Part shown: positions 1-64,000 of the stretch, piece by piece | How the letters are laid out: the number at the start of each line of letters is the position of its first letter | How positions within the stretch are numbered: the first letter of the stretch is position 1 | Program-made: the position numbers and the translations under genes | Notes under the pieces: model-generated | What the model was told of the DNA's origin: nothing | Database searches by the model: none | What the model saw: only the letters and a program-made list of their open reading frames with translations | From: an uncultured Desulfurococcales archaeon | GTDB lineage: Archaea > Thermoproteota > Thermoprotei_A > EX4484-217-1 | NCBI GenBank assembly: GCA_964406965.1 | Contig: CAYOTT010000005.1 | Location: 54,878 to 118,877, forward strand | DNA length: 64,000 bases | Direction: 5' to 3'

Positions 1-624
1 GCTTTTTACTCCTCTAAGCATTTCATATAGCATGATTAATTCCTTGATGGGGTTTACCGAATAATCAACTCTTAAATTAACTATGTAGTCATAGTATTTT
101 CCATATGGTGTTTCTCCAACAATAATTAAAGCCCCGCTTCTATCTCCTCTTTTATCTCCTCCTAAAGCATGTCCGGCAGCCAATGCTGAGAGAAGAGCCC
201 ATGCAAAATCTTTTTCTCTTTTTCTCTCAAATTCTTCACACATAACCTTAGGTATTTCCGCAGTAACAATAAGATTCCCTAAACATACAACGGTTTGGCC
301 TACGTATATGCTGTTTTCCTTAGGTATTTCTTTTCCACTATGAAAGGCAATATCCCCCCTATAATCAACTACTGCTACTTGTCTTTTCTCAGGCTCACTA
401 TCCTTAGATAACGCCTTAGCTAGTGCCTTATCAGCTGAAAAGCCGTTGGCTAAGTATTCAAGAATTATTGGTCCCAACGCAGGATTAGTATATGCTTGTG
501 TTGCTACAGCACCTGCGCCTGCCCTTGCCCATGGAACTCTTGAACCTACGGCTAAACTTCCGGAAACAACTGCTACACCAAATAACTTCCTACTTAAGTC
601 GGCACCTACAATGCTGTACGTCAT
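1..624 (-). CDS. DUF1028 family protein (Ntn-hydrolase-like fold), 3' end cut by window edge
   Basis: Minus-strand translation from the ATG at 624 reads MTYSIVGADLSRKLFGVAVVSGSLAVGSRVPWARAGAGAVATQAYTNPALGP...GDKRGDRSGALIIVGE. This is the hallmark MTFSIVARD...VGSVVPWARAGVGAVATQA N-terminus of DUF1028 proteins. The ORF runs off the window, so it is absent from the ORF track. Confidence 0.75.
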   Translation of the reverse strand, partial: MTYSIVGADLSRKLFGVAVVSGSLAVGSRVPWARAGAGAVATQAYTNPALGPIILEYLANGFSADKALAKALSKDSEPEKRQVAVVDYRGDIAFHSGKEIPKENSIYVGQTVVCLGNLIVTAEIPKVMCEEFERKREKDFAWALLSALAAGHALGGDKRGDRSGALIIVGETPYGKYYDYIVNLRVDYSVNPIKELIMLYEMLRGVKS

Positions 625-666
625 TTTATATAAGACCTAAGAAAATTTGCTTAGCACTCAAATATA

Positions 667-1143
667 TTATTTCCTCCTAAACATTCTAGCTAAGCCTTTA
701 CTCGAAAGTTCCTTAAGCACAAAATATAGTAGCACTAGAGAAATTAGCCCTCCATAAAACTCTATCTTTTGCAATTCAGAAAGTATGTTGAACTCTGCTT
801 CTTCACCCACACTCTTAAGTATTAATACATCAGCTATGTTAGCTAAAATAACCAAAATATGAAGTATGAAAAGAGCTAAAGCCAGAAAAGTTCCAACAGT
901 AAGCGCTGATAAACTCTGTACTTCACTACTATGCGATACTAATGATAATGTAAGTATTGAACCTATTGTAATTAATGCTATAGAATATCCTATGTCGCCT
1001 GGCACATTGAGTGTTAAAAAAACATTTAATGGCTCAAAACCTATCGGAAATGTTGAAGAAAACCAGTTGTATAGAGCAATTAAACCATAAACTAAGTAAA
1101 TTACGCCCAATATTCCTGCAATTATTTTAGCAATTATTCTCAC
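667..1143 (-). CDS. hypothetical integral membrane protein (about 4-5 TM helices)
   Basis: 158-aa hydrophobic ORF 19 nt downstream of feoB on the same strand, so likely co-transcribed. No recognizable motif. Confidence 0.5.
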   Translation of the reverse strand: MRIIAKIIAGILGVIYLVYGLIALYNWFSSTFPIGFEPLNVFLTLNVPGDIGYSIALITIGSILTLSLVSHSSEVQSLSALTVGTFLALALFILHILVILANIADVLILKSVGEEAEFNILSELQKIEFYGGLISLVLLYFVLKELSSKGLARMFRRK

Positions 1144-1161
1144 TATAATACCCTCCCACTT

Positions 1162-3198
1162 TTAAGTTAAACCAACAAACCTACCTATAAACACTATAGT
1201 TAATGCTACAATATACGCTAACATTATTTCATAAGCTAAAGCCATTAGAGCGTATTTTCCACCAAGCTCTCCTCTTATAGCTGCTATTGTAGCTAAACAT
1301 GGAACATAAATTAATGTAAAGGCCATGTAAGCGTAAGCTGTGAGAGGAGTAAAAGCAGTTCCTATAGCTTGTGAAAGATTTTCCTCACTAACCCCATAAA
1401 GTACAGCCATAACCCCTACAACCAATTCTTTAGCTATTAATCCAAAAATAAGGGAGGCCGTAGCTCTCCAATCCCAACCCATAGGTGTGAAAATTGTTGA
1501 AAGCATATGTCCAACAACACCTACCCAGCTTTTACTAAAGAGCTCCGGATTTTCCAGAGCTTCAACACCTATGATTCCTGAAGGACCCGTTATACTTAGT
1601 GTCCAAACAGTTATAACTCCTAAGAAAATTACTGTGCCAGCTTTAAAAAGGAATTTTTTGGTTCTTTCCCACATTTTTAAAATTACAGTTTTAACTTGCG
1701 GTATAAGGTATGGAGGCATTTCCATAATGAAGCCTACTGATGGGCCTTTAAACACGAATTTTCTAAGAAAAGTAGCTATTAAAATTGCCAGAAAAATTCC
1801 GAGAAGATACATAGTTAAAACAGCTGTTCCAGCATAAGCTCCAAAGAATGTTCCAGCAAAAATTAGGTAGACAGGTAATCTAGCACTACATGACATTAGC
1901 GGAAGTATTAAGGCTGTTGTTTTTCTATCGTTTTCATCCTCTATAACTCTCGTAGCCATTATTGCCGGAACATTGCATCCAAAACCTATAACCATAGGTA
2001 TTATTGACTTTCCTGTTAAACCTACCTTATGCATTATTCTATCCATTATGTATGCAACTCTCGACATGTACCCTACATCTTCAAGTAAGGCTAAGGCTAA
2101 AAATAGGAAAGCAATGTTTGGGAGAAACACAAGTATTGAACCTAAACCCGAAATAACTCCGTCAGCTAGAAACGAAGCTACAAGCTTAGGTAAATTACTT
2201 TCAACAACAGCTCTATAAAGAATATTGTTGAATAAAATGTCTACTAAGTCTACAAAAGGCGTAGCAACATCAAAGGCGAACCTAAATAACATGTATAAAA
2301 CAGTTACCATTACAGGTATTCCAAGGGTTTTATGTGCTATAGTGTAGTCAAGCAAGCCGCTGAAAGTAAGTCCTACTTCTTTAACTTTAACAACTGTTTT
2401 ACGAACTATTTCAGCAACTCTATCATATCTTCTTTCAACAAGATACTCTTCAACATCTTTACCTAGTTCCTCACTTAACTTCCTCCTTATTTCCTCAACC
2501 TCTACAATTATTTCTTGAGAAAATCTTTTGACTTTCTCTTTCACTTCATGGTCGTTTTCCAAAAGTTTTATTGCAATCCATCTTAATGGGTATTTTTCTC
2601 TGAGGCCTTCTATTCTCCCTAATCTCTCTTTAATATACTCTATTTGTTTCTCAACTTTACTACCGTAATTAACAATGGTTCCGCACTTAGCTTTCTTTTT
2701 TGAAGCCTCTATCATTGCTTTTATGAGATCATTAAACCCTATTTTCTTAATAGCTACCATAGGTACTATTGGGATATCACATAGTTCTTTCTGAAGTTTT
2801 TCTACATCAATCTTTAACCCTGTGCTTTCAGCCAAATCCATCATATTCAATGCTATTACCACGTTAGCTTCCATTTCAAGAAGAGTTAATGTTAGGTAAA
2901 GATTTCTCTCAATACTTGCAGCATTAACTATGTTAACCACTACATCAGGTTTTTCTTCAACAATAAAGTTTCTCGCTATAAGCTCGTCAATACTATAAGC
3001 GGTTAAGCTATATATTCCAGGCAAATCTGTTATTTCAAATTCATAATTCTCTAACCTGAGTTTACCTACCTTTTTCTCAACAGTAACTCCAGGCCAATTA
3101 CCAACCCACGCTTTTCCTCCTGTCAACTCGTTAAATATAACAGATTTCCCAACATTCGGGTTACCTACTAAAGCAACTCTAACCTTCACCAAAACCAC
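1162..3198 (-). CDS. feoB: ferrous iron transport protein B
   Basis: N-terminal G-domain VALVGNPNVGKSVIFNELTG (G1) and DLPG (G3), followed by a polytopic permease domain; 678 aa; GTG start. Confidence 0.9.
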   Translation of the reverse strand: MVLVKVRVALVGNPNVGKSVIFNELTGGKAWVGNWPGVTVEKKVGKLRLENYEFEITDLPGIYSLTAYSIDELIARNFIVEEKPDVVVNIVNAASIERNLYLTLTLLEMEANVVIALNMMDLAESTGLKIDVEKLQKELCDIPIVPMVAIKKIGFNDLIKAMIEASKKKAKCGTIVNYGSKVEKQIEYIKERLGRIEGLREKYPLRWIAIKLLENDHEVKEKVKRFSQEIIVEVEEIRRKLSEELGKDVEEYLVERRYDRVAEIVRKTVVKVKEVGLTFSGLLDYTIAHKTLGIPVMVTVLYMLFRFAFDVATPFVDLVDILFNNILYRAVVESNLPKLVASFLADGVISGLGSILVFLPNIAFLFLALALLEDVGYMSRVAYIMDRIMHKVGLTGKSIIPMVIGFGCNVPAIMATRVIEDENDRKTTALILPLMSCSARLPVYLIFAGTFFGAYAGTAVLTMYLLGIFLAILIATFLRKFVFKGPSVGFIMEMPPYLIPQVKTVILKMWERTKKFLFKAGTVIFLGVITVWTLSITGPSGIIGVEALENPELFSKSWVGVVGHMLSTIFTPMGWDWRATASLIFGLIAKELVVGVMAVLYGVSEENLSQAIGTAFTPLTAYAYMAFTLIYVPCLATIAAIRGELGGKYALMALAYEIMLAYIVALTIVFIGRFVGLT

Positions 3199-3540
3199 CT
3201 GTTAGAAACATAAAAGTTAGGTCAGCCTAATATTATTTGCCTAATTTAACATAGTAAGAAAAGCCTATTTAAATATAGTTTCGTGCAATATCATATAATT
3301 TAGAAATAGCAAACCATAAAGTTAGCTTTACAATAAATGAGAAGTCGGAATACAAACAATTAAAAATTATAAAATTTTCTATTAAAGTTAGACTAAACAT
3401 ATGACCTACGTAAAGGCACATACTTTAAAATATATGTTTAAAAATCATGTTTAATCAGAAACAATTATTTTAAAACGATCAATTAAAAATCAATTTATAA
3501 CTTTCATTAGAAATTCAATGAGAAATAGTGGTAAGAAGAA

Positions 3541-4224
3541 TTGATTAGTGATATAGAAAGAGCTCAAAATATTCTTGAAAAATTAAAGGAAGTGTTTGGA
3601 AGAGTAAATGAGGAAGAATTTTTAGCATATAAGGTAGCTTTTAGAACAAGGGATCCTTTCGAAACCTTAATTGCAACAATACTTACTCAAAACACTAATG
3701 AAAGAAATGCTTTTAGATCATACTATAGTTTAAAGAGAAAGTTTAAAATAAAACCGGAGATTTTAGCGGTTAAAACAGTCAAAGAAATATCTTCACTCAT
3801 TTCCCATGGAGGATTAGGTTCTATTAAGGCAAAAAGGATTATTGAAGCTTCAAAGTACGTACTGAAAACTTACGAGGGCAATTTATGGAGTGTTCTTAAA
3901 AAGCCTCTAGAAGAAGCTAGGAAAGAGCTGTTGAAAATACCTGGAGTAGGTCCTAAAACAGCTGATATATTATTGCTCATGATAGCAAATAAGCCTACAG
4001 TACCTGTAGATACGCATGTAATGAGAGTTAGTGGTAGATTAGGTTTTGTAAAGAGAAATGCTAAATACGAAGATGTAAGAAAAGCTCTAATAAATCTTTA
4101 TTGTCCGGATAAGTGTCTTGAAGCCCACCTATACCTTATATTATTAGGTAGGAAATATTGTTTATCGAGAAAGCCTAGATGCCGTGAATGCCCTATAGCA
4201 AATTTATGCCCTAAAATATGCTAA
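3541..4224 (+). CDS. nth: endonuclease III-type DNA glycosylase (HhH-GPD, 4Fe-4S)
   Basis: HhH motif IPGVGPKTADILL, catalytic region VPVDTHVMRV, C-terminal Cx6Cx2Cx5C cluster CLSRKPRCRECPIANLC; TTG start. Confidence 0.85.
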   Translation: MISDIERAQNILEKLKEVFGRVNEEEFLAYKVAFRTRDPFETLIATILTQNTNERNAFRSYYSLKRKFKIKPEILAVKTVKEISSLISHGGLGSIKAKRIIEASKYVLKTYEGNLWSVLKKPLEEARKELLKIPGVGPKTADILLLMIANKPTVPVDTHVMRVSGRLGFVKRNAKYEDVRKALINLYCPDKCLEAHLYLILLGRKYCLSRKPRCRECPIANLCPKIC

Positions 4225-4855
4225 TACTAAATGTCTTAAGGGGTTCTGGAGGATTCTTTTGAGATATTTTCTTCATGAAAAATGTTTCAAGCAACTCTAT
4301 GGTTTTAAGCATTAAACTTATCGCATTCTCCCGCATAAAACCATTCTTTAACCAAACATTTATTTTCACATCGACTCTTCTAAACTCTTTATTTTCACTA
4401 AGATATAGTCTGAAATAATGTATTTTACCTTCACCGCCGCTTGGTTTCAAATACTCTCTCTTTAATGGTTCCTCATGCTCCCTTAGGAAGAGTGTTAAAG
4501 CGTTTTTCCTAGCGTTTTTAGGTGAAACCCTAAATTTCCACTTAGTCCATAAGAAAGTATCTACGAAAACTACTTGGGCTTCAGGTGTTCTAAGTTCCCT
4601 GTCTTTAAATGTCCCTTCAAACCCTATGAATGATGACTTTCTATTTCCAATAGACATGGCTAAGATGTTTACGTAAAGCCCATTAAATAATGTTATATAT
4701 CCATTAAGCGTTAGGGCTTTATAAAGAACGCTTTCTTTAAGTTCGACCACGCTAAGTGACTTAACAAGTGATCCCAAGTTTTCCTTACATATTTTAACTA
4801 ATTCCTTAGCTAGCTCCATAGCGTTTCCGGGAGTTCTCCACGCGAAAGGATCCAT
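4211..4855 (-). CDS. hypothetical protein
   Basis: 214-aa ORF with coding-like composition, overlaps the nth 3' end by 14 nt. No recognizable family. Confidence 0.4.
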   Translation of the reverse strand: MDPFAWRTPGNAMELAKELVKICKENLGSLVKSLSVVELKESVLYKALTLNGYITLFNGLYVNILAMSIGNRKSSFIGFEGTFKDRELRTPEAQVVFVDTFLWTKWKFRVSPKNARKNALTLFLREHEEPLKREYLKPSGGEGKIHYFRLYLSENKEFRRVDVKINVWLKNGFMRENAISLMLKTIELLETFFMKKISQKNPPEPLKTFSISIF

Positions 4856-4868
4856 TATTTCACCGAAA

Positions 4869-5834
4869 TTAAAATGGACTATGTATTGCTACAGCAACTG
4901 CACCATATAGTACTATATCGTCACCTAGTTTTGTAATTTCTATTCTTGGAACCTTATTTACAGCATAATGGTCAATGTATTTCAATATGGGATCTATAAC
5001 TAGCTCTCTTGGATTATTTAAAGCTATAGCTCCACCTACAGTAATTAATTCTGGATCGTAAGCATTTATTACGTTAGCAAACCCTGCTGCATTTATTTTA
5101 CCTAGCTCGTCAATAACCAGCAACGCTAATTTATCACCTATTTTTGCTGCGTCAAACAAGTCCTTAGATGTTAATGTGTTGCTTAGTATTTTCTTTTTAA
5201 GAATGCTTTCTCTAAGTAATTCGTTGAACTTGTTCTTGCAAAGCATTCTAACAAATCTCGGTATGTTCCTACCTGAAGCATAAGCTTCCCAATGGCCAAG
5301 CCGTCCGCATCCGCAAATAAGCGATGATTCATAGTTTATAACGGAATGACCCATTTCATGAGCGTTTCCGTCTTTACCTAAAAGAAGTTTTCCATTAACT
5401 ATTACCCCAACACCTATGCCTGTGCTTAGGGTAATGTACACTAAGTTTTCAACATTTCTTCCTAAACCAAAATGTTTTTCACCCCAAACAGCCGAGACAG
5501 CATCATTAAGTACAATGACTTCTGTTTCGAAGAATTCTTCTAAAGGAGCTTTTAATTCTACTTTTTTAAAAGGCAAATTTGGTGGGTTAACTATTATGCC
5601 TTTCCCTATATCTAATGGTCCTATAGAGCCTATAGCAACTTTAACTATTCTTACACTACCTAGTTTTTCAATGAGCTTCTTATATGTCGTGATTATTTGC
5701 TGAGCTATAGTATATTCATCACCCTCCTTAGCAACGAATTCTTTAACTTTTGAAACAATATTACCTTGCATCGTTGCCAAAGCTAACCTAAGGTATGTTG
5801 CTCCAATATCTACTGCTAAAACATATTTTTTCAA
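4869..5834 (-). CDS. ROK family sugar kinase (glucokinase-like)
   Basis: N-terminal ATPase motif LAVDIGATYLRLAL, ROK zinc motif GHSVINYESSLICGCGRLGHWEAYASG; 321 aa. Confidence 0.8.
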   Translation of the reverse strand: MKKYVLAVDIGATYLRLALATMQGNIVSKVKEFVAKEGDEYTIAQQIITTYKKLIEKLGSVRIVKVAIGSIGPLDIGKGIIVNPPNLPFKKVELKAPLEEFFETEVIVLNDAVSAVWGEKHFGLGRNVENLVYITLSTGIGVGVIVNGKLLLGKDGNAHEMGHSVINYESSLICGCGRLGHWEAYASGRNIPRFVRMLCKNKFNELLRESILKKKILSNTLTSKDLFDAAKIGDKLALLVIDELGKINAAGFANVINAYDPELITVGGAIALNNPRELVIDPILKYIDHYAVNKVPRIEITKLGDDIVLYGAVAVAIHSPF

Positions 5835-5835
5835 A

Positions 5836-6300
5836 TTACAAGCCTCCCTTAAAAATTCTAAACAAGTCTATAACTAAAATTGTTAAGACGAGTATTATTG
5901 GGGCAACAAGAATAGTTCTAAGGAGAAACTCTATATTTAAGCCGTAAATTATTATTAATAACCCTATAATGTGAAACATTATAAGTACGTGTAGCCCGTA
6001 GCGTAGAAGTAAACCATATTTTCTAGCTTTTTGAGTTAAAAACACTATAGTGAAAACAACTATTGCCGAGAGAATTTGGGTTATAAATATTCCCAATTTT
6101 AACCCAAATGCTTTAAAGAAGAAATGTAAACCTAAATTTATTTCCTCCGCCCCAAAGGACATAATGCTTCTGTATGTAAGAGTCATGTCGAGAGATCTAA
6201 TAATTAAAGCTACTATACCTAATATGAAGAGGTCAAGATCTATAGTTTCTGTGAAAAGATTTTTCCTAAGTAATTTCATCATTTTTCTCTCAAAATACAT
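5836..6300 (-). CDS. hypothetical membrane protein
   Basis: 154-aa ORF with 4 predicted TM segments, 1 nt downstream of the ROK kinase gene. Confidence 0.45.
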   Translation of the reverse strand: MYFERKMMKLLRKNLFTETIDLDLFILGIVALIIRSLDMTLTYRSIMSFGAEEINLGLHFFFKAFGLKLGIFITQILSAIVVFTIVFLTQKARKYGLLLRYGLHVLIMFHIIGLLIIIYGLNIEFLLRTILVAPIILVLTILVIDLFRIFKGGL

Positions 6301-6321
6301 TAAGTACGTAGGGATTAATAT

Positions 6322-8736
6322 TTACTCTTTTTCTTTCTCCGTTTGAGATAGGAAATCAAGTAGTGATGTTGTCTTCTTATTGCTTCTTTTATCACTGACT
6401 AACATCTTTACCTCAGGCTTGAACTGTTCTTTAACATGCCTTGTTGAAGCTTCAATACTCATTTTATAAATACTTCTACTTATATTTCTGAAAGCACTCA
6501 TCACTTTTCCAACATAATTTAAATCGATGTTTTCATAGTACACCCTTGTTCTCGTTGCTTCGGAGTCTAATTCAAGTCTTATTATACTAAGTTTTTCTTC
6601 GCCTGAAACATCATAAAATGATCTATCATGTGTAACAATAATTACCTGTTTCGGCCCTCCCGGGCTAAAAAGAACTCTTCTTAGTAACTCTACTCTTTCA
6701 GGAGAGAAACCGTATGTTGGCTCATCAAGTATCAATAAGCCTTCTCTAAGTTGGGGAATCATGCTTCTAGCTACCCTATTTAAAGCAAGTCTATAGGCTA
6801 AAGAAATACTTGTAAGTTGCCCCCCGCTTGGCGTGTCTATAGTAACTAAAGAACCATCTACTTTAGCTTTAAATTCAAGCTTGAAGTCCGGTGAGACTTC
6901 TACGTCTATGTTTTCATATCCCATCATTAGAGTTTTGAATATTCTTAGAAATTCTTCTTTAAAAGCAATATAAGCTTTGGATTTAACATATCTTTCAACT
7001 TCCCTTATTATGGCCAATACGTTTTTATCTAGAAATTCAAGATAAAATCTGTTCTTGTTTATTTCCTCCCTTATTTTCTTAAGTTCCTCTTTAACTCTAC
7101 TTATTTCTCTTAATTTTTCCTCATAACTTCCGATTTCTCCTTGTAGTCTCCCTTTTTCCTCATTAATTCTTTCTTTTTCTTTCAATATATTTTCTAAATC
7201 CCTTTTAGCAACGCTTATTTCTTCATTAACTTTTTCAAGTTCCTTAGTTACTTTAGTTATTTTTTTAAGTTCGCTTTTTAACTTGCTTATACGGGACTCT
7301 ATTTTAGCTACGTCTTTAGCGACTTCGAGGAGACTTCTTAGTTTAGCTTTTCTTTCAAGGAGGTTCTTTAGCTTCTCATTGGTTTTTCTTTCTTCAGCTG
7401 AGAGATCGTTAAATTCTTTTTCAAGAATGCTCCTTTCCCTTTTCATTTTCTCTATGTTAGTCTCTACTGTAGCAAGTTTCTTAAGGACCTCTTCCTTTTC
7501 AGCTAAGAGTTTATCAATGTCCTTGCTAATTCTTTCCTTAAGATCTTTAGCATGTGCGTGAGGTACTGGCTGTAAGCATAATGGGCATATTCCTTTACCT
7601 TCAAGATTCCTTATTTCTTCTAATCTCCTCTTAAGCTCCCCTATTTTACCGTCTATTTCAGCTACTTTAGAATGTAAAGCTTTGCTTTCACTTGTTTTTG
7701 ATTCAAGAATATTTTCTAGCTCTTTTTTACTCTTACTTACTGCCTCCCTTCCACTGCTTATTTTCCTTAATTTGTCCTCTATTTTCCTAATTTCGTTCTC
7801 TAATACTGAAAGTTCATTTTCTAGCTCTCCTATACTCTTATCTCCAAGATCTTGCATTTTCGTTTTCTTTTCATTTTCTAGTTCCTCAAGTTCTCCTCTT
7901 AAGACTTCAGCTTTTCCTGCTTTTTCCCTTAACTTCTTCTCTTTCTCCTCAAGTTCTCTTAGTTTTTCTTTTAACTTTTCTTCAGCTTCTTTTAATTTCT
8001 TAGCTTCTTTCTCAAGTTTTTCTAGTTTTTCTTTTGCTCCTCTTAACCTTTCCTTAACTATGGTTTCATCAACTATTTTCTCTCTTAACTCGCTTTCCCG
8101 CTTCTCCAGCTCTTTCCTAAGTTTACGGCGAGCAAGTGCTTTTACATAATCTATTCTCTCCTTAGCATAACTGTATTTTACGAGATTTAGAACCCTATTT
8201 ACTATTTCCGATCTCTCTTCCTCGCTCACATTAAGTATTGAGTGTATTCCAAATTGGGGAACGTAAATTGCTGAAGCAAAAACCTTACTTCTAGCCCGTG
8301 TTTTCTCTTCAGGTATTCCAAGGAGCTCCAATATGTAGCTTCTCATTTCAGAAGCTGTAAGTCTCCTAAATTTTGTTGAACCACCCTTCTCTACTACTAG
8401 AACCCATCCCCCCTTATCACTTACCGTTTTCCCAGATTCAGCTATTTCCCTGTGAACTATTATGTCTCTTCCTTCGCTTCTAATCCATAATTTAATGAAT
8501 CCTCTACTTTCACCTCTCCTTAGAAGATCTCTAGCAGTTGGATTAGCGAATCTTGAGAGAGGATCCGTTGGCGAACCTGGAACGTTTCCGAAAATAGCAA
8601 ACCCTATTGCGCTTAAAATACTTGTTTTTCCCGAACCTACGTCGCCGTAAATCACTGTTATTCCTTCTTCGGGAAACACTACTATTTCATCCTTATAGGA
8701 TCTAATGTTATGTAGCCAAATAGCCTTGATAATCAT
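6322..8736 (-). CDS. rad50: DNA double-strand break repair ATPase Rad50
   Basis: Walker A GDVGSGKTSILSAIGFAIFG, long K/E-rich coiled coil with a CPLC zinc hook (GKGICPLCLQP), signature PSGGQLTSISLAYRLAL, Walker B/D-loop LLILDEPTYGFS, His-switch VTHD. Confidence 0.9.
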   Translation of the reverse strand: MIIKAIWLHNIRSYKDEIVVFPEEGITVIYGDVGSGKTSILSAIGFAIFGNVPGSPTDPLSRFANPTARDLLRRGESRGFIKLWIRSEGRDIIVHREIAESGKTVSDKGGWVLVVEKGGSTKFRRLTASEMRSYILELLGIPEEKTRARSKVFASAIYVPQFGIHSILNVSEEERSEIVNRVLNLVKYSYAKERIDYVKALARRKLRKELEKRESELREKIVDETIVKERLRGAKEKLEKLEKEAKKLKEAEEKLKEKLRELEEKEKKLREKAGKAEVLRGELEELENEKKTKMQDLGDKSIGELENELSVLENEIRKIEDKLRKISSGREAVSKSKKELENILESKTSESKALHSKVAEIDGKIGELKRRLEEIRNLEGKGICPLCLQPVPHAHAKDLKERISKDIDKLLAEKEEVLKKLATVETNIEKMKRERSILEKEFNDLSAEERKTNEKLKNLLERKAKLRSLLEVAKDVAKIESRISKLKSELKKITKVTKELEKVNEEISVAKRDLENILKEKERINEEKGRLQGEIGSYEEKLREISRVKEELKKIREEINKNRFYLEFLDKNVLAIIREVERYVKSKAYIAFKEEFLRIFKTLMMGYENIDVEVSPDFKLEFKAKVDGSLVTIDTPSGGQLTSISLAYRLALNRVARSMIPQLREGLLILDEPTYGFSPERVELLRRVLFSPGGPKQVIIVTHDRSFYDVSGEEKLSIIRLELDSEATRTRVYYENIDLNYVGKVMSAFRNISRSIYKMSIEASTRHVKEQFKPEVKMLVSDKRSNKKTTSLLDFLSQTEKEKE

Positions 8737-8743
8737 CGCTTAC

Positions 8744-10714
8744 TTAAACCTCTGAGACAATTTTAGCTAAATCCTCTAATTTCTCTACTTCCCGCCTACT
8801 TTCCACTGCGATTTCAAACCATCCCTTAAAGTAAGCTGGTATGGGGTCTCTAACTCTAACATCTGGTGTGTAAATGTATCCTTCTCTATCGTTTAGTAAG
8901 GGTATTTCTGATGAGGGAACACCTATTGATGAGAAATATTCTATGTCACTCCTATACTTTGTTCTTAAAACTATAAGGGTGTTCATGTTTGCTAAAAGCT
9001 GTTTTTCGATAATTGTAGCTAGCTGGGTTATTGCTATAAGCCCTATTCTAAACTTTCTTCCTTCACGAGCTATTCTAGCAAAAGCATTTCTAGGGCTCCT
9101 AACTTTTTCAGGTGAAAGATAAAGGGGTGCTTCTTCAGAAACTATTGCTACAACGTTTTTCCTGCTTAGTTCCCTAGGGTCTAATCCTATTCTACCACTT
9201 AGAAGTCTCCTAACAACATTGAGCACTACAGCATCAGCTTGGGCTGAAGGTGCAGAGGAAACATCAAGTATTACAATGTTTCCCTCTTCAGTTTTCTTAA
9301 TTATTGAATCAATACTTAAACCTCTTTCGATAACTGATAATTCATCAGAAACACTAATCCTATACCACTTATAATTTGTCAAGTTCTGTTTAACTCTTAA
9401 AACAGGGCTTTTAGCTATTTCCTCAAGAAGCCTACGTAGAAAACCTGGTTTCTTAAAAACATCGCTTAATTTAAAAATGCTTTTATCGTCAGAATAGACT
9501 GTTATAACTCCTCCGCTTTTGGAAACGCTTTTTGGCTTAATGTTTAAGAGAGCTAATAGGCGTGTTCTCCAAACCCTAAGTTTCTGAATATACATTCCCT
9601 GTTGAACAAACTCCCTATAAACACCCTTCTTCTCTTTTTCTCCAACACCTTCGCTATTACACATGTTATCAACTACAGCTATGAATAGCGGAATTAAATG
9701 ACCGCTTAGTACTCCTTCTCTACTTCTAAACATTTCTTTCCAAGCATCAGATAGATTAGATGCTTCAACTATTGCTTCAAGAGTTTCAAGAATCATCTCT
9801 AATGTAGCTGCTTCCTCATCAGATACTTCAAGAGCCATTGAAACATCATTTACCGTTAAGCTTCCAATGTTTATTGCTGATTCCCTTATTTCCACATTAC
9901 CATATATTTGTGGTTCTCTTTCCGTAAAAGAGAGCTTATATACGTGAATTCTTTCCTTCATTACGTCTTCAGAATTATTGCTTAAAATAGCTTTAGAAAG
10001 CTTGTTAAGGAAAAATTCTTCCCTACCGCTTGAATACTTACTATATTCTCCATGCCTATCTATTATGAGCCAGCTTATTGGGGATTTCCCGTGAATAGCC
10101 CAGTCTAGAATTATACCCATAATTCCAGTTGTTTTTCCAGCACCCGTTTGTCCAGAAATGAGAATGTGTTTTGGAATTAAAGATTCTATATCAACCTTTA
10201 TTTCTGCTTTATCAAAATATTTTAGAGATTTCTCGCTCTCCGTTGATGCTGAACCACTTCTTAAAATGGCTATTGGCACTGTTTTTTCTAAATATTCTTG
10301 GGCAGGAATACCTAAACTAAACATGTACATTATTTTCTCAGACTCTTCGTCGCCTCTTTCAAGTCTATAAACTTCAGTATTAAGCGGCGGAGGTATTGCA
10401 GGTCTTGAAACATAGATTCTACCTCCTTCTTCGGTAATTAAGAACATAGGTGATGATATAATGGTTCTTTCCTTTCCTGCCTCAATAAGTGCTCCACTAG
10501 GTTCAACTTTCCTAGGTAGAAGACCTAAGGTTTTATTAGCTCCTGCTGGAAGCTTATTTAAAACATCGTCCACGTGAAGTAATAGAATTTTACTTAACCC
10601 CTTAAGTTTAACGTAAAGAATATCTCCTATGCTTATTCCTAAACCACTTTGATAACCTGCAATCAATACTTTATCTTTAGAAGACTCATATATCCATCCA
10701 ACAAATTTACCCAT
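8744..10714 (-). CDS. herA: HerA DNA helicase (FtsK/HerA-type ATPase)
   Basis: Walker A ILISGQTGAGKTTG, Walker B region in LIIDRHGEYS/VAIVSEEAP, 656 aa. Sits between the nurA and rad50 genes. Confidence 0.85.
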   Translation of the reverse strand: MGKFVGWIYESSKDKVLIAGYQSGLGISIGDILYVKLKGLSKILLLHVDDVLNKLPAGANKTLGLLPRKVEPSGALIEAGKERTIISSPMFLITEEGGRIYVSRPAIPPPLNTEVYRLERGDEESEKIMYMFSLGIPAQEYLEKTVPIAILRSGSASTESEKSLKYFDKAEIKVDIESLIPKHILISGQTGAGKTTGIMGIILDWAIHGKSPISWLIIDRHGEYSKYSSGREEFFLNKLSKAILSNNSEDVMKERIHVYKLSFTEREPQIYGNVEIRESAINIGSLTVNDVSMALEVSDEEAATLEMILETLEAIVEASNLSDAWKEMFRSREGVLSGHLIPLFIAVVDNMCNSEGVGEKEKKGVYREFVQQGMYIQKLRVWRTRLLALLNIKPKSVSKSGGVITVYSDDKSIFKLSDVFKKPGFLRRLLEEIAKSPVLRVKQNLTNYKWYRISVSDELSVIERGLSIDSIIKKTEEGNIVILDVSSAPSAQADAVVLNVVRRLLSGRIGLDPRELSRKNVVAIVSEEAPLYLSPEKVRSPRNAFARIAREGRKFRIGLIAITQLATIIEKQLLANMNTLIVLRTKYRSDIEYFSSIGVPSSEIPLLNDREGYIYTPDVRVRDPIPAYFKGWFEIAVESRREVEKLEDLAKIVSEV

Positions 10715-10716
10715 AA

Positions 10717-12060
10717 TTACTCACCATAACCATATCTTAACCTCATACTTCCACTTATCATTTGAAGGAGTGTTTTAAGCATTGAGAGATTGTTTCCAGC
10801 AGATTTTAAAGCAGCAACTTCCATGTATGCTATAATTGACTTCCTATGTTCACTACTTATTCTAACATGTTCATCAACTTCCATAAGCCCCATGGGAGGC
10901 CTTCCCGTGAGAGGACTTTTAATGTTAAATATTTTTAAAATACCCTCCTCAACTTTAGTGTTTACCTTTAAGATGTTTTCAGGGAATATTCTTAAAACTC
11001 TTCTACCTTCCTCTTTAACATAATATATTGTTGGTTTCTCTGAGTACACATCCAATACCATAACATGGTTTCCATCCATTGTTAAAGGAAACCTAAGTAC
11101 CCAGACATTGTTTTGAGGAAACACTCTAAGACTAAACATTTTAACAATGCTTTCAATAACTTCCCTTGGCATTTCACCTTTATACTCAGCTTCTTCAAAC
11201 ATCATTTTCAACATGTTCAATTCTTTATCATCAATTATCGTGTAAAGTTCATACTTACCTTCCTTAATGAATTCTCCGAAAAGATCCATTGCTCTAGAGA
11301 CTGTAGGGAATGCTGTAGTTTTCGATATGCCATAGACTCCTTCAAGACATTCTCTGATGACATTTGATTTGTTAAGTCTTGTAAGGATAGATAAAATGTC
11401 TATTCCATCTATTTTGTAACTTTCCCTAGCTTTTTTAGGTCTAAGCCATCTAACAAGGGTGCCATCGATAACTACTTTATCTAATTTTGCCTCCTTTAAT
11501 ATTTTAAGTCCATAAGCTAATTCTAAAAGACTTTCAATGTATTTTGAAAGCTTACGGTATAATCGGGGCTTCTTAATTTCTACTGTTAAACCTAAAGTTT
11601 CAAGAATTCCCGTTATTTCCTTAGAAATTTTCTCCGCATCTTTAGGTGATTCGAAGAGGAGTGATTTTTTCTCGGGACACCTAATTTCCACTTCAAAAAA
11701 GTACTTCATGGACCCATTAATCATTTTTCTTCTCTTAGTCACAGTTAAAACGACTCTTTCTATAGGTGGATATTGTTTTAAACCTTCAATATTGCTTATT
11801 AAGCTAAGCTCTCCTGAAGGCTCACGAATTAAAGCACCAAGCTGAATGTACATGAGTGCTGCAATTGATAAATCTAAAGGATATATTCCAGCATCTACGA
11901 AACCTATTCTTGATGGAAAAGTTTTTTCAAGAACCTTTACCTTGTAGTATTTTTCAAAAGTCTTCCTTATGAGAATAGTTATTGGGTCTTCAGATACTTC
12001 GCTTATTTGCTTAGAGATTCTACTTAGCAAATCACCTAAACTATCAATTAATGAGCTCAT
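10717..12060 (-). CDS. nurA: NurA 5'-3' nuclease
   Basis: 447 aa with the N-terminal GFVDAG motif (cf. IDGS of NurA) and later acidic motifs. Operon position between mre11 and herA with 4-nt and 2-nt junctions. Confidence 0.6.
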   Translation of the reverse strand: MSSLIDSLGDLLSRISKQISEVSEDPITILIRKTFEKYYKVKVLEKTFPSRIGFVDAGIYPLDLSIAALMYIQLGALIREPSGELSLISNIEGLKQYPPIERVVLTVTKRRKMINGSMKYFFEVEIRCPEKKSLLFESPKDAEKISKEITGILETLGLTVEIKKPRLYRKLSKYIESLLELAYGLKILKEAKLDKVVIDGTLVRWLRPKKARESYKIDGIDILSILTRLNKSNVIRECLEGVYGISKTTAFPTVSRAMDLFGEFIKEGKYELYTIIDDKELNMLKMMFEEAEYKGEMPREVIESIVKMFSLRVFPQNNVWVLRFPLTMDGNHVMVLDVYSEKPTIYYVKEEGRRVLRIFPENILKVNTKVEEGILKIFNIKSPLTGRPPMGLMEVDEHVRISSEHRKSIIAYMEVAALKSAGNNLSMLKTLLQMISGSMRLRYGYGE

Positions 12061-13322
12061 TTCTTAAGCTCCCCATATATTTGCTCTAAAATTTTAAATG
12101 CCTCATCAGCTACTTCCTCGTTAATTTCCGTTTTCCTCATACCTTCGCTATATTCTCTACCTAATGTTGAAATTAGGTTCAAAATTATTTCTGGTGAAAG
12201 CTTTAATCCGAATTTCTTAAGTGCTTGCTCAATGGCTTCCTTCTCCAACTCTTCAATATTTGATAGGTCGGACCTAAATTCCTCGAGAAATGTTATGTAT
12301 TCTTCTGCAGATTCGCTTCTAACGATATGTACCCAAGCATTCAAGCTTCTAGCAACATCATTGATCATTTTTCTTACTCTACTATATTTTTCAATGCTAA
12401 CTTTACCCGTGTAAACTATTATGCAGCGATATTTTTCATTCATATCTCTTATTTTCCTTTTAACCTCGTCAGCTACATTTTCTAAACCATAGGTTTCTAC
12501 TACTTCTACATCTACCCCAAAATTATTTGTTAAGGCCTTTATTGAGGCAGCATTTCTCCCTAAATTCACTAGTAATACTCTTCTATTGGTTCTTAGCTTC
12601 TTCTTTAAAATATAAGTCTCATATATGTCATTAGCATCTCTTCCTATAGGCGATCCTGGGTAAGCTACGTTGCCTTCAAAAAATTCGCTATAGGGTATTG
12701 GGAAGTGTATGTGTCCTAATGCTAAATATTTGAAGTGTTTATGAATTGAAGCATAGGCTTCTTCAGAAAGTTTAATCATACTATATTTTGGGCTTATTTT
12801 TGAAATATCTATGCCTGAATAAATGTAAAGACCTGTATGTGCTATGAGAATATTGTCCTTGTTTTCATCGTAATCTTCATAAACCACTCTGCGGCGCTCA
12901 AGATATTCTACTTCTCTCTCCCCTCTCAAACCAGGTAATCCATAGAAAACTACTCCATCGACTTCTAAGGGTTTTAAATAAAGTTTGTAATTTTTCTCCT
13001 CATGTTTTGTTAAATGCACTAAACCTACTTCCCCTAAGATAGAGAGAACACCATGCCCCCTAGCTGTTAAGTCATGAGAACCAGGAGTAACTATGAATCT
13101 TAGCCCCTCTCGAACTCCTTTCTTAATTATTCTAACAACGTTTAATGTTGTTTCATGCCCTAATCTAGGTGTTTCAAATAAATCGCCAGCTACAATAATG
13201 TTCTTTACGTTTTCTGAAAGTGCTAATTCAACTATTTTCTCTAACGACTCCAAATTAGCTTTTCTAAGTACTGTGTGTGGAAATGCGCCAATATGAATAT
13301 CAGCTGTGTGAATAAAGTCCAA
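12057..13322 (-). CDS. mre11: Mre11 DNA repair nuclease (calcineurin-like phosphoesterase)
   Basis: N-terminus MDFIHTADIHIG (phosphoesterase motif I), GDLFE (motif II), GSHD, GHIH (motif V); 421 aa. Confidence 0.85.
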   Translation of the reverse strand: MDFIHTADIHIGAFPHTVLRKANLESLEKIVELALSENVKNIIVAGDLFETPRLGHETTLNVVRIIKKGVREGLRFIVTPGSHDLTARGHGVLSILGEVGLVHLTKHEEKNYKLYLKPLEVDGVVFYGLPGLRGEREVEYLERRRVVYEDYDENKDNILIAHTGLYIYSGIDISKISPKYSMIKLSEEAYASIHKHFKYLALGHIHFPIPYSEFFEGNVAYPGSPIGRDANDIYETYILKKKLRTNRRVLLVNLGRNAASIKALTNNFGVDVEVVETYGLENVADEVKRKIRDMNEKYRCIIVYTGKVSIEKYSRVRKMINDVARSLNAWVHIVRSESAEEYITFLEEFRSDLSNIEELEKEAIEQALKKFGLKLSPEIILNLISTLGREYSEGMRKTEINEEVADEAFKILEQIYGELKK

Positions 13323-13379
13323 GCGCTAGGCACACCTCTAGCTAATCGTTTACCTACATGTTGTTTTTCTAACTTTCCC

Positions 13380-13985
13380 CTACTTAACTAAACCTTGCTT
13401 CCTAAGCTCCTCTAAATCTTCAGGAGTATCTATATCTATGTATATTTCAGGAGAATTTACTGGAACTTCAACTATCCTATCGCTATACTTTTTAACAACA
13501 AACTTTAGCCCATATGTTTCTTCAGAAATGCTCATTAGATCATAATATAGTTTCATGTTGAAAAGTATTGGATGGCCTCTTCTACCCTTATATGATGGAA
13601 CAACTATTTCCGGCTTAGCTTCAATGAACTTCTCTATGACCTTATTTATAGTTTCATGCGTTATGAGAAGATTGTCTGCAGGAAGTATTGCTATGCCCTC
13701 AGCATTAACAACCTTAGCTGCTAAAACAGCTGCTTTAACAGAAGAGCTCATTCCTTCCTCATAGTTTACGTTGTAAACGAATGTTACGGGTAAGCCGCTT
13801 AATTCATCAATTATTTTTTCAGCTTCAAAACCTACAATAACAAAAATTTTTTCCGCTTTAGATTTTAAAGCTTCTTCAGTAACCTTTCGTATAATTGTTT
13901 TATCATTTATTTTCTCAAGTAACTTATTTCTACCATATCTCTCAGATTTTCCTGCAGCAAGTATAGCTAATGCAATCATTTTCAA
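13380..13985 (-). CDS. MobA/MocA-like molybdenum cofactor nucleotidyltransferase
   Basis: N-terminal nucleotide-binding motif AILAAGKSERYGRNKLL (LAGGxSxRMG), 201 aa, 3 nt downstream of xdhC. Confidence 0.7.
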   Translation of the reverse strand: MKMIALAILAAGKSERYGRNKLLEKINDKTIIRKVTEEALKSKAEKIFVIVGFEAEKIIDELSGLPVTFVYNVNYEEGMSSSVKAAVLAAKVVNAEGIAILPADNLLITHETINKVIEKFIEAKPEIVVPSYKGRRGHPILFNMKLYYDLMSISEETYGLKFVVKKYSDRIVEVPVNSPEIYIDIDTPEDLEELRKQGLVK

Positions 13986-13988
13986 GCA

Positions 13989-14813
13989 TCACACTATTGA
14001 TAAGTGATTTCCTGAAGCCCTCCTCTCTATTTTAAGTATTTCAGCTAGAACACTTACAGCTATTTCCTCAGGTGTTTTCGCCCCAATATCGATACCTACT
14101 GGGGCATAAACTCTTCCTTTAAGCTTTTCTAAACTATATCCTTCCTCTTGGAGCTTTTGAAGATACGTTCTTATCTTACTTCTCGAACCTAAAACACCTA
14201 TGTACTTAGCTTGCGAATTTAATGCCTTCTTTAAAGCCACGTAGTCGTGGTTTATTTCCCCATGCACTATTAATACGTAGTCTCCACTACCTATATTAGC
14301 TTCATCTATTGCTTTACCCCATTCATTCACAATTATTTTTTCAACATTAGGGAATTTTTCGGGTGAAGCATGTTTAGGATTATCGTCTATGACCCATATG
14401 CGATAGCCTAAAAGAGCTGCTAAATTAGCTAAAGGTTTTCCAACATGTCCCACACCTAAAACTAAAATTCTAGGCCTAGGCTTGATAACATCTATAAAAA
14501 CGGTCAAAACACCACCACATATGAGCCTCGTTTTGTAAGCACCTAAAGGTACGTTATCTTCTCTAAAAGCAAACTTTACAGTTTTAGGTTTCCCCTCATT
14601 AAGGGCCTTAATAGCTTCTTTAATAACCATTCTTTCAAAAGGACCGCCACCTATTGTTCCAATAGTTTTACCATCAGGGAACACTAGCATTTTAGTTCCA
14701 GGACCTCTAGGTCCGGAACCTTCTTTTTCAACAATTATGCATAGTGCTACAGGTTCTCCCTTATCTACAGCTTCCTTTAAAGCGCTAATTACTGCCTTAT
14801 TGGATGCGTTCAT
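13989..14813 (-). CDS. xdhC: XdhC/CoxI family molybdoenzyme maturation protein
   Basis: N-terminal XdhC_CoxI region (PVALCIIVEKEGSGPRGPGTKMLV) plus C-terminal Rossmann-like domain (LVLGVGHVGKPLANLA). Confidence 0.7.
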   Translation of the reverse strand: MNASNKAVISALKEAVDKGEPVALCIIVEKEGSGPRGPGTKMLVFPDGKTIGTIGGGPFERMVIKEAIKALNEGKPKTVKFAFREDNVPLGAYKTRLICGGVLTVFIDVIKPRPRILVLGVGHVGKPLANLAALLGYRIWVIDDNPKHASPEKFPNVEKIIVNEWGKAIDEANIGSGDYVLIVHGEINHDYVALKKALNSQAKYIGVLGSRSKIRTYLQKLQEEGYSLEKLKGRVYAPVGIDIGAKTPEEIAVSVLAEILKIERRASGNHLSIV

Positions 14814-14890
14814 GATCTAATCCTCTACGTCAACTAAAAGCGCTTCCCGTATTAATGTATAAGTAAACAACTTTGTTTACATATCTATTG

Positions 14891-15622
14891 TTAGCCTTCC
14901 TCCCTAAGTATTTTAAGCGCTTCAAGAACTATTTGAAACATTTGCTGCCGTTTTTCATCAACTATTTTCTCAAAATACCCTAAACCTTGTTTCGTGTGTA
15001 TTTCAGCAGCATAGTTTGTAATTAGAGTCAGTGTTGCATAACATAAGTTAAGTTCTTTAGCCAATGCCGCTTCAGGCATGGTCGTCATATTGACAATATC
15101 TGCTCCAAGCATTCGTAGAGAAGCTGCTTCAGCAGGTGTCATGAGACGTGGACCTTCAATTACGGCGATTACTGCTTCTGAAAGAAAGTATTTTAGAACT
15201 CTTTCTGAAGATTTTTCAAGAACTTTAACTAATTTTCCACAAAATGGTTCTGAAAAATCTATGTGGACAGGCTTATCCTCAAAGAACGTAATTCCCCTAT
15301 TCTTGGTAAAATCTATAATATCGGTCGGGATAATAATCATTCCAGGTTTTAAAATTTTCCTTAGGGAATATGCTTGGTCTATTGCTATAATGTATTCAGC
15401 ACCCCTACTTTTCATAAGCCAAATATTTCCCCTATAATTTACCTTATGCGGTTGTTGAATACTTTCTCTACCATGTCTAGGTATGAAAATTACTTTTAAC
15501 CCTTCAATTTCAGTTTCCATAAACTCAACCTTTCCATAAACAGTTTCTGTAGTTAACCATGACTCATTAGGTAATAGTCTTTCAAAACCGGCTCCAGCTA
15601 TGATACCTACAGTTTTAGTCAT
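14891..15622 (-). CDS. 5'-methylthioadenosine/purine nucleoside phosphorylase (PNP/MTAP family)
   Basis: GIIAGAGF...IPRHGR...NMTTMPEA motifs characteristic of the PNP/MTAP fold; 243 aa. Confidence 0.75.
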   Translation of the reverse strand: MTKTVGIIAGAGFERLLPNESWLTTETVYGKVEFMETEIEGLKVIFIPRHGRESIQQPHKVNYRGNIWLMKSRGAEYIIAIDQAYSLRKILKPGMIIIPTDIIDFTKNRGITFFEDKPVHIDFSEPFCGKLVKVLEKSSERVLKYFLSEAVIAVIEGPRLMTPAEAASLRMLGADIVNMTTMPEAALAKELNLCYATLTLITNYAAEIHTKQGLGYFEKIVDEKRQQMFQIVLEALKILREEG

Positions 15623-15716
15623 ATTCCTTCCTCATAATAACGGTGAAGTTACTTATGTGAAATATGTTTTTACTTGTTAAAATAGATAGTTATCAAAGAT
15701 AAGGTGGATGAAGTAA

Positions 15717-16589
15717 ATGAGGCTAGCACTAAACATAGTAACAGACATTACATTAGATTACGCTATTAAAGTGTCTGAAGAAGCTGTAAGATTCGGTGCA
15801 GAATCAATATGGATAGGTGAAACACAGAATGTACCGCATCCCTTCACATACTTGCTACCCATATCTGAAAGAGTCAAGGTAACTTTAGGAACAAGTATTA
15901 TTTCTGCATACCTAAACGACCCCGCTAGCGTCATTGAATTTTCAAGGAAACTTTTAAGGAACAATATTCCTGCGTTCATAGTAGGTGTTGGTTTAGGCGA
16001 TATAGACTATTTAAAGGTAAAAGGTGTTGAACCGAAGAATCCATTAGACTTTATGAGGAAATATGTTTCTAAGCTATTTAAGAGTCTTCCTGAGAAAGCA
16101 TCAGTCATCGTAGGAACTGCAGGCAGAAGAATGGCTAATTTATCATGCAAAATTACTGGCGCTGTTTTATTAAACTTTGTTCATCCAGACTATATTAAGT
16201 GGGTTAAAAGAGGCATTGAGGTTAAATGCGAGATAAATGTTATTGGACCAGCCCTTCTTAAAACATTTGACAGTAGATTAATTAGGGCTTTACGAATAGC
16301 TTCTGCAATAGTCTTAAAGGGCATGAATGAAAAGTTTCTTAGGAACTTCGGTTTCGAAAGCCTTGCTGAAGATATTAAAAAGATTCTTAGCAGCGGAGAC
16401 TATTGGAAGCTAGGAAGATACGATAATGTTCTTTTAGATAAATTTGCAATTTACGGTGACATAGTAGATTTTGAAACGAGAATAGAGGAGCTTTCTAAAT
16501 TAAATGTTAATCGCTTAATTCTTGGCCCACCAATTTATAGGGATAGGAATCTTATTGAAAAAGTATTCTCTAAGCTAAGAAAGTATTAA
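15717..16589 (+). CDS. LLM-class flavin-dependent oxidoreductase (luciferase-like; F420/FMN-dependent reductase family)
   Basis: TIM-barrel luciferase-like monooxygenase pattern (ESIWIGETQ..., GVGLGD), 290 aa. Confidence 0.6.
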   Translation: MRLALNIVTDITLDYAIKVSEEAVRFGAESIWIGETQNVPHPFTYLLPISERVKVTLGTSIISAYLNDPASVIEFSRKLLRNNIPAFIVGVGLGDIDYLKVKGVEPKNPLDFMRKYVSKLFKSLPEKASVIVGTAGRRMANLSCKITGAVLLNFVHPDYIKWVKRGIEVKCEINVIGPALLKTFDSRLIRALRIASAIVLKGMNEKFLRNFGFESLAEDIKKILSSGDYWKLGRYDNVLLDKFAIYGDIVDFETRIEELSKLNVNRLILGPPIYRDRNLIEKVFSKLRKY

Positions 16590-17244
16590 CTACTTCAACA
16601 ATGATTTCCGGGGCTTTCGAACCAAAAAACCTCAGATTTCTTTTAAGCTCAATACCTAAAGCCTCTGTTTTCGGAGGCTTCCCGAAATACTTAATTAAAG
16701 CACCACCCTTGAATGGCTTATCTACGCTAACCCTTAATCCCCTTCTTCGAAGTTTCTCTACAATTTTCTCTAAAACATTCCTACTTACCGAAGAATACCC
16801 GTTAGTTGATAAGCAAACATCAGGCCATACGCTAATATTCTTCATTCCATGTACATCTATTATATATTTAATTTCCCCTTCATTAACAAGTTGCTCAATT
16901 CTCCTCCATAATGGCGTTTTCCTACCATACTCCTTATTTAAATTGTAATTAGGAATGTTTAAGCCATCAACATAGTCAACCTTACTTATTGTTGGAAGTA
17001 CTGCCCAACTATTTGTTGCAATAGCTGCCTTAAACGCTATTTCCCACGTTAAAAAATCAACTGCTGATCTTGAAGGTATAAGTTCTGAGAAAGCATATTC
17101 TAAACCAAGCTCTTTAATTTTACCCACAACATCCTTAAACCTGTCCGTGCCGAAACCGTGAAGAGCAGTTATTAATACAGGTTTCTTACCTGAAACTTCA
17201 ACATACCCCTCAATTACGCCCAAATTCATTAAATAACCCTCCAA
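16570..17244 (-). CDS. N-formylglutamate amidohydrolase (FGase) family hydrolase
   Basis: ITALHGFG (PHaG-like), IIDVHGM (iDlHsm-like), C-terminal SVDKPFKGGALIKYFG...ALGIELKRNL pattern of the FGase family; 224 aa. Confidence 0.45.
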   Translation of the reverse strand: MEGYLMNLGVIEGYVEVSGKKPVLITALHGFGTDRFKDVVGKIKELGLEYAFSELIPSRSAVDFLTWEIAFKAAIATNSWAVLPTISKVDYVDGLNIPNYNLNKEYGRKTPLWRRIEQLVNEGEIKYIIDVHGMKNISVWPDVCLSTNGYSSVSRNVLEKIVEKLRRRGLRVSVDKPFKGGALIKYFGKPPKTEALGIELKRNLRFFGSKAPEIIVEVVNTFLA

Positions 17245-17333
17245 TAGCCTCAGAGACTAAGTTAGTATATTTAAGTTATTCCAAACATTTTTGAGAAACA
17301 AAGTAGTATAGTAGTATGATGTAGGGAAAGCCA

Positions 17334-17474
17334 TGAGGAAGAGAAAAGTAAAGGTTACTTTAAGTGAAGATGTTCTTAAGCTTATAGTTGAAGGTAAAGT
17401 GAAGTTAGTTAAAGATGTAAAAATAAAGTATGGTAAATATAAAATTATTAAAAGATATGTTCCTAAGAAGTGAA
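17334..17474 (+). CDS. small ribbon-helix-helix (CopG-like) DNA-binding protein, 46 aa (not in ORF track)
   Basis: ATG at 17334; MRKRKVKVTLSEDVLKLIVEGKVKLVKDVKIKYGKYKIIKRYVPKK has the basic N-terminus, beta-strand (KVKVTLS) and helix pattern of RHH proteins. The stop lies 7 nt before the next ORF's ATG. Confidence 0.35.
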
Positions 17475-17480
17475 AATACA

Positions 17481-17897
17481 ATGGCTGTTAGAGTTAAATT
17501 GAGAATTTCTAGAAGAGATAAGAACATATCAGAGACGCTTATAGTACTGGTCAATGGCGGTGCGGAAAGCGAGGAACCAGTAATAGCCGTTACACCGGAC
17601 ACAGCCTTAAAACTTGGCTTCTCACTTAACGACTTCGAATTAGTTGAAGTAGAGTTGGCTTCAGGTAAAACACATAATCTTATTTCGAAGGAAAAGGTCA
17701 TATTAGAGCTATTAGATGAAAAAGGACGTGTTCTCTCAACAACATACGCGTACTTAACTGTAGATGATAACCTCACAGAACCATTAATAACCGATGCTGC
17801 AATTGATGAGTTAGGGATACAAGTCATTAGTTTTAAAAAAGGTTTATGGAGGCATCTTAACGACCCTACAAATGTAGTTAGAAAAAGCGCTAAATAA
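17481..17897 (+). CDS. hypothetical protein (possible retropepsin-like/unknown fold)
   Basis: ORF track gives 17430..17897. The ATG at 17481 (MAVRVKLRISRR...) is preferred because the earlier start overlaps the RHH ORF. No firm family match. Confidence 0.4.
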   Translation: MAVRVKLRISRRDKNISETLIVLVNGGAESEEPVIAVTPDTALKLGFSLNDFELVEVELASGKTHNLISKEKVILELLDEKGRVLSTTYAYLTVDDNLTEPLITDAAIDELGIQVISFKKGLWRHLNDPTNVVRKSAK

Positions 17898-17930
17898 TAT
17901 TATTTTAAAACTCATGGAGTTTAGTTATTC

Positions 17931-18722
17931 ATGAGTGTACAAAGAATTTTGTGCATAGGGGAACTTATGGTTGGCTTAAGAAAACTGGAAAAGGGCTTCT
18001 TAACCGAAGGTTCAGAATTCAAATTAATAGTTGAAGGATTGCCCGCTAAGGTTGCTTTAGAACTGGCTTCAACGGGTTTTAAAGTTGATTTAGCCGGAGC
18101 CGTAGGCGACGACGCTTTAGGTAAATCCCTAATTACATTCTTAAAGAACAATGGAGTTAATATTGATAATATCGTAGTTAAAAGAGGTTTAAGAACAACA
18201 GTTGTAGTAATGATTAACGACATTTTAAAAATATACTTTAGGAAACCCTATGCTATTACAGCAGATACAGAGTTTTCGCTAAACGATATTAGTTTAAGTA
18301 GGTTATCGAATATTAACTTACTTTACACATCAGCTTATGCTTTAATGGAGAACCCACTAGGTCATACGGTATTTTATATTGTGAAGCATTTATGGAAAAA
18401 CAATGTTAAAATAGTTTTACACATAAATTTCCACACCTATGAAGATAGATTTCTAAGCCTTAGAGAATTAAGAGGTATTTTAAAGTACTCTTCAAATATA
18501 ATTTTAAGTTATCAAGAACTCGATAGATTACTTAAAACATCCAATGTTAAAACAGCTGCGCAAACAATATTTAGAAAGTTTCCTGCAGTTGAAAACGTAG
18601 CCATCACAACACAAGGAAGAATGTATGTTCACACAAAGGGTGTAGGTGAAAAAGTTTTTAATATAAGGGAAGCTGATGAGTCAAAATTTGCCGCATTATT
18701 TATTAAAAACATAATTACTTAG
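17931..18722 (+). CDS. PfkB/ribokinase-like domain protein, C-terminally short (lacks DTxGAGD motif)
   Basis: N-terminus ILCIGELMVGL and the following ...AKVALELASTGFKVDLAGAVGDDALG... match the PfkB N-terminal lid/GG region. The protein ends at 263 aa without the C-terminal anion-hole GAGD motif. Confidence 0.5.
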   Translation: MSVQRILCIGELMVGLRKLEKGFLTEGSEFKLIVEGLPAKVALELASTGFKVDLAGAVGDDALGKSLITFLKNNGVNIDNIVVKRGLRTTVVVMINDILKIYFRKPYAITADTEFSLNDISLSRLSNINLLYTSAYALMENPLGHTVFYIVKHLWKNNVKIVLHINFHTYEDRFLSLRELRGILKYSSNIILSYQELDRLLKTSNVKTAAQTIFRKFPAVENVAITTQGRMYVHTKGVGEKVFNIREADESKFAALFIKNIIT

Positions 18723-18765
18723 AAATAATCTTAAATTAAAATGCGGACCACAAATGTGATGAGCG

Positions 18766-19569
18766 ATGGATAAAGCAGCTCTTTACGGGAAATTAAATGT
18801 AGCTAAAGTAGTTATTGATGGCGAGAACGTTTCTATAAATATATTTAGCGATGTTCTTGTTAAAGAACATCCATTAGTAATTAAAATTAACGGCGTTGAA
18901 ATTAGGAGGTACATTGTTTCCGAAACTATGTTAAAAGAATTTATTATAGGGAACCTCTTTTCGCTAGGTATAGTTAATAATTTATCGGAAATTAAGTCTG
19001 TTTCATTTAAGGGAAACGAAGTTAACATAAAGCTTGACCCTAAAGCTTTAAGAAGAACTCCTATCTTAACCATAACACCATCGTGTGATGAGCAAGTACT
19101 ACCAGAAATCAGTGGTGAAAAATTAGCGATTAACAATAAAATTAGAGCGGAAAGCATTTTAGAAGCAATTAAGCAAATGTTCACTTCTTCAAACGTTTTC
19201 AAAGAGACTGGTGGAACACATGTTTCCTCACTTTTCGACATAGATTCTTCAAGAACTCTCATAGTAGTTGAAGACTTGGGTAGACATAATGCTGCAGATA
19301 AAGTATTGGGTTGGGGTATTTTAAGAGGAGTATCCTTTGAAAAAGTGGCAATAGTTACTTCGGGTAGGGTTTTCAGCGATTTAGTAGTGAAAGCTTTTAG
19401 AATAGGGACTCCCATAATAATTTCTAAATCTGCCCCATCATACGATGCTGCTTTGAAAGCAAGAAAATACGGAATAACATTGATAGGGTTTGCTAGAGGA
19501 AATAGGTTTAACGTTTATTCTGAACCCGGAAGAATAGTGGAACTAGAAAACATAGTTTTGGAAGATTAA
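18766..19569 (+). CDS. fdhD: sulfurtransferase FdhD (formate dehydrogenase/Moco sulfuration accessory protein)
   Basis: FdhD signature EDLGRHNAADKVLG, 267 aa. Confidence 0.8.
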   Translation: MDKAALYGKLNVAKVVIDGENVSINIFSDVLVKEHPLVIKINGVEIRRYIVSETMLKEFIIGNLFSLGIVNNLSEIKSVSFKGNEVNIKLDPKALRRTPILTITPSCDEQVLPEISGEKLAINNKIRAESILEAIKQMFTSSNVFKETGGTHVSSLFDIDSSRTLIVVEDLGRHNAADKVLGWGILRGVSFEKVAIVTSGRVFSDLVVKAFRIGTPIIISKSAPSYDAALKARKYGITLIGFARGNRFNVYSEPGRIVELENIVLED

Positions 19570-19570
19570 A

Positions 19571-20449
19571 ATGCTTTACCAACTTATAAGAGATGAAATT
19601 CTAAGAACATATGAAGCAGCAAAGAAAACATATGAGAACATAAAGTTTTCCCTCGAGGAAGCATATGTCATAGGCTCGGGGGATTCGTATGCAGCAGCGT
19701 TAATTATTCAAGGAGTTACTAACAATAAATTCATAGCATTGGATCCTTATGAAGCACAGTTCAGTATTAAACCACATAAGGTGTACGTTGTCGTTTCGGT
19801 TTCAGGTAAAACAAGAGAGAATATAGAGTTAGCAATTAAAGTTAGAGAAAGCGGAGGTAAGGTAATCGCTATCACAGCTAATCCTAAATCTAAACTAGCT
19901 CAAAAAGCTAGCGAAATAATTTCCATAGACTACTCTCCACAAAACCTTCCAATACCTGGAACTCTCTCATTCACATTGTCCTTAATAGCTCTCTACGCTT
20001 TAGCTAATTTAGACGTTGATTTTAAAAAGCTTAAGAATCCAGAGCTTAAGGCTTTGAAGGGATTGGAGCCAATATTCATAGGTACATTAGGAGGCTATGG
20101 TGTTGCATACTATTCAGCTTTAAAATTCTATGAAGTTTTTGGCTCTAAAGCCAGATTCGAAAGAACGGAGCAATTTTGTCATGCTACAATATTTAGTGTT
20201 AGAGAAAATGACCAAGTAATATTTTATCCCTCAGATAATGATAGAAGAGCGAGGGAAGTTGTTGAAGCTATTAGTGAAAAATATAACTTAGTCATATACG
20301 ATAGATGCGAAAAACATATGAAACACTTATGTCAAATAGTTGATTTCCAAACAAGTTTAGCCGAATACATTAAGGAGTTAGGATTAGAAAAACCCTATTT
20401 CACCATAGCAAAAGGTGTTTTAGATGTAAGCAGTAGCCTCATATACTAA
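19571..20449 (+). CDS. SIS domain protein (sugar phosphate isomerase family; possibly PGI/PMI-like)
   Basis: SIS motifs VIGSGDSYAAAL and VVVSVSGKTRE; 292 aa; begins 1 nt after the fdhD stop. Confidence 0.6.
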   Translation: MLYQLIRDEILRTYEAAKKTYENIKFSLEEAYVIGSGDSYAAALIIQGVTNNKFIALDPYEAQFSIKPHKVYVVVSVSGKTRENIELAIKVRESGGKVIAITANPKSKLAQKASEIISIDYSPQNLPIPGTLSFTLSLIALYALANLDVDFKKLKNPELKALKGLEPIFIGTLGGYGVAYYSALKFYEVFGSKARFERTEQFCHATIFSVRENDQVIFYPSDNDRRAREVVEAISEKYNLVIYDRCEKHMKHLCQIVDFQTSLAEYIKELGLEKPYFTIAKGVLDVSSSLIY

Positions 20450-20524
20450 CTTTACTTGCACTAATGAGCTAAGGTACCTTTAATCTTCCTTATTAAATAC
20501 AATAGTTAAGGCCTAACAACATTC

Positions 20525-21457
20525 CTAAATTTCTCCTTCAAAATACTTCTTAAAGAACCCTACATACTTAAAGCCGTCATCCGGGAATACGAGAACAAAT
20601 ACTCCTTCAGCACCTTCCTTAACTAATTTCTTAAACGACCAATAAACAGCTCCGGAGCTTAAACCTATTAGTATGCCTTCCTTCCTAGCTACTTCTATTG
20701 ATGACTCCACGGCATCTCTTAATGTAACATCTATTAAACCGTCTATTTGTACTTGGAAAAACCACTTAGGCTTTGTTTCGATTCTCTTAATTCCAGGTAT
20801 GCTATGGCCTTTAGCTGGCTGAACAGCATATACTTTTGTTTTACCGAAAACTTCCTTAATTCTCTTTGAAATGGCAGCTACATGGCCTGACGTACCTGTT
20901 CCACAAACCACGTAATTCGGTGTTTTCTTTAAAGCTTTCATTTGCTCTACGATTTCTTTAGCTGTGGTTTCATAATGCATTTTGAAGTTAACGTCGTTTT
21001 TGAATTGATTAAGATTGGTTGCACCAATTTCTTCAGCGTGTTTTCGTACATAATTCCAAAACTCTGGACCTATGGTTTCATATTCTGTAGTAACGTATTC
21101 TGCTCCGAAAACTTTAAGCAATATAGGGACAGTTTCTGAAACTTTCTTTGGAAGGTAGGCTCTAAACTTTTTATTGTAAATTCTTGAAAGCGCTGCTAAC
21201 GCTAAGCTTGTATTTCCTGAAGATGCTTCTTCAATAACATTTTTAAGTAAACCTTTATCATAGGCGTCTTTAATCATCGCCCAAGATATTCTATCTTTAA
21301 TACTCCTACTGTATGGATTGTAGAATTCAAGCTTAGCCCAAACCTCTACCCTACCTATCGATGACTTTGAAAGCTTAACTAATGGTGTTGGTAAATTACC
21401 TATGAACAATTCTAAGGTGTTCTCAAATATTCTATACTTCCAAAGCTCTTTCCCCAT
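20525..21457 (-). CDS. PLP-dependent cysteine synthase/CBS-family enzyme
   Basis: PLP-lysine motif NPYSRSIKDR, glycine-rich loop GTGTSGH; 310 aa. Confidence 0.75.
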   Translation of the reverse strand: MGKELWKYRIFENTLELFIGNLPTPLVKLSKSSIGRVEVWAKLEFYNPYSRSIKDRISWAMIKDAYDKGLLKNVIEEASSGNTSLALAALSRIYNKKFRAYLPKKVSETVPILLKVFGAEYVTTEYETIGPEFWNYVRKHAEEIGATNLNQFKNDVNFKMHYETTAKEIVEQMKALKKTPNYVVCGTGTSGHVAAISKRIKEVFGKTKVYAVQPAKGHSIPGIKRIETKPKWFFQVQIDGLIDVTLRDAVESSIEVARKEGILIGLSSGAVYWSFKKLVKEGAEGVFVLVFPDDGFKYVGFFKKYFEGEI

Positions 21458-21573
21458 GAAACCAGCCTCTTCCTTTAAATACGTATGGTTAGAGCTTAAT
21501 AGTTATTCGTCACTAGAATCTAGTGGTTAAAATAGGTTAAAATAAGAAAATATTATTAACGCCGTTAAAGGTG

Positions 21574-21823
21574 ATGGAAAATTACGTTAAAGGAAAAAGT
21601 CGTAGACTTAACAGGTAAGTCGTCAGAATGTAGGGACCATCCGGTTCTGGATTTAACTAAAACATTTAATAATATGAGGAAGGGTGAAAGAATAAGATTC
21701 ATTGTTAATTCCATGGAAATTCCCTTAGAAATAGTAACTACACTAGCTAAAGTGAGAAACATAAGCATAAGTGTCGTTGAATCTAAGGGTAATAGATTAA
21801 TTTTCGTTGCTGAGAAGAAATAA
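21574..21823 (+). pseudogene. TusA/SirA-like sulfur-carrier domain protein, reading frame interrupted at an A5 run (needs a 1-nt shift at 21594-21598)
   Basis: ATG at 21574 gives MENYVKGK then a stop after 15 codons. The +1 frame continues VVDLTGKSSECRDHPVLDLTKTFNNMRKGERIRFIVNSMEIPLEIVTTLAKVRNISISVVESKGNRLIFVAEKK, which resembles TusA (LDLRGLxCPxPVL...GExLxV...). It has no start codon of its own before the Cys. Deleting one A from the aaaaa run restores MENYVKGKVVDLTGKSSEC... Confidence 0.45.
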
Positions 21824-21919
21824 AGTTATGTATTAAATGATCTATTTCGACTATTAAGCGCTAAATAAGCACTAGATAATTTAAGCGTTAACTAATTACT
21901 TATTTTTAGGAGGTAAGCT

Positions 21920-22234
21920 ATGAGTTTAAAGTATGAAACAATAATTGACGGTAAAATAGTTGAAGCAGTATATGTAGCTAAAGACGGCGTAATAAATGAA
22001 GTATGGCCTCCAAGAAGTTTAGATAAGAACACAGAGGATATACTTAAAAAATACGTGCTTTCTTCGCCAAGGAAGTTCATAATGTTTACGGGAAGTTCAT
22101 TACAACATATATTCTTAAGTATAAAACATTGTGAAAGGAACATAATATTGAAGATTTCTAAGAGAGTTCATCCAGAGAAAATACTTCAAAAAGTAGCTAC
22201 AGTACTTATAACATTAAAGCATTCATATAACTAA
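21920..22234 (+). CDS. hypothetical protein
   Basis: 104-aa ORF with a strong SD (AGGAGGT) 7 nt upstream of the ATG. Confidence 0.45.
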   Translation: MSLKYETIIDGKIVEAVYVAKDGVINEVWPPRSLDKNTEDILKKYVLSSPRKFIMFTGSSLQHIFLSIKHCERNIILKISKRVHPEKILQKVATVLITLKHSYN

Positions 22235-22714
22235 TTCAACAATATGTAAACCCATATTTATGGCAATGTAGGATACATACGACGAAAAAATCACCCCTAG
22301 AATTATTGAAAACACTGTTCTATCATAGCTTATATTAAATAGTTTTGCCACTAAAGCTCCAGTCCACGCTCCACTTCCAGGTAGAGGTACAGTTATGAAT
22401 AAAATGAGCCCTGGAACACCATATTTTTCAACATACTTTCTAGATTTATTGCGAATATGGTTAACATACTTAAAGTAGAGTATTCTTATAAGCCTGGATC
22501 TGAAGGGGAATGTTTTTCCCTCCTTAATTTTCTCTTCTACTCTATCTAGAATCCAGTAAAGAGCAATACCTATGAGTATTGTCGGTATGGAAACTGCTAA
22601 AGGAATTATAGGTGATTTAATATTTAAAGCGACCATTACATATGCGACGGCAACTCTAGCTTCAAAACCAGGAGCAATAGTTATTATGAGAACTTTTAGT
22701 GCTTCCTCCAACAT
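22223..22714 (-). CDS. membrane protein, COG2426/small multidrug export-like family
   Basis: 163 aa, 4 TM, pattern resembles PF06695 proteins. Confidence 0.45.
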   Translation of the reverse strand: MLEEALKVLIITIAPGFEARVAVAYVMVALNIKSPIIPLAVSIPTILIGIALYWILDRVEEKIKEGKTFPFRSRLIRILYFKYVNHIRNKSRKYVEKYGVPGLILFITVPLPGSGAWTGALVAKLFNISYDRTVFSIILGVIFSSYVSYIAINMGLHIVELVI

Positions 22715-22726
22715 TATAATGTGGCC

Positions 22727-23668
22727 TCAAACAACTTTCGAGGAAATTTTCATTTTAATCTCACATGCTTTACATATCTCCTTAGCCGAAGGCTCACCAC
22801 ATATTTTACATTCAGTAAATTTGTACATTTTGTACTTGGATAGCTTCTTTCTCATTTCATCAATTTTAATCATTAACCTATATTTAAAACCGGGATTTTC
22901 AGCTTCAACTCTGTTTAAAAACTCCCTAATATTCCACCTTAACGAGTAGGGAGCATAGGGGCATTCAACATAAGGGGTTTTCAAATCAACTATTATTGAA
23001 TGTATTAATGATTCCTTCTCATACATATAGTGTAAGGGCCTAACTCTTGGAATAAGTTTTGGATGGTCGGCTTTTACTACTATACCACCACGTATTAAGG
23101 ATTGGAAATCACCCCTAATAAGGTTCATAATAGCTGTTTGCAAGTCATCGTCTAAGTTATGCCCTGTAACTAAGTATTTTGCTCCAAGCTCTCTTGAAAC
23201 TTTATTTAAAAGATAGCGTCTAATAACTCCACATACTGTACATGGTTTCCAATCTATTTTACCTTCAAAAAACAGTTTTGCTGCATCATCTATTGTGAAA
23301 CTAAAAGCGTTTTTAACATCAACTAGGAAGTATTCTACACCTAGTTTTTCAGAAACATTCTTTAAGGCTTTAATTGTGTACTCTCTGTAACTAGAAATTC
23401 CCTCATTAACCAGTAATGCTTTAACTTCAAAACCGTATTTTTCTGAAAGCTTCTTCATAACATAGAGCGCATTTAAACTATCTTTTCCTCCTGAAGTTGC
23501 TACAACAAATAACTTACCTGAAACCCTAGATAGAACCTCCGCTTTAGAAAGTGTTTTCTCAGCCTTCTCTAAGAAATATTTTTGAAAACACTTTTTACAG
23601 AAATACTTTCCCTCATAAGCCACTTTAATAATGGCTTTCTCCTTTTCACATACTGAGCAAAGAGGCAT
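22727..23668 (-). CDS. ncsA: tRNA 2-thiolation protein NcsA/Ncs6 (TtcA/Ctu1 family PP-loop ATPase)
   Basis: PP-loop VATSGGKDS. N-terminal CSVCEKEKA...CKKC and C-terminal CKICGEPSAKEICKAC zinc fingers, plus CTVCG, typical of Ncs6/TtuA; 313 aa. Confidence 0.8.
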   Translation of the reverse strand: MPLCSVCEKEKAIIKVAYEGKYFCKKCFQKYFLEKAEKTLSKAEVLSRVSGKLFVVATSGGKDSLNALYVMKKLSEKYGFEVKALLVNEGISSYREYTIKALKNVSEKLGVEYFLVDVKNAFSFTIDDAAKLFFEGKIDWKPCTVCGVIRRYLLNKVSRELGAKYLVTGHNLDDDLQTAIMNLIRGDFQSLIRGGIVVKADHPKLIPRVRPLHYMYEKESLIHSIIVDLKTPYVECPYAPYSLRWNIREFLNRVEAENPGFKYRLMIKIDEMRKKLSKYKMYKFTECKICGEPSAKEICKACEIKMKISSKVV

Positions 23669-23676
23669 TTACATTA

Positions 23677-25470
23677 TCACTTTTCCACAGTCTTAAATGG
23701 ACATATTCTAGCATAAAAGCAGTATTTACAATTGTGAACTATACCAGCTGGTGTTAAGTAATTTTCTATATTTTCAACTTCAATATTATAAACCTCTCCG
23801 CGATATGAATTCGGAAGTATCCTCTTAATCCTAACCCATACTCCTCCCTTAATAAACCACGCTTGCGGATTTCTCTTCCTATATGTTGTCCATCTAACGT
23901 GAAATATGGGGTGTTTACCCCAGCCAGGTTGTCTTTGGGAGCTTTTTAGCGTAGGCAGTATTTTTTGCCTTAGTAGCATTATGACAAGCTGGTAAGCGAG
24001 CTTAGGGCTTGTAGTAGTATAATCAAACATTCCGTCCTTATAGACGTGGCCGTCGCCAGCTACCATCCCTTCTACTATTGTTCGTTGAGATTCAGGGGGT
24101 AAGTATAGGATTTTTTCTCTAAAGTGTTTCCTAGGAGCATATCTTCCCGTTTTGGGGTCTTTCTCCCATTCGATGAAATTATCAGCTAATTTACGCCATT
24201 TCACACCTAAGTTTATAACGTATTCATCTCCATGGGGCGGTGGGAGCTTGTAGAGATGAGATGAGTATGAAATACCATGTTGTGTTGCTATATCTTCAAC
24301 TCTCTTTACAATATTTTCCTCATGTGTACCCAGTGTAAGCACTATAGAAAATTTACCTCTCGGGAAGCCTTCGGCAACAGTAAGTCCAAGTAGCCATAAT
24401 AAGTTTTCTGTTAGACCCAAATCAAGAGGTCTATACTTAACCTCACTGGGATATGGTATAAATATCCATGGTTGTGCTTTGTACTCATCATTTATGTCTC
24501 TTTGCGCTTCACGTTCCATAATTTCGTAAATTTCCTTAACCGTTAACCATTGTGGCTCTGTAAAGATACGGCATCGTGTCCTTGACGTTATTTGAACATA
24601 ATACCCTCTCTGCTTATATGAATTAACTTTTTCTATATTTCCCCACTTGGAGAATCTAACGAAAATTGGATGATTCTCTGTAATCACTATGTGATTAAGA
24701 CCTGCAGGCTCTATGGTGAAGCATTGTTCATTCTTATGTATTTGTCTTCGAATAACTTTTGTTACTATTGCAACTCTATACTTGCCCGTTATTTTGTCCA
24801 TGCCGATGATTTTGTCTCCTTCTTTAATAAGCCTTATCGTTTTCATACCATCCGGAGTAAAGATAAGTGTGTTTGGGTGAAGGCATTCCCAACTATATCT
24901 TGGATGCTTTATGTTTTCTATAGTTTCCTTTACTAGTTTCTCAAGGTCTATTGGTGTTTTTTCAATGCTAAATTCAGCTATCCTATCAGGTGTTATGTAT
25001 ATTAGTATTCCTTTTTCTCTATTTAGAATGTTAAGATAGATCTGTAGCTGCATTAAGTGGTGGTCGTGAGGTATTCCTAAGTCGCTTCTTGCCGTTTTTA
25101 TTTCAACAACATAGTTTTCATTTAGGGCATCAACTCTTCCCTTGATCTTAACTTCTCTGTTATCTATAGATATCTCTTTTTCAAACTCTACTTCCACTTG
25201 AAAACCTTCTTCCTTAAGAAAACCTTCAATACCTATGTGCACCATGTCACCTAGTATGTGAGCGGGTTCAAATTTGAACATTAATTCGGGATATCTTATT
25301 CTGAACTCCCTTTTTTGACTGCATGAAACCATATCTGTAACGTAAACTATGTTAGGGTTTGTTGCATCCTTAAAATGTTCTCTGTAGTCACTTAAAACTC
25401 TTCGATAAAGTTTCTCCATAACTATGTTTGATGCTTTAAACTTCTCTGTTGAATTCAATTTACAATACAC
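23677..25470 (-). CDS. Cas4-family (DUF83/RecB-like) PD-(D/E)xK nuclease with 4Fe-4S cysteines, interrupted by an intein
   Basis: Exteins (aa 1-195 plus the last 17 aa) contain the N-terminal Cys (MVSCSQKREF), nuclease motifs GRVDALNENYVVEIKTA (D...ExK) and HHLMQLQIYL (QxxxY). After splicing, the C-terminal motif WE-CKYCFYARIC (Cx2Cx5C) is reconstituted. Confidence 0.65.
   Translation of the reverse strand: MYCKLNSTEKFKASNIVMEKLYRRVLSDYREHFKDATNPNIVYVTDMVSCSQKREFRIRYPELMFKFEPAHILGDMVHIGIEGFLKEEGFQVEVEFEKEISIDNREVKIKGRVDALNENYVVEIKTARSDLGIPHDHHLMQLQIYLNILNREKGILIYITPDRIAEFSIEKTPIDLEKLVKETIENIKHPRYSWECLHPNTLIFTPDGMKTIRLIKEGDKIIGMDKITGKYRVAIVTKVIRRQIHKNEQCFTIEPAGLNHIVITENHPIFVRFSKWGNIEKVNSYKQRGYYVQITSRTRCRIFTEPQWLTVKEIYEIMEREAQRDINDEYKAQPWIFIPYPSEVKYRPLDLGLTENLLWLLGLTVAEGFPRGKFSIVLTLGTHEENIVKRVEDIATQHGISYSSHLYKLPPPHGDEYVINLGVKWRKLADNFIEWEKDPKTGRYAPRKHFREKILYLPPESQRTIVEGMVAGDGHVYKDGMFDYTTTSPKLAYQLVIMLLRQKILPTLKSSQRQPGWGKHPIFHVRWTTYRKRNPQAWFIKGGVWVRIKRILPNSYRGEVYNIEVENIENYLTPAGIVHNCKYCFYARICPFKTVEK
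23731..24885 (-). mobile_element. intein (about 385 aa) with LAGLIDADG homing-endonuclease domain
   Basis: Begins CLHPNTLIFTPDG (block A) and has TENHPIFV (block B). Two LAGLIDADG motifs LLWLLGLTVAEGF and IVEGMVAGDGHV. Ends VYNIEVENIENYLTPAGIVHN, followed by +1 Cys (blocks F/G). Flanking sequence is contiguous Cas4 extein. Confidence 0.85.
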
Positions 25471-25670
25471 CTTATCTTCTACTCTTACTACAATTACAGA
25501 TAATTTAAAACTAACTTTACTTAGTGGTTACCTAGCAAGAATATTTTTGTTAAAGCGCTAAACTCTCATTAATCAAAATTATTATTGGTAATTTCTTCCA
25601 AATAATATATATTACTGATACTTCTTCATAACCATGAATTACTAGCTTATAGAGGCAAGGTGTTAGAGGA

Positions 25671-26851
25671 ATGAGGAGATTTCAAACTGAAGCTATCCAT
25701 GGACATGTATTTTATGATGAAAAATATGGAGCTTTTATCACACCAATATATCAAAGTGTTATTTATGAGCAATTCGATAGGAGAACAGGCAAGTTAAGAT
25801 TAACTGATAGAGGATTTGAGCTAAAGTATTCACGAGAGGAAAACCCAACCGTTAGGGTACTTGAAAGAGTTTTAGCTAGGCTTGAAAAAACATATGATTC
25901 CATAGCGTTCGATAGTGGTATGGCGTCTATTTCCTCAACACTTTTCTCCCTCATACATTATGGAAGCGTTATTCTTGTGCCTTATGAAGTTTATGGAACA
26001 ACATTGCATCTCATAGATCATATGGGTAGATTTGGTGTTAAGGTAGTTAAGACTCATCCTTCAACAGAAGCCATAATTGAGGATGCCAATATTAACGAAA
26101 ACATAAATGTTGTTTTCATAGAAACAATAACTAATCCTACATTAAAAGTATTAGATGTTGAGCAAATAGCTAAAGTAACTAGAGAGGCTGAAGCAAAACT
26201 CATTGTTGACAACACATTCGCATCCTCTGTAATATTTAACCCCATAAACGCTGGAGCACACGTAGTCGTTCATAGTGCAACTAAGTATTTAGCAGGACAT
26301 AACGACGTATTAGGCGGTTTTTCAGCAACAGATGATGTGGAGTTAATTAAGAATATATGGGATTGGCGTAGAAAGCTTGGCTCAATAATTCAGCCCTTAG
26401 AAGCTTATCTAATACTTAGAGGAATTAAAACGCTTGAAATAAGGTTTAAAAAACATAGTGAAAACGCATTAGCCATTGCCGAGTTTCTTCAGGAGCATCC
26501 TAAAGTTGTTGATGTATTATATCCCGGATTAAAAGATAGCCCATACTATAGTTTAGCTTGCTGAATGTTTAAGAAAAACTTTTCGGAGGAGTTGTTTCAT
26601 TTAGGGTTAAGGATAGCATGGTAGATGCGAAAAAGGTTCTTCTTTCAACGTCAATTATTAAGCCTTCTCCAAGTCTTGGTGGGGCAAAGTCGCTTATGAC
26701 CTTGCCGGCTTTAAGTTCAGCTAAATATATTCCGAAAGAATATAGGGAACGTGCAGGTATCTATGATAATCTCCTAAGACTTTCCGTAGGGTTAGAAGAT
26801 GTTAACGACATTATTGAAGATTTAGATAAGGCACTGGCAAACTTAAAGTGA
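25671..26851 (+). pseudogene. cystathionine gamma-synthase/beta-lyase family (Cys/Met-metabolism PLP enzyme), split into 297-aa and 77-aa ORFs
   Basis: The N-part ends ...YPGLKDSPYYSLAC* at 26564. The C-part (26618..26851) is MVDAKKVLLSTSIIKPSPSLGGAKSLMTL...RLSVGLEDVNDIIEDLDKALANLK, a typical C-terminus for this family. Between 26560 and 26590 there are stops in all three frames (TGA, TAG, TAA), and FGGVVSFRVKDS is readable just upstream of the second ATG. Confidence 0.7.
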
Positions 26852-27508
26852 TAATAAGGCAATACTCCTTATAACATCTGCTACATCTTCGCATCTATCT
26901 TCCGCATTCTCTATAGAATCTATTGTTTCCTTAGCTATGATACATGATGAAGCCTCTGTTTTATCACACCATTCAAGCACTTTAGCTAATCCTCCCACAC
27001 GTATCTCGTCAACTTCTTCCTCAAGACTCTCTATTTTATCAGCTATTTCAAGAGCTTCCTTAGGGTTCTCATAAACCTCCATTATAGCGTCTTTTATTAG
27101 AAGAGTTGACTCATAAACTTTAGAAGCCATTTCGTAAAGTATCTTTAAAATTTCCTCAGGTATTTTAGCCGAAGATGGAAGCATAAGTTTTCGCGAAGCA
27201 GATTTTACATATGCAGCAATATCGTCAGCTGTTAACACAAGCCTTATAAGATCCTCCCTATCTATTGGGTGAAATATTCCTTTAGAAAGCTCAGCGATAA
27301 TGTTTCTTTTTATTTCATCAGCTTCTCTTTCTAAATCAAAGACTTTTCTATATTCTTCTCCAGCTTTCTCCCTATTCTTTCTAATACAGTTCTCTAAAAG
27401 CTTTTTAAGATGAGCAGCTTCCTCTATAACCTTATTTATATGTGATAGACATAAAGCAATTATTTCTCTTTGCCTTCTTCTCCCAATCCAAGCCCATGTT
27501 GTAGCCAT
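26843..27508 (-). CDS. DUF47 (PhoU-like) phosphate-transport regulator family protein
   Basis: 221-aa helical protein immediately downstream of the PiT permease gene, the classic DUF47-PiT pairing. Confidence 0.6.
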   Translation of the reverse strand: MATTWAWIGRRRQREIIALCLSHINKVIEEAAHLKKLLENCIRKNREKAGEEYRKVFDLEREADEIKRNIIAELSKGIFHPIDREDLIRLVLTADDIAAYVKSASRKLMLPSSAKIPEEILKILYEMASKVYESTLLIKDAIMEVYENPKEALEIADKIESLEEEVDEIRVGGLAKVLEWCDKTEASSCIIAKETIDSIENAEDRCEDVADVIRSIALLSL

Positions 27509-27536
27509 GCTTTAAAACACCTACATGTTAACTTTA

Positions 27537-28586
27537 CTAAACCACGGGAAATAAGTTTGAAGCTAAAAGGTAAACTACAAAGCTTAAAAATGCAGCAATA
27601 GGAACTGTTAGTATCCATGAGACTATAATGTATCCTACAACTTTCCAGTCAACGCCCTTTAAGCTTCTATTTTTAGCTATTCCTACACCTATTACTGAGG
27701 ATACACTAGCATGAGTTGTTGAAATAGGCATTCCATAATTATACAGTAGCTTAGGTATTGTGCTAAAGCCCCATACAACAATAGCGTTTGAAAAAACAGC
27801 TGCTGAAGCTGAAATATAATCTAGCCTTGTTATTTTAAATCCGACAGTGTTTATTACCTTGTACCCCCACGTTAAGGCACCTACAGTTATTCCTACAGCT
27901 CCAAGTAGCGCTAAGTAGAACATTGTTGTCATATCGGGTGTTCCCATAACTTTTGAAGCTACTGTAATGTACACTCCAGTAGCATTTCCTACGTCATTTG
28001 TTCCGAAAGCGTATGCGGAAAATGCTAAGTTAAACAGTAGGAAGCCTTTAAAGAACTTATCAACATTTTTACCTTTAGATATAAGGTACTTAGCTACTTT
28101 TTCCAGCACAAAATACATTGCTATGCTAAGCATTATTGCTAAAAGGGGAGAAGTTATCCAGCTAAGAATAACCATGTAAACTACTTTCCAATTTATTCTC
28201 ATAATGCCCTGAGTATACATGTAAGCTAAACCTATTCCTAAAACCCCACCAACACTACTATGAGTTGTTGAAACAGGTAATCCCTTCCAAGTAACAAAAG
28301 TTATCCATAAACCTGCCATAAGGGAAGCTATTAATGCACCTAACGGGTCAATATCTTTAACAACACCTTTACCTATAGTTTTCATAACCATGTATCCTTG
28401 AACAATAGCTCCTAATGCTGCAAAAATAGAAAACATAATTAATGCTTTCTTAATACTTATTGCTCCAGATCCTACAGCAGTATTTGTTGGGTTTGCAGCG
28501 TCATTTGCTCCAAGGTTCCATGCAATGTAGAAGGCAAGTACTAAGCCAAGAAGTAAATACAGTGTTTCCATCGAAATCATTAACAA
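27537..28586 (-). CDS. pit: inorganic phosphate transporter, PiT (PHO4) family
   Basis: Duplicated signature GANDAANPTNTAVGSGAIS and GTNDVGNATG; 349 aa polytopic membrane protein. Confidence 0.85.
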   Translation of the reverse strand: MLMISMETLYLLLGLVLAFYIAWNLGANDAANPTNTAVGSGAISIKKALIMFSIFAALGAIVQGYMVMKTIGKGVVKDIDPLGALIASLMAGLWITFVTWKGLPVSTTHSSVGGVLGIGLAYMYTQGIMRINWKVVYMVILSWITSPLLAIMLSIAMYFVLEKVAKYLISKGKNVDKFFKGFLLFNLAFSAYAFGTNDVGNATGVYITVASKVMGTPDMTTMFYLALLGAVGITVGALTWGYKVINTVGFKITRLDYISASAAVFSNAIVVWGFSTIPKLLYNYGMPISTTHASVSSVIGVGIAKNRSLKGVDWKVVGYIIVSWILTVPIAAFLSFVVYLLASNLFPVV

Positions 28587-28699
28587 TACAGCATTACACC
28601 TTACGTCATCAGCTTACCATATTTGCTTCAAAGCTAGTGTCTTTACTCGAAAATTTAAACATTATCTTAAAGACTATACTTAGCCATACTTAGCTATAC

Positions 28700-30034
28700 T
28701 TAAACTCTAATAAGTGATAAACCATATCCTTTCTTAAGCTTTAACTTCCAGCGCTCCCTAACTCTAATCATACCTTTTCTTCTCATTTCATCAATTATTT
28801 TAGCTAATTTTTCCTGCTTAACCCAGTCTCCATAAACTTTTCCTGAACCATAAATTTTCATTATAAACTTCTTTATTTTATAAGGTATTTTTCCTGGCGG
28901 CGCATTCTCCAAGGGCGAGCCTGGTAATGGAAGGAACGTGTGTGCATGAATTCTAACTCCAAGCTTAACCAATTTCTCCATAAGTTTTATTGATTTTTCA
29001 ACATCTTCCTCTGTTTCATTTGGAAAACCAAATATGAAATCAACATCGACATTAAAACCTGCTTTCACCGCTGCTTCCACCGCTGAAACTACATCCCCAA
29101 CACTATGTCCTCTCCTAAGAATCCTCAGAATTCTTTCGCTCCCGCTTTGCGCACCAATGATTATTTTCCTATTATCAACATGTTTTTTAAGGAGTTTAGC
29201 TAGGTCGAACGTTAAAAACTCAGGCCTTATTTCGCTAGGGAAGGATCCTAGAAAAACTCTTCCACCATACCTTCTCTTTAAGAGACTAAGTGAATCTAAA
29301 AGTTCTACTAAAGAATTAACATTAGGTTTTAATCCGTCAACACTACCGTAAGCTAAAGCATTAGGTATTATAAATCTTAAATCTCTTAGCCCATGCTTCC
29401 AAAATATTTCAGCATATTTCAACACATTACTAATGCTTCGGTGTCTAGGAATAAATCCGTGAATAAATGGCGTTTGACAATAACCGCATTGGAAAGGGCA
29501 GCCCCTGGTTAGCTCTATAGGATTAAACATTCTCCTCCAATAAGGGAATGGAGGATAAGTATCTAATGGGATAGGCTTTGCTCTTCCATTAAAGAAGTAC
29601 TCTCCATTTTCCCTATAGGCTATTCCCGGAATGGAAAATGGATCCCCTTTATCGGCAATTTCACTAATGAATTGGGTAAATGTTTTCTCAGACTCCCCTA
29701 GAAACACTACATCAAATCCTAAGTTTAACGTACCTACAGGATCCCCTGTTGCATGAGGGCCTCCAGCAACTATTATTACATTATTGCCTTTATTTTTTGA
29801 AAGATAAGTTATTAACCATAGGATTTTGTGGAGAAATGTTGTAAGTAAGCTAAAACCTACAATAACCTTCCTATATGCTTTAGCTATGGAAAATAGCTTA
29901 AAGAAGAAATTTTCATTCTCACTAATTAAGAATAAATCAACATTAGAAACCTCAGTATCTATAGCTGATATCAGTGCGTGAACACTGTACTTGCACTGCT
30001 TAGAATAATACAGTGCAACAGCAACATCTTTCAT
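28700..30034 (-). CDS. B12-binding domain radical SAM protein
   Basis: N-terminal B12-binding-like Rossmann region followed by the radical SAM cluster motif TRGCPFQCGYCQ; 444 aa. Confidence 0.75.
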   Translation of the reverse strand: MKDVAVALYYSKQCKYSVHALISAIDTEVSNVDLFLISENENFFFKLFSIAKAYRKVIVGFSLLTTFLHKILWLITYLSKNKGNNVIIVAGGPHATGDPVGTLNLGFDVVFLGESEKTFTQFISEIADKGDPFSIPGIAYRENGEYFFNGRAKPIPLDTYPPFPYWRRMFNPIELTRGCPFQCGYCQTPFIHGFIPRHRSISNVLKYAEIFWKHGLRDLRFIIPNALAYGSVDGLKPNVNSLVELLDSLSLLKRRYGGRVFLGSFPSEIRPEFLTFDLAKLLKKHVDNRKIIIGAQSGSERILRILRRGHSVGDVVSAVEAAVKAGFNVDVDFIFGFPNETEEDVEKSIKLMEKLVKLGVRIHAHTFLPLPGSPLENAPPGKIPYKIKKFIMKIYGSGKVYGDWVKQEKLAKIIDEMRRKGMIRVRERWKLKLKKGYGLSLIRV

Positions 30035-30173
30035 GCTAATTAGGCTAACCTCCGCATAACCGCGTATTACCCGGTATTACCTTAGTACTTATAGTGTTAA
30101 TAAACTAATTGTTAAAACTTAAATATTGTGGCAAAGATAATAGCTAAAGGACAGCCCTTAAGGTGAATTAGCT

Positions 30174-30608
30174 GTGAAGAGAAAAGCTATTTCACCCGTA
30201 ATAGCAACACTACTGCTGATACTAATAGCAATAGCGGCAAGTATACTGGTATACGTATGGGTAACAGGTTATGCTTCTTCGGTGACAGGTGCTGAAACAA
30301 TACAGTTGCAGGAAAGAGTAAAGATAGATGCTGTAAGTGTACCTGATGGATCAGCTAGTAAAAATGTAACAATATATGTAAGAAATATTGGTAATGTTGA
30401 AATAAATGTCACCAGTGCCTATATAATAGACTCCGTTACATCAGAAGTTATGGGATACAACAGTACAAGCCTTAAACTAACCCCGGGAGAAGTAAAGGCA
30501 CTTAACGTAACATTAACAAGTGGTTTAACTTCAGGGAGAACATACGTAGCGAAAGTAGTAACTAAAAATGGCGTTGAAGCAACCTACTCCTTTGTCTATA
30601 GAAAATAG
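30174..30608 (+). CDS. archaeal type IV pilin-like protein (class III signal peptide)
   Basis: N-terminus MKRKAISPVIATLLLILIAIAASILVYVWVTGY is a typical FlaK/PibD-processed class III signal (KRKA|ISPVIATLLLI). The rest is a Thr/Ser/Val-rich beta domain with N-glycosylation sequons; GTG start. Confidence 0.7.
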   Translation: MKRKAISPVIATLLLILIAIAASILVYVWVTGYASSVTGAETIQLQERVKIDAVSVPDGSASKNVTIYVRNIGNVEINVTSAYIIDSVTSEVMGYNSTSLKLTPGEVKALNVTLTSGLTSGRTYVAKVVTKNGVEATYSFVYRK

Positions 30609-30663
30609 TTAGTGAAGATTAATAATTTTTTAAACTTATATTTAAAATTTTTATTAGCTGATT

Positions 30664-32004
30664 TTATGTTAAATTTAAGCTAAGCTTGTTTTGCAAGAAT
30701 ATTGACATTATTTCCTCTAATGTTGGATTACTTAATTCTTTTAGATGATAACTTACTTTTACGAAGGGCTTACTTAAGCTTATGATTTTATGTAGTTTTA
30801 TTGGTGTAGCTAGAATTATTGTTTCCGCCGGAACTTTTTTTAATGTTTCCTCTAAATCTTTTAGTTGTTTTTTGTTATAACCTATTGTTGGTATTACCTC
30901 TCTTAAATGCGAATATTTTGCGTAAACCTCCCTTAAAATACCTACCGTGTATGGTTTTGGGTTAACTATTTTTGCACCTAACTGCTTCGCCGCTATATAT
31001 CCTGCTCCAAAACCCAGTCCCCCATGGGTCACTGTTGGTCCATCCTCTATTATTACGACTCTCCTTCCTTTCACAAGTTCGGGTTTATCTACAGAAATTT
31101 CGGAGGATGCTTTGATTATTGTTGCTTTAGGATTGACTATCTTAACGTTATACACTATTTTTTCTACATTTTCTTTAGGTGCTACGTTTACTTTATTTAT
31201 TATTACTATGTCGGCCATTCTAACATTTATTTCTCCAGGATAGGTTCCTACTTCTTGTCCTGGTCTTAAAGCGTCTGCTACAACAATGTGCAAGTTTGGT
31301 TTAAAGAATGGTATGTCATTGTTTCCTCCATCCCAAAGTATGATGTCTGCTTCTTTTTCGGCTTCCCTTAAAACTTCTTCATAATCTATTCCTGCGTAAA
31401 CAGTTACTCCCATGTCTATGTAGTGTTCATATTCCTCCCTTTCCTCAATGGTGCATCCGTAGTAATCTAAATCCTCATATGTTCTAAATTTTTGAATTCT
31501 CTGTTTGAGAAAATCTCCGTAAGCCATCGGGTGCCTTACTACAGCTACATTAACGCCCTTTTCCTTAAGTATTTTAACTATTTTCCTACTTACCGTACTT
31601 TTACCTGACCCTGTTCTAACAGCGGTAACCGCTATTACAGGTTTAGATGTTTTCAGCATTGTTGATTCAGGTCCAAGAAGCCAAAAGTCTGCACCTGCTG
31701 CTAACACTTCAGAAAATTTATGTCCAACGTCTTCATGTGTTAAATCACTATATGATAGAACAACAACGTCTACCTTATAGTCTCTAATTAGCTTTGCTAG
31801 CATTGATTCAGGATATATTGGTATACCTTCCGGGTATAGGGGTCCAGCTAGCTCTGGAGGATACTTTCTATTTTCAATCCCGGGAATTTGCGATGCCGTA
31901 AAAGCAATTACTTCATAGCCAGGATTGTTTCTAAAGAATACGTTAAAATTATGGAAATCTCTTCCGCCAGCACCCATTATTATAACTTTTTTCCGTTTAG
32001 CCAT
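30664..32004 (-). CDS. cyclic 2,3-diphosphoglycerate synthetase-like P-loop protein (CPGS/COG2403 family)
   Basis: 446 aa with an internal P-loop AVTAVRTGSGKSTV. Overall architecture resembles CPGS-family proteins of thermophilic archaea. Confidence 0.45.
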   Translation of the reverse strand: MAKRKKVIIMGAGGRDFHNFNVFFRNNPGYEVIAFTASQIPGIENRKYPPELAGPLYPEGIPIYPESMLAKLIRDYKVDVVVLSYSDLTHEDVGHKFSEVLAAGADFWLLGPESTMLKTSKPVIAVTAVRTGSGKSTVSRKIVKILKEKGVNVAVVRHPMAYGDFLKQRIQKFRTYEDLDYYGCTIEEREEYEHYIDMGVTVYAGIDYEEVLREAEKEADIILWDGGNNDIPFFKPNLHIVVADALRPGQEVGTYPGEINVRMADIVIINKVNVAPKENVEKIVYNVKIVNPKATIIKASSEISVDKPELVKGRRVVIIEDGPTVTHGGLGFGAGYIAAKQLGAKIVNPKPYTVGILREVYAKYSHLREVIPTIGYNKKQLKDLEETLKKVPAETIILATPIKLHKIISLSKPFVKVSYHLKELSNPTLEEIMSIFLQNKLSLNLT

Positions 32005-32224
32005 GCATATAACCGCTTACGCATTAAGAAAATAATTTACTATATTTTTTATGTTGAAAAAATTCCGTTCAAAAGAAAAATTACAGAATATTTTTCACAA
32101 AAAGAAAGGTGCTACATTAAATATTTTTTCATTGAAGCATTTGACAGCATAAGTCACATGAGCTATTATGAACCATGGACTTACCATTTAATTGAACTAT
32201 TAAAAATTTTACAATGGAAAATGT

Positions 32225-33310
32225 TTAAACAGCCTCCTTCAAGTACTTACCGTACTCGCCGCTCTCCTCTCCTCCAATATCCGGCATTTTCCATCCACTA
32301 GGACATCCTTTTCCAAATCTTATAGGTTTCTTAAGCCTACTGAGCAATACTACTCTACTAGGTATGCTTTCCGAAACTATAGGGTAAGATGATTCCTCAG
32401 CTACTTTTTTAGCAAACTCCCTTACTTCAGCATGTGACGGCATAGCTTCTCTTGGAAGTCTTTTAGTAGAGGCACCAATATGCATATACGCTTTCACTTC
32501 AACATATGTTGGCTGAGCTAATTCTATTAGCTTAGCAAACCCTTTAGCATCTTTATCACTCATGTTTATTCCCTTCATAACAGTTATTCTCATAACTGTA
32601 GGACATGTAAAACTTGGTAGTATTTCGAGAGATTTTAAAGAAAGCTCCCAAGCCCTAGGAGCTAACGGCACATTTAACTTCTGATACATTTCCTTATTCC
32701 AAGCTTCAAATGAAACATATAATTGACTAGGCTCCTCCTCGAGATTAGCTAAAATATCAGGCCTAATAGCTCTAGTTACGACGAAAGTAGTTAGCCCCCT
32801 ACGGTGAAATTCCTGAATAAGCTCTCCAAGTCTAGGATATAGGAGAGGTTCTCCAGTAAGGCTTATTGCTACATGTTTTGGTTCATATGCTTCGTTAAGT
32901 AATTTCTTATTGGCTTTGGGATTACCTTTATATCCTGAGAGAATCCTATACCACTCTCTAAATATTCCTTCAACTATTTCTTCAGGCTCATCTATTACTG
33001 GAAGCCTTGTTTCATCCCATTCTATACCTACATCTTGCGGTCTAAATCTCCAACAGTGAATACATGCATTCCAACACCATAAAATAGCCGGAGACATTTG
33101 AATACATCTATGGCTTTCGATACCATAGAACTTACATTTGTAGCAAAACCTGTTTTCTAGAAGCGCCGCTTTAGACCAATGGCAGATCTTTACGGCGCTA
33201 TGATGCCCAACTATATGGTACTTTTGCTTTCTAAGTATAGCGAAAAGTGCCTTATAGGGATCCTTTTTGGCCTCCTCATAGTTTATCTGAATCCTTTTTC
33301 TTCTAACCAT
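32225..33310 (-). CDS. taw1: tRNA 4-demethylwyosine synthase Taw1 (TYW1, radical SAM)
   Basis: Radical SAM motif CWNACIHCW plus the additional N-terminal cysteine group (CHWSKAALLENRFCYKCKF...C) typical of TYW1/Taw1; 361 aa. Confidence 0.8.
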   Translation of the reverse strand: MVRRKRIQINYEEAKKDPYKALFAILRKQKYHIVGHHSAVKICHWSKAALLENRFCYKCKFYGIESHRCIQMSPAILWCWNACIHCWRFRPQDVGIEWDETRLPVIDEPEEIVEGIFREWYRILSGYKGNPKANKKLLNEAYEPKHVAISLTGEPLLYPRLGELIQEFHRRGLTTFVVTRAIRPDILANLEEEPSQLYVSFEAWNKEMYQKLNVPLAPRAWELSLKSLEILPSFTCPTVMRITVMKGINMSDKDAKGFAKLIELAQPTYVEVKAYMHIGASTKRLPREAMPSHAEVREFAKKVAEESSYPIVSESIPSRVVLLSRLKKPIRFGKGCPSGWKMPDIGGEESGEYGKYLKEAV

Positions 33311-33504
33311 AGCATATCACTTCCTTCTTCACTTACACTTGATACCTACATGTACGAAAATATATATTATTTAGTTGAATAATGTTGAAAAACGTAAAGG
33401 CATCATTTAAACAATGTTTAACTAGGTAACGTACATTACATTGCAAATATTATTATTTACGTTGAGGCATGTGCTTTATAAGGCACCTTCTTAACTAATT
33501 AGTT

Positions 33505-33575
33505 TAGATCATGATGATAGGCGGGCTTACCCGACGTGTAATGGTATGTGAGGAGCGCGGTCGTAACTGAAGCTT
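33505..33575 (+). ncRNA. candidate C/D box sRNA (2'-O-methylation guide)
   Basis: GC-rich 70-nt island in an AT-rich intergenic region. C box AUGAUGA at 33511-33517 and D box CUGA at 33567-33570, spaced 60 nt apart. Internal CCGA/CGAC (D'-like, 33531-33535) and a degenerate AUGGUAUG/GUGAGG C'-like element. No matching UGAUGA on the opposite strand. Confidence 0.45.
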
Positions 33576-34344
33576 AGCTACCATAAATTATCCATTCTTT
33601 CTCTTCACCTTTCTCTACAAGAGAAACCTTCCTATTACTTATGGAAAATATTACGCCCTCAAGAAATCCTTTTAAAAGAAATCCGTCTATTAAAACATTT
33701 TTTATTTTGAAAGTAACATCTCCTGTTTCAACATTAAACCTTACTATATCATAATCTTTTATCCACCCAAATGCTTTAAGAGATTCGAAAGCGAAATGCA
33801 TGAACAGTAAGTTATTGTTAAGATGCTTTAAAAGCTCTTTCCATAGTGTTACAAACTTTTTTCCATACTCAAACCCCATGAAGTACAAGAAAACATCTTT
33901 TGCTTTACCAAACCTCTGAGTTAAACCGTCAAGTATCATATCCCATGTTGACTTAGTGAACATTATTATTGGTTCGAAATGTATTTCAATAGAATAATTG
34001 AAGTCTGGTGTTACAACACTACCTATCCCCCTATGTCCCACGTGAACTTCTACGACATCACTCATTTGACTGATAAGGTTCTTTAATTCCCTCTCATCAA
34101 TACTGGAGTTTGTTAAATCAGCTAAAAAAACCCATGAACCAACTTCTTCGCCTATTTCTACACTGTGTATTCCTGTTAATATCTTTATACCGTGCTTCCT
34201 CAACATATTAGATATTTTGTAGAGAACATCTACTCCAAATCTAAGCCTTAATCCAATAAACGTTAATTTTCTTCTTTCCCTATTCATTACAGTCCTGGGA
34301 ATTCGAACTTTTATTTCAGGTCTTCTTCTAGATTGCGGATTCAA
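33574..34344 (-). CDS. hypothetical protein (possible ACT-like N-domain plus V4R-like C-domain small-molecule-binding regulator)
   Basis: 256-aa ORF; weak resemblance only. Confidence 0.35.
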   Translation of the reverse strand: MNPQSRRRPEIKVRIPRTVMNRERRKLTFIGLRLRFGVDVLYKISNMLRKHGIKILTGIHSVEIGEEVGSWVFLADLTNSSIDERELKNLISQMSDVVEVHVGHRGIGSVVTPDFNYSIEIHFEPIIMFTKSTWDMILDGLTQRFGKAKDVFLYFMGFEYGKKFVTLWKELLKHLNNNLLFMHFAFESLKAFGWIKDYDIVRFNVETGDVTFKIKNVLIDGFLLKGFLEGVIFSISNRKVSLVEKGEEKEWIIYGS

Positions 34345-34435
34345 ACTTTAAACACCTAACATTTAATCATTATCCGTTACTTTAGAGATAAACGTTATCT
34401 CAATATTGTAAATTATATTAAATTATATTAATAGA

Positions 34436-35425
34436 TTATTTAGGCTTCTCTTTCATTAGCGTAAATGGATTAATAGGGCAAGCTACATAATTGCACATAG
34501 CATGTCTTGAAACCCAGAATTGGTAGAAAATAAGCCACCAAACACCATAGCTTCCAATAATCTTAGCCATGTTTAACAGATTACCTGTTAAGTATGATGA
34601 ATAAATGTCGGTAACCATTATTGCGAGAGCTACTGCCCAAACTGGTGCTTCTTGAAGAACAGCTTTTGCTTTGTACTTAAGTAATTTTAGCCCCATATAT
34701 CCAAAACCTAAAGCCCAAGCTGCTACCGCTAAATGTAGTGGTAGATTACTAACGTAATATTTTATTTGAGCTATTGAAATTACTAATAAAGCAGCTAGTA
34801 GCGGAATCATATGTAGCGCATATCTCATAATGTTCCTATAGTATTGTATAATGGCATATGTTGTTGGTAATTCTCCAGAAGTATAGTCATCAAGTCTATA
34901 CATGGCTAATGAAGCTCTATATACGAATCCCACTAGCAATAAGCCTATTAACCACACTAATGTTGGATAGTTTGTAACGGAAAAATACCCCACACTATAA
35001 CTTAGCATGAAACCGAAGACTGCGTAAAATTCATTATGGCTCTCTACATAAAGTTTCGCAGCCCTAATTGCAGCAACGCCTAAAAGTAGAAGCCACCATC
35101 TCTGAGTAAACACTATTATTATCGCTAATGTTGCAGCTAAAATTATCGACATTCGAGACATTTTCTTAGCCTGTTTTTCCGAAACACTTACTTCGCTTCT
35201 AAAAGCTGAAAAACCTCCTTTATCATGTATTACATCTAGCGAGTGCTGGTAAAGCCCTTGAATTATGAGCATTCCGAAAATTCCAGCTATGAAAGCTACC
35301 CATGTGTTTAATGACAGATCACCTAGCTTAGAAAAATACGCTAAGGAGAAGCCTAAGATAGCGGGATACCATGATGTTCTAACTATGACGTCAAGATAAA
35401 TTAGTTTAGCTAAACTCTTGATCAT
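34436..35425 (-). CDS. polytopic membrane protein, UbiA-prenyltransferase-like
   Basis: 8-9 TM helices and an Asp-rich motif LDVIHDKGG in the first cytoplasmic loop; 329 aa. Confidence 0.4.
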   Translation of the reverse strand: MIKSLAKLIYLDVIVRTSWYPAILGFSLAYFSKLGDLSLNTWVAFIAGIFGMLIIQGLYQHSLDVIHDKGGFSAFRSEVSVSEKQAKKMSRMSIILAATLAIIIVFTQRWWLLLLGVAAIRAAKLYVESHNEFYAVFGFMLSYSVGYFSVTNYPTLVWLIGLLLVGFVYRASLAMYRLDDYTSGELPTTYAIIQYYRNIMRYALHMIPLLAALLVISIAQIKYYVSNLPLHLAVAAWALGFGYMGLKLLKYKAKAVLQEAPVWAVALAIMVTDIYSSYLTGNLLNMAKIIGSYGVWWLIFYQFWVSRHAMCNYVACPINPFTLMKEKPK

Positions 35426-35541
35426 AAGATAATCACCAAAATGATAATAATTGCTAACACTAAGTAGTATAGGAAAGCTGTAAGAGTGTTTGGTTCAACA
35501 AAGCCATATCTTTTAGCTCTACGTAACTTCTTTTCGGACAT
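35422..35541 (-). CDS. small single-TM protein, 39 aa (not in ORF track)
   Basis: MSEKKLRRAKRYGFVEPNTLTAFLYYLVLAIIIILVIIL. Its start is 3 nt after the CBS gene stop, and its TGA overlaps the ATG of the UbiA-like gene (ATGA). Confidence 0.3.
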   Translation of the reverse strand: MSEKKLRRAKRYGFVEPNTLTAFLYYLVLAIIIILVIIL

Positions 35542-35544
35542 TGC

Positions 35545-36036
35545 TTAGTGTTCCTCTATTCCAAATATCTTCTTTAAAAGAAACCTTCTTGAAATAATGG
35601 CTTTAGGTTTACCTTCATCATCAACAATTACTACATGAGATATCCTATACTTACTCATTAAATCTATGGCGTCACGTACTTTTGCCGAATCTTTTAATGA
35701 TATAGGGTTTCTCGTCATAATTTCCCTAATAGTTATCTTATCAAGCCTTGGACGTTTAGGAATAGCTAAAAGTCTTAGCCTATATGGAAGCTCTAAACGA
35801 AGAATTTTAAGTAAATCAAGCTTAGTAACTATCCCAACAATTTTACCTTTCCTTCCAACAACTACTGCTGCATCAGCTTTTTGCCTCTTAGCAGCATCTA
35901 TGAATATTTCAACAGGCATGTCTTCTTCAACAGCAATTAAAGGCTGCAATTCCTCTATGTGCTCCCTTAATGTTGACTCAAGAATCTTCTCTATTTCCTC
36001 ACGTTTAACTATGAAGAATGACAAATCGTATCCCAT
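35545..36036 (-). CDS. CBS domain pair protein
   Basis: Two CBS motifs (IVGIVTKLDLL; ISHVVIVDDEGKPKAIISRRFLL); 163 aa. Confidence 0.8.
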   Translation of the reverse strand: MGYDLSFFIVKREEIEKILESTLREHIEELQPLIAVEEDMPVEIFIDAAKRQKADAAVVVGRKGKIVGIVTKLDLLKILRLELPYRLRLLAIPKRPRLDKITIREIMTRNPISLKDSAKVRDAIDLMSKYRISHVVIVDDEGKPKAIISRRFLLKKIFGIEEH

Positions 36037-36098
36037 ATTTTAAAGTTTTTCACCAGTAATTAGTATATTCCCTGAGACCATATATAATATTTCTTAGG

Positions 36099-37277
36099 CT
36101 ATCTTGAAGATTTCAACTTATACTTAAAAACCCTCTTTAAAAGAACAGGAGTACTTAATGAAGTAGCGTAAATTAAAAGTAAAGTGCCAAAGTATAGTTC
36201 TTGCGTTATAGCTCCCATAGTTAAGCCGGTAACGGCTATTACCAAGTCAACACCAGCTCTAGGTATCATACCGATGCCTATGGCTAAAGCCTCCTTCCAT
36301 GTCATGCCTGAAAGTTTTGCCGCTAAGCCGCAGCCCACTATTTTCCCTATAACTCCTAAAGCTACAATAGTTAACCCTATTGTTATAATTCTATAAAGAC
36401 CATTTGATTCCAGAACACTCCATGGATTTAGGAGAATTCCCGCGTAAACGAAGAATAAAGGTGTTATTATAGCTGATAAAAATTCTAATCTATCTCTTAT
36501 AGCACTTGAACCTGGAAGCTCAGATAAAGCTAAACCTATGAAGAAAGCACCAACTAATGGTGAAAGTCTAAAGAAGGCTGAAAGCGTTGCTATAGATAAA
36601 CCCATAATAAATACTGTTGTAAAAGCTGACTCGTGAACTCTAAGTTCTTTAAGGAAATGCCCTATTTCCCAGGAAAATCTATGAGCCATGAAAGCTATTA
36701 GGAAAATAATTAATAAGCCTATAATAATCGGATATAATCCTTCAGCACTTATTTTGTTTTCTAAAACCATAGAGTAAACTAGTGCTAAAACAATTATTCC
36801 ATATATGTCATCGGCTACTGCCGCACCCAAAATAACATGTCCTTCCTTAGTGTGTAAAATGTCAAGTTCCATAAGTGTTCTAACAGTAACTCCAACAGAT
36901 GTAGGAGTTAAAATAGCGCCTAAAAACAGCATGGCTTTAATATCGTAGCCAGCAATGTAAGCATAAGAAAATCCAAGCATAAAACATGCTATTACACCTC
37001 CTAGAGCAACTAAAAGCACTTGAAACCCATACTTTTTAAACTCTGAAATACTGCTTTCAATACCTGCGAGAAAAAGTAAAATAACTATTCCAACCCATGC
37101 TAGAGACTCTATATTTTCTGTCGTCGAAACAAGACTTAAAACTGTTGGACCAACCAAAATTCCTGCAAGAAGGTCTCCGAGAATTGTTGGCTGCCTTAAA
37201 CGGGCCATAATTTCCTCTAATCCCTTTGCCACTAACAGTACTATGGTTATATCGAAAAGTATTAAGGCCTCCCTCAT
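36099..37277 (-). CDS. cation:proton antiporter (CPA2/Kef-type Na+/H+ exchanger family)
   Basis: 392 aa, about 12 TM. N-terminus resembles the other two paralogs in the window (EEILAKLRQPTILGDLLAGILVGP). Confidence 0.8.
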   Translation of the reverse strand: MREALILFDITIVLLVAKGLEEIMARLRQPTILGDLLAGILVGPTVLSLVSTTENIESLAWVGIVILLFLAGIESSISEFKKYGFQVLLVALGGVIACFMLGFSYAYIAGYDIKAMLFLGAILTPTSVGVTVRTLMELDILHTKEGHVILGAAVADDIYGIIVLALVYSMVLENKISAEGLYPIIIGLLIIFLIAFMAHRFSWEIGHFLKELRVHESAFTTVFIMGLSIATLSAFFRLSPLVGAFFIGLALSELPGSSAIRDRLEFLSAIITPLFFVYAGILLNPWSVLESNGLYRIITIGLTIVALGVIGKIVGCGLAAKLSGMTWKEALAIGIGMIPRAGVDLVIAVTGLTMGAITQELYFGTLLLIYATSLSTPVLLKRVFKYKLKSSR

Positions 37278-37410
37278 CTACTATACACCACATCTCTCAA
37301 AATACTTTTTAAACAGAAAATAGGAACATATACGGGTTACTGTAGGGCTTGCATAAACTATAAGGAACCAAGAATTTTCCAGTTCGAAATAACACGTAAA
37401 AATATGAACT

Positions 37411-38586
37411 TCATTCACCCGTTTTTACACTATAAAGATATTTTAATAGTACTGGTGTAAATATTGAAGAAGCATATATTAGAAGCATTGTTCCAAAGAG
37501 GGTTTCTTGACTCACAATGTTTAATGCTATTCCGGTAAAGGCTATTATTGAAGCAACCTCGGCTCTAGGAACCATGCCGACACCTACTATGAGGGCTTCA
37601 CGCCATGAGAAATGAAACATTTTCGCGGTGAATGCGCATCCTATTATTTTTGAGACGAAGCCTATTATAATAAATGTTAATATGTAAGAGAGCGTAATGA
37701 AGCTAAACGTTATTTCTTTAATACTCAATGTTAACCCTACTAGTGCAAAGTAGACCGGCGACATTAAAGCAGTAAGTGCTGAAAGTTTTTCCCTAAAAAC
37801 ATCTATTCCAGGCATTCTAGAAAATGCTAAACCCATGAAAAATGCGCCAACAACAGGGTTCAAATTCATGAAGCCTACGCCTATAGCAACAAAGAGTCCG
37901 TAAATGAAGGTGGTTACGAAGAATGCTTCTTCGGTTTTAAGCTCCCTTATTAGAAATCCTATTTTTGCAGCATGTTTCTCAGTAAAATAATATATCATAA
38001 TTAGTATGCCTAAACCAATGAATGCCGTAGCAACAGTGAAAAACCCTGCTAAACCCTTCCCTCCCACAGCTATTGCATAAATTATTGCCAATACTAGTAA
38101 GCCATAAATATCATCAAAGACGGCTGCACCTACTATTACATAGGCTTCCTTAGTTCCATAGGCGTGAAGCTCCATAAGTGTTTTAATTGTAACACCAACA
38201 GACGTGGCTACGAGAATAGCTCCTATGAATAGCGATTCATTAATAGTATAATGGTAAATTAGCCCTAAAGTGAAACCTGAAATAAAGCTTATAACTACAC
38301 CGCCTAAACCAACTATTGCTCCCATGAGACCGTATCTCTTCATTTTCTTAATGTCAGTTTCGGAACCTGCAAGGAAAAGTAAAGACACTAAACCCAATGT
38401 TGCAATTATTTTAATGGATTCTGTAGGGCTAATTAAGCCTAGTATTGAAGGTCCCAAAATTATTCCTGCAAGAAAATCTCCTAAAACAGGAACTTGACCG
38501 TACTTAGCTAGGATCTCTTCGAAAACTTTAGCTAAAGCAATTATTAACACAATGTTAAACAGTATCATGAGAACTTCAGATTCCAC
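37411..38586 (-). CDS. cation:proton antiporter (CPA2/Kef-type), tandem paralog
   Basis: 391 aa, same architecture (EEILAKYGQVPVLGDFLAGIILGP). Confidence 0.8.
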   Translation of the reverse strand: MESEVLMILFNIVLIIALAKVFEEILAKYGQVPVLGDFLAGIILGPSILGLISPTESIKIIATLGLVSLLFLAGSETDIKKMKRYGLMGAIVGLGGVVISFISGFTLGLIYHYTINESLFIGAILVATSVGVTIKTLMELHAYGTKEAYVIVGAAVFDDIYGLLVLAIIYAIAVGGKGLAGFFTVATAFIGLGILIMIYYFTEKHAAKIGFLIRELKTEEAFFVTTFIYGLFVAIGVGFMNLNPVVGAFFMGLAFSRMPGIDVFREKLSALTALMSPVYFALVGLTLSIKEITFSFITLSYILTFIIIGFVSKIIGCAFTAKMFHFSWREALIVGVGMVPRAEVASIIAFTGIALNIVSQETLFGTMLLIYASSIFTPVLLKYLYSVKTGE

Positions 38587-38818
38587 AACTACATCACCTA
38601 AATTACACTGAAGTATCAGTAAAATTGTGTTAAATTACTTATGCTTTCCGGTTAATGGGGGTTTCAGTAAAAGACACTTTGACTTCATCAGATACCTGTT
38701 TCTCTTTAAAGAAGCGGTATTTAGAAATTCTCTCAATGAAACTGGCCGGTATTGAATTCGTTCTTTACTCATTAAATTTAAAATTGTATTGTGCTAAGAA
38801 GAAAGCTTGGTATTTAAG

Positions 38819-41182
38819 CTATATGTTGCATGTTTCACATCCACCAGCATAATCTTCGGCTACGGCATTGTATTCTTTACTTCCAATTCTAAGTTTTAAT
38901 GGTATATTTCTTGATATTTTTATGGGTTTAGGTTTAAGTTTTAATACCTTCTCCTTAAGACCGATATGTATTACTTGTTCCTTCTTAGACTTGTCCCTAT
39001 AGACAGTTATTCCCTTGCATCCAAGTTTCCAAGATTCAAAAAATACTTCTTCAACGTCTATGGGTGTTGCTTCATGCCTTAAATTTACGGTTTTAGAAAC
39101 TGCATTATCAACCCATCTTTGAAACACTGCTTGCATTCTAACATGGTCTATTGGTTTAATGTCATGTGCTACTTTAAATATTCTCCTGAGTTCTTCAGGA
39201 ACTCGGTTTATTGTTGAAAGTGTGCCTTTTTCAGCAATTTCCCAAAGCTTATCCTCTTGTAAAAGACCTCTCTTCAATAGTTCACGTATTAACAGTTTAT
39301 TTATTTCTAAAAATCTACCAATACTTATCTGCCTTATAAAGACGGCAGCAAATAAAGGCTCTATACCTGATGACGTATTAGCAATAATACTTATACTTCC
39401 CGTTGGAGCTATCGTAGTTACTGTAGCGTTTCTTAAACCATACTTCTTAATATCTTCTCTAACCTTGTCCCAGTCTATTGGTGGCCTTTCTGAAACAAGT
39501 TTTCTTACTCTTTCCGAAACCTTAGAGAGATCAACTATTTTTTCAAGAGGAACTTGCGGTTCAAAGTTTAATTTTCCTTTAACAAAAATGCTTTCCTTAA
39601 AAGCTGGGAAGCTTCCTCTCTCCTTAGCTAACTCTACACTTGCCAACTTAGCATTGTACTCTATCCATTCCATGACTTTATCAGCTATGAAAAACGCGTC
39701 TGGTGTGTCGTATGGTATTTTTAGTTTTATTAGCATGTGTGCCCATCCCATTACTCCTAAGCCTATTTTCCTAGTTTTCTTAGTAGCTTCCTCAATCCTA
39801 AAATCAGGATACCTATTAGCATCAATAACGTCATCAAGAAACCTTACCGCTAATCTTACAGCTCTTCCAAGATCCTCCCAGTCTATGTGTGGCTGGTTGT
39901 TTTCTGTTTTTACGAATTTTTCTAGGTTTATTGATCCTAAGTTGCATGATTCCCAAGGTAAAGCAGGAACCTCACCACAAGGATTAGTAGCATTAATCTT
40001 ACCTAGTTTAGGCGTCGGATTACGCTTATTTATAGTGTCTATAAATACTGCGCCAGGATCCCCTGATTTCCAAGCACAATAAATTATTTTCTCCAAAATT
40101 TCTTTAGCGTTAACCCATTTTACATGTGCTCCTCTTTTTTCACATTTCTCAACAATATCGTAAATGTTTTCTGAAAGTGCATCTTTTATTTCAGGACATT
40201 CTTTGGGGTTTACAAGCGGCCACTTTTCACCCTTTAATGAAGCTTCAATGAATTTATCGTAAAGCGCTACCGAAATATTGAAGTTTCTTAGAACTTCTTC
40301 ACCACATTTAGACATTATGAATTCCATTATGTCAGGGTGCCAAACATGCATTATTCCCATGTTAGCTCCTCTACGCTTACCTCCCTCCTTAATCACTTCG
40401 GTGGTCATATCATATATTTTCATGAAGCTTATGGGGCCTGAAGAAACACCTCCTGTTGACTCTATAAAGTCTCCTTTCGGCCTTAATTCTGAAAAGTCTG
40501 CTCCAACTCCTCCACCGCTTTTCTGAATTAGCGCTGAAATTCTTAAGGAATCAAATATTCCATTTAAATCATCAGGTATGTGGATTACGAAACATGCTGA
40601 AAGCTGTCCTAATTTTGTCCCTGCATTCATTAATGTAGGGGAGTTAGGTAAGAACTTTAAATCAGCCATGAGCTTGAAGAATTTTTGAGAAAGCCTATTT
40701 ACTTCTCTATTGGATAATCCGTATTTTTTCTCAACAGATGCTATTGAGGAAGCTACCCTCCTAAACATTTCCTCAGGTGTTTCAATAATCTTTCCTGTGC
40801 GGGAATCTTTAAGTAAGTACCTTGCTTCTAAGAGTTTTATAGCGTTAAAGCTAAGCTTTTTATCAACATCACTTATTTTTGAAGGGTCCTTGCCACAATT
40901 CTTATAAATCCTTGCTAAAGCATAGCATTTAGCGGCTTCTAACCATACAGGATTATTTATTGCCTTCTGAACTAGAATAAGCTCTACAGCATCAGCTATT
41001 TCTTGAGAAGAATACTTTTTCAAACCCCTAGCTTCAAGAGTTTCAAGAACTTCTGAAACAACCTTTCCAGCTTCTTTAATATTTATATTAGCGCATTTAA
41101 GAGCCTTAACAATGGATTCCTCCAGTTTTTCTAGGGAGAAGTATTCTTCAACACCATTTCTCTTAATAACCTTTAGCCTCAT
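38819..41182 (-). CDS. nrdJ: adenosylcobalamin-dependent ribonucleoside-diphosphate reductase (class II RNR) with N-terminal ATP-cone
   Basis: ATP-cone N-terminus MRLKVIKRNGVEEYFSLEKL, catalytic core with NPCGE active-site Cys loop and a C-terminal Cys pair; 787 aa, no intein. Confidence 0.85.
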   Translation of the reverse strand: MRLKVIKRNGVEEYFSLEKLEESIVKALKCANINIKEAGKVVSEVLETLEARGLKKYSSQEIADAVELILVQKAINNPVWLEAAKCYALARIYKNCGKDPSKISDVDKKLSFNAIKLLEARYLLKDSRTGKIIETPEEMFRRVASSIASVEKKYGLSNREVNRLSQKFFKLMADLKFLPNSPTLMNAGTKLGQLSACFVIHIPDDLNGIFDSLRISALIQKSGGGVGADFSELRPKGDFIESTGGVSSGPISFMKIYDMTTEVIKEGGKRRGANMGIMHVWHPDIMEFIMSKCGEEVLRNFNISVALYDKFIEASLKGEKWPLVNPKECPEIKDALSENIYDIVEKCEKRGAHVKWVNAKEILEKIIYCAWKSGDPGAVFIDTINKRNPTPKLGKINATNPCGEVPALPWESCNLGSINLEKFVKTENNQPHIDWEDLGRAVRLAVRFLDDVIDANRYPDFRIEEATKKTRKIGLGVMGWAHMLIKLKIPYDTPDAFFIADKVMEWIEYNAKLASVELAKERGSFPAFKESIFVKGKLNFEPQVPLEKIVDLSKVSERVRKLVSERPPIDWDKVREDIKKYGLRNATVTTIAPTGSISIIANTSSGIEPLFAAVFIRQISIGRFLEINKLLIRELLKRGLLQEDKLWEIAEKGTLSTINRVPEELRRIFKVAHDIKPIDHVRMQAVFQRWVDNAVSKTVNLRHEATPIDVEEVFFESWKLGCKGITVYRDKSKKEQVIHIGLKEKVLKLKPKPIKISRNIPLKLRIGSKEYNAVAEDYAGGCETCNI

Positions 41183-41184
41183 AG

Positions 41185-41391
41185 CTAATCTAACCCTACT
41201 TTAGGAGGCCTACGCTTCAATCTAATACTTCTTAGAATTTCCTCATACATATTTTCAAGAGCTTCTTTCTCACCTATTTCCTCCAGAAAACGTCTATACT
41301 CCTCTCTTAATGAGGGATTTAAGTCTTCTAATGCTTTCTCAATAACTTTTCTCCTATTTACTGCATCCTCAGGTTTAATGACTCTACACAC
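41185..41391 (-). CDS. small hypothetical protein (68 aa) translationally coupled upstream of nrdJ
   Basis: Stop TAG lies 2 nt before the nrdJ ATG; highly charged helical sequence. Confidence 0.45.
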   Translation of the reverse strand: MCRVIKPEDAVNRRKVIEKALEDLNPSLREEYRRFLEEIGEKEALENMYEEILRSIRLKRRPPKVGLD

Positions 41392-41574
41392 CTTGTACTA
41401 CCATAGAATATTTTCTGCTTAAACGCACCTTTAAATATAGCTCAAAATGCAGGGAAGCGGAAATATGTTAATTACTAAGTATTCCTTCTTCAAAATTCAA
41501 AACCTCATTATTCATGTCTTTTATAGTTTTAAGTGTGAGCGTTGAAGAATGTATTACTGAGGAGAGCATATGTC

Positions 41575-42879
41575 ATGAGCGAAGCTGAGTGGGTAAAGAA
41601 CTATACTGAATTAATGAATTTCCTAGATAAGCATGATCCCAAAAGACACTTTAGATTTAGCGGGTCTTTAGCTAAAGAGTTCGACTTAATACGTGAAAAA
41701 CTACGCGATAGCTTCATAAACCACATCTTAGGATTAGAAGTTGAAATTGCTAAGAAATGGATTAAGAAGCTTATGCACGAAATTGATAAGCTAACTCAAA
41801 ACTATAATCTTCAAGGGGTGTTGTTTTCTAAGGAACTTAGGAGTTTTATTGAAGACCCATATGCTCATTTGAGAAAGAAAATATTTAACTATATGTATGA
41901 TTTGCTGAGAGGAAAAATAGATCACGAAGAGTTCGAAAGAGTTGCTGGTGCAGCTTTAAGAACGTCTTTAAGAACAAATATGAGATCCATTTATCAAATA
42001 TGGGTTCTAACTTCACTATTAAACATACTTCATGAACATGGTAGCTACATAGTATTTCCTGAGCATGGATATTTATCCTTTGAAAGATCAGGTAAGCAAA
42101 AGTTAGGTTGGATACCGCCTAACGTTGTAATTTACGTTAGAGGAAAGGGTTTCTTAAGCTTCTTTGTTGAAGCACCTAGACCCATAGGGTGGGAAGATAG
42201 CCAAGATCTTAAAAAAGCCTGGAGTTTTTACACCGCATTAAGACCAGACATACTGGTTTATGGAGGTAAAACCCTAAACATAGTTAAGTTAGGTCACGAC
42301 CCCCCTATTGAAAGACCCAACATAATAATTGAGTGTAAAGAACTTGAGGAATGGCATATAAGAATAAGAGATATGAGGGGGCCTTTTGCTAAGCCTCTAA
42401 CCGCTGAAGAATGGAGAAGTAAATGGATTCAAGGACTATGGGATGGTTTAGCAGATATTTTAGGCGTAAAAAGAACAGAAGCTGTCGAAACAGTCAAGGA
42501 AAAGAAAACATTAAGGCTAAGAGAACACCAAGTAGTAACACTTTACAGTAGATTTTATAGACCTGACATTATGGTCTTAGTAGCTAGAGCTAAAACGCCT
42601 AGTGAAATTAAAAAGAAGCTTTTAAGAGAAAACATAGTTACGATAGATAATGTGGGTTTTAGTAAGAAGAAGCTAAATAAGGTAGTTAATATTCTCTTAG
42701 AAAAAGCAAGGCCTGAACATGGTAAAATAGCTTTCGAAATACCTTGGGAAACTTATGCTAAAATACAAGTATTAAAACGTAAAGTAGAGTCAGTAAATAA
42801 AAGAAGCATCAAATTAGAGGAATTATTGGAAAAACTTGTAACTTACGCGTTAGAAAACCCGGATGAGATTTTCCAGTAA
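41575..42879 (+). CDS. hypothetical protein with PD-(D/E)xK (restriction-endonuclease-like) core
   Basis: FVEAPRP...ALRPDILVYGG...NIIIECKEL gives E / PD / ExK with canonical spacing. ORF track starts at the GTG at 41542; the ATG at 41575 (MSEAEW) is preceded by GAGGAG at -10. Confidence 0.5.
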   Translation: MSEAEWVKNYTELMNFLDKHDPKRHFRFSGSLAKEFDLIREKLRDSFINHILGLEVEIAKKWIKKLMHEIDKLTQNYNLQGVLFSKELRSFIEDPYAHLRKKIFNYMYDLLRGKIDHEEFERVAGAALRTSLRTNMRSIYQIWVLTSLLNILHEHGSYIVFPEHGYLSFERSGKQKLGWIPPNVVIYVRGKGFLSFFVEAPRPIGWEDSQDLKKAWSFYTALRPDILVYGGKTLNIVKLGHDPPIERPNIIIECKELEEWHIRIRDMRGPFAKPLTAEEWRSKWIQGLWDGLADILGVKRTEAVETVKEKKTLRLREHQVVTLYSRFYRPDIMVLVARAKTPSEIKKKLLRENIVTIDNVGFSKKKLNKVVNILLEKARPEHGKIAFEIPWETYAKIQVLKRKVESVNKRSIKLEELLEKLVTYALENPDEIFQ

Positions 42880-42880
42880 G

Positions 42881-43312
42881 TCAAGTCCATCTATGCTTAA
42901 ACTCAGAAATAACGTTGGCCCCTCCCGGTAATGCATATATGAACATTTCCAAAAATGGATCAACAATACATCCCTCAAGGACATGTCCTGCGTAAACTTC
43001 TTCCTTAGATTTAGCAATGACTGCGTGTAAATGCGGGTAATATTCTCCATTAGGAGCTCTTACAAAATTCCCTATTAACGAAGCAGCCTCTAATACGTGT
43101 CCTTTTAAAGGCTCAATAATGACCTCATCGTAACCATCCCCCTTAAAAATACCTATTTTTGCCCTTCCTAACCCCCCAATACCCATTATAAAGCCTAGTT
43201 CTAAACCCGTTTGAGGAAGTAGCTTACGAAATTCCTTAAGTAAATCCTCTCCCTTCAATAACTTTACATAATAAATACTTTCTGTTAAGGAAAAAAGACG
43301 TCCCATTAGCAA
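42881..43312 (-). CDS. PCC/DUF296 domain protein (PPC-fold predicted DNA-binding protein)
   Basis: 143 aa; LEAASLIGNF...GEYYPHLHAVIA matches the DUF296 core. Confidence 0.55.
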   Translation of the reverse strand: MLMGRLFSLTESIYYVKLLKGEDLLKEFRKLLPQTGLELGFIMGIGGLGRAKIGIFKGDGYDEVIIEPLKGHVLEAASLIGNFVRAPNGEYYPHLHAVIAKSKEEVYAGHVLEGCIVDPFLEMFIYALPGGANVISEFKHRWT

Positions 43313-43354
43313 ATCCCACTAAACAATATATTTACTGAAATGTAAAAATAGTTT

Positions 43355-43819
43355 TTGGGGATAAATAAAGTGTCATCAAATAGAGACTATTTAGAGAACA
43401 TTATAAGGAAGTTAAGGAAGCATTTAAGGCTGGAAGAGAAGTCCATAGAAATGTATGGGTCAGCTCTTAAGAGAATAAAATCACCGGTACTTAGAGAGGT
43501 ACTAGAGGGTATTTTGATTGATAGTTTAGCTCATAGGGAATTACTGAAGGCATCAATTAACGTTCTTAAAGAAGTTTCTAGAACGAACTTTAAGGTCGAA
43601 GCGGAACGAATAGGAGAGGAAGAGGAAACGAAAGAGTTAATAGAGGTGTTAAAGGGACATTTAAGACTTGAAGAAAACGCTGTAAAGGGCTTAATAGATT
43701 TGGCAGAGAAAGTTAATATTTATTCGATAAGGGAGACCTTAAGAACACTGTATGAAGATGAAAGAAGACATCACATTATGCTGAAAAACATAATAATGGC
43801 GCTTGAAGAACAATTTTAA
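43355..43819 (+). CDS. ferritin-like (rubrerythrin-type four-helix-bundle) domain protein
   Basis: Two repeats of the LRLEE...E and HxxxL motif (LRLEEKSIEMYG; LRLEENAVKGL ... ERRHHIML), consistent with diiron-site ligands. Confidence 0.5.
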   Translation: MGINKVSSNRDYLENIIRKLRKHLRLEEKSIEMYGSALKRIKSPVLREVLEGILIDSLAHRELLKASINVLKEVSRTNFKVEAERIGEEEETKELIEVLKGHLRLEENAVKGLIDLAEKVNIYSIRETLRTLYEDERRHHIMLKNIIMALEEQF

Positions 43820-43834
43820 ACAGGGAATCCTTGT

Positions 43835-44584
43835 TTGGAAAAGAAATTAACCACGATTATCTCTTATGTTAATGAAGAGGAATTAAGAGAAATAGTAGAT
43901 TACATAGATGAGATTTTAGATAAACACAATAACGCTATAGTTGCGATTTATCCTAAAAGAAATCTACTAGAAAGCATTATTTTAAAAGCAATTTCTAAAG
44001 TGTTTTTTAAAACAAATAAACTAGTAGACCCTGAGCCATTAGCTATAGTAATGCTTCACAATTATAATGTTCCAAAAGTCTCTGATTCGAAAGAAATACT
44101 AGATTTTATACTAAGAAATGATGTTAAAGCACATGTAATAAGTTATCGTAAGAACTTAGGTTTAGTAAAAACATTAAGGTACATCTTAAGAGCTATAAAA
44201 AAAGTTAATTATAGACCTATTAAGTTTGGTTTAGTTGGTTCCTCCGGAATCCTCGTTAATGAGGGCATCTTATGGTTACTTGTAGTAAATGGTGTAAACG
44301 TTAAGTTTGCTAGTCCCATAGCTATAGAAGTTTCTATTTTAAATAACTTTATTTTAAACAATTACTGGACTTTTAAAGAGTTTAGAGGAGGGTTTTTCAG
44401 AAAGCTTGTCAAGTACCATGTAGCAGTAGCTTTAGGAGCCATTACAAACTACATTACCTTAATCTCACTTACATTAATTTTAGGGATACATTACTTACTT
44501 GCTAATTTGCTAGGCATTTTTGCTGGCTACGTAGTAAACTATATCATAAGCGAGTTGTTTGTTTGGACCAAAAATAATATTTAG
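43835..44584 (+). CDS. GtrA-family membrane protein with N-terminal soluble domain
   Basis: C-terminal half has the GtrA pattern (KFGLVGSSGILVNEGILWLL...NYWTF...). Confidence 0.55.
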   Translation: MEKKLTTIISYVNEEELREIVDYIDEILDKHNNAIVAIYPKRNLLESIILKAISKVFFKTNKLVDPEPLAIVMLHNYNVPKVSDSKEILDFILRNDVKAHVISYRKNLGLVKTLRYILRAIKKVNYRPIKFGLVGSSGILVNEGILWLLVVNGVNVKFASPIAIEVSILNNFILNNYWTFKEFRGGFFRKLVKYHVAVALGAITNYITLISLTLILGIHYLLANLLGIFAGYVVNYIISELFVWTKNNI

Positions 44585-44597
44585 TTTTATTTGCGAT

Positions 44598-45608
44598 TTA
44601 CGTAAAGCCTGGTTTCCTTACGTTTACTACTTCCTTATTTACAAGAGTTGGCGGGATTTCTCCTTTGGCAAAAGCAATTAGGTTTTCAGCTACAATATTT
44701 GCCATTTTCATTCTGGTTTCCCAAGAAGCACTACCAGCATGAGGTGCTAGGACAACGTTCTTTAATTTACATAGTGGATGATCTGGTGGTAGAGGTTCTT
44801 CTTCAAAAACATCAAGAGCGGCGCCTGCTATCCATCCTTCCTTTAAAGCTTTAACTAAAGCATTAGTATCTACAACTGCCCCTCTCGCAGTATTTATGAG
44901 GAAAGCTGTTTTCTTCATTAACTTAAGCTCTTTCTCACCTATCATATATTTTGTTTCAGGAGTTAAAGCCACATGGAGAGATACTATGTCGCTTTCTTTA
45001 AGAAGAGTTTCTAAATCAACATATTTTACTCCAAGTTCCCTTTCTAATTCAGGCTTTCTTCTCCTATCGTAGTACAGAATTTTCATGTTGAAACCTTTTG
45101 CTCTTCTAGCTACAGCAGAACCTATTCTACCTAAACCAACTATGCCTAATGTTTTACCATAAACATCGTATCCCAACATCATCATAGGATGCCACCCGGT
45201 TTTACTGCACCACCATTCTCCACTTCTAACATAATGATCGGCTTCAACAATTCTCCTAGATACAGCTAATATTAGAGCCCATGTATGATCAGCGACTGTT
45301 TCAGTAAGTACTCCTGGAGTATTCGTAACGTATATTCCCTGTTTCGTAGCGCATTCAACGTCTATGTTATCATAGCCTACAGCATATTGCGCTATAATCC
45401 TTAGTTTAGGTGCATTCTCTAAGAGATTGCAGTCTATTCTATCAGTTAATAGGGAAACTAAAGCATTAACTTCCCTAACTTTTTCTAATAAAACGCTATA
45501 AGGTGGTGGTGAATATTTATCCCAAACTTCGATTTCGTAATATTCCTTAAGTCTCTCAACAACATTTCCTGGCAACTGCCTTGTAATGAAGAGTCTAGGT
45601 TTACCCAT
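44598..45608 (-). CDS. gyaR: glyoxylate/hydroxypyruvate reductase (D-isomer-specific 2-hydroxyacid dehydrogenase)
   Basis: NAD-binding [15 protein letters not shown], catalytic triad region ...NTARG...D...E..., HAGSAS motif; 336 aa. Confidence 0.85.
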
Positions 45609-45731
45609 AGTCTTAAGCCTCTTTAGGAAATCGGCTATTCTTAAATCTAAATTTTACCCAAAATAAACTACGTCGTATCTTCTTTAATTATCGGTTTAAT
45701 TATCGGGGATGCCGTTTAAACACGCTTTAAA

Positions 45732-46316
45732 CTAAAAGTAATTTACTATTTCGTATATGCTTCTAACACTATCGCACCCTCTAAGTTCATTGAAACTTCC
45801 CACAATAACTGTTTTACATCCCATTTTTAACCCGGCTTCATAATCCCATAGGGTATCGCCTATAAACACGGTCTTTGAAGGCTTTACACCAAGTTTGTCG
45901 ATAGCAATCCTTAACTGTACAAACCTGTCTAAGCTATCATCACGTGTTATTATTGTTCTAAAAAATTTAGTGAGACCCAACCTGTTTAAAATTATTAATG
46001 CTGTTCTTCTATTTTGTAAAGTTACGAGGCCTATTTTTGTGTTCCTAAATTTTAAGTAAGTAAAAATTTCGTAGAGTTTTTTATCGAAAAAGACTTTTCT
46101 TGCTGCCTCCAGCTCTTCTTTCTCTATAATCTTAAATGCTTTCTCTCTAAGTTTAGGATTGTTCCGTGTAAGTATGTATACACTTAACCCTAAGGGCTTC
46201 AAGGGATGATTTGTTTTAAGAACCTCTCTTACTTTCGCTCTTAATTTATCCCAGTTTATATTGGTTTTTACTAAAGTTCCATCTAAGTCAGTTATTAACG
46301 CTTCATACTTACCCAA
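45732..46316 (-). CDS. HAD superfamily hydrolase
   Basis: Motif I LITDLDGTL, motif III/IV ...FIGDTLWD; 194 aa. Confidence 0.7.
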   Translation of the reverse strand: MGKYEALITDLDGTLVKTNINWDKLRAKVREVLKTNHPLKPLGLSVYILTRNNPKLREKAFKIIEKEELEAARKVFFDKKLYEIFTYLKFRNTKIGLVTLQNRRTALIILNRLGLTKFFRTIITRDDSLDRFVQLRIAIDKLGVKPSKTVFIGDTLWDYEAGLKMGCKTVIVGSFNELRGCDSVRSIYEIVNYF

Positions 46317-46325
46317 ACTTACACC

Positions 46326-46604
46326 TTAAATTCTCATCGTTGCTCTAAGGAGCATGTCTTTAAAATCTCCTTCAGAAGGCCTATAACCTACCGCCATTAA
46401 AACTCCGTTAACTGCTATACTTGGTGAAACCAATATGCCATACCTAGAAATTACTTCATCATCAAAAATGTCCTTAATTATAGTCTTAATAGTAAGCTTT
46501 CTTAATTTTTCAGCTACTTTTACAATGGTATTAACTATGGCTTCTCCCTCCTCTAATTTATCAACAAAAACTTCAACTACGACTAATTCCTTCTCCTTAT
46601 TCAC
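46326..46604 (-). CDS. small hypothetical protein (thioredoxin-like fold suspected, no CxxC)
   Basis: 92 aa; GILVSPSIAVNGVLMAVGYRPSEGDF resembles Thioredoxin_3-type proteins but has no cysteines. Confidence 0.35.
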   Translation of the reverse strand: MNKEKELVVVEVFVDKLEEGEAIVNTIVKVAEKLRKLTIKTIIKDIFDDEVISRYGILVSPSIAVNGVLMAVGYRPSEGDFKDMLLRATMRI

Positions 46605-46623
46605 GCCGATAACCCCTCGATTT

Positions 46624-47976
46624 TTAGAGCGTGTGCTTTGTTGTATGAATTCTCTCTACCAAAATGTAGGGGGCTATGGTAGGTATTTCAGCTTCCCACC
46701 ATTTAATTTGATATCTTCTTCTACCCAAGTCTTTTATATTACGAAGCAATCTAGGTAGTCTATCTGTTATCCTAAGTTTCGTCACAGCTTTACTTATTTC
46801 ACCGTTTTCTATAAGAAATAGTGCATCTCTTGTTACTGTTGAAAACATTCCTTCAACATAGTTTTGCAACCTAGTATACCAATTGTTCGTTATTAAGAGC
46901 CCCTTCTTAACTTCTGCTATTAATTCATCATATTTAAGTTCTCCAGCCGCTATTTCCAATGACCATGGATGCGGATTTATCCAGCCAGCATTTCCCGTAG
47001 ATTTGACCCCATATTTTCTCGCTGTTTTACTATTGTGAAGAAATGTTTTCAAAATACCTTTCTCTATTATCGCATTTCTTCTCGTTAAAACACCTTCATC
47101 ATCAACATATGTCATAGAGTACGACTCTGGGTTTCTCGGATCATCAATTAATGTTAACTTATCAGAGGCTACAACATCACCTACTTTATTATTTGCAAAA
47201 ATAGATAAGCCCATGTCAACTTCAAAAGCTGAAGCCATAGTACCTATTATGTTGAAAATGTTACTTACAACCATCGGTGAAAGTATTACATCATACACGT
47301 CTGCTGCTACCTTTTCCCTTCTTTTAGAGGCTAATGCATATTCTGAAGCTATTCTTGTTGTTTCAACAATTTCTTCTCTTCTAAGAATTCTTCCAGCCGA
47401 TGCCCATTGCCCACTTCCTTCACCTTTAAATACTCTCACATAGAATTCGTATTTTCCATAACTTTCTAATGTTTCAACTCCCGTAGATGTGGCTAAGGCT
47501 TCAAAACCAGCTACAACCTTAAACATTCCAGCAAGTTTATCTATTTCATAAGTTAATGCTGCGTTTAAAATTTCTTCAGAGTACGTTTCAGGTTCAGTAA
47601 GAGCCTTAATTATTGAATCATGTATTTCAGCTGGTCCTTTAATTTTCGTTTCAAGCTTAGGTAATGGCGCATAGTATTCTGATGGTTCAGAAAGCTCTAT
47701 TTCTGAAACAAAGTTTCTAATGAAGCCAAGGGCGTCTTCTTCCCGAGGTATTTCGAAGCTTAACGTTGTCACCCTTCTATTCTTAGCTAAATATACTGAT
47801 ACGCTAACGTTATTCCAGCTTTGCAAAATACTTGGCTGACTATTAGCGAATTTCACCATCGCTTCATCTTCATAATTCACTATGGCAGCTACCTCTTCAA
47901 ACCCCGCCTTTAAAGCTTCAGTTACGGTTTTTTTAGCTAAACTTACAATTTTATTTTCATCTATTTCCTCAATCAA
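46624..47976 (-). CDS. pmbA: PmbA/TldE-family metalloprotease subunit
   Basis: TldD/PmbA fold without the HExxxH motif. ORF track extends to 48033 (GTG). The probable start is the TTG at 47976, which overlaps the tldD TGA stop (TTGA). Confidence 0.7.
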   Translation of the reverse strand: MIEEIDENKIVSLAKKTVTEALKAGFEEVAAIVNYEDEAMVKFANSQPSILQSWNNVSVSVYLAKNRRVTTLSFEIPREEDALGFIRNFVSEIELSEPSEYYAPLPKLETKIKGPAEIHDSIIKALTEPETYSEEILNAALTYEIDKLAGMFKVVAGFEALATSTGVETLESYGKYEFYVRVFKGEGSGQWASAGRILRREEIVETTRIASEYALASKRREKVAADVYDVILSPMVVSNIFNIIGTMASAFEVDMGLSIFANNKVGDVVASDKLTLIDDPRNPESYSMTYVDDEGVLTRRNAIIEKGILKTFLHNSKTARKYGVKSTGNAGWINPHPWSLEIAAGELKYDELIAEVKKGLLITNNWYTRLQNYVEGMFSTVTRDALFLIENGEISKAVTKLRITDRLPRLLRNIKDLGRRRYQIKWWEAEIPTIAPYILVERIHTTKHTL

Positions 47977-49409
47977 TAGGGAGCAACCCCCAAAACTATA
48001 CTCCTCAATCTGACATTGGGTCCCCCAAACCACACAGGAACTCCCTGCGCAGGCTCACCCTTACCACATGTTCCAGCATGAAATTCTAAGCTTCTATCTG
48101 CAGCATCTACACTATTATAGAAGCTTTCAGTCGTTATTTCGAGGACAGGGTATTTTACATATCCTCTAATTTCGCCTTTTTCAATAAGGTATGATTCTAA
48201 ACCAACATATCGTTGGCTCCATCTTAAATCGTCAATGTTCCACTCCATGTATGATTTAATGTATACTCCTAACTTAATATCTTCTATTAACTCTTCAAAA
48301 CTCATATCTCCCGGTTTAAAATATGTATTAGACATTCTAATTATAGGCTCTGAAGCATAATCTTTAGCTCTAGCTGAACCATTGCTTACAACGCCAAACA
48401 TTCTTGCAGTCCATCTATTATGAAGAAGCTCATTAATTATTCCATTTTTATATAAATACTTAGGCCTTGCTTTAACGCCTTCATCATCGTAAAGGTAATA
48501 ACCATAGCTTTCAGGAATAGTTGGGTCGTCTATTACGTTAACTATTTCGTTGCCTATTCTCTCCTTTCCTACCATGTCTTTTTTAATGAAACTTTCACCA
48601 GCCTGAGCAGCTTCCCTACCTAAAATCCTATCTGCTTCGCTAGGATGTCCGCATGACTCATGAACTATTAATCCGACAACTTCGCTTCCAATCACAACGT
48701 CTACTTTCTCTTTAGGAGGAGATTTACCTTCAAGAAGTACTTTTTCAAGTATTTTAGCTTCAGTTACAACTTTCTCTTTAATATTCCATTTCTCCAGAAG
48801 TTCTAAGCCCCCGCTGCTGCCCCTTTCAAAAAATCTTTGCATAGTGCCTTTTTCAGGCGCATTTATTACGAAATTGCCGTAAATGCTTACTCTTGGAACA
48901 TAGCTTTTCACTTTAACACCTTCACTTGTTACTAGCAATTTTTCCTCGGAACTTTCAATATACTCTATGAAAAATGCTTGCATTCTAGATTTCCTCAGCG
49001 CATTTCTGGCTTCACTCCAGATTTCCTTAAAAAGCGCTATCTTGTCTTTAAGGCTCATACTATCAAAATTTTTCTTCATAGGTGCACTGTATTTTGCTTC
49101 TCTAGGTTTCATATGAGCAAGCTCTATAGGCTCTCTGTATTGGGCAGCTAAAGCCCTTGCCTTCTCTATGGCTCTTTTAACTATTTTTGTAAGTGCTTCA
49201 CGTGATAAAATGTTTGTAGAAGCGAAGCCTAAAGATCCATTTACTAAAACCCTTACACCTACTCCCTCGCTTACTGACTTCCCTACGCTAATTACTTTAT
49301 CATATTTCATTACAATATATGATTCTGCTACTCTATGATACCTAGCTTCAACATATTCTGCACCCTCACTAGTGCCGACGCTGACAACATGGTTCAAGAG
49401 CTCCTCCAT
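47973..49409 (-). CDS. tldD: TldD-family metalloprotease
   Basis: HESCGH zinc motif (LIVHESCGHPSEADR), 478 aa. Confidence 0.85.
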   Translation of the reverse strand: MEELLNHVVSVGTSEGAEYVEARYHRVAESYIVMKYDKVISVGKSVSEGVGVRVLVNGSLGFASTNILSREALTKIVKRAIEKARALAAQYREPIELAHMKPREAKYSAPMKKNFDSMSLKDKIALFKEIWSEARNALRKSRMQAFFIEYIESSEEKLLVTSEGVKVKSYVPRVSIYGNFVINAPEKGTMQRFFERGSSGGLELLEKWNIKEKVVTEAKILEKVLLEGKSPPKEKVDVVIGSEVVGLIVHESCGHPSEADRILGREAAQAGESFIKKDMVGKERIGNEIVNVIDDPTIPESYGYYLYDDEGVKARPKYLYKNGIINELLHNRWTARMFGVVSNGSARAKDYASEPIIRMSNTYFKPGDMSFEELIEDIKLGVYIKSYMEWNIDDLRWSQRYVGLESYLIEKGEIRGYVKYPVLEITTESFYNSVDAADRSLEFHAGTCGKGEPAQGVPVWFGGPNVRLRSIVLGVAPY

Positions 49410-49476
49410 TTTAAAAAACCTTTAAACCTTTAGTTACAGTTCTTGCTGAATAAGACTGTATCGCTTCTAATAAAAC

Positions 49477-50619
49477 TTATTCACCAATTTCCTCCTTTAA
49501 CCACATAAATTCGCTAGCCGGAGTAATTATGTACATTACATCTTCGGGTTCACTAAACATCACTAGGTTTTCTAAAACTTTTTCCGAATTCATTAGCCTA
49601 TAATTAGGTGATGCTGCCTTAAATAATGTAATATAAGCATTTCTCCCAATACTTAAGCTTTCAGATGAAATACCTAGTATTTCCGAAGAACCATGAAGAA
49701 CAGTCTTAAATAACTCCCTAACTGATGTTTTGAAGTCCCAATAACTGCTTCTAACGAATCTTAATAACTCCCTAAGTTCGTCAAAGAGGAATCCTGAAGA
49801 ACATGTTAAAGAACATGATCCCAACGCGAACATTATTTTCTCTTTAATAAATTCTTTAGCTGGAGGAAACCCTCCAGGTGAATGTAAAAGGCTGCATTGA
49901 GGTGTTAAGATTACTTTAGCGTTTGAAGCCTTAATTAACTCTATTTCTCTACTAGTTATCCATTCAACACCTACTAAAACGACATTTTCCTTTAGCCCAT
50001 TAATTTTTTCAAGATAGCTTACTTGGAAATCTCCGTACTCCCTCTTAAACTGGAAAACTTCGTTTCTAGTATTTGCTATGTGTATTGAAACTAATGAGCC
50101 ACTATTTTCTCTTACTATTTCAGAGAATTCTTCAGGAGTAAATGTTCTTAGAGAATCTACATGTATGAATTTCTCTTTACCAAAGCCTTTTTCCCTAAAA
50201 CTCTTAACTAAGTATCTCCCTTTAAAAATAATGGGTAAGCTCTTCTTCCTTAAGCGTAAGTTTTCCGGGTTAGGGTCCAAGGTTAAAAGAGCTGTTAAAC
50301 CATTTTTCACAAGGAACTTTTCAAGAACCTCCATGTTGAATGAAGAAACGGGGTTTTCTAAAAGCATGCTCCACAACTTTAACCAGTCACAGTCAAGGAA
50401 CATTCCCCTATAATTGTAAGTAAATAAATGTGTATGAGCATCAACCATTCCAGGTACTGCTACCATTTTCGAGCAATCAATTAATGGTTCTCCCTGTTCT
50501 CTTACAATATCCTTGCCTATTTCAGCAATTCTTCCTTCTAGAATTCTTATGTCAATGTTTTCCATAATGAACGTGCCTTCTAGATTCAATATAGCGTATC
50601 TGCAATTCTTAAGTATCAT
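49477..50619 (-). CDS. amidohydrolase-family metal-dependent hydrolase (deaminase/chlorohydrolase-like)
   Basis: Metal-binding HxH in VAVPGMVDAHTHLF, later His/Asp ligands; 380 aa. Confidence 0.6.
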   Translation of the reverse strand: MILKNCRYAILNLEGTFIMENIDIRILEGRIAEIGKDIVREQGEPLIDCSKMVAVPGMVDAHTHLFTYNYRGMFLDCDWLKLWSMLLENPVSSFNMEVLEKFLVKNGLTALLTLDPNPENLRLRKKSLPIIFKGRYLVKSFREKGFGKEKFIHVDSLRTFTPEEFSEIVRENSGSLVSIHIANTRNEVFQFKREYGDFQVSYLEKINGLKENVVLVGVEWITSREIELIKASNAKVILTPQCSLLHSPGGFPPAKEFIKEKIMFALGSCSLTCSSGFLFDELRELLRFVRSSYWDFKTSVRELFKTVLHGSSEILGISSESLSIGRNAYITLFKAASPNYRLMNSEKVLENLVMFSEPEDVMYIITPASEFMWLKEEIGE

Positions 50620-51311
50620 TTTCTTATCAACTCTATTTTCTCTACAACATATTTTCCTTCAAACTCTGATACTATGATTTTTCTTCCATAAACTTTAAGT
50701 TTATACTTAAATAATGGGGCATCAATTACGAATGTTTCTGCTTCGCCGCCTTCAAAAGCGGGGTTAAATCCATACTTTTTAGCTCTATAAATTATTTCAT
50801 CAACATTTTCCTCATCAATAACTTTACCTAGAAATTTAAGAGGCAGACCATAAGCCTTTATTTCTATTATTAATGCTTTAATACCATGTTTAACTAAGTC
50901 TCTAATGTATTCTTCTTGGTTTTTACGCCAAAGTGGACTATAAACCGCTAATCCCAGTTCTTCAGCAACAAAATTAATGTTCATTCTTTGATAATCTGAA
51001 AGAAGAGCCCCTGTAACAACAGCTTCAATACCGTATCTTTCCATAGCTAACTCTAGTGCTTTTCTAAATTCTTTAAGTTCTTCACCTTTAATACCGGAAG
51101 TCTCAACTCTTATTTGTGGTAGCTCCAACGCTTTTGCTTGATACTCCGTATAATCTATCATTGGATAGTGGAACATCCATGAATTCTCTCTTTTCGGTTT
51201 TAACGTTACTAAGCATTTAATGTTGAAGCCTTTAAAGAATGCTAAATGCAACGCATAATTACTATCCTTACCTCCAGAATATAGTGAACATGCTTTCAAC
51301 TGGTAAAGCAC
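50616..51311 (-). CDS. dph6: diphthine-ammonia ligase (Dph6, MJ0570-family PP-loop ATPase)
   Basis: PP-loop SLYSGGKDS at the N-terminus, 231 aa, EGGEAETFV motif; overlaps the amidohydrolase gene by 4 nt. Confidence 0.7.
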   Translation of the reverse strand: MLYQLKACSLYSGGKDSNYALHLAFFKGFNIKCLVTLKPKRENSWMFHYPMIDYTEYQAKALELPQIRVETSGIKGEELKEFRKALELAMERYGIEAVVTGALLSDYQRMNINFVAEELGLAVYSPLWRKNQEEYIRDLVKHGIKALIIEIKAYGLPLKFLGKVIDEENVDEIIYRAKKYGFNPAFEGGEAETFVIDAPLFKYKLKVYGRKIIVSEFEGKYVVEKIELIRK

Positions 51312-51387
51312 CTTAGTGTTTTTCTGAAATATTCTTTAAGAAACCTAATTATATTTGCTCGTTTTCTCTTACACATAGCGGAAATTC

Positions 51388-52641
51388 ATGAACTATGAGG
51401 GATTAGCTATGTTATCTGCTGAAGAGTTACTGCTAAGTCTTATGTTGGCTTTAGCGTTAGCTATGATTGTAGGTAAGCTCTTTGAAGAACTATTTGCTAG
51501 GCTAAAATTTCCCCCCGTAATAGGAGATTTAGTAGCTGGTTTAATCCTAGGAACAGCCTTGCTGAATATTTTCCCTATAAACGATACAGTCAAGGTTATC
51601 GGATGGTTTGGAGTTGCAATTCTCCTATTTTATGCAGGTCTCGAAACACGCTATAGAGATTTTATGAAGAATCTGAAACTTTACGGAATAATAACTATCG
51701 GTGAAGCTATTGCAGCATTCGCAATAGGCTACCTTATAGGGATAGCTTTCGGCTACCCGCCTAAATCAGCATATTTCATAGGTGCTGTTTTAGAAGTTAC
51801 AAGCATTAGCGTTACGGTAAGAACGCTTATAGAAATAGATAAGCTAGGCACCCCTGAAGGATACACAATACTTGGTGTTGCTGTTTTAGACGACTTAGTA
51901 GCGTTAATAACAATAGTTGCTGAAGCAGCCTTCATAACTACAGGAAGGTTCGGCATAATTGTTCTAGCAAAAACAGCTACCTTAGCCTTCCTTTTCTAGA
52001 TTGTAACGGTCTTAATATTGCATAAATTATCAAGTAAAATAATGTCATTAGCTTTCAAAATGCATATTGAAGAAGCTTTATCCTCGATTCTCTTAGGAAT
52101 ATTTGCTCTATCAGCTTATTTAACAAAGTACTTCGGCTTATCACCTTTAGTTGCAGCTTATGCAACAGGTTTAGCTTTTTCGGAAGCTAGAGGTATTAGA
52201 AGAGTTTCTGAAAGAATGCGTTTTCTATCAATGATATTTTCCATAATATTCTTTATGATTACAGCTGCTGAACTAGATATTAAGCGAACCATTAATTTTA
52301 ACTATTTACCATTTTACCTAGCTATGTTAGGCAGTGCTTTTCTAGGTAAAACTTTCGGTGGAGGATTAACTTCATTTCTCATAGGATACCCTGCTTTAGC
52401 CTCTTTACGTGTAGCTTTTGGATTATTTCCGAGAGCAGAATTCTGCATAATAGCAGCTTATATGGGATATTCATATGGCATTCTAGGTGCAGAAGCATAT
52501 TTAGCAGCATTACTTATAGTCTTAGTAACGAACTTTATAACACCACCCCTTCTAAAGTATGTTTTTGAACATGGACCTCCAACTAAGCATATTGAGTTTC
52601 GCTGGAGAAAACTTATATGTAGAAGGGGGAGGCGAAAATGA
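51388..52641 (+). pseudogene. cation:proton antiporter (CPA2/Kef-type), third paralog, interrupted by an in-frame TAG at 52000-52002
   Basis: ORFs 51388..51999 and 52018..52641 are in the same frame. Read-through gives ...TATLAFLF*IVTVLILHKLSSK..., which is colinear with the intact paralogs at 36099 and 37411. Confidence 0.7.
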
Positions 52642-53177
52642 GGGACTATGGAAGCGGCAAGATTATTCTTAAGAAATTCTACTCAGCGCTTGAGGAAGTT
52701 TTAAAGATGAAAATAGAGAACTTTCTTGAGCAACATAAAGACATCTTACCTAAATTTGAAGTTGTACATGAAAACGAAAGCGTTGAAGAAGTCCTTAAAC
52801 ATCTTAAAGAGGATAAACATTACATAATAGTTATTGACAAGAAAGGTAAAATGAGAGGCATAATAACATACATAGATTTTATGATAATGTTCGGTAAGAA
52901 GAGAACAACAGCCTTATTTGCCCCATTTTCGTCGGTAACAAGGTCGCTTAAAAGAGCACATATGCCGCTTAAAACTCTCGCTGAACTCAAGGCTTCAGAT
53001 ATTATGAACATTGCACCACCACATGTTTGGAATCATTCCAAAGTAGAGGATGCGTTAAACAATATGAGTAAAACAGGGAATAACTTCGCAGTAGTTATAG
53101 CGAAGAGGGAAAAGGTAGTAGGCATTATTACAGCTCACGCTATTTTTAGAGCTATAATTCGTAAAGCTGAACTGTAA
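52638..53177 (+). CDS. CBS domain pair protein
   Basis: Two CBS motifs; overlaps the antiporter stop by 4 nt; 179 aa. Confidence 0.75.
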   Translation: MRDYGSGKIILKKFYSALEEVLKMKIENFLEQHKDILPKFEVVHENESVEEVLKHLKEDKHYIIVIDKKGKMRGIITYIDFMIMFGKKRTTALFAPFSSVTRSLKRAHMPLKTLAELKASDIMNIAPPHVWNHSKVEDALNNMSKTGNNFAVVIAKREKVVGIITAHAIFRAIIRKAEL

Positions 53178-53196
53178 AGGAGAATAAGCTCACTAC

Positions 53197-53607
53197 CTAC
53201 AGGATTTTGATGTTACGTATACTTTTTAATGCTAATAGCTTAGCTGTTTTAACAGTTCCAGGTGCAAGCTCTGGAATATGCTTCGTTTTTAAAACGACAG
53301 CTTCTATACTTTCTTTACCTCTAATATGAGCAATATATGCTCTTGCATGTCCATCAACTATATAATACTTTCCTCCAAACTCCAACACTACTATAGGATT
53401 AGTAAACTCCCTTTCTTTCATTAACGTTCTAACCTTTGATTTCTCAATAAATGGCTGTGTTGGAACAAGTTCATCAGTATATACCCTCCCATATTTTACG
53501 AGAACACTTTTTCCATAGATTCTTCTATAATACTCAACGTACTTAACTATAGTTTTCCAGTAATCATACTCTCTAGGTAAGTGCTCATTAGTGGTTATTA
53601 TTTCCAT
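53197..53607 (-). CDS. small ParB/Srx-fold (ParB N-terminal nuclease-like) domain protein
   Basis: 136 aa; core IVVLEFGGKYYIVDGHARAYIAHIRG matches the ParBc consensus (y.iidGhhRlrAa). Confidence 0.5.
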   Translation of the reverse strand: MEIITTNEHLPREYDYWKTIVKYVEYYRRIYGKSVLVKYGRVYTDELVPTQPFIEKSKVRTLMKEREFTNPIVVLEFGGKYYIVDGHARAYIAHIRGKESIEAVVLKTKHIPELAPGTVKTAKLLALKSIRNIKIL

Positions 53608-53966
53608 AGAGTTCCAAGTATACTTAAACCTCGGATAATAGTTTTAAAAAATATTCTAAACGCTTTAACACTTGAGTGCCCAGAAATATATTTAGCATAA
53701 CATCTATGATGTCCGTCAATAACGAAGTACTCACTACCTGTCGTAATAGCTACTATTGGTAAATCATAATTCTCGATAAGGGTTTTCTTAAGGACAATTG
53801 CTAACTTCTCTAGTTCAAGAAATTTTTCAGTAGCGTAGAGTTTAGGAAAACTTATTGATGTTTCGATGTAACTTAGTTTAACGCTATATATTTGCTCAAA
53901 ACTCCTTATAATTGATTTTAATCTTTCAAAAGCTTCTTTATATGATGAAACAACACGTACTGTCAA
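53598..53966 (-). CDS. small ParB/Srx-fold domain protein, tandem paralog
   Basis: 122 aa; core IVAITTGSEYFVIDGHHRCYAKYISG; overlaps the downstream paralog by 10 nt and the upstream ATPase gene by 4 nt. Confidence 0.5.
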   Translation of the reverse strand: MTVRVVSSYKEAFERLKSIIRSFEQIYSVKLSYIETSISFPKLYATEKFLELEKLAIVLKKTLIENYDLPIVAITTGSEYFVIDGHHRCYAKYISGHSSVKAFRIFFKTIIRGLSILGTLWK

Positions 53967-54766
53967 CTTCTTCTCTCAACTTTATTCTTTAAAATTTCCA
54001 CTATTTTACCTATTCTTTCAGCTACTTCAGTTTCTAAAAGCTTTTCTGGAGCATTTTCATCGAGGGCCTTAGCTATTTTGAAGTCAAATGGTATTTCAAT
54101 AACATATTCTATATTGTATTTATTAGCTAGTGAAAATACATTACCTTCCCCCATGATGAAAGCTCTTTCACCAGCAATTACGTAATATGCCATGTTGTTT
54201 ATAAGCGCTAGAACGGGAACTTTAAGGTCACTAAATAATCTAATGGCCCTTTCAACAACGCTTAATGAAATTCTTGAAGGTATTGTTACTATCAAAGCCC
54301 CCCTACTTCCATTAATGCTTTCTACAGAAGTTAATGTTTCATCACCTGTTCCGGGAGGTAAATCAACAACTAGGAAGTCTAAAGAACCCCAATTAGTTAT
54401 TGCTAGTAACTCCTTGATTGCATTAGTTTTTGCTTTACCTCTTAAGGGAATTGCTTCATTTTTCGCAAAGAAACCTATGGACATTACTTTTACTCCTAAG
54501 GTCTCAGGAGGCACCAGCCCCTTCTTACTCTCCTCAGGCTCAGTATTTTCTAAACCTAAAATTTCAGGAATCACTGGGCCATGAAGATCTAGGTCTAGAA
54601 GTCCAACATTAAATCCTTCTCTAGAAAGCTTAAGAGCTAAAATAGCTGAAATAGTTGATTTTCCAACACCACCTTTACCACTCCCTATAAGCACAGTATA
54701 TTTTATGTTCCTAAATCTTTCCTTAATAATTGCATCTCTAGGATCATAGAATTCCATGATAACCAC
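53963..54766 (-). CDS. Mrp/MinD-family P-loop ATPase (ATPase-type HypB-like)
   Basis: Deviant Walker A GSGKGGVGKST, Mrp/NBP35-type motif VVDLPPGTGDE. It lies immediately downstream of hypA, as for the Mrp/MinD-type HypB of Thermococcales. Confidence 0.7.
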   Translation of the reverse strand: MVIMEFYDPRDAIIKERFRNIKYTVLIGSGKGGVGKSTISAILALKLSREGFNVGLLDLDLHGPVIPEILGLENTEPEESKKGLVPPETLGVKVMSIGFFAKNEAIPLRGKAKTNAIKELLAITNWGSLDFLVVDLPPGTGDETLTSVESINGSRGALIVTIPSRISLSVVERAIRLFSDLKVPVLALINNMAYYVIAGERAFIMGEGNVFSLANKYNIEYVIEIPFDFKIAKALDENAPEKLLETEVAERIGKIVEILKNKVERRS

Positions 54767-54769
54767 CGC

Positions 54770-55204
54770 TTATTTTATGAAATCTATTTTAGCTATGTAA
54801 ACCCCTCTTCCCTTCACTACTTCAAAATCCGGGCTTCCACACTTAGGGCATTTTACAAACGAGTTTACTAAATCGGGAACATAATGTACGGGATTGTCAC
54901 ATTCTTTATCTGATGATCCACAAAACACTTCATTAATTCTCTTTTTCACATTAGTAAAGTTCCATGTAAAACCGCAGCTTAAGCATTTAAAAACCGCTTC
55001 TTCAATTTCAAAAAGAAACTCAGCATTCTTAAGGACATCATAATCTCTTTTAAGCTCATTAGTAGCTGATTTTAAGATCTCTAATTCTAACTGAGAAAGC
55101 TCACCTACCTTCACATAGACCTTAACAACCTTTGAAGCCCCATGTTCTTGAGCTATTTTAGCTGATGAAACAACTATGCTTTCGGCAATACTCCATTCAT
55201 GCAA
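54770..55204 (-). CDS. hypA: hydrogenase nickel-incorporation/metallochaperone HypA
   Basis: N-terminus (M)HEWSIAESIV, two CxxC pairs (CLSCG ... CPKCG); TTG start; 144 aa. Confidence 0.8.
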   Translation of the reverse strand: MHEWSIAESIVVSSAKIAQEHGASKVVKVYVKVGELSQLELEILKSATNELKRDYDVLKNAEFLFEIEEAVFKCLSCGFTWNFTNVKKRINEVFCGSSDKECDNPVHYVPDLVNSFVKCPKCGSPDFEVVKGRGVYIAKIDFIK

Positions 55205-55401
55205 AACATGTACACCCTACCGAAAAACTAGTATCATAGAAAATAAAGCTTTAGCTACAATACGATATAGGGTTTAACTACGCAATTAAGCTCTAAGAGC
55301 AAACTATTTATTCTCCTTCAAAGGCTAACTTGGTTAAGGGTAAGGTGAGCAAGTGCATGCCTAATGAATGCAAAGAGTTAAGCATAGGATTTAATGATAA
55401 A

Positions 55402-55665
55402 ATGTTTTACGCTAAAGTTTGCGGTAAAAGAGTAGTAAAGGCTTCTTTACGAAATAGATAATGACGTTTTTCACATAATATCAACATACACGCTTAGAGC
55501 ATTTAGGGGCAAAGGTTTAGCATCTAAAGTCGTGAAGAAAGCACTAGAATATGCTTTAGAGAGAAAATTTAGAAAACTTAAGGTTTCATGTAGCTTCGTA
55601 AAAAAATGGTTAGAAAAACACCCTGAATTTAAAGATAAATTTGAAGAAATAATTTTTCTAGCCTA
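55402..55665 (+). CDS. GNAT-like N-acetyltransferase (Acetyltransf_CG/YjdJ family), 87 aa (not in ORF track)
   Basis: MFYAKVCGKRVVKLLYEIDNDVFHIISTYTLRAFRGKGLASKVVKKALEYALERKFRKLKVSCSFVKKWLEKHPEFKDKFEEIIFLA. This matches the ...HTEVPEALRGQGIASQLV...LKVxPSCSYVxxYLEKHPEY pattern of this small GNAT family. Confidence 0.55.
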
Positions 55666-55750
55666 GAATAATAGTATTTTCTTTAATTTCAGTTATGGGA
55701 AATCGTTAAATACATTTTACCTAACCTAATTACCGGTAAGGTGTTTACTT

Positions 55751-57628
55751 TTGAAAATAGAACGTATCATAGGGGTTTTTGAAAGAGAATTTTCTTCAAA
55801 GAAAGCTATGGAGCACGTTTACGAAATAAGTAAGTATCATAGAATTCAAGGATCACAGGGACTCATAGATGCAGGCAACTATATAGCGAAGGAAGTTAAA
55901 GCTTATGGTTTAAATGTTAGGAAAATTACGTTTAAATACGACGGTATTTCAAAGTTTTACGGCTTTACAGCACCTATGGGATGGGATATTAAGGATGCTT
56001 GGTTAAAAATTGTTAAGCCATATGAAAAACTTGTTTCAACTTTTAGAGAAATTCCTACAATGGTTATATCGCATTCTCCTGGAACAAAGGGGGAGGTTAT
56101 TGAAGGAGAAATAGTCTATATAGGCTCTTGGAGACCCAGTGTTTTCCGCAAAATTAACGTTTCAGATAAGTTTGTTTTAGTCTCCGAAAGACCCTACAAT
56201 GTATTTATTGAAGCTGCTAAAGCTGGGGCTAAGGGAATAATTGTTTTTAAGAGAAACTCTCCTGAACCAAATGCTGTACCCTACTTCGGCCTGTTTCTTA
56301 GTAGGAAGGAGGCGAGAAAATACTCTAAAACAGTTGCTCTAGCTATTTCAGAAAGGGTAGCTAATGAAATAGTATCGGCTGTGGAGAAGGGAAGAAAAGT
56401 TGTTGTTGAAACCTTTATTGACGCTGACTACAGGGTTAAGCAAGGATTCTCCATAGTTGCCGAAATCGAAGGCGAAATGGATAAGTACGTTGGATACATA
56501 GCACATTACTGCCATCCATCTCCCGGAGCAAACGATAATGCATCAGGTTCAGCAACATTACTTGAAATATCTAGAACTTTGATAAACATTTATGAGAGAA
56601 AATGTTTAGATAGAGGAGAATTAGGGTTCAGATTTATTTGGGTTCCAGAATACACGGGAACATTAGCGCTTCTTCAGAAAGAGCCTTCCGCAATTGAGCA
56701 ACTGGAGTTCCTAATAAATTTAGACATGGTTGGTGAAGCTCAGGAAAAAACAGGTTCAACATTTAACATAATTAAAACACCTCTCACATTACCTCACTTT
56801 GGAAGCGAGCTTGCCGAAGCAATCGTAGATACTGTTTTTAAAAGAGAACGAACATTTAGCGGTTCAACAAGGCTTCCTGTTGTTAAATATGCTTTTACAG
56901 AATACTCTGTAGGAAGCGACCACGATATAGGTAATTTCGCCAAGAAACCGTCAATCATGTTTAATCAATGGCCAGATAAATATTACCATACACATATGGA
57001 TACCCCGGATAAGGTAAGTTCTCTTTCCCTGAAATTAGCTGGGGTTTCAGCATTAACCTTAGGCTACACTATTTCATCTAAAACAGTAGATAAGAGAGTA
57101 GTTAGTTTGGTACACGCATATCTTATGAAGAATTACTATGAGAAACTTGTAAGAATTTTAAAAAGCACTAATAAAGTAGATACTTTGAAAAACATATTCA
57201 CAAAACACTACCTCACCTATGCTTTAAAAACATTAGATACCTTATGTACTAGGTGGAAACATACATGTAATGAGGTTATGAAGGTTAAGAAAAATGTTTT
57301 AGCAAAGCTACGGTATAGAAAGGTTAAGATAAAAACTTCTAAGAATTTATCAGAGAAAACATTAAGGTTGAAAGTTAAGGAACTATTTAGCATGAAGAAA
57401 GCTTTTTCCGAAAAACCTAAGGTAGCAAAGGAGCTTACTTCGCTTATGGAGAAAAACAAAGCACTATTCTCGATAATATACAGCACTATAGTAGCTTTAA
57501 ATATTAATCCAAGAACATATCGCGAACTCTATGAAATCATGATTTCCGAGTACGGGTGGTTCGAAGAAAAGAATTATGCAAGAACGATTCGAGCACTTGT
57601 TAAGCTAGGTTTACTCGAAATTTCATAG
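55751..57628 (+). CDS. M28-family zinc peptidase (aminopeptidase-like, PA domain) with C-terminal helical/wHTH-like extension
   Basis: M28 metal-ligand motif HYCHPSPGANDNASGSATLLE, later EYTG and DHD/H ligands; 625 aa; TTG start. Confidence 0.6.
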   Translation: MKIERIIGVFEREFSSKKAMEHVYEISKYHRIQGSQGLIDAGNYIAKEVKAYGLNVRKITFKYDGISKFYGFTAPMGWDIKDAWLKIVKPYEKLVSTFREIPTMVISHSPGTKGEVIEGEIVYIGSWRPSVFRKINVSDKFVLVSERPYNVFIEAAKAGAKGIIVFKRNSPEPNAVPYFGLFLSRKEARKYSKTVALAISERVANEIVSAVEKGRKVVVETFIDADYRVKQGFSIVAEIEGEMDKYVGYIAHYCHPSPGANDNASGSATLLEISRTLINIYERKCLDRGELGFRFIWVPEYTGTLALLQKEPSAIEQLEFLINLDMVGEAQEKTGSTFNIIKTPLTLPHFGSELAEAIVDTVFKRERTFSGSTRLPVVKYAFTEYSVGSDHDIGNFAKKPSIMFNQWPDKYYHTHMDTPDKVSSLSLKLAGVSALTLGYTISSKTVDKRVVSLVHAYLMKNYYEKLVRILKSTNKVDTLKNIFTKHYLTYALKTLDTLCTRWKHTCNEVMKVKKNVLAKLRYRKVKIKTSKNLSEKTLRLKVKELFSMKKAFSEKPKVAKELTSLMEKNKALFSIIYSTIVALNINPRTYRELYEIMISEYGWFEEKNYARTIRALVKLGLLEIS

Positions 57629-57705
57629 AGTATTTGCGGGAAAAACTAATATAAGAGCTATAATGCTAAAGTGAGGCTAGGTGAGCATTATTAATACCAA
57701 CGTTC

Positions 57706-59130
57706 ATGGCAACACAGCATCCAGACAGCACGGTTAAAATAACTACGAAAGAAGAGGCTTCTGAAGCAGTTAACGCTATTACACCTCTTATCGATGGAGG
57801 TTTTGGATGTAATGAAATAATGGTTGATTATGAGGGAAAACTTACAGCATACCACCAACCCGAATGGATTGTTCAGGAAGCATATAAGAAAGGTTTTCTT
57901 GCAGGAAAAGACTTTTTAATAACAGTTAGAGCACCAAATGATATTTTAGAAAGCGAAAGCAGACATTTAATGACTTTAATGGCTGCTATATTGGCTAATT
58001 TAAAATCATCTAAACTCTACAACGAAGAAGCAGTCCACTACATAGTGCTGCCTATGACGGAGAATCCTAGAGACATAGTTAATGTTCAAAGAAAAATAAA
58101 TAAACTAAGGAGATTTGTGGAAGAAGAAGCAGGATATAAATCTAGAAAGGAAATACATGTTATACCTCTTTTTGAGCTCGTAAGAAAACATGTAAAAATA
58201 GATTACTTACTTGAAGCTGCAAGTGTCAGTTTAGTTAAGGAAATAGGGCACTTCACAGATGCCTTTAGAGTTTTTCTAGGGAAAAGCGATGCTTCACTTC
58301 ATTCAGGTCACGTTGCAAGCACATTATCTCTCAAGCTAGCATTAGCTAAGCTACATTACTGGGCTTCTGAAAACTATGTTAAAGTATATCCCATAATAGG
58401 TATGGGTAAGGCTCCTTTTAGAGGCCATTTAGCACCACATAACATTGAAAACTGGGTTAAAGAGTATAAAGGATACTCAACTGTAACAATACAGTCAGCC
58501 TTAAGATATAATACTTCAAGACCCGACTACGTAAAAACATATGTTACTTTAAGAGAACATTCAAATCAAGAAGCGTCAATAAACATTTTAAAGAGTTACC
58601 CTGAAGTAATGGCGTTAATTAAGAAGGCTGAAACCGCTTACCTAAAGAGACTTTCGAAAATAGCTGAAATTGTTTGGAATATCTCTCAGCAAATACCTCA
58701 AACAAGAGATAGAGTAACTGTTAAAGAATATAAGAGGAAACAAGGAGAAATAATTTTACCAAGAGCAATAAAGTTCGTAGCTTCAATGTATACCATGGGT
58801 TATCCACCGTCACTTCTGGGTTTAGGATTATTTCTAGATAAAACATGTAAAGGTAAAGCGGAAGAACTTGAGCTTCTCTTAAAAATTTATCCTTCACTAA
58901 TGAAGGATGTAAAGTTCGAAATGAAATACTATGTTCCTGAGGCATTTAAGAAATGGGTTGGTAAAGAAGCTAACGAGCTAATTTATGATGTAAGAAGAAC
59001 TATAGACATACTCGGCATAGATTATGATGAACCCCATGATAAATATCGTAAGTTAATAGTAGAGCTTACATCAAGAATAACTATGAGAAGCTTAGTTAAA
59101 GCTGCAGAGTTTAGAGGGTTTTTAGGTTAA
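57706..59130 (+). CDS. ppcA: archaeal-type phosphoenolpyruvate carboxylase
   Basis: N-terminus MATQHPDS (atPEPC hallmark ...MSTQHPDN), 474 aa. Confidence 0.85.
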   Translation: MATQHPDSTVKITTKEEASEAVNAITPLIDGGFGCNEIMVDYEGKLTAYHQPEWIVQEAYKKGFLAGKDFLITVRAPNDILESESRHLMTLMAAILANLKSSKLYNEEAVHYIVLPMTENPRDIVNVQRKINKLRRFVEEEAGYKSRKEIHVIPLFELVRKHVKIDYLLEAASVSLVKEIGHFTDAFRVFLGKSDASLHSGHVASTLSLKLALAKLHYWASENYVKVYPIIGMGKAPFRGHLAPHNIENWVKEYKGYSTVTIQSALRYNTSRPDYVKTYVTLREHSNQEASINILKSYPEVMALIKKAETAYLKRLSKIAEIVWNISQQIPQTRDRVTVKEYKRKQGEIILPRAIKFVASMYTMGYPPSLLGLGLFLDKTCKGKAEELELLLKIYPSLMKDVKFEMKYYVPEAFKKWVGKEANELIYDVRRTIDILGIDYDEPHDKYRKLIVELTSRITMRSLVKAAEFRGFLG

Positions 59131-59210
59131 CTAATATTGTTATGTGAAAGAGAAAATCATAACGTTTTTACACTATTTTAACATCATTTACTTGTGAGGT
59201 AGAATATACT

Positions 59211-59480
59211 ATGGCTCGAAAGGCGAGTAAGTATAGTGGATTCGCACTTCTCACCATAGGATTAGTTCTCTTAGTAACCGTCTTCATATTAGCTTATATG
59301 GAATATAGGGGGGTTATTGTTCCGGAAATGAAGTCCCAAGAAGACATTATTTCATGGATTCTAAGTTGGGGAGTATATATCATTATGAAAATAGCATTTC
59401 TAGGAGTAATGGGTTGGATAGGATCCATAATAACATTGAGAGGAGTATCCCTTATAACATCAAGTGAAGAGCGATATTAA
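59211..59480 (+). CDS. small membrane protein (2 TM)
   Basis: 89-aa hydrophobic ORF downstream of ppcA. Confidence 0.4.
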   Translation: MARKASKYSGFALLTIGLVLLVTVFILAYMEYRGVIVPEMKSQEDIISWILSWGVYIIMKIAFLGVMGWIGSIITLRGVSLITSSEERY

Positions 59481-59513
59481 GGATAAAAAGACAAAACATA
59501 GCGGTGCATTTTA

Positions 59514-60269
59514 TTGAAGAACATAGCTGGAATAATTAGGTTAATAGGTTACGTTCTAGCACTACTCATCTTTGCCGTATTACTATTGGAACTTTATTTA
59601 TTCTCCATAGATTTAAGTCCTACAAATTTTTCAGTAAAGATAGCTAATGTGAAATGTCTAGCTAAAGAAGAACAAGCCGAAATAAACATTAGAATAAGTT
59701 ATAACGGCACGCACCCTCTAAATGACTTCAGGGCATTACTTGAGATTAGGAAAGGTGAAGAAAAATTCATTATAAAGAGTAAGGCTATAAACTTAGTTCA
59801 TGGATCAGTAACCACATTAACAATACCTATTTCTTCAGAAGATTTAAGAATTATTGAAGAAATGTTATTAGAAAATGCCACACTGTTCTTGGGCTTTGAA
59901 TTTAAATACAACAAAATATTACCTTTAAGAATAGCTTATAATCAAACGTACAAGATATTTGTTCCACAAATAGAGCCTTATGAGTTAAAATATTACATAA
60001 ATAATTCCCAGTACGATGTAATACTATATGCTATAATAGTTAATCCTTTGCCCTATAATTTAAATGTTAAAGCTGTTCTTACAATAAATAATTTTTCTAA
60101 ATTTACTAGTTTAAGGCTTAAAGCTTGTGAAAGCATGACACTAAAGATGCCAACAATAACATTATCTAAAGGAATTATTGAAATAGGTGCGAATTGTACA
60201 TTAAAATTACTAATGAATGATAGTGTTGTTGATAAAAGTACTTTTGAATGTGGGATTCCAGGTGACTAA
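59514..60269 (+). CDS. membrane-anchored extracellular protein (N-terminal TM, N-glycosylation sequons)
   Basis: 251 aa, one N-terminal TM helix, then a beta-rich ectodomain with many NxS/T motifs. Confidence 0.4.
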   Translation: MKNIAGIIRLIGYVLALLIFAVLLLELYLFSIDLSPTNFSVKIANVKCLAKEEQAEINIRISYNGTHPLNDFRALLEIRKGEEKFIIKSKAINLVHGSVTTLTIPISSEDLRIIEEMLLENATLFLGFEFKYNKILPLRIAYNQTYKIFVPQIEPYELKYYINNSQYDVILYAIIVNPLPYNLNVKAVLTINNFSKFTSLRLKACESMTLKMPTITLSKGIIEIGANCTLKLLMNDSVVDKSTFECGIPGD

Positions 60270-60270
60270 A

Positions 60271-60738
60271 GTGGTTTGGAAAACTATTGTTAAGGGCGCT
60301 ATAAAAGGAGCTTTTTCAACATTCATAACAATAATCATTCCATTATGGATTATAGGGAGTATTGGAAGAATTTTCGAAGAAGCTATTCAGCAAAGTTTTG
60401 AAGTGCAACAGATTACAATTGGAGGTTACGAGTTAGAGAAATACTTCGTGCTCATAATATTTATATCCTTAATCATAGGGGTTCTTGAGGAAAGTAAAGA
60501 TTGGAGAATTTTAGGTAGGTCATTGCATATAGCATTATTTGTTTTCAGCTTTCTACTAATATACATGATACTTCAAGGTGGAATGTTTAGCAGGGAAATT
60601 GTTGTAGGAAAACAAATAATTGTTATTTCAATAGATTTAAGATTACCACTATATGCCTATGGTTTCCTTATAGTTTTCCCTTCAGTTACATCCTCGTTAA
60701 TTGATATGCTATCTAGTATTAGTAGTACTTCAGAGTAG
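60271..60738 (+). CDS. membrane protein (4 TM)
   Basis: ORF track 60217..60738. The GTG at 60271, just after the upstream stop, is the more plausible start. Confidence 0.35.
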   Translation: MVWKTIVKGAIKGAFSTFITIIIPLWIIGSIGRIFEEAIQQSFEVQQITIGGYELEKYFVLIIFISLIIGVLEESKDWRILGRSLHIALFVFSFLLIYMILQGGMFSREIVVGKQIIVISIDLRLPLYAYGFLIVFPSVTSSLIDMLSSISSTSE

Positions 60739-61662
60739 TAGTGCTAGTAACGCTTTTTGAGTATGCATCCTATTTTCAGCTTGTTCCCAAACTACTGATT
60801 GAGGACCATCAATTACGTCATCTGTTACTTCTAAGCCTCTATGAGCAGGTAAGCAATGCATGAAAATAGCATCGCTCTTAGCATGCCTCATTAACTCGTT
60901 ATTTACCTGGTGCTTTGAGAGTTCCCTTATTCTTTCTTCTTTTTCCCTTTCCTGACCCATGCTAACCCATACATCAGTATAAATTACATCAGCACCTTTA
61001 ACAGCTTCGTAGGGATCTTCAACGAAGTCTATTTGCGCTCCCGAGTGTTTTGCTTCTTCCTCAGCTACTTCAAGAACGTTCTTCGATGGCCTATATTTTT
61101 GAGGAGATGATATAGTGATGTTTACGCCAAGTTTTGCTGAAGCAATCAGTAAACTCTGTGCTACATTATTTCCGCCATCACCTAAGAAGACCAATTTTAT
61201 CCCTTTTAACCTACCTTTCTTTTCTAAAACAGTGTACATGTCTGATAATGCTTGTACAGGGTGGAAAGAATCGCTTAAACCATTAATTACTGGTACATTA
61301 GAGTATTTTGCTAACTCCACTAAGTCATTATGTGAATAAACTCTCGCCATAATCCCATCAACATATCTACTTAGAACTCTTGCTGTATCAGCTATGGTTT
61401 CTCCTCTTCCAAGCTGAAGCTCATTCCAGTTAAGAGTTATTGTAAATCCTCCAAGCTGTTTCATAGCCGCTTCAAAACTTACTCTCGTTCTAGTACTAGG
61501 TTTTTGAAATATTAATGCAAGAATCTTACCTTTAAGTACAGGTATTATTCTTTCTCCAGAATAATATCTTTCCTTAAACTGAGCCGTTACTTTAAGAATG
61601 AACTCTAATTCTTCTTTCGAAAAATCACCTAACCATAAGAAATCACGACCCCTTAGGTTCAT
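60730..61662 (-). CDS. argF: ornithine carbamoyltransferase
   Basis: Carbamoyl-phosphate motif STRTR, ornithine-binding HCLPA, 310 aa. Confidence 0.8.
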   Translation of the reverse strand: MNLRGRDFLWLGDFSKEELEFILKVTAQFKERYYSGERIIPVLKGKILALIFQKPSTRTRVSFEAAMKQLGGFTITLNWNELQLGRGETIADTARVLSRYVDGIMARVYSHNDLVELAKYSNVPVINGLSDSFHPVQALSDMYTVLEKKGRLKGIKLVFLGDGGNNVAQSLLIASAKLGVNITISSPQKYRPSKNVLEVAEEEAKHSGAQIDFVEDPYEAVKGADVIYTDVWVSMGQEREKEERIRELSKHQVNNELMRHAKSDAIFMHCLPAHRGLEVTDDVIDGPQSVVWEQAENRMHTQKALLALLL

Positions 61663-61673
61663 GATGAAATCAC

Positions 61674-62522
61674 CTACATTTTCATTTTGGAAATAACGTA
61701 TTCAACTATTTTTTCGGGAACATTAATTCCCGTTGCTTTCATAAAACCTTTAAACTCAGGCACACCGTTAACCTCATTAACCAAGTATCCTCTTTCAGGA
61801 TGCATAAGTAGGTCAACTGAAATTACGCCTCCACCAACAGCTTCCGATGCTTTCAATGAGAGCTCCTCTAAAGTAGAATTGAGCTTCATAGGCTCTACTT
61901 TTCCTCCTCGGGCTACGTTACTTCTCCAGTCACCACTTGTAGCTATTCTCTTAATGCATCCAAGTACTTCATTTCCTACTACAAGACATCTAGTATCACT
62001 GTTAGATGAAGGAACATATTCCTGAATTACATGAACTTTCAGTTGCGTTGAAGGAAGATTTTCTCTATGTTCCGCTACTAAGAGGCCCTCCTTACTACTT
62101 TCAATGAGTGAAACAAGTCTGCCCCAGCTACCTATGGGTGGCTTATCTATTACCGGAAATCCTACAATATTGTATGCTTGCAGCGCTGAATCCGTTGTAA
62201 AGGCGATTACTGTTTCAGGTACTGGAAGTTTCTTTTCAACAAGTTTCTTATATGTTAAAATCTTATCTCCACAAGTAAGTATTGTTTCGCTTTTATTTAT
62301 GGTAGGTATACCGTTAGTTTCGAGAACAACAGCTGTATAAAATGCTCTATACATGCTTACAGGCCTTATTAACGCTATACTGGCTTGCTTTAGGAATCCA
62401 TTGCTAAAGTGTAAAGGATATGTTACAACATTCAGTAAGTGTAGCTTAACGTTTTTCTTCTTAAATTCCTTCACTATTAATTTCTCCTCAAGTCTAACGA
62501 TATCATAGGCTAGAATTATCAT
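61674..62522 (-). CDS. RimK/LysX/ArgX-family ATP-grasp ligase
   Basis: 282-aa ATP-grasp fold (…VIDKPPIGSWGRLV…, …RCLVVGNEVLGCIKRIA…, …NEVNGVPEF) adjacent to argF. Confidence 0.65.
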   Translation of the reverse strand: MIILAYDIVRLEEKLIVKEFKKKNVKLHLLNVVTYPLHFSNGFLKQASIALIRPVSMYRAFYTAVVLETNGIPTINKSETILTCGDKILTYKKLVEKKLPVPETVIAFTTDSALQAYNIVGFPVIDKPPIGSWGRLVSLIESSKEGLLVAEHRENLPSTQLKVHVIQEYVPSSNSDTRCLVVGNEVLGCIKRIATSGDWRSNVARGGKVEPMKLNSTLEELSLKASEAVGGGVISVDLLMHPERGYLVNEVNGVPEFKGFMKATGINVPEKIVEYVISKMKM

Positions 62523-62659
62523 GGCATGGTCACCGATGAGAAGACGTTGTTACTTACTGTTGTAGAAGGCTCATTAGATTCCATGTTTAACTGGCAAGCT
62601 TTCTCTAAGAAATCTTTCTCAACGACTTGGAAGATGCATCCCCAAGCACCGCAAACCAT
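62519..62659 (-). CDS. small Cys-containing ORF (46 aa) overlapping the ATP-grasp start (not in ORF track)
   Basis: MVCGAWGCIFQVVEKDFLEKACQLNMESNEPSTTVSNNVFSSVTMP. Its TGA overlaps the ATG of the ATP-grasp gene (ATGA). It occupies the position where lysW would be expected but lacks the LysW zinc-ribbon pairs and the EDWGE tail. Confidence 0.25.
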   Translation of the reverse strand: MVCGAWGCIFQVVEKDFLEKACQLNMESNEPSTTVSNNVFSSVTMP

Positions 62660-63087
62660 TATGTTTTAGTAAATATTTAAGTATTTCCACCATATTTCAT
62701 AATTAGAAAAAATTTATTTCAATTACGTAGGCAAAGTAGAATATTTTTAAAGATGATGTTTTCTTTAAAAGTTCCTTCAAAAGCTCTTGCCCTTTCTAAA
62801 TGCTTCATTTTGAGAACTGTCTAAGTGTTTTGTAAGTCACACTGTTTCTTTAACACTTTGCTTAATAATTTATTATCATTCTTCTTAATAGCTATTCGAA
62901 AAAAGCTAGGTGTTCAAATCAATTACGGGCTGTGCCATGTTTATTTGAAGGATTATTATTTCTCTCCTCTTAATTTCATGATGATACGCTTAAAATTTGC
63001 GTCACAATTTAAACCTTAAGGTTTAGACTATGTCTGAATACTTAAACTTTTAAATGAAGTAACAGTGATGTTTAAACAGGGGTTTAC

Positions 63088-63489
63088 ATGGGCAGTAAAG
63101 TAGTTTTTACAGCAATGTCTAAGAAGAGATATTATCTTAAGGGTCATGTGGCTAAATTCATTTTTGATAGAGGAAAAATTCCTCTGAATCCATTCCTATG
63201 TTATGACTATTTTCTCCTAGACACTGTTGCTAGAGATAAAATCAGAGAAGCAAACTTTGAGTTAATAAGTAGGTGTGATGAGCTATGGGTTTTCGGTGAA
63301 ATAAGTGATGGTGTTCTTAAAGAGATATTTTTCGCTAAAGAAAAAAAGATTCCAATAAAGTATTTCAAAATAATTGATGAACCACTGGAATTTATAGAGA
63401 TAAACGAGAAAGAAGTAAAATATGAACCTGAGGCTTTAGAATTACTTAGAAGATGGAAAAATGCTGGTAAAAAAGCGAGAATTAGTTGA
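63088..63489 (+). CDS. hypothetical protein
   Basis: 133-aa ORF; no firm family. Confidence 0.4.
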   Translation: MGSKVVFTAMSKKRYYLKGHVAKFIFDRGKIPLNPFLCYDYFLLDTVARDKIREANFELISRCDELWVFGEISDGVLKEIFFAKEKKIPIKYFKIIDEPLEFIEINEKEVKYEPEALELLRRWKNAGKKARIS

Positions 63490-64000
63490 AGCTAAGGAGT
63501 ATTTTAGACTCAATAAAGAATACGTCATATGTGGTACATGTGAAAGAAGATGCCTAGTGGGATCTGGCAAGAAAGGATATTGTGGAAATAAAGCTAATAT
63601 TGATGGGAAACTTTACAATATAGGATATGGTTTATTAAGCGCAATAGAAAGCCGCCCTATAGAAATTAAGCCTCTATTCCATTTCTGGCCCAATAGCACA
63701 GCTCTTACGTTCTCTGGATGGGGATGTAATTTCCACTGTCCTTGGTGTCAGAATTTTCCATTGAGTTTCAATACGCCTAAACCTAATGGAGACTACATGA
63801 TCCCCCCGGAAAAACTTGTTGAAAAAGCATTAGTTAATGGTGATGAGGGTCTTTGCGCCAGCTTTAATGAGCCAACAATACACTTAGAATATCTCGTAGA
63901 CGTATTTCAGAAAGCTCGTGAGCATGGACTTTACAATACTATAGTTAGTAATGGTTTCATGAGTATTTCTTCTCTTAAAGTCTTAAAGGAGGCTGGATTA
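63461..64000 (+). CDS. AmmeMemoRadiSam-system radical SAM enzyme, 3' end cut by window edge
   Basis: Family-typical N-terminus (CGTCERRCLVGSGKKGYCGNKANIDGKLY) and radical SAM motif GWGCNFHCPWCQN. Confidence 0.75.
   Translation, partial: MLVKKRELVEAKEYFRLNKEYVICGTCERRCLVGSGKKGYCGNKANIDGKLYNIGYGLLSAIESRPIEIKPLFHFWPNSTALTFSGWGCNFHCPWCQNFPLSFNTPKPNGDYMIPPEKLVEKALVNGDEGLCASFNEPTIHLEYLVDVFQKAREHGLYNTIVSNGFMSISSLKVLKEAGL

Follow-up and report, generated by a model that had tools for sequence, protein, structure and literature searches.

The stretch of DNA analysed here (the window, 64 kb) comes from an uncultured hot-vent archaeon of the Desulfurococcales type (Thermoprotei) and carries, on its reverse strand, a gene for a Cas4-family nuclease that is split by an intein. 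The open reading frame encodes 597 amino acids, and removal of the 385-residue intein leaves a host protein of 212 residues (195 + 17). These are the boundaries given in an earlier note on the same DNA, and the motifs quoted there (Cys50, GRVD114A with E123-I-K125, Q141xxxY145, CLHPNT, TENHP, two LAGLIDADG motifs and GIVHN followed by C) are all present; the second of these was written in that note as 'DALNENYVVEIK'. The features of the locus are as follows.

23677..25470, (-) strand: complete precursor ORF of 597 aa and a stop codon, with a GTG start, in which an intein splits a solo-Cas4
24886..25470, (-) strand: N-extein, aa 1-195, the RecB-type PD-(D/E)xK nuclease core of Cas4 (from TIGR00372, 4IC1, alignment A3 and AlphaFold)
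25321-25323, (-) strand: Cys50 in the N-extein
25126-25140, (-) strand: GRVD114A motif in the N-extein
25096-25104, (-) strand: E123-x-K125 (E123-I-K125) in the N-extein
25036-25050, (-) strand: Q141xxxY145 in the N-extein
24886..25065, (-) strand: putative co-conversion tract: the final 180 nt of the N-extein, which differ abnormally from the intein-free sister allele; continues into the C-extein at 23677-23730
23731..24885, (-) strand: intein, aa 196-580 (385 aa, 1155 nt), class 1, a HINT domain with an inserted LAGLIDADG endonuclease (from PF14890, PF14528, TIGR01443 and intein-free alleles)
24847..24885, (-) strand: intein block A (CLHPNTLIFTPDG), starting CLHPNT; Cys196 is the predicted nucleophile of the N-S acyl shift
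24658..24702, (-) strand: intein block B (GLNHIVIT264ENH267PIFV), with the TxxH motif
24364..24402, (-) strand: LAGLIDADG motif 1 (LLWLLGLTVAE367GF), catalytic acidic residue present
24043..24078, (-) strand: LAGLIDADG motif 2 (IVEGMVAGD473GHV), catalytic acidic residue present
23731..23799, (-) strand: intein blocks F and G (GEVYNIEVENIENYLTPAGIVH579N580), whose terminal Asn is predicted to cyclise
23677..23730, (-) strand: C-extein, 17 aa (aa 581-597), CKYCFYARICPFKTVEK plus stop, with three of the four Fe-S ligands in W-E-C-x-Y-C-x5-C

The host gene is the orthologue of Saccharolobus SSO0001. The latter acts on ssDNA as a 5'->3' exonuclease and carries a [4Fe-4S] cluster. Its structure (4IC1) is the closest solved structure to the extein (E=2e-47), and the RecB motifs and all four cluster cysteines of the spliced extein align to it. 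In profile searches the spliced extein scored 82 bits against TIGR00372 (cas4; cutoff 65) and 31.6 bits against PF12705 (PDDEXK_1; cutoff 22), so that the Cas4/DUF83 assignment made earlier held in the first of these; with PF01930 itself the score fell marginally short (22.6 bits, cutoff 22.7). Across the 27 homologues of alignment A3, the residues D114, E123, K125, Q141, Y145, C50, C196, C199 and C205 (the last three in spliced numbering) are invariant. An AlphaFold model of the precursor has a pLDDT of about 90 or higher over residues 10-190, and 30-60 in the intein part, because the alignment is shallow there; the N-extein alone is thus modelled with confidence.

The gene lies apart from any CRISPR system. 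No CRISPR array was found in the window, and no other cas gene was found among the 61 ORFs of the 64 kb in two PADLOC scans, the first giving the best 25 of 46 families and the second, run without four SMC/HerA-type ORFs, listing all families. The neighbours in all syntenic loci are housekeeping genes (ttuA, a PLP enzyme and phoU). As neither cas1/cas2 nor an array adjoins the gene and its neighbours are of this kind, it is a solo-Cas4 rather than a CAS-Cas4. The label of an 'orphan' Cas4 given to it previously is thus right as to the missing array and cas genes, but the arrangement is not unusual, since the solo-Cas4 clade to which it belongs is a known one, of the SSO0001 type and with vertical descent in most archaea (PMC5704561, PMC3466216). 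A functional tie to ttuA downstream is rejected, since the two genes lie together in the immediate clade only (6/87 loci). The Cys_Met_Meta_PP gene at 25671-26851 is disrupted in the window genome.

The insert has the anatomy of a class-1 intein: Cys196 at its start, T264-E-N-H267 in block B, the terminal H579-N580 followed by C581-KY-C-FYARI-C, and a HINT profile. As the earlier note anticipated, intein profiles matched above their cutoffs, with 42.8 bits for the Pfam family Intein_splicing (PF14890, cutoff 35.8), whose match covers residues 9-385 of the intein and leaves the endonuclease as an internal insertion, and 37.6 bits for LAGLIDADG_3 (PF14528, cutoff 22.5). Furthermore, TIGR01443 (intein_Cterm) scored 19.5 bits (cutoff 15.6) and TIGR01445 (intein_Nterm) 20.8 bits, under its cutoff of 24.5. 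The PF14528 match is accompanied by both acidic residues of a LAGLIDADG endonuclease, E367 and D473. The resemblance of the two parts to an intein and to Cas4 is far more than chance would give. Block F has an Asn where many inteins carry Asp (VYNIE), which is not regarded as disabling.

Conservation among relatives follows the same anatomy. In alignment A4, of nine Cas4-like sequences interrupted at the same site, Cys196, His267, V578, H579 and N580 are invariant. In 25 close homologues the catalytic residues of blocks A, B, F and G are kept (block A reading CLHP-[ND]-[TA]-L...), and some have sporadically lost an acidic residue of the LAGLIDADG motifs: D->N in motif 1 of some relatives, and in motif 2 D->G in P0002 and D->N in P0071 and P0072. 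Retention of the splicing residues together with such losses is the pattern expected of a homing cycle. Comparison with the intein at locus L001 gave a dN/dS of about 0.10 across the splicing and endonuclease domains.

Splicing of the window precursor is predicted from its sequence, and the disrupted Cys_Met_Meta_PP gene nearby demonstrates that genes do decay in this genome. This would be compatible with a dead insertion, in which splicing has been lost, cas4 is a pseudogene and the insert is a free-riding endonuclease ORF. We consider this highly improbable. All of the splicing residues are present, and they are conserved across lineages whose inteins are only 68-70% identical; the exteins keep every catalytic and cluster residue; extein codons 2-135 have a dN/dS of 0.06; and the 597-codon frame is unbroken in no fewer than three clusters (at 90% identity), which together comprise 36 members. 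A protein identical to the window precursor (P0001) is also found in public MAG data. The public records of these alleles are annotated merely as 'hypothetical protein', which indicates that annotation pipelines miss both the Cas4 and the intein.

The position of the intein could be defined to the residue. In the 27-homologue extein alignment it lies between the invariant Glu195 and Cys196 (spliced numbering) of W-E-C-x-Y-C-x5-C, and hence, as had been claimed, directly before the first cysteine of the Cx2Cx5C motif, a placement that 4IC1 confirms. Precursor residues Cys581, Cys584 and Cys590 correspond to Cys196, Cys199 and Cys205 of the spliced protein, and these align with the cluster cysteines of SSO0001 (4IC1; PMC3466216). 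Cys581 is therefore placed by this alignment, in agreement with the earlier proposal, as both the predicted +1 splicing nucleophile and a predicted Fe-S ligand. Each Cys->Ala change in SSO0001 rendered the protein insoluble (PMC3466216), and it is plausible, as the earlier note proposed, that assembly of the cluster in the window protein, and hence the nuclease, would depend on splicing. A point of geometry speaks against such a dependence. The two junctions of a HINT fold adjoin each other, so that the precursor could in principle still gather all four cysteines.

Intein-free alleles occur at the same locus in closely related genomes, as the earlier note suggested might be found. They are present at L004/L006 (87% amino acid identity) and L005, and the PhoU-...-cas4-ttuA synteny is common to the window and these intein-free sister loci. 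Removal of the 1155 nt gives exact nucleotide colinearity with the L004 and L005 alleles; at L004 the intein-free junction reads ...CATCCAAGATGGTCATGGGAA immediately followed by TGTAAGTACTGTTTCTACGC.... There are 61 intein-free homologues. The distribution of the intein is patchy: the window extein has 87% identity to an allele that lacks the intein but 62% to the intein-bearing P0002 and P0003, and the exteins of these two in turn have 80.5% identity to P0008, again an intein-free allele. A scan of a genome collection, checked with the extein alignment, returned 131 confirmed relatives, all uninterrupted at W-E-C-x-Y-C, because the search pattern, [RK][WYF][SED]WECxYC, straddles the junction and places intein-bearing species outside its reach.

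The same Fe-S-cysteine site is also occupied by inteins in other, divergent metagenomic Cas4-like genes. A neighbour-joining tree of 39 related inteins gave 0/100 bootstraps for monophyly of the Cas4-site inteins, and subgroups reached at most 50%, so that the tree speaks neither for nor against a single origin. It is conceivable, if doubtful, that the site serves viruses and their archaeal hosts as a common landing pad, through which inteins would pass from the Cas4 genes of one to those of the other. IMG/VR viral contigs, scanned with the protein and with a degenerate junction DNA pattern, gave no match. With the window protein as tblastn query, the 50,697 phage and virus records of GenBank yielded no intein-bearing relative, the only matches being intein-free Cas4 homologues of archaeal viruses (e.g. 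those of SMV4 and lipothrixviruses), and a tblastn search of the GenBank phage and virus records with P0177 found unrelated inteins only. Within the window, a phmmer search against six-frame ORFs identified no other intein; the ribonucleotide reductase gene at 38819-41182 is intein-free.

Comparison of the window with its intein-free sister revealed a local trough in identity, with its centre at the insertion site. The two are about 90% identical over more than 3 kb of flanking DNA and 74% identical in the 240 nt around the site (Fisher p=2.4e-12), with 67-77% identity over the last 180 nt of the N-extein. Within the trough, dS is about three times higher (1.3 versus 0.42) and synonymous codon changes are more frequent (39% versus 18%, p=0.003), and the sister relationship of the window to L004 is gone in aa 136-195. 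Such local divergence with raised dS is read as a co-conversion tract. Part of the trough could reflect a faster-evolving region, as the control pair P0006-P0007 also falls, from 76% to 68%, within it. The direction of the change can nevertheless be judged, if from 50 residues only: P0006 (the L004 protein) keeps its 68% identity to its clade mate P0007, whereas the window allele has lost this affinity (58%) and is as close to P0002 and P0010 (72%), which polarizes the change to the window allele.

The second pair of intein-bearing and intein-free alleles, L001 versus L005, has no trough at the site, and co-conversion is thus supported for the window lineage only. An intein already present in the ancestor of the clade and repeatedly and precisely lost would account for this absence, and would also fit the divergence of the inteins, since their 68-70% identity between the window and P0002/P0003 is barely above the 62% of the exteins, as co-divergence would have it. 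P0006, P0007 and P0008 would then have become intein-free by precise deletion or by conversion from intein-free DNA, and the trough would record a conversion event in the sister L004 allele, not an acquisition in the window lineage. Set against this is the polarity just described (P0006-P0007 68%, window 58%, over 50 residues only), and we regard such vertical inheritance as unlikely. With a sporadic distribution, diverged flanks and a trough in one of the two pairs examined, the window intein appears to have been acquired by homing, with co-conversion of its flanks.

We therefore favour, with a probability of about 85%, the reading of the insert as a canonical class-1 intein whose LAGLIDADG endonuclease appears to be intact, a selfish mobile element residing in a chromosomal solo-cas4. 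According to this model, the solo-cas4 gene would be translated as the 597-aa precursor, in which an N-S acyl shift at Cys196 would be followed by trans-thioesterification to Cys581, cyclisation of Asn580 and an S-N shift. Glu195 would thereby be joined to Cys581, recreating W-E-C-x-Y-C-x5-C, and Cys50 and the three C-terminal cysteines would then be able to hold the nuclease-stabilising cluster. Either the precursor or the intein once released is predicted to cut intein-free cas4 at a sequence of about 20-40 bp across ...TGGGAA/TGTAARTAYTG... (the slash marking the insertion point), and the intein would spread through repair-mediated homing. The window lineage appears to have received it in this way from a donor that is diverged and unsampled, along with extein sequence on both sides, about 180 nt upstream and about 50 nt downstream.

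The coincidence of +1 nucleophile and [4Fe-4S] ligand means that splicing and cluster insertion could compete for one thiol. It is conceivable that Cys581, with Cys584, Cys590 and Cys50, binds a metal or cluster in the precursor, or that a Cys581-Cys196 disulfide forms, either of which would block trans-thioesterification. That splicing is in fact blocked in one of these ways and itself gates maturation of the holo-enzyme, making the intein an iron- or redox-responsive post-translational switch on this DNA-end-processing nuclease, is quite doubtful. A domesticated element, with splicing controlled by cellular redox, iron or Fe-S status and active solo-Cas4 made under defined conditions only, seems very doubtful to us: the intein is patchily distributed and missing from the closest relatives, its endonuclease is intact and under purifying selection as expected of a mobile parasite, the recombination signature suggests recent acquisition, and selfish inteins generally insert at conserved catalytic sites with no need of regulation. 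Such a role would be in keeping with the +1 nucleophile being itself a cluster ligand and with the occupation of the same site in many divergent Cas4-like genes, and there is precedent for redox control of splicing through catalytic or extein cysteines (PMC6195587) and for substrate- or stress-controlled splicing in the RadA of hyperthermophiles (PMC5790916, PMC5238726).

Taken as a selfish element, the window intein is a canonical one in a host site for which we found no description, and not a new kind of system; the existing understanding of intein and Cas4 function is unchanged by it. The intein catalogue gains a host protein and a site, namely an archaeal chromosomal solo-Cas4 split at an iron-sulfur ligand. 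Furthermore, the window and its roughly 90%-identical sister form a natural intein-bearing and intein-free pair with a putative co-conversion tract, which could serve as a homing test case in uncultured hyperthermophilic archaea. Finally, the dual role predicted for Cys581 raises the question of whether Fe-S loading competes with, or depends on, splicing, and the answer would touch on a matter under debate, namely whether to see inteins as wholly selfish or as conditional regulators.

The earlier note had suggested that no intein was described in a Cas4-family nuclease. This was mistaken: such inteins are abundant in actinobacteriophages, where only one class of intein host is larger than the Cas4/RecB-like exonucleases, with 40 (PMC5050341) and 138 (bioRxiv 10.1101/2025.01.02.630785) reported. 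The C1 mycobacteriophage inteins have a single insertion point, in a conserved PD-(D/E)XK motif (PMC5050341), and the class-3 Cas4 inteins of phages sit at RecB motif III (E-F-K-T) (bioRxiv 10.1101/2025.01.02.630785). Like the window intein, the actinobacteriophage Cas4 inteins bear a LAGLIDADG endonuclease, interrupt a conserved functional motif of a Cas4-family PD-(D/E)xK host unlinked to CRISPR, and have a patchy distribution with evidence of recent horizontal spread. However, the window intein has neither the splicing type nor the motif III site of the class-3 phage inteins: it is of class 1 (Cys1 ... HN/Cys+1), its place is some 70 residues past E123-x-K125, just ahead of the first of the C-terminal Fe-S cysteines, and it resides in an archaeal chromosome rather than in bacterial viruses. 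A literature search that did not extend to the supplementary files of the chief survey of archaeal inteins returned nothing relevant on an intein in an archaeal Cas4/RecB-like nuclease or at an Fe-S ligand, and inteins are not mentioned in the Cas4 phylogenomics paper (PMC5704561).

Among archaeal systems, SSO0001 is similar to the window extein in sequence (about 45% identity), RecB motifs, Cys-x(n)-Cys-x2-Cys-x5-Cys ligands and location away from CRISPR/cas, but unlike the window Cas4 it has no intein. The classical archaeal class-1 LAGLIDADG inteins (PI-PkoII, 2CW7, and those of PolB, RNR and RFC) share with the window intein the block A-H organization, Cys1, TxxH, two LAGLIDADG motifs, HN and Cys+1; they differ in host protein and site, and the similarity of the window intein to any solved intein is marginal (the match to PI-PkoII, 2CW7, being weak at E=2e-4). 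Finally, in M. smegmatis DnaBi1 (PMC6195587) and Pyrococcus RadA (PMC5790916, PMC5238726), as in the window protein, catalytic cysteines lie near other reactive cysteines, and the window intein, like those with conditional splicing, interrupts a DNA-metabolism enzyme of a (hyper)thermophile. The partner cysteines in DnaBi1 and RadA are not Fe-S ligands, whereas those of the window protein are predicted to be.

The earlier note was correct in describing this gene as an intein inside a Cas4-family nuclease. Its three-part division of the 597-aa protein has the same boundaries in the translated ORF, namely aa 1–195, a 385-aa insert (CLHPNT...GIVHN) and the C-extein CKYCFYARICPFKTVEK, and all of the motifs that it quoted are found in the protein. 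The GTG start is plausible, because the protein 5′ of the first internal ATG is kept in the closest homologue. The window features discussed here are as follows.

Within 6322-13322, minus strand: SMC/Rad50-like ATPase (804 aa) and HerA/DUF87 helicase (656 aa)
Within 6322-13322, minus strand: 447-aa ORF without a Pfam match and Mre11-like metallophosphoesterase (421 aa)
23677-25470, minus strand: intein-bearing cas4 ORF, 597 codons, GTG start
25671-26851, plus strand: broken PLP enzyme gene (Cys/Met metabolism), next to cas4 on its upstream side and divergent from it
38819-41182, minus strand: ribonucleotide reductase, 787 aa (ATP-cone and RNR large subunit), intein-free

In the search against intein HMMs that the earlier note had proposed, the insert scored above the cutoffs of Pfam Intein_splicing (42.8 bits, cutoff 35.8; profile positions 3–155, with the entire insert spanned), LAGLIDADG_3 (37.6 bits, cutoff 22.5) and TIGR01443 intein_Cterm (19.5 bits, cutoff 15.6). 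Its motifs (Cys1, T264xxH267 in block B, a pair of LAGLIDADG motifs whose acidic residues are E367 and D473, and a terminal H579-N580 with Cys as the next residue) make it a class-1 intein that carries a homing-endonuclease domain. It resembles solved inteins marginally (PI-PkoII, E=2e-4). In the AlphaFold model of the precursor, the N-extein is confident (pLDDT about 90 or higher) and the intein part has no confident fold, because the alignment is shallow in that region.

The spliced 212-aa extein exceeds the cutoffs of NCBIfam TIGR00372 (cas4, equivalog; 82 bits, cutoff 65) and Pfam PDDEXK_1 (31.6 bits, cutoff 22), but falls just under that of Pfam Cas_Cas4 (22.6 bits, cutoff 22.7). The best solved-structure match is SSO0001 of Saccharolobus solfataricus (4IC1; E=2e-47, residues 17–208), with both the N-terminal Cys and the C-terminal W-E-C-x-Y-C-x5-C matched. 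SSO0001 is a Mg-dependent 5′→3′ ssDNA exonuclease with ~4 Fe per monomer, its gene lies away from CRISPR loci, and every Cys→Ala variant was insoluble (PMC3466216). Residues D114, E123, K125, Q141 and Y145 (window extein numbering) are invariant in a 27-homologue alignment, as are C50, W194, E195, C196, Y198, C199 and C205.

No CRISPR array was found in the 64-kb window, and no Cas family among its 61 ORFs in two PADLOC scans, the first considering the best 25 of 46 matching families and the second, with four SMC/HerA-type ORFs left out, all six. Among the families listed, the only defence-library matches were SMC/HerA-type ATPases, one restriction-enzyme-like match and weak radical-SAM matches. 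The cas4 neighbours are housekeeping genes, with ttuA 8 nt downstream and the PLP enzyme gene and phoU upstream, and this neighbourhood is seen again in related MAG contigs. Because of these conserved neighbours and the lack of CRISPR and Cas matches, the gene is a solo-Cas4. Thus, the 'orphan Cas4' of the earlier note holds as far as the window is concerned, but this is not peculiar, as solo-Cas4 is present in most archaea and is passed on mainly vertically (PMC5704561).

The LmuB, HerA and JetC matches are explained by the four co-directional genes at 6322-13322, which resemble the archaeal Mre11-Rad50-HerA-(NurA) DNA-end-resection operon. In the PLP enzyme gene, an in-frame TGA and a frameshift of 1 nt within a run of A leave ORFs of 297 and 77 aa; the gene is a pseudogene, or else the assembly has a homopolymer error. 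Its orthologue in the intein-free sister contig L004 (8629-9804) encodes an unbroken protein of 391 aa. Ribonucleotide reductase is a classic intein host, and a search of the whole window detected no other intein.

Searching with the spliced extein returned 61 homologues without the interruption. The closest is P0006 (212 aa, 87% identical to the window extein), and its locus, L004, has the PhoU–PLP enzyme–cas4–ttuA order of the window. In a genome-collection scan, the nearest relative that lacks the intein belongs to an uncultured Desulfurococcales MAG. The window gene minus exactly 1155 nt is colinear with the L004 gene, with the TGT (Cys+1) of the extein kept; the intein-free allele that the earlier note suggested seeking in relatives therefore exists. 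A second intein-bearing lineage, P0002/P0003, is 66–68% identical overall to the window protein and has a syntenic intein-free relative, P0008 (locus L005; extein identity 80.5%). The window intein is 68–70% identical to those of P0002/P0003. Because the window extein is 87% identical to intein-free P0006 and 62% to intein-bearing P0002/P0003, the distribution of the intein among cas4 alleles is patchy.

The most telling result is a local loss of identity: the window and L004 are 90.4% identical over >3 kb, against 67–77% in the 180 nt directly 5′ of the insertion site and 80% in the C-extein (−180 to +59 versus the rest, Fisher p=2.4e-12). At synonymous sites the divergence is 0.42 over codons 2–135 and about 1.3 over codons 136–212, and codons for the same amino acid differ in 39% of cases in the tract versus 18% outside (p=0.003). 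At residues 136–195 the window protein is 64–70% identical to its sister, hence not nearer to it than to the distant P0002 or P0010 (72%), and P0006 still holds its affinity to P0007. We read this trough as a probable co-conversion tract, by which an unsampled, diverged donor would have passed to the window lineage the intein together with ~180 nt of 5′ and ~50 nt of 3′ flank, with the caveats that the tract is short and the region generally somewhat faster-evolving. The second intein-bearing/intein-free pair, L001 and L005, lacks such a trough where the intein is inserted; its cas4 genes are 70–78% identical over their 5′ two-thirds, against about 90% for the downstream genes, which implies a recombination history unlike that of the window.

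Between the window and L001 inteins dN/dS is about 0.10, alike in the HINT and endonuclease parts, at a dS (about 2.2) that is near saturation. The catalytic residues of the splicing blocks are all kept in 25 close homologues, and LAGLIDADG acidic residues are sporadically lost: D→G in motif 2 of P0002, D→N in motif 2 of P0071/P0072, and D→N in P0082/P0083/P0087. Taken over the six alleles, D is exchanged for G or N in motif 2 and for N in motif 1, and every splicing residue is kept. All six look like cases of endonuclease decay after fixation, and kept splicing blocks with sporadic endonuclease loss are the pattern expected of a homing cycle, in which invasion and fixation are followed by decay of the endonuclease.

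After translation of the 597-aa precursor, the intein would excise by the standard class-1 pathway via Cys196, Asn580 and Cys581, joining Glu195 to Cys581 and remaking W-E-C-x-Y-C-x5-C; mature Cas4 would then ligate its cluster by Cys50 and the three C-terminal cysteines. The proposal in the earlier note that cluster assembly and activity depend on prior splicing seems reasonable, since trans-thioesterification requires the Cys581 thiol. The two splice junctions are adjacent in the HINT domain. The precursor might be sterically able to bring the four cysteines together, and splicing would then be expected to be inhibited by a bound cluster or metal, not the other way round. Conditional splicing, with the intein under redox control through catalytic and extein cysteines, is testable and has a precedent (PMC6195587), but a plain selfish element, which is how we would interpret the window intein, is favoured by its patchiness among alleles, by an endonuclease that is intact and by the signs that it was acquired recently.

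More Cas4-like nucleases with a homologous intein at W-x/C...VHN/C-x-[YH]-C-x5-C (slashes mark splice junctions), and one with the site displaced, came from two sources: phmmer, run exhaustively against 1.84 billion cluster representatives, and JGI metagenomes scanned for the junction pattern.

P0109: same site, fragment
P0114 (L086 5672-7408): same site, distant Cas4-like nuclease, contig almost wholly of small unidirectional ORFan genes
P0162 (L087 8001-10004): same site, distant Cas4-like nuclease, contig almost wholly of small unidirectional ORFan genes
P0177 and P0236: same site
L093, L095, L097, L100 and L101: same site
L096 788-2512: same site, Sulfolobales-like solo-Cas4, 50% identical to P0060, 337-aa intein
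P0144 (658 aa, metagenomic): one residue downstream, WGC/C...VHN/SYC

The L096 intein is about 30% identical to that of the window and both of its LAGLIDADG acidic residues are gone; its sample, Ga0180302, adjoins in number Ga0180301, from which the sister contig without the intein came. Genes on L086 further include those for a DNA methylase, an Hjc-like resolvase and a PHROG 'DNA repair exonuclease', and both L086 and L087 probably belong to archaeal viruses or to mobile elements of another kind; their inteins thus hint at virus–host traffic of the family. In P0144 the intein is followed by Ser at +1, and the first cluster Cys remains part of the N-extein; the insertion site has either slid by one residue or been invaded independently. 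A related intein lies in P0143 (594 aa, metagenomic), a PAPS-reductase/ATP-pyrophosphatase-like protein, directly before Cys-x-x-Cys (...GHSGN/C...VHN/CMFCPY). The family possibly moves among unrelated hosts via similar target sequences encoding CxxC immediately after the junction. A neighbour-joining tree did not separate a single from several origins for the Cas4-site inteins. Since same-site inteins occur across these further nucleases, the allele is rare yet widespread and old, and it stands in public data without annotation. For the intein-bearing alleles of the window type, public copies have the label 'hypothetical protein [Thermoprotei / Acidilobales archaeon]'.

The suggestion that no intein had been described in a Cas4-family nuclease is incorrect, and the novelty of the find was overstated. 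Cas4-type exonuclease inteins, 40 in actinobacteriophages, are the second-largest group of Kelley et al. (PMC5050341), with a single insertion point within a conserved PD-(D/E)XK motif, and a 2025 preprint (10.1101/2025.01.02.630785) counted 138 inteins in Cas4 exonucleases and placed class-3 Cas4 inteins at RecB motif III (EFKT). In the literature covered, which is incomplete, we found no published description of an archaeal Cas4 that hosts an intein, or of any intein at the Fe-S-cysteine site; the Cas4 phylogenomics paper is silent on both, and the main text of a large archaeal intein survey reports neither. The attraction of this system is twofold: its sister pair, one member with the intein and one without, bears a co-conversion signature, and the +1 splicing nucleophile doubles as an Fe-S ligand. 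The element is a canonical homing intein, and what is new is its host and insertion site: in contrast to the class-3 phage Cas4 inteins at EFKT, it is a class-1 intein by its motifs, sits ~70 residues further downstream at the first C-terminal Fe-S cysteine and, unlike the known Cas4-exonuclease inteins, is hosted by an archaeal chromosome.

Follow-up and report, generated by a model that had tools for sequence, protein, structure and literature searches.

Positions 53197-53966 of the window (the whole stretch of 64,000 nucleotides of Desulfurococcales DNA analyzed here) hold a single gene, coding for a cytosolic two-domain protein of ca. 256 aa that we refer to as ParB2, and in this strain one A missing from a run of five in the inter-domain linker splits the gene into ORFs of 122 and 136 aa. 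Our reading, to which we give a probability of about 0.6, is that this split gene codes for a nucleotide-binding, probably phosphotransfer-type enzyme whose nearest characterized relatives are SerK and SbnI, and that it is tied to the neighboring hypA and hypB by lineage synteny. The preliminary description had seen two tandem mini-proteins here, but the comparison with related genomes makes them one. At locus L018, which is 99.885% identical to the window across 20.8 kb, there is a single ORF of 256 aa (P0001), and the sole difference between both sequences within the gene cluster is a run of five A in L018 that has four in the window. The gene is also fused and intact at 256 aa in L002 (95% nucleotide identity), and the more distant homologues likewise have it in one piece. 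Over the 98 related loci, an ORF of ca. 255 aa was found in 92, and four of these 92 were split, each at its own position. The features of the region, all on the same strand, are the following.

54770-55204, minus strand: hypA, nickel metallochaperone of the Thermococcus type (144 aa), with MHE at the N-terminus (MHEW), His107 and the CxxC pairs C73/C76 and C119/C122
53963-54766, minus strand: ATPase-type hypB (267 aa) of the Mrp/MinD/NBP35 family, Walker A GKGGVGKS
53197-53966, minus strand: ParB2, one disrupted gene, 256 aa if intact, two tandem ParB/Srx-fold units
53598-53966, minus strand: N-terminal half of ParB2 as an ORF (122 aa), domain 1, with ATE (PTE-type motif) and DGHHR
53197-53607, minus strand: C-terminal half of ParB2 as an ORF (136 aa), domain 2, with PTQ and DGHAR
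53642-53645, minus strand: frameshift site in the inter-domain linker, A4 in the window, A5 in L018 and AGAAA in L002

The identification of the two upstream genes, and the presence of four co-directional ORFs at these coordinates, stood up well. HypA scored 142.3 bits against NF003008 (cutoff 125) and matched PF01155 with an E of 3.9e-25; its closest solved structure was the HypA of Thermococcus kodakarensis (3A43, E 1.2e-30), with the window His107 aligned to Tk His98. The hypB product matched PF10609 (E 1.6e-71) and the T. kodakarensis HypB_AT (3VX3, E 1.4e-47), and the HypA-HypB_AT complex structures 5AUN-5AUQ were among its PDB matches. This ATPase has no cysteine at all. The CxxC that bridges the Fe-S center in Mrp/ApbC carriers is missing from it as well as from 3VX3, and VIAGER stands at the position of CPNCGE, the CxxC of Fe-S carriers, in 3KB1. 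The motifs LDLDxHG and PLRGK are common to the window ATPase and HypB_AT. As expected for an ATPase-type HypB, it has a deviant Walker A and is adjacent to hypA, starting 3 nt 3' of it (an alternative start, the ATG at 54757, gives the 264 aa of a separate gene call). The pair resembles both members of the HypA-HypB_AT system of T. kodakarensis (TK2008-TK2007; 3A43, 3VX3, 5AUN), since HypA keeps the Ni-site residues and the ATPase is cysteine-free, but the window ATPase scores slightly better against Mrp-type proteins of A. fulgidus (3KB1, E 3e-53). We know of no third co-directional ParB-fold gene in the T. kodakarensis system as described, and Watanabe and co-workers are said to have found in 2015 that the HypA-HypB_AT complex requires no third protein, which speaks against an accessory of the kind discussed below. 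The Pfam scan of 46 window ORFs revealed no hydrogenase genes, of which the preliminary description had seen none either, and no additional hyp genes.

Downstream of ParB2, the window contains the following genes, the minus-strand ones being assigned by Pfam and belonging to a co-directional array found throughout the clade.

51388-53177, plus strand: insert separating ParB2 from the Dph6-like gene, on the strand opposite to theirs and restricted to the window sub-clade
within this insert, plus strand: Na+/H+ exchanger, with an in-frame TAG at 51997-51999
52638-53177, plus strand: CBS-domain protein, within the insert
50616-51311, minus strand: Dph6-like PP-loop protein
49477-50619, minus strand: amidohydrolase
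47973-49409, minus strand: TldD
46624-48033, minus strand: PmbA

The order Dph6-like, amidohydrolase, TldD and PmbA after ParB2 is repeated in four more loci (L009 and L023-L025), and within the clade the synteny extends from hypA-hypB-ParB2 over these unrelated housekeeping genes. Upstream, hypA-hypB was found in all 12 loci whose ParB2 has 45% or more identity to the window protein. They represent about 5-6 species, with HypA identities down to 56% and Mrp identities down to 53%. In the remaining 86 loci (best-segment identity to the window protein of 43% or less), 58 of which had at least 1.3 kb of sequence upstream of ParB2, neither hypA nor mrp was found nearby. Overall, therefore, the adjacency to hypA-hypB appears in 12 of 98 loci, all of one clade, and the linkage postulated in the preliminary description is kept within this clade and absent from the 86 other loci. 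Clustering of the flanking ORFs of the 98 loci gave no neighbor gene family common to the whole ParB2 family. With the adjacency confined to one small lineage, ParB2 probably takes no part in nickel insertion, and its position 3' of hypA-hypB_AT probably reflects synteny in one Desulfurococcales clade and no dedicated role in that process. The seven-gene array is syntenic as a whole and the neighborhood is therefore explicable by descent.

The alternative is that, in this clade alone, ParB2 serves the HypA/HypB_AT nickel-insertion module as an accessory, e.g., by regulating the MinD-type ATPase in a nucleotide-dependent way or by acting as its exchange factor, much as ParB acts on ParA. ParB-fold proteins are the classical partners of ParA/MinD ATPases (PMC12704722), the three genes are co-directional in all 12 linked loci, and hypB and ParB2 overlap in the window sub-clade, the stop of the former running into the start of the latter (a TTG, within TTGA). 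Given this overlap and the complete conservation of the order down to 45% identity, a functional link within the clade may exist. However, in half of the linked clade, the 45% sub-clade, 65-72 nt separate ParB2 from mrp, and the gene that ParB2 overlaps is the Dph6-like one downstream. To this must be added the 86 loci with no hypA or mrp, the synteny of the whole array and the fact that a natural strain carries ParB2 broken. The ParA-binding motif (L/F/I)G(K/R)G(L/F/I), as defined in PMC12704722, was found in one of 153 family members and is absent from the window protein; as ParB2 has no HTH domain either, the suggestion of a ParA/ParB-like module finds no support here. We thus consider the accessory role unlikely. 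The idea has been weakened rather than refuted, because the ParB/Srx similarity was indeed found and the linkage is kept in related genomes.

Returning to the single gene, the 122 and 136-aa ORFs are paralogous, as had been proposed (27% identity, E 1e-11), and one could imagine a genuine, selected split giving two separate single-domain ParB/Srx proteins that form a heterodimer. The break does fall in the inter-domain linker, the second ORF begins at a pre-existing ATG (that of Met121 of the intact protein), natural single-repeat homologues of ca. 134 aa exist, and both the window and L001, assemblies with differences elsewhere, carry the A4 allele. We find this quite improbable, however, when the nearly identical L018 (99.9%) and other relatives are fused, the few split loci are broken at unrelated positions and the N-terminal half ends in a 15-residue out-of-frame tail (KTIIRGLSILGTLWK). 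Two nearby genes of the same strain are also broken, a GNAT gene by a frameshift and an antiporter gene by a TGG>TAG change, indicating either gene decay or a homopolymer error. Programmed -1 frameshifting at TTTTTTAAAAC was rejected, since a slip on the T-run leads immediately to TAA and a slip on AAA leaves a first-position mismatch, and transcriptional slippage on T6/A4 is unlikely.

The intact ParB2 is a tandem duplication of a unit of ca. 130 aa, which begins with a long helix, continues with the ParB/Srx (ParB-CTPase-fold) core and closes with a short tail. Homologues escaped word-indexed searches started from either half and were obtained by an exhaustive HMMER search, with 153 distinct members as the minimum number. 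Most of them come from Bathyarchaeia and Desulfurococcales, and the family, archaeal and uncharacterized, has no profile model of its own. The AF2 model of the intact protein, built with 50 homologues, had a pLDDT of 93.7 and a pTM of 0.90 (the 122-aa half, modeled from its single sequence, reached a pLDDT of 43). In Foldseek searches of the PDB this model matched Atu1540, Noc, ParB, 1VK1, the pNOB8 ParB-N and Srx at a probability of 1.0 and the SerK entries at lower values (0.54-0.80), all informative matches listed being ParB/Srx proteins. The only Pfam model that ParB2 passed at gathering score was PF08857 (29.2 bits, cutoff 23.6), matched by 19 of 21 members (E up to 0.1), while the split halves alone remained below threshold (PF08857 0.002 and 0.12, TIGR00180 0.015). 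The phosphate-binding GxxR of Box II is present in both domains, as GHHR within DGHHR in 148 of the 153 unique members (domain 1) and as GHxR within DGHxR in 151 (domain 2). By its predicted fold, this motif and the curated profile match, ParB2 belongs to the ParB/Srx superfamily, and to this extent the fold attributed to the small ORFs proved right. The 256 residues are occupied by the two units, with no Pfam match to an HTH domain and no C-terminal dimerization domain.

In the AF2 model the two domains would pack as an intramolecular pseudo-dimer, presumably equivalent to a homodimer of the single-repeat homologues. One of these, P0024 (134 aa), can be aligned over its whole length both to domain 2 (E 2e-19) and to domain 1 (E 4e-15). 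A bolder proposal would make ParB2 a new class of ParB-CTPase-fold protein, a covalent pseudo-dimer recruited in one Desulfurococcales clade as a third component of HypA/HypB_AT and acting on the ATPase as ParB does on ParA; we give it little credence.

As to its relatives, a PDB search with a two-sequence profile gave nothing, and a PDB profile search retrieved SerK (5X0J, E 0.0034), followed by SbnI, 1VK1 and ParB. SerK was also the best NCBIfam match of ParB2 (1.5e-5 to 6.5e-9), although this similarity is marginal and restricted to a core of ca. 70 residues. SerK (TK0378, 5X0B to 5X0K, with the P. furiosus homologue PF0380, 1VK1) and SbnI (5UJD/5UJE) are kinases of free L-serine that use a ParB/Srx domain. 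Like ParB2 they are archaeal or thermophile proteins of ca. 240-255 aa, long mis-annotated as ParB, with an acidic residue at the P-x-E position (Glu30 of SerK) and no HTH. The PT(E/Q) motif of the ParB2 family aligns with P-H-E30 of SerK, whose Glu30 is the catalytic base according to what Nagata and co-workers reportedly showed in 2017. Domain 1 keeps the DGHHR of SerK (DGVHR in SbnI) together with Glu at the Glu30 position (E47 in 122 of 153 members, Q in 26), preceded by T46 in 146; the equivalent residues of domain 2 are T170 (150 of 153) and Q171 (141 of 153). The architecture differs, since SerK and SbnI have one ParB/Srx domain followed by an unrelated C-terminal domain, while ParB2 has two units and no SerK C-terminal domain; global superposition on the 5X0x SerK entries gave a TM-score of ca. 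0.24 and an rmsd of ca. 15 Å. That ParB2 could be the Desulfurococcales SerK of Makino et al. was rejected, its scores being far below the equivalog cutoff (NF053625, 24-35 bits against 380; NF033589, 16-19 bits against 350).

The best Foldseek match, Atu1540 (2HWJ; PF08857 ParBc_2; E 3.6e-4, probability 1.0), is a single-domain bacterial protein with no assigned function and 14-21% identity to ParB2 over ca. 100-125 residues, and our literature search on PF08857/Atu1540, and on hypA with ParB-like proteins, found nothing relevant. The CTP-dependent DNA clamps ParB, Noc and KorB share with ParB2 the N-terminal fold and the GxxR P-motif of Box II, and its covalently linked pair may plausibly be compared with the dimer into which nucleotide drives two ParB N-domains. 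Unlike them, ParB2 reads GHHR instead of GERR and lacks HTH, C-terminal dimerization domain and ParA-binding motif; with 16.9 bits against TIGR00180 (cutoff 58.45) it was discarded as a canonical partition ParB. Sulfiredoxin (1XW3, 3CYI) has the same minimal fold (TM-score normalized to target ca. 0.5) and carries out ATP-dependent phosphotransfer chemistry on a GxxR-type loop. However, ParB2 is a two-domain archaeal protein in which the catalytic Cys of the Srx GGCHR is replaced (GHHR, GHxR), and its identity as a sulfiredoxin was likewise discarded.

Judging from motif and fold, the D-G-H-x-R motif (Box II, GxxR) of each domain would bind nucleotide phosphates. By analogy with the serine kinases SerK and SbnI, ParB2 may be an enzyme of nucleotide-dependent phosphotransfer, or an NTPase, rather than a ParB of DNA partition; specificity in the ParB-CTPase fold cannot be predicted from sequence or AlphaFold3, according to a 2025 survey (PMC12704722). 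In P0010, ParB2 is fused to the phosphohistidine swivel domain of a PEP-utilizer (3.6e-26) and to a TIR domain, which suggests a phosphotransfer activity, although this fusion is a single cluster and possibly a chimeric gene call. The competing view, in which ParB2 would bind DNA or cut it as a ParB-like nuclease, owes much to names: PF08857 is called "putative ParB-like nuclease," and NCBI names one ParB2 member "nuclease." PF0380 itself was once reported as a nuclease (PMC5120207). In Desulfurococcaceae, moreover, the gene of a wHTH protein overlaps the ParB2 start. But TK0378, a close homologue of PF0380, proved to be a serine kinase (PMC5120207), no DNA-binding domain, HTH or other, is present in ParB2, its genomic contexts are of the housekeeping type and not mobile elements, and PADLOC gave no defense-system match for it. 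We regard a nuclease as very doubtful.

For the finding as submitted, the lesson is that the operon of "two mini-proteins" was a frameshift artifact of one gene, and in practical terms the linkage of ParB2 to the hyp genes is confined to one lineage. The family is of interest in itself. The ParB-CTPase/Srx fold is coming to be seen as a module of general use in nucleotide switches and kinases (PMC12704722), and ParB2 presents it duplicated in tandem with no other domain. It would be a naturally "pre-dimerized" form of the fold, on which the coupling between dimerization and nucleotide binding could be studied.

The four minus-strand ORFs of the preliminary description were recovered at the same positions, but its "two mini-proteins" proved to be one frameshifted gene, here called ParB2. 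The genes of this region are as follows.

54770-55204, minus strand: hypA
53963-54766, minus strand: ATPase-type hypB
53197-53966, minus strand: ParB2, split into 122-aa and 136-aa ORFs
55330-55663, plus strand: GNAT acetyltransferase gene, divergent from hypA and frameshifted near 55440
51388-52641, plus strand: Na+/H+ exchanger gene with an in-frame TAG at 51997-51999 (TGG>TAG)

The 122-aa and 136-aa ORFs are paralogous (27% identity, E 1e-11), and comparison with related genomes shows them to be the halves of one gene. In L002, from the MAG of an uncultured Desulfurococcales archaeon (95% nucleotide identity), one ORF of 256 aa spans the region; L018, a 240-kb ENA contig 99.885% identical to the window across 20.8 kb, likewise has one such ORF (P0001). 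The sole difference between L018 and the window inside the gene cluster is an A5 run in the former against A4 in the latter (53642-53645). The A is deleted in the inter-domain linker; the first ORF ends in a 15-residue out-of-frame tail through the deletion, and the start of the second is the codon for Met121 of the intact protein. The lesion may be a real strain polymorphism, because L001, a Logan assembly that departs from the window elsewhere, carries A4 too; it could also be an error at the homopolymer. A programmed frameshift is unlikely, since the -1 frame runs straight into TAA. Two genes near ParB2, GNAT and the exchanger, are likewise broken. The GNAT is an intact 111-aa ORF in L002, and no gene is called in its interval in L001 and L018. 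At the exchanger TAG, L002 has Trp (TGG) and L018 has the same two-ORF split as the window, where two intact exchanger paralogues are also found (36099-37277 and 37411-38586). ParB2 breaks recur in assemblies, with splits into two ORFs at differing positions in the metagenome loci L045 (3941-4723), L047 (3956-4735) and L051 (601-1380). Clustered strain differences were seen at window positions 62729-62842 (9 SNPs and an 11-nt indel against both L018 and L001), within ~20 kb otherwise nearly identical among the three.

ParB2 belongs to an uncharacterised family of archaeal proteins built from two ParB/Srx domains in tandem. An exhaustive HMMER search gave 166 relatives at E <= 1e-3, and most of the top ~30 had 250-265 aa with two matched stretches. 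A profile search of a 5.8-billion-protein set gave 56 family clusters (211-279 aa), whose best NCBI label is "ParB N-terminal domain-containing protein", and a metagenome scan provided 262 additional loci. The JGI label "IMP dehydrogenase" on members P0151, P0168, P0172, P0177, P0179 and P0189 looks like a propagated mis-annotation. The ParB/Srx fold proposed for the small proteins was borne out: intact ParB2 exceeds the PF08857 gathering score (29.2 vs 23.6 bits), this profile is matched by 19 of 21 members, and AlphaFold2 with 50 homologues gave a confident two-domain model (pLDDT 93.7, pTM 0.90) in which each half starts with a long helix and continues into a core of beta-alpha-beta-beta-alpha-beta order. 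The Foldseek matches listed for the PDB were all ParB/Srx-fold proteins (Atu1540, Noc, ParB, 1VK1/SerK, pNOB8 ParB-N, sulfiredoxin, PadC, KorB and SbnI), every one spanning a single domain. The tandem architecture is unlike every characterised superfamily member, and no description of it was found in the searchable literature.

Among 153 unique members, T46, E51, K54 and D-G-H-H-R are near-invariant in domain 1, with residue 47 being E in 122 and Q in 26, and domain 2 has the motifs P-T-Q and D-G-H-x-R. The phosphate motif of the ParB/Srx fold, Box II GxxR (PMC12704722), is therefore retained in both domains. The single-repeat homologue P0024 (~134 aa) can be aligned over its full length with each half of ParB2 (E 2e-19 and 4e-15), so ParB2 is a ~130-aa unit duplicated in tandem; the tandem protein would thereby mimic a homodimer. 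P0024, P0037 and P0038 (133-139 aa) stand alone and share with ParB2 the helix at the N-terminus, the C-terminal tail and the core motif DGHHR, which reads DGHCR in P0037; such homologues are likely the ancestral unit of the tandem protein.

As to chemistry, the serine kinases SerK and SbnI rank first in ParB2 profile searches (in the PDB, 5X0J with E 0.0034, then 5UJD and 1VK1), and ParB2 P-T-(E/Q) and DGHHR align on SerK P-H-E30 and DGHHR, respectively. NCBIfam NF053625 matches the family at 1.5e-5 to 6.5e-9, far under its equivalog cutoff. ParB2 is not SerK itself, the C-terminal domain being different and the global TM-score ~0.24, nor a partition ParB, as it has no HTH and reaches 16.9 bits vs 58.45 for TIGR00180; the ParA-binding motif occurs in one of 153 family members. 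In P0010 (527 aa) a PEP-utiliser phosphohistidine swivel domain (3.6e-26) and a TIR domain are joined to ParB2 in one protein. The swivel domain of dikinases is phosphorylated by a nucleotide-binding domain, and the fusion can be taken as a weak Rosetta-stone hint that ParB2 carries out nucleotide-dependent phosphotransfer. Together with the SerK/SbnI kinship, this hint leads us to favour a putative kinase or NTPase-type enzyme. The P0010 architecture is unusual, with a Bathyarchaeia-like ParB2 portion and a ThsB-like TIR domain, and could connect the family with either phosphotransfer or defence.

The identities given to the neighbouring genes held. The 144-aa ORF is HypA (NF003008, 142 bits, cutoff 125; PF01155, 3.9e-25; nearest solved structure Thermococcus kodakarensis 3A43, E 1.2e-30); its MHE N-terminus, the counterpart of Tk His98 and the two CxxC pairs are preserved. 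The 267-aa ORF encodes a cysteine-free ATPase of the Mrp/NBP35/MinD family (PF10609, 1.6e-71), which has "VIAGER" at the position of the CxxC of Fe-S carrier Mrp proteins ("CPNCGE" in 3KB1) and shares LDLDxHG and PLRGK with T. kodakarensis ATPase-type HypB (3VX3, E 1.4e-47). These features and the HypA match make the hypA and MinD-type hypB call sound. A Pfam scan of 46 window ORFs revealed no hydrogenase, as already noticed, and no further hyp gene. Other genes of the window are:

1162-3198: FeoB
6322-13322, minus strand: Rad50-like (804 aa), HerA (656 aa), 447-aa ORF, Mre11-like phosphoesterase (421 aa)
13380-14813, minus strand, and 18766-19569, plus strand: MobA-like, XdhC/CoxI and FdhD genes, accessory factors of molybdenum-cofactor enzymes
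23677-25470, minus strand: 597-aa ORF with intein splicing and LAGLIDADG homing-endonuclease domains

The MobA-like, XdhC/CoxI and FdhD genes thus provide several metal-cofactor maturation genes, plus FeoB, without a hydrogenase. The 6322-13322 stretch looks like an archaeal DNA-end-resection operon; its 447-aa ORF, in the NurA position, had no Pfam match.

The proposal that the small proteins are accessory factors of nickel maturation was not supported by comparison of loci. When HypA and Mrp of the window were searched by tblastn against all 98 fetched ParB2 loci, hypA and mrp lay upstream of ParB2 in 12, exactly those with ParB2 at least 45% identical to the window protein (about 5-6 species). 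Both were absent from all 86 other loci (best-segment identity of ParB2 to the window protein <= 43%), although in 58 of these the sequence extended 1.3 kb or more upstream. The hyp-linked clade conserves a longer unit, namely GNAT (divergent), hypA, hypB, ParB2, Dph6-like PP-loop protein, amidohydrolase, TldD and PmbA. In its 45% sub-clade, 65-72 nt separate hypB from ParB2, and the stop codon of ParB2 overlaps the start of the Dph6-like gene; in the window sub-clade it is the start of ParB2 that overlaps the stop of hypB, and ParB2 is followed by an inserted pair of CBS and Na+/H+ exchanger genes. Elsewhere the neighbours differ: an aIF1A-like gene and a ~1000-aa FtsX-type membrane protein in Bathyarchaeia, and ~250-aa winged-HTH protein, TYW1, TFX, DtxR-like, thioredoxin-like and NikR_C genes in Desulfurococcaceae. 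At three loci of the latter type, L011 (4184-5744), L014 (4283-5765) and L016 (4274-5780), the winged-HTH gene is immediately upstream of the ParB2 start (overlapping it in L014 and L016), with DtxR-like, thioredoxin-like and TYW1 genes close by and, in L014 and L016, NikR_C genes as well; such loci may represent a distinct neighbourhood rich in metal regulators. Clustering of all flanking ORFs gave no partner gene common to the whole family. Given the 12-locus limit, the longer unit, the differing neighbours and the lack of a common partner, the linkage is best explained as synteny within one lineage, and a clade-specific functional recruitment of ParB2 to the hyp module is improbable. The remaining interest lies in the tandem ParB/Srx archaeal family.
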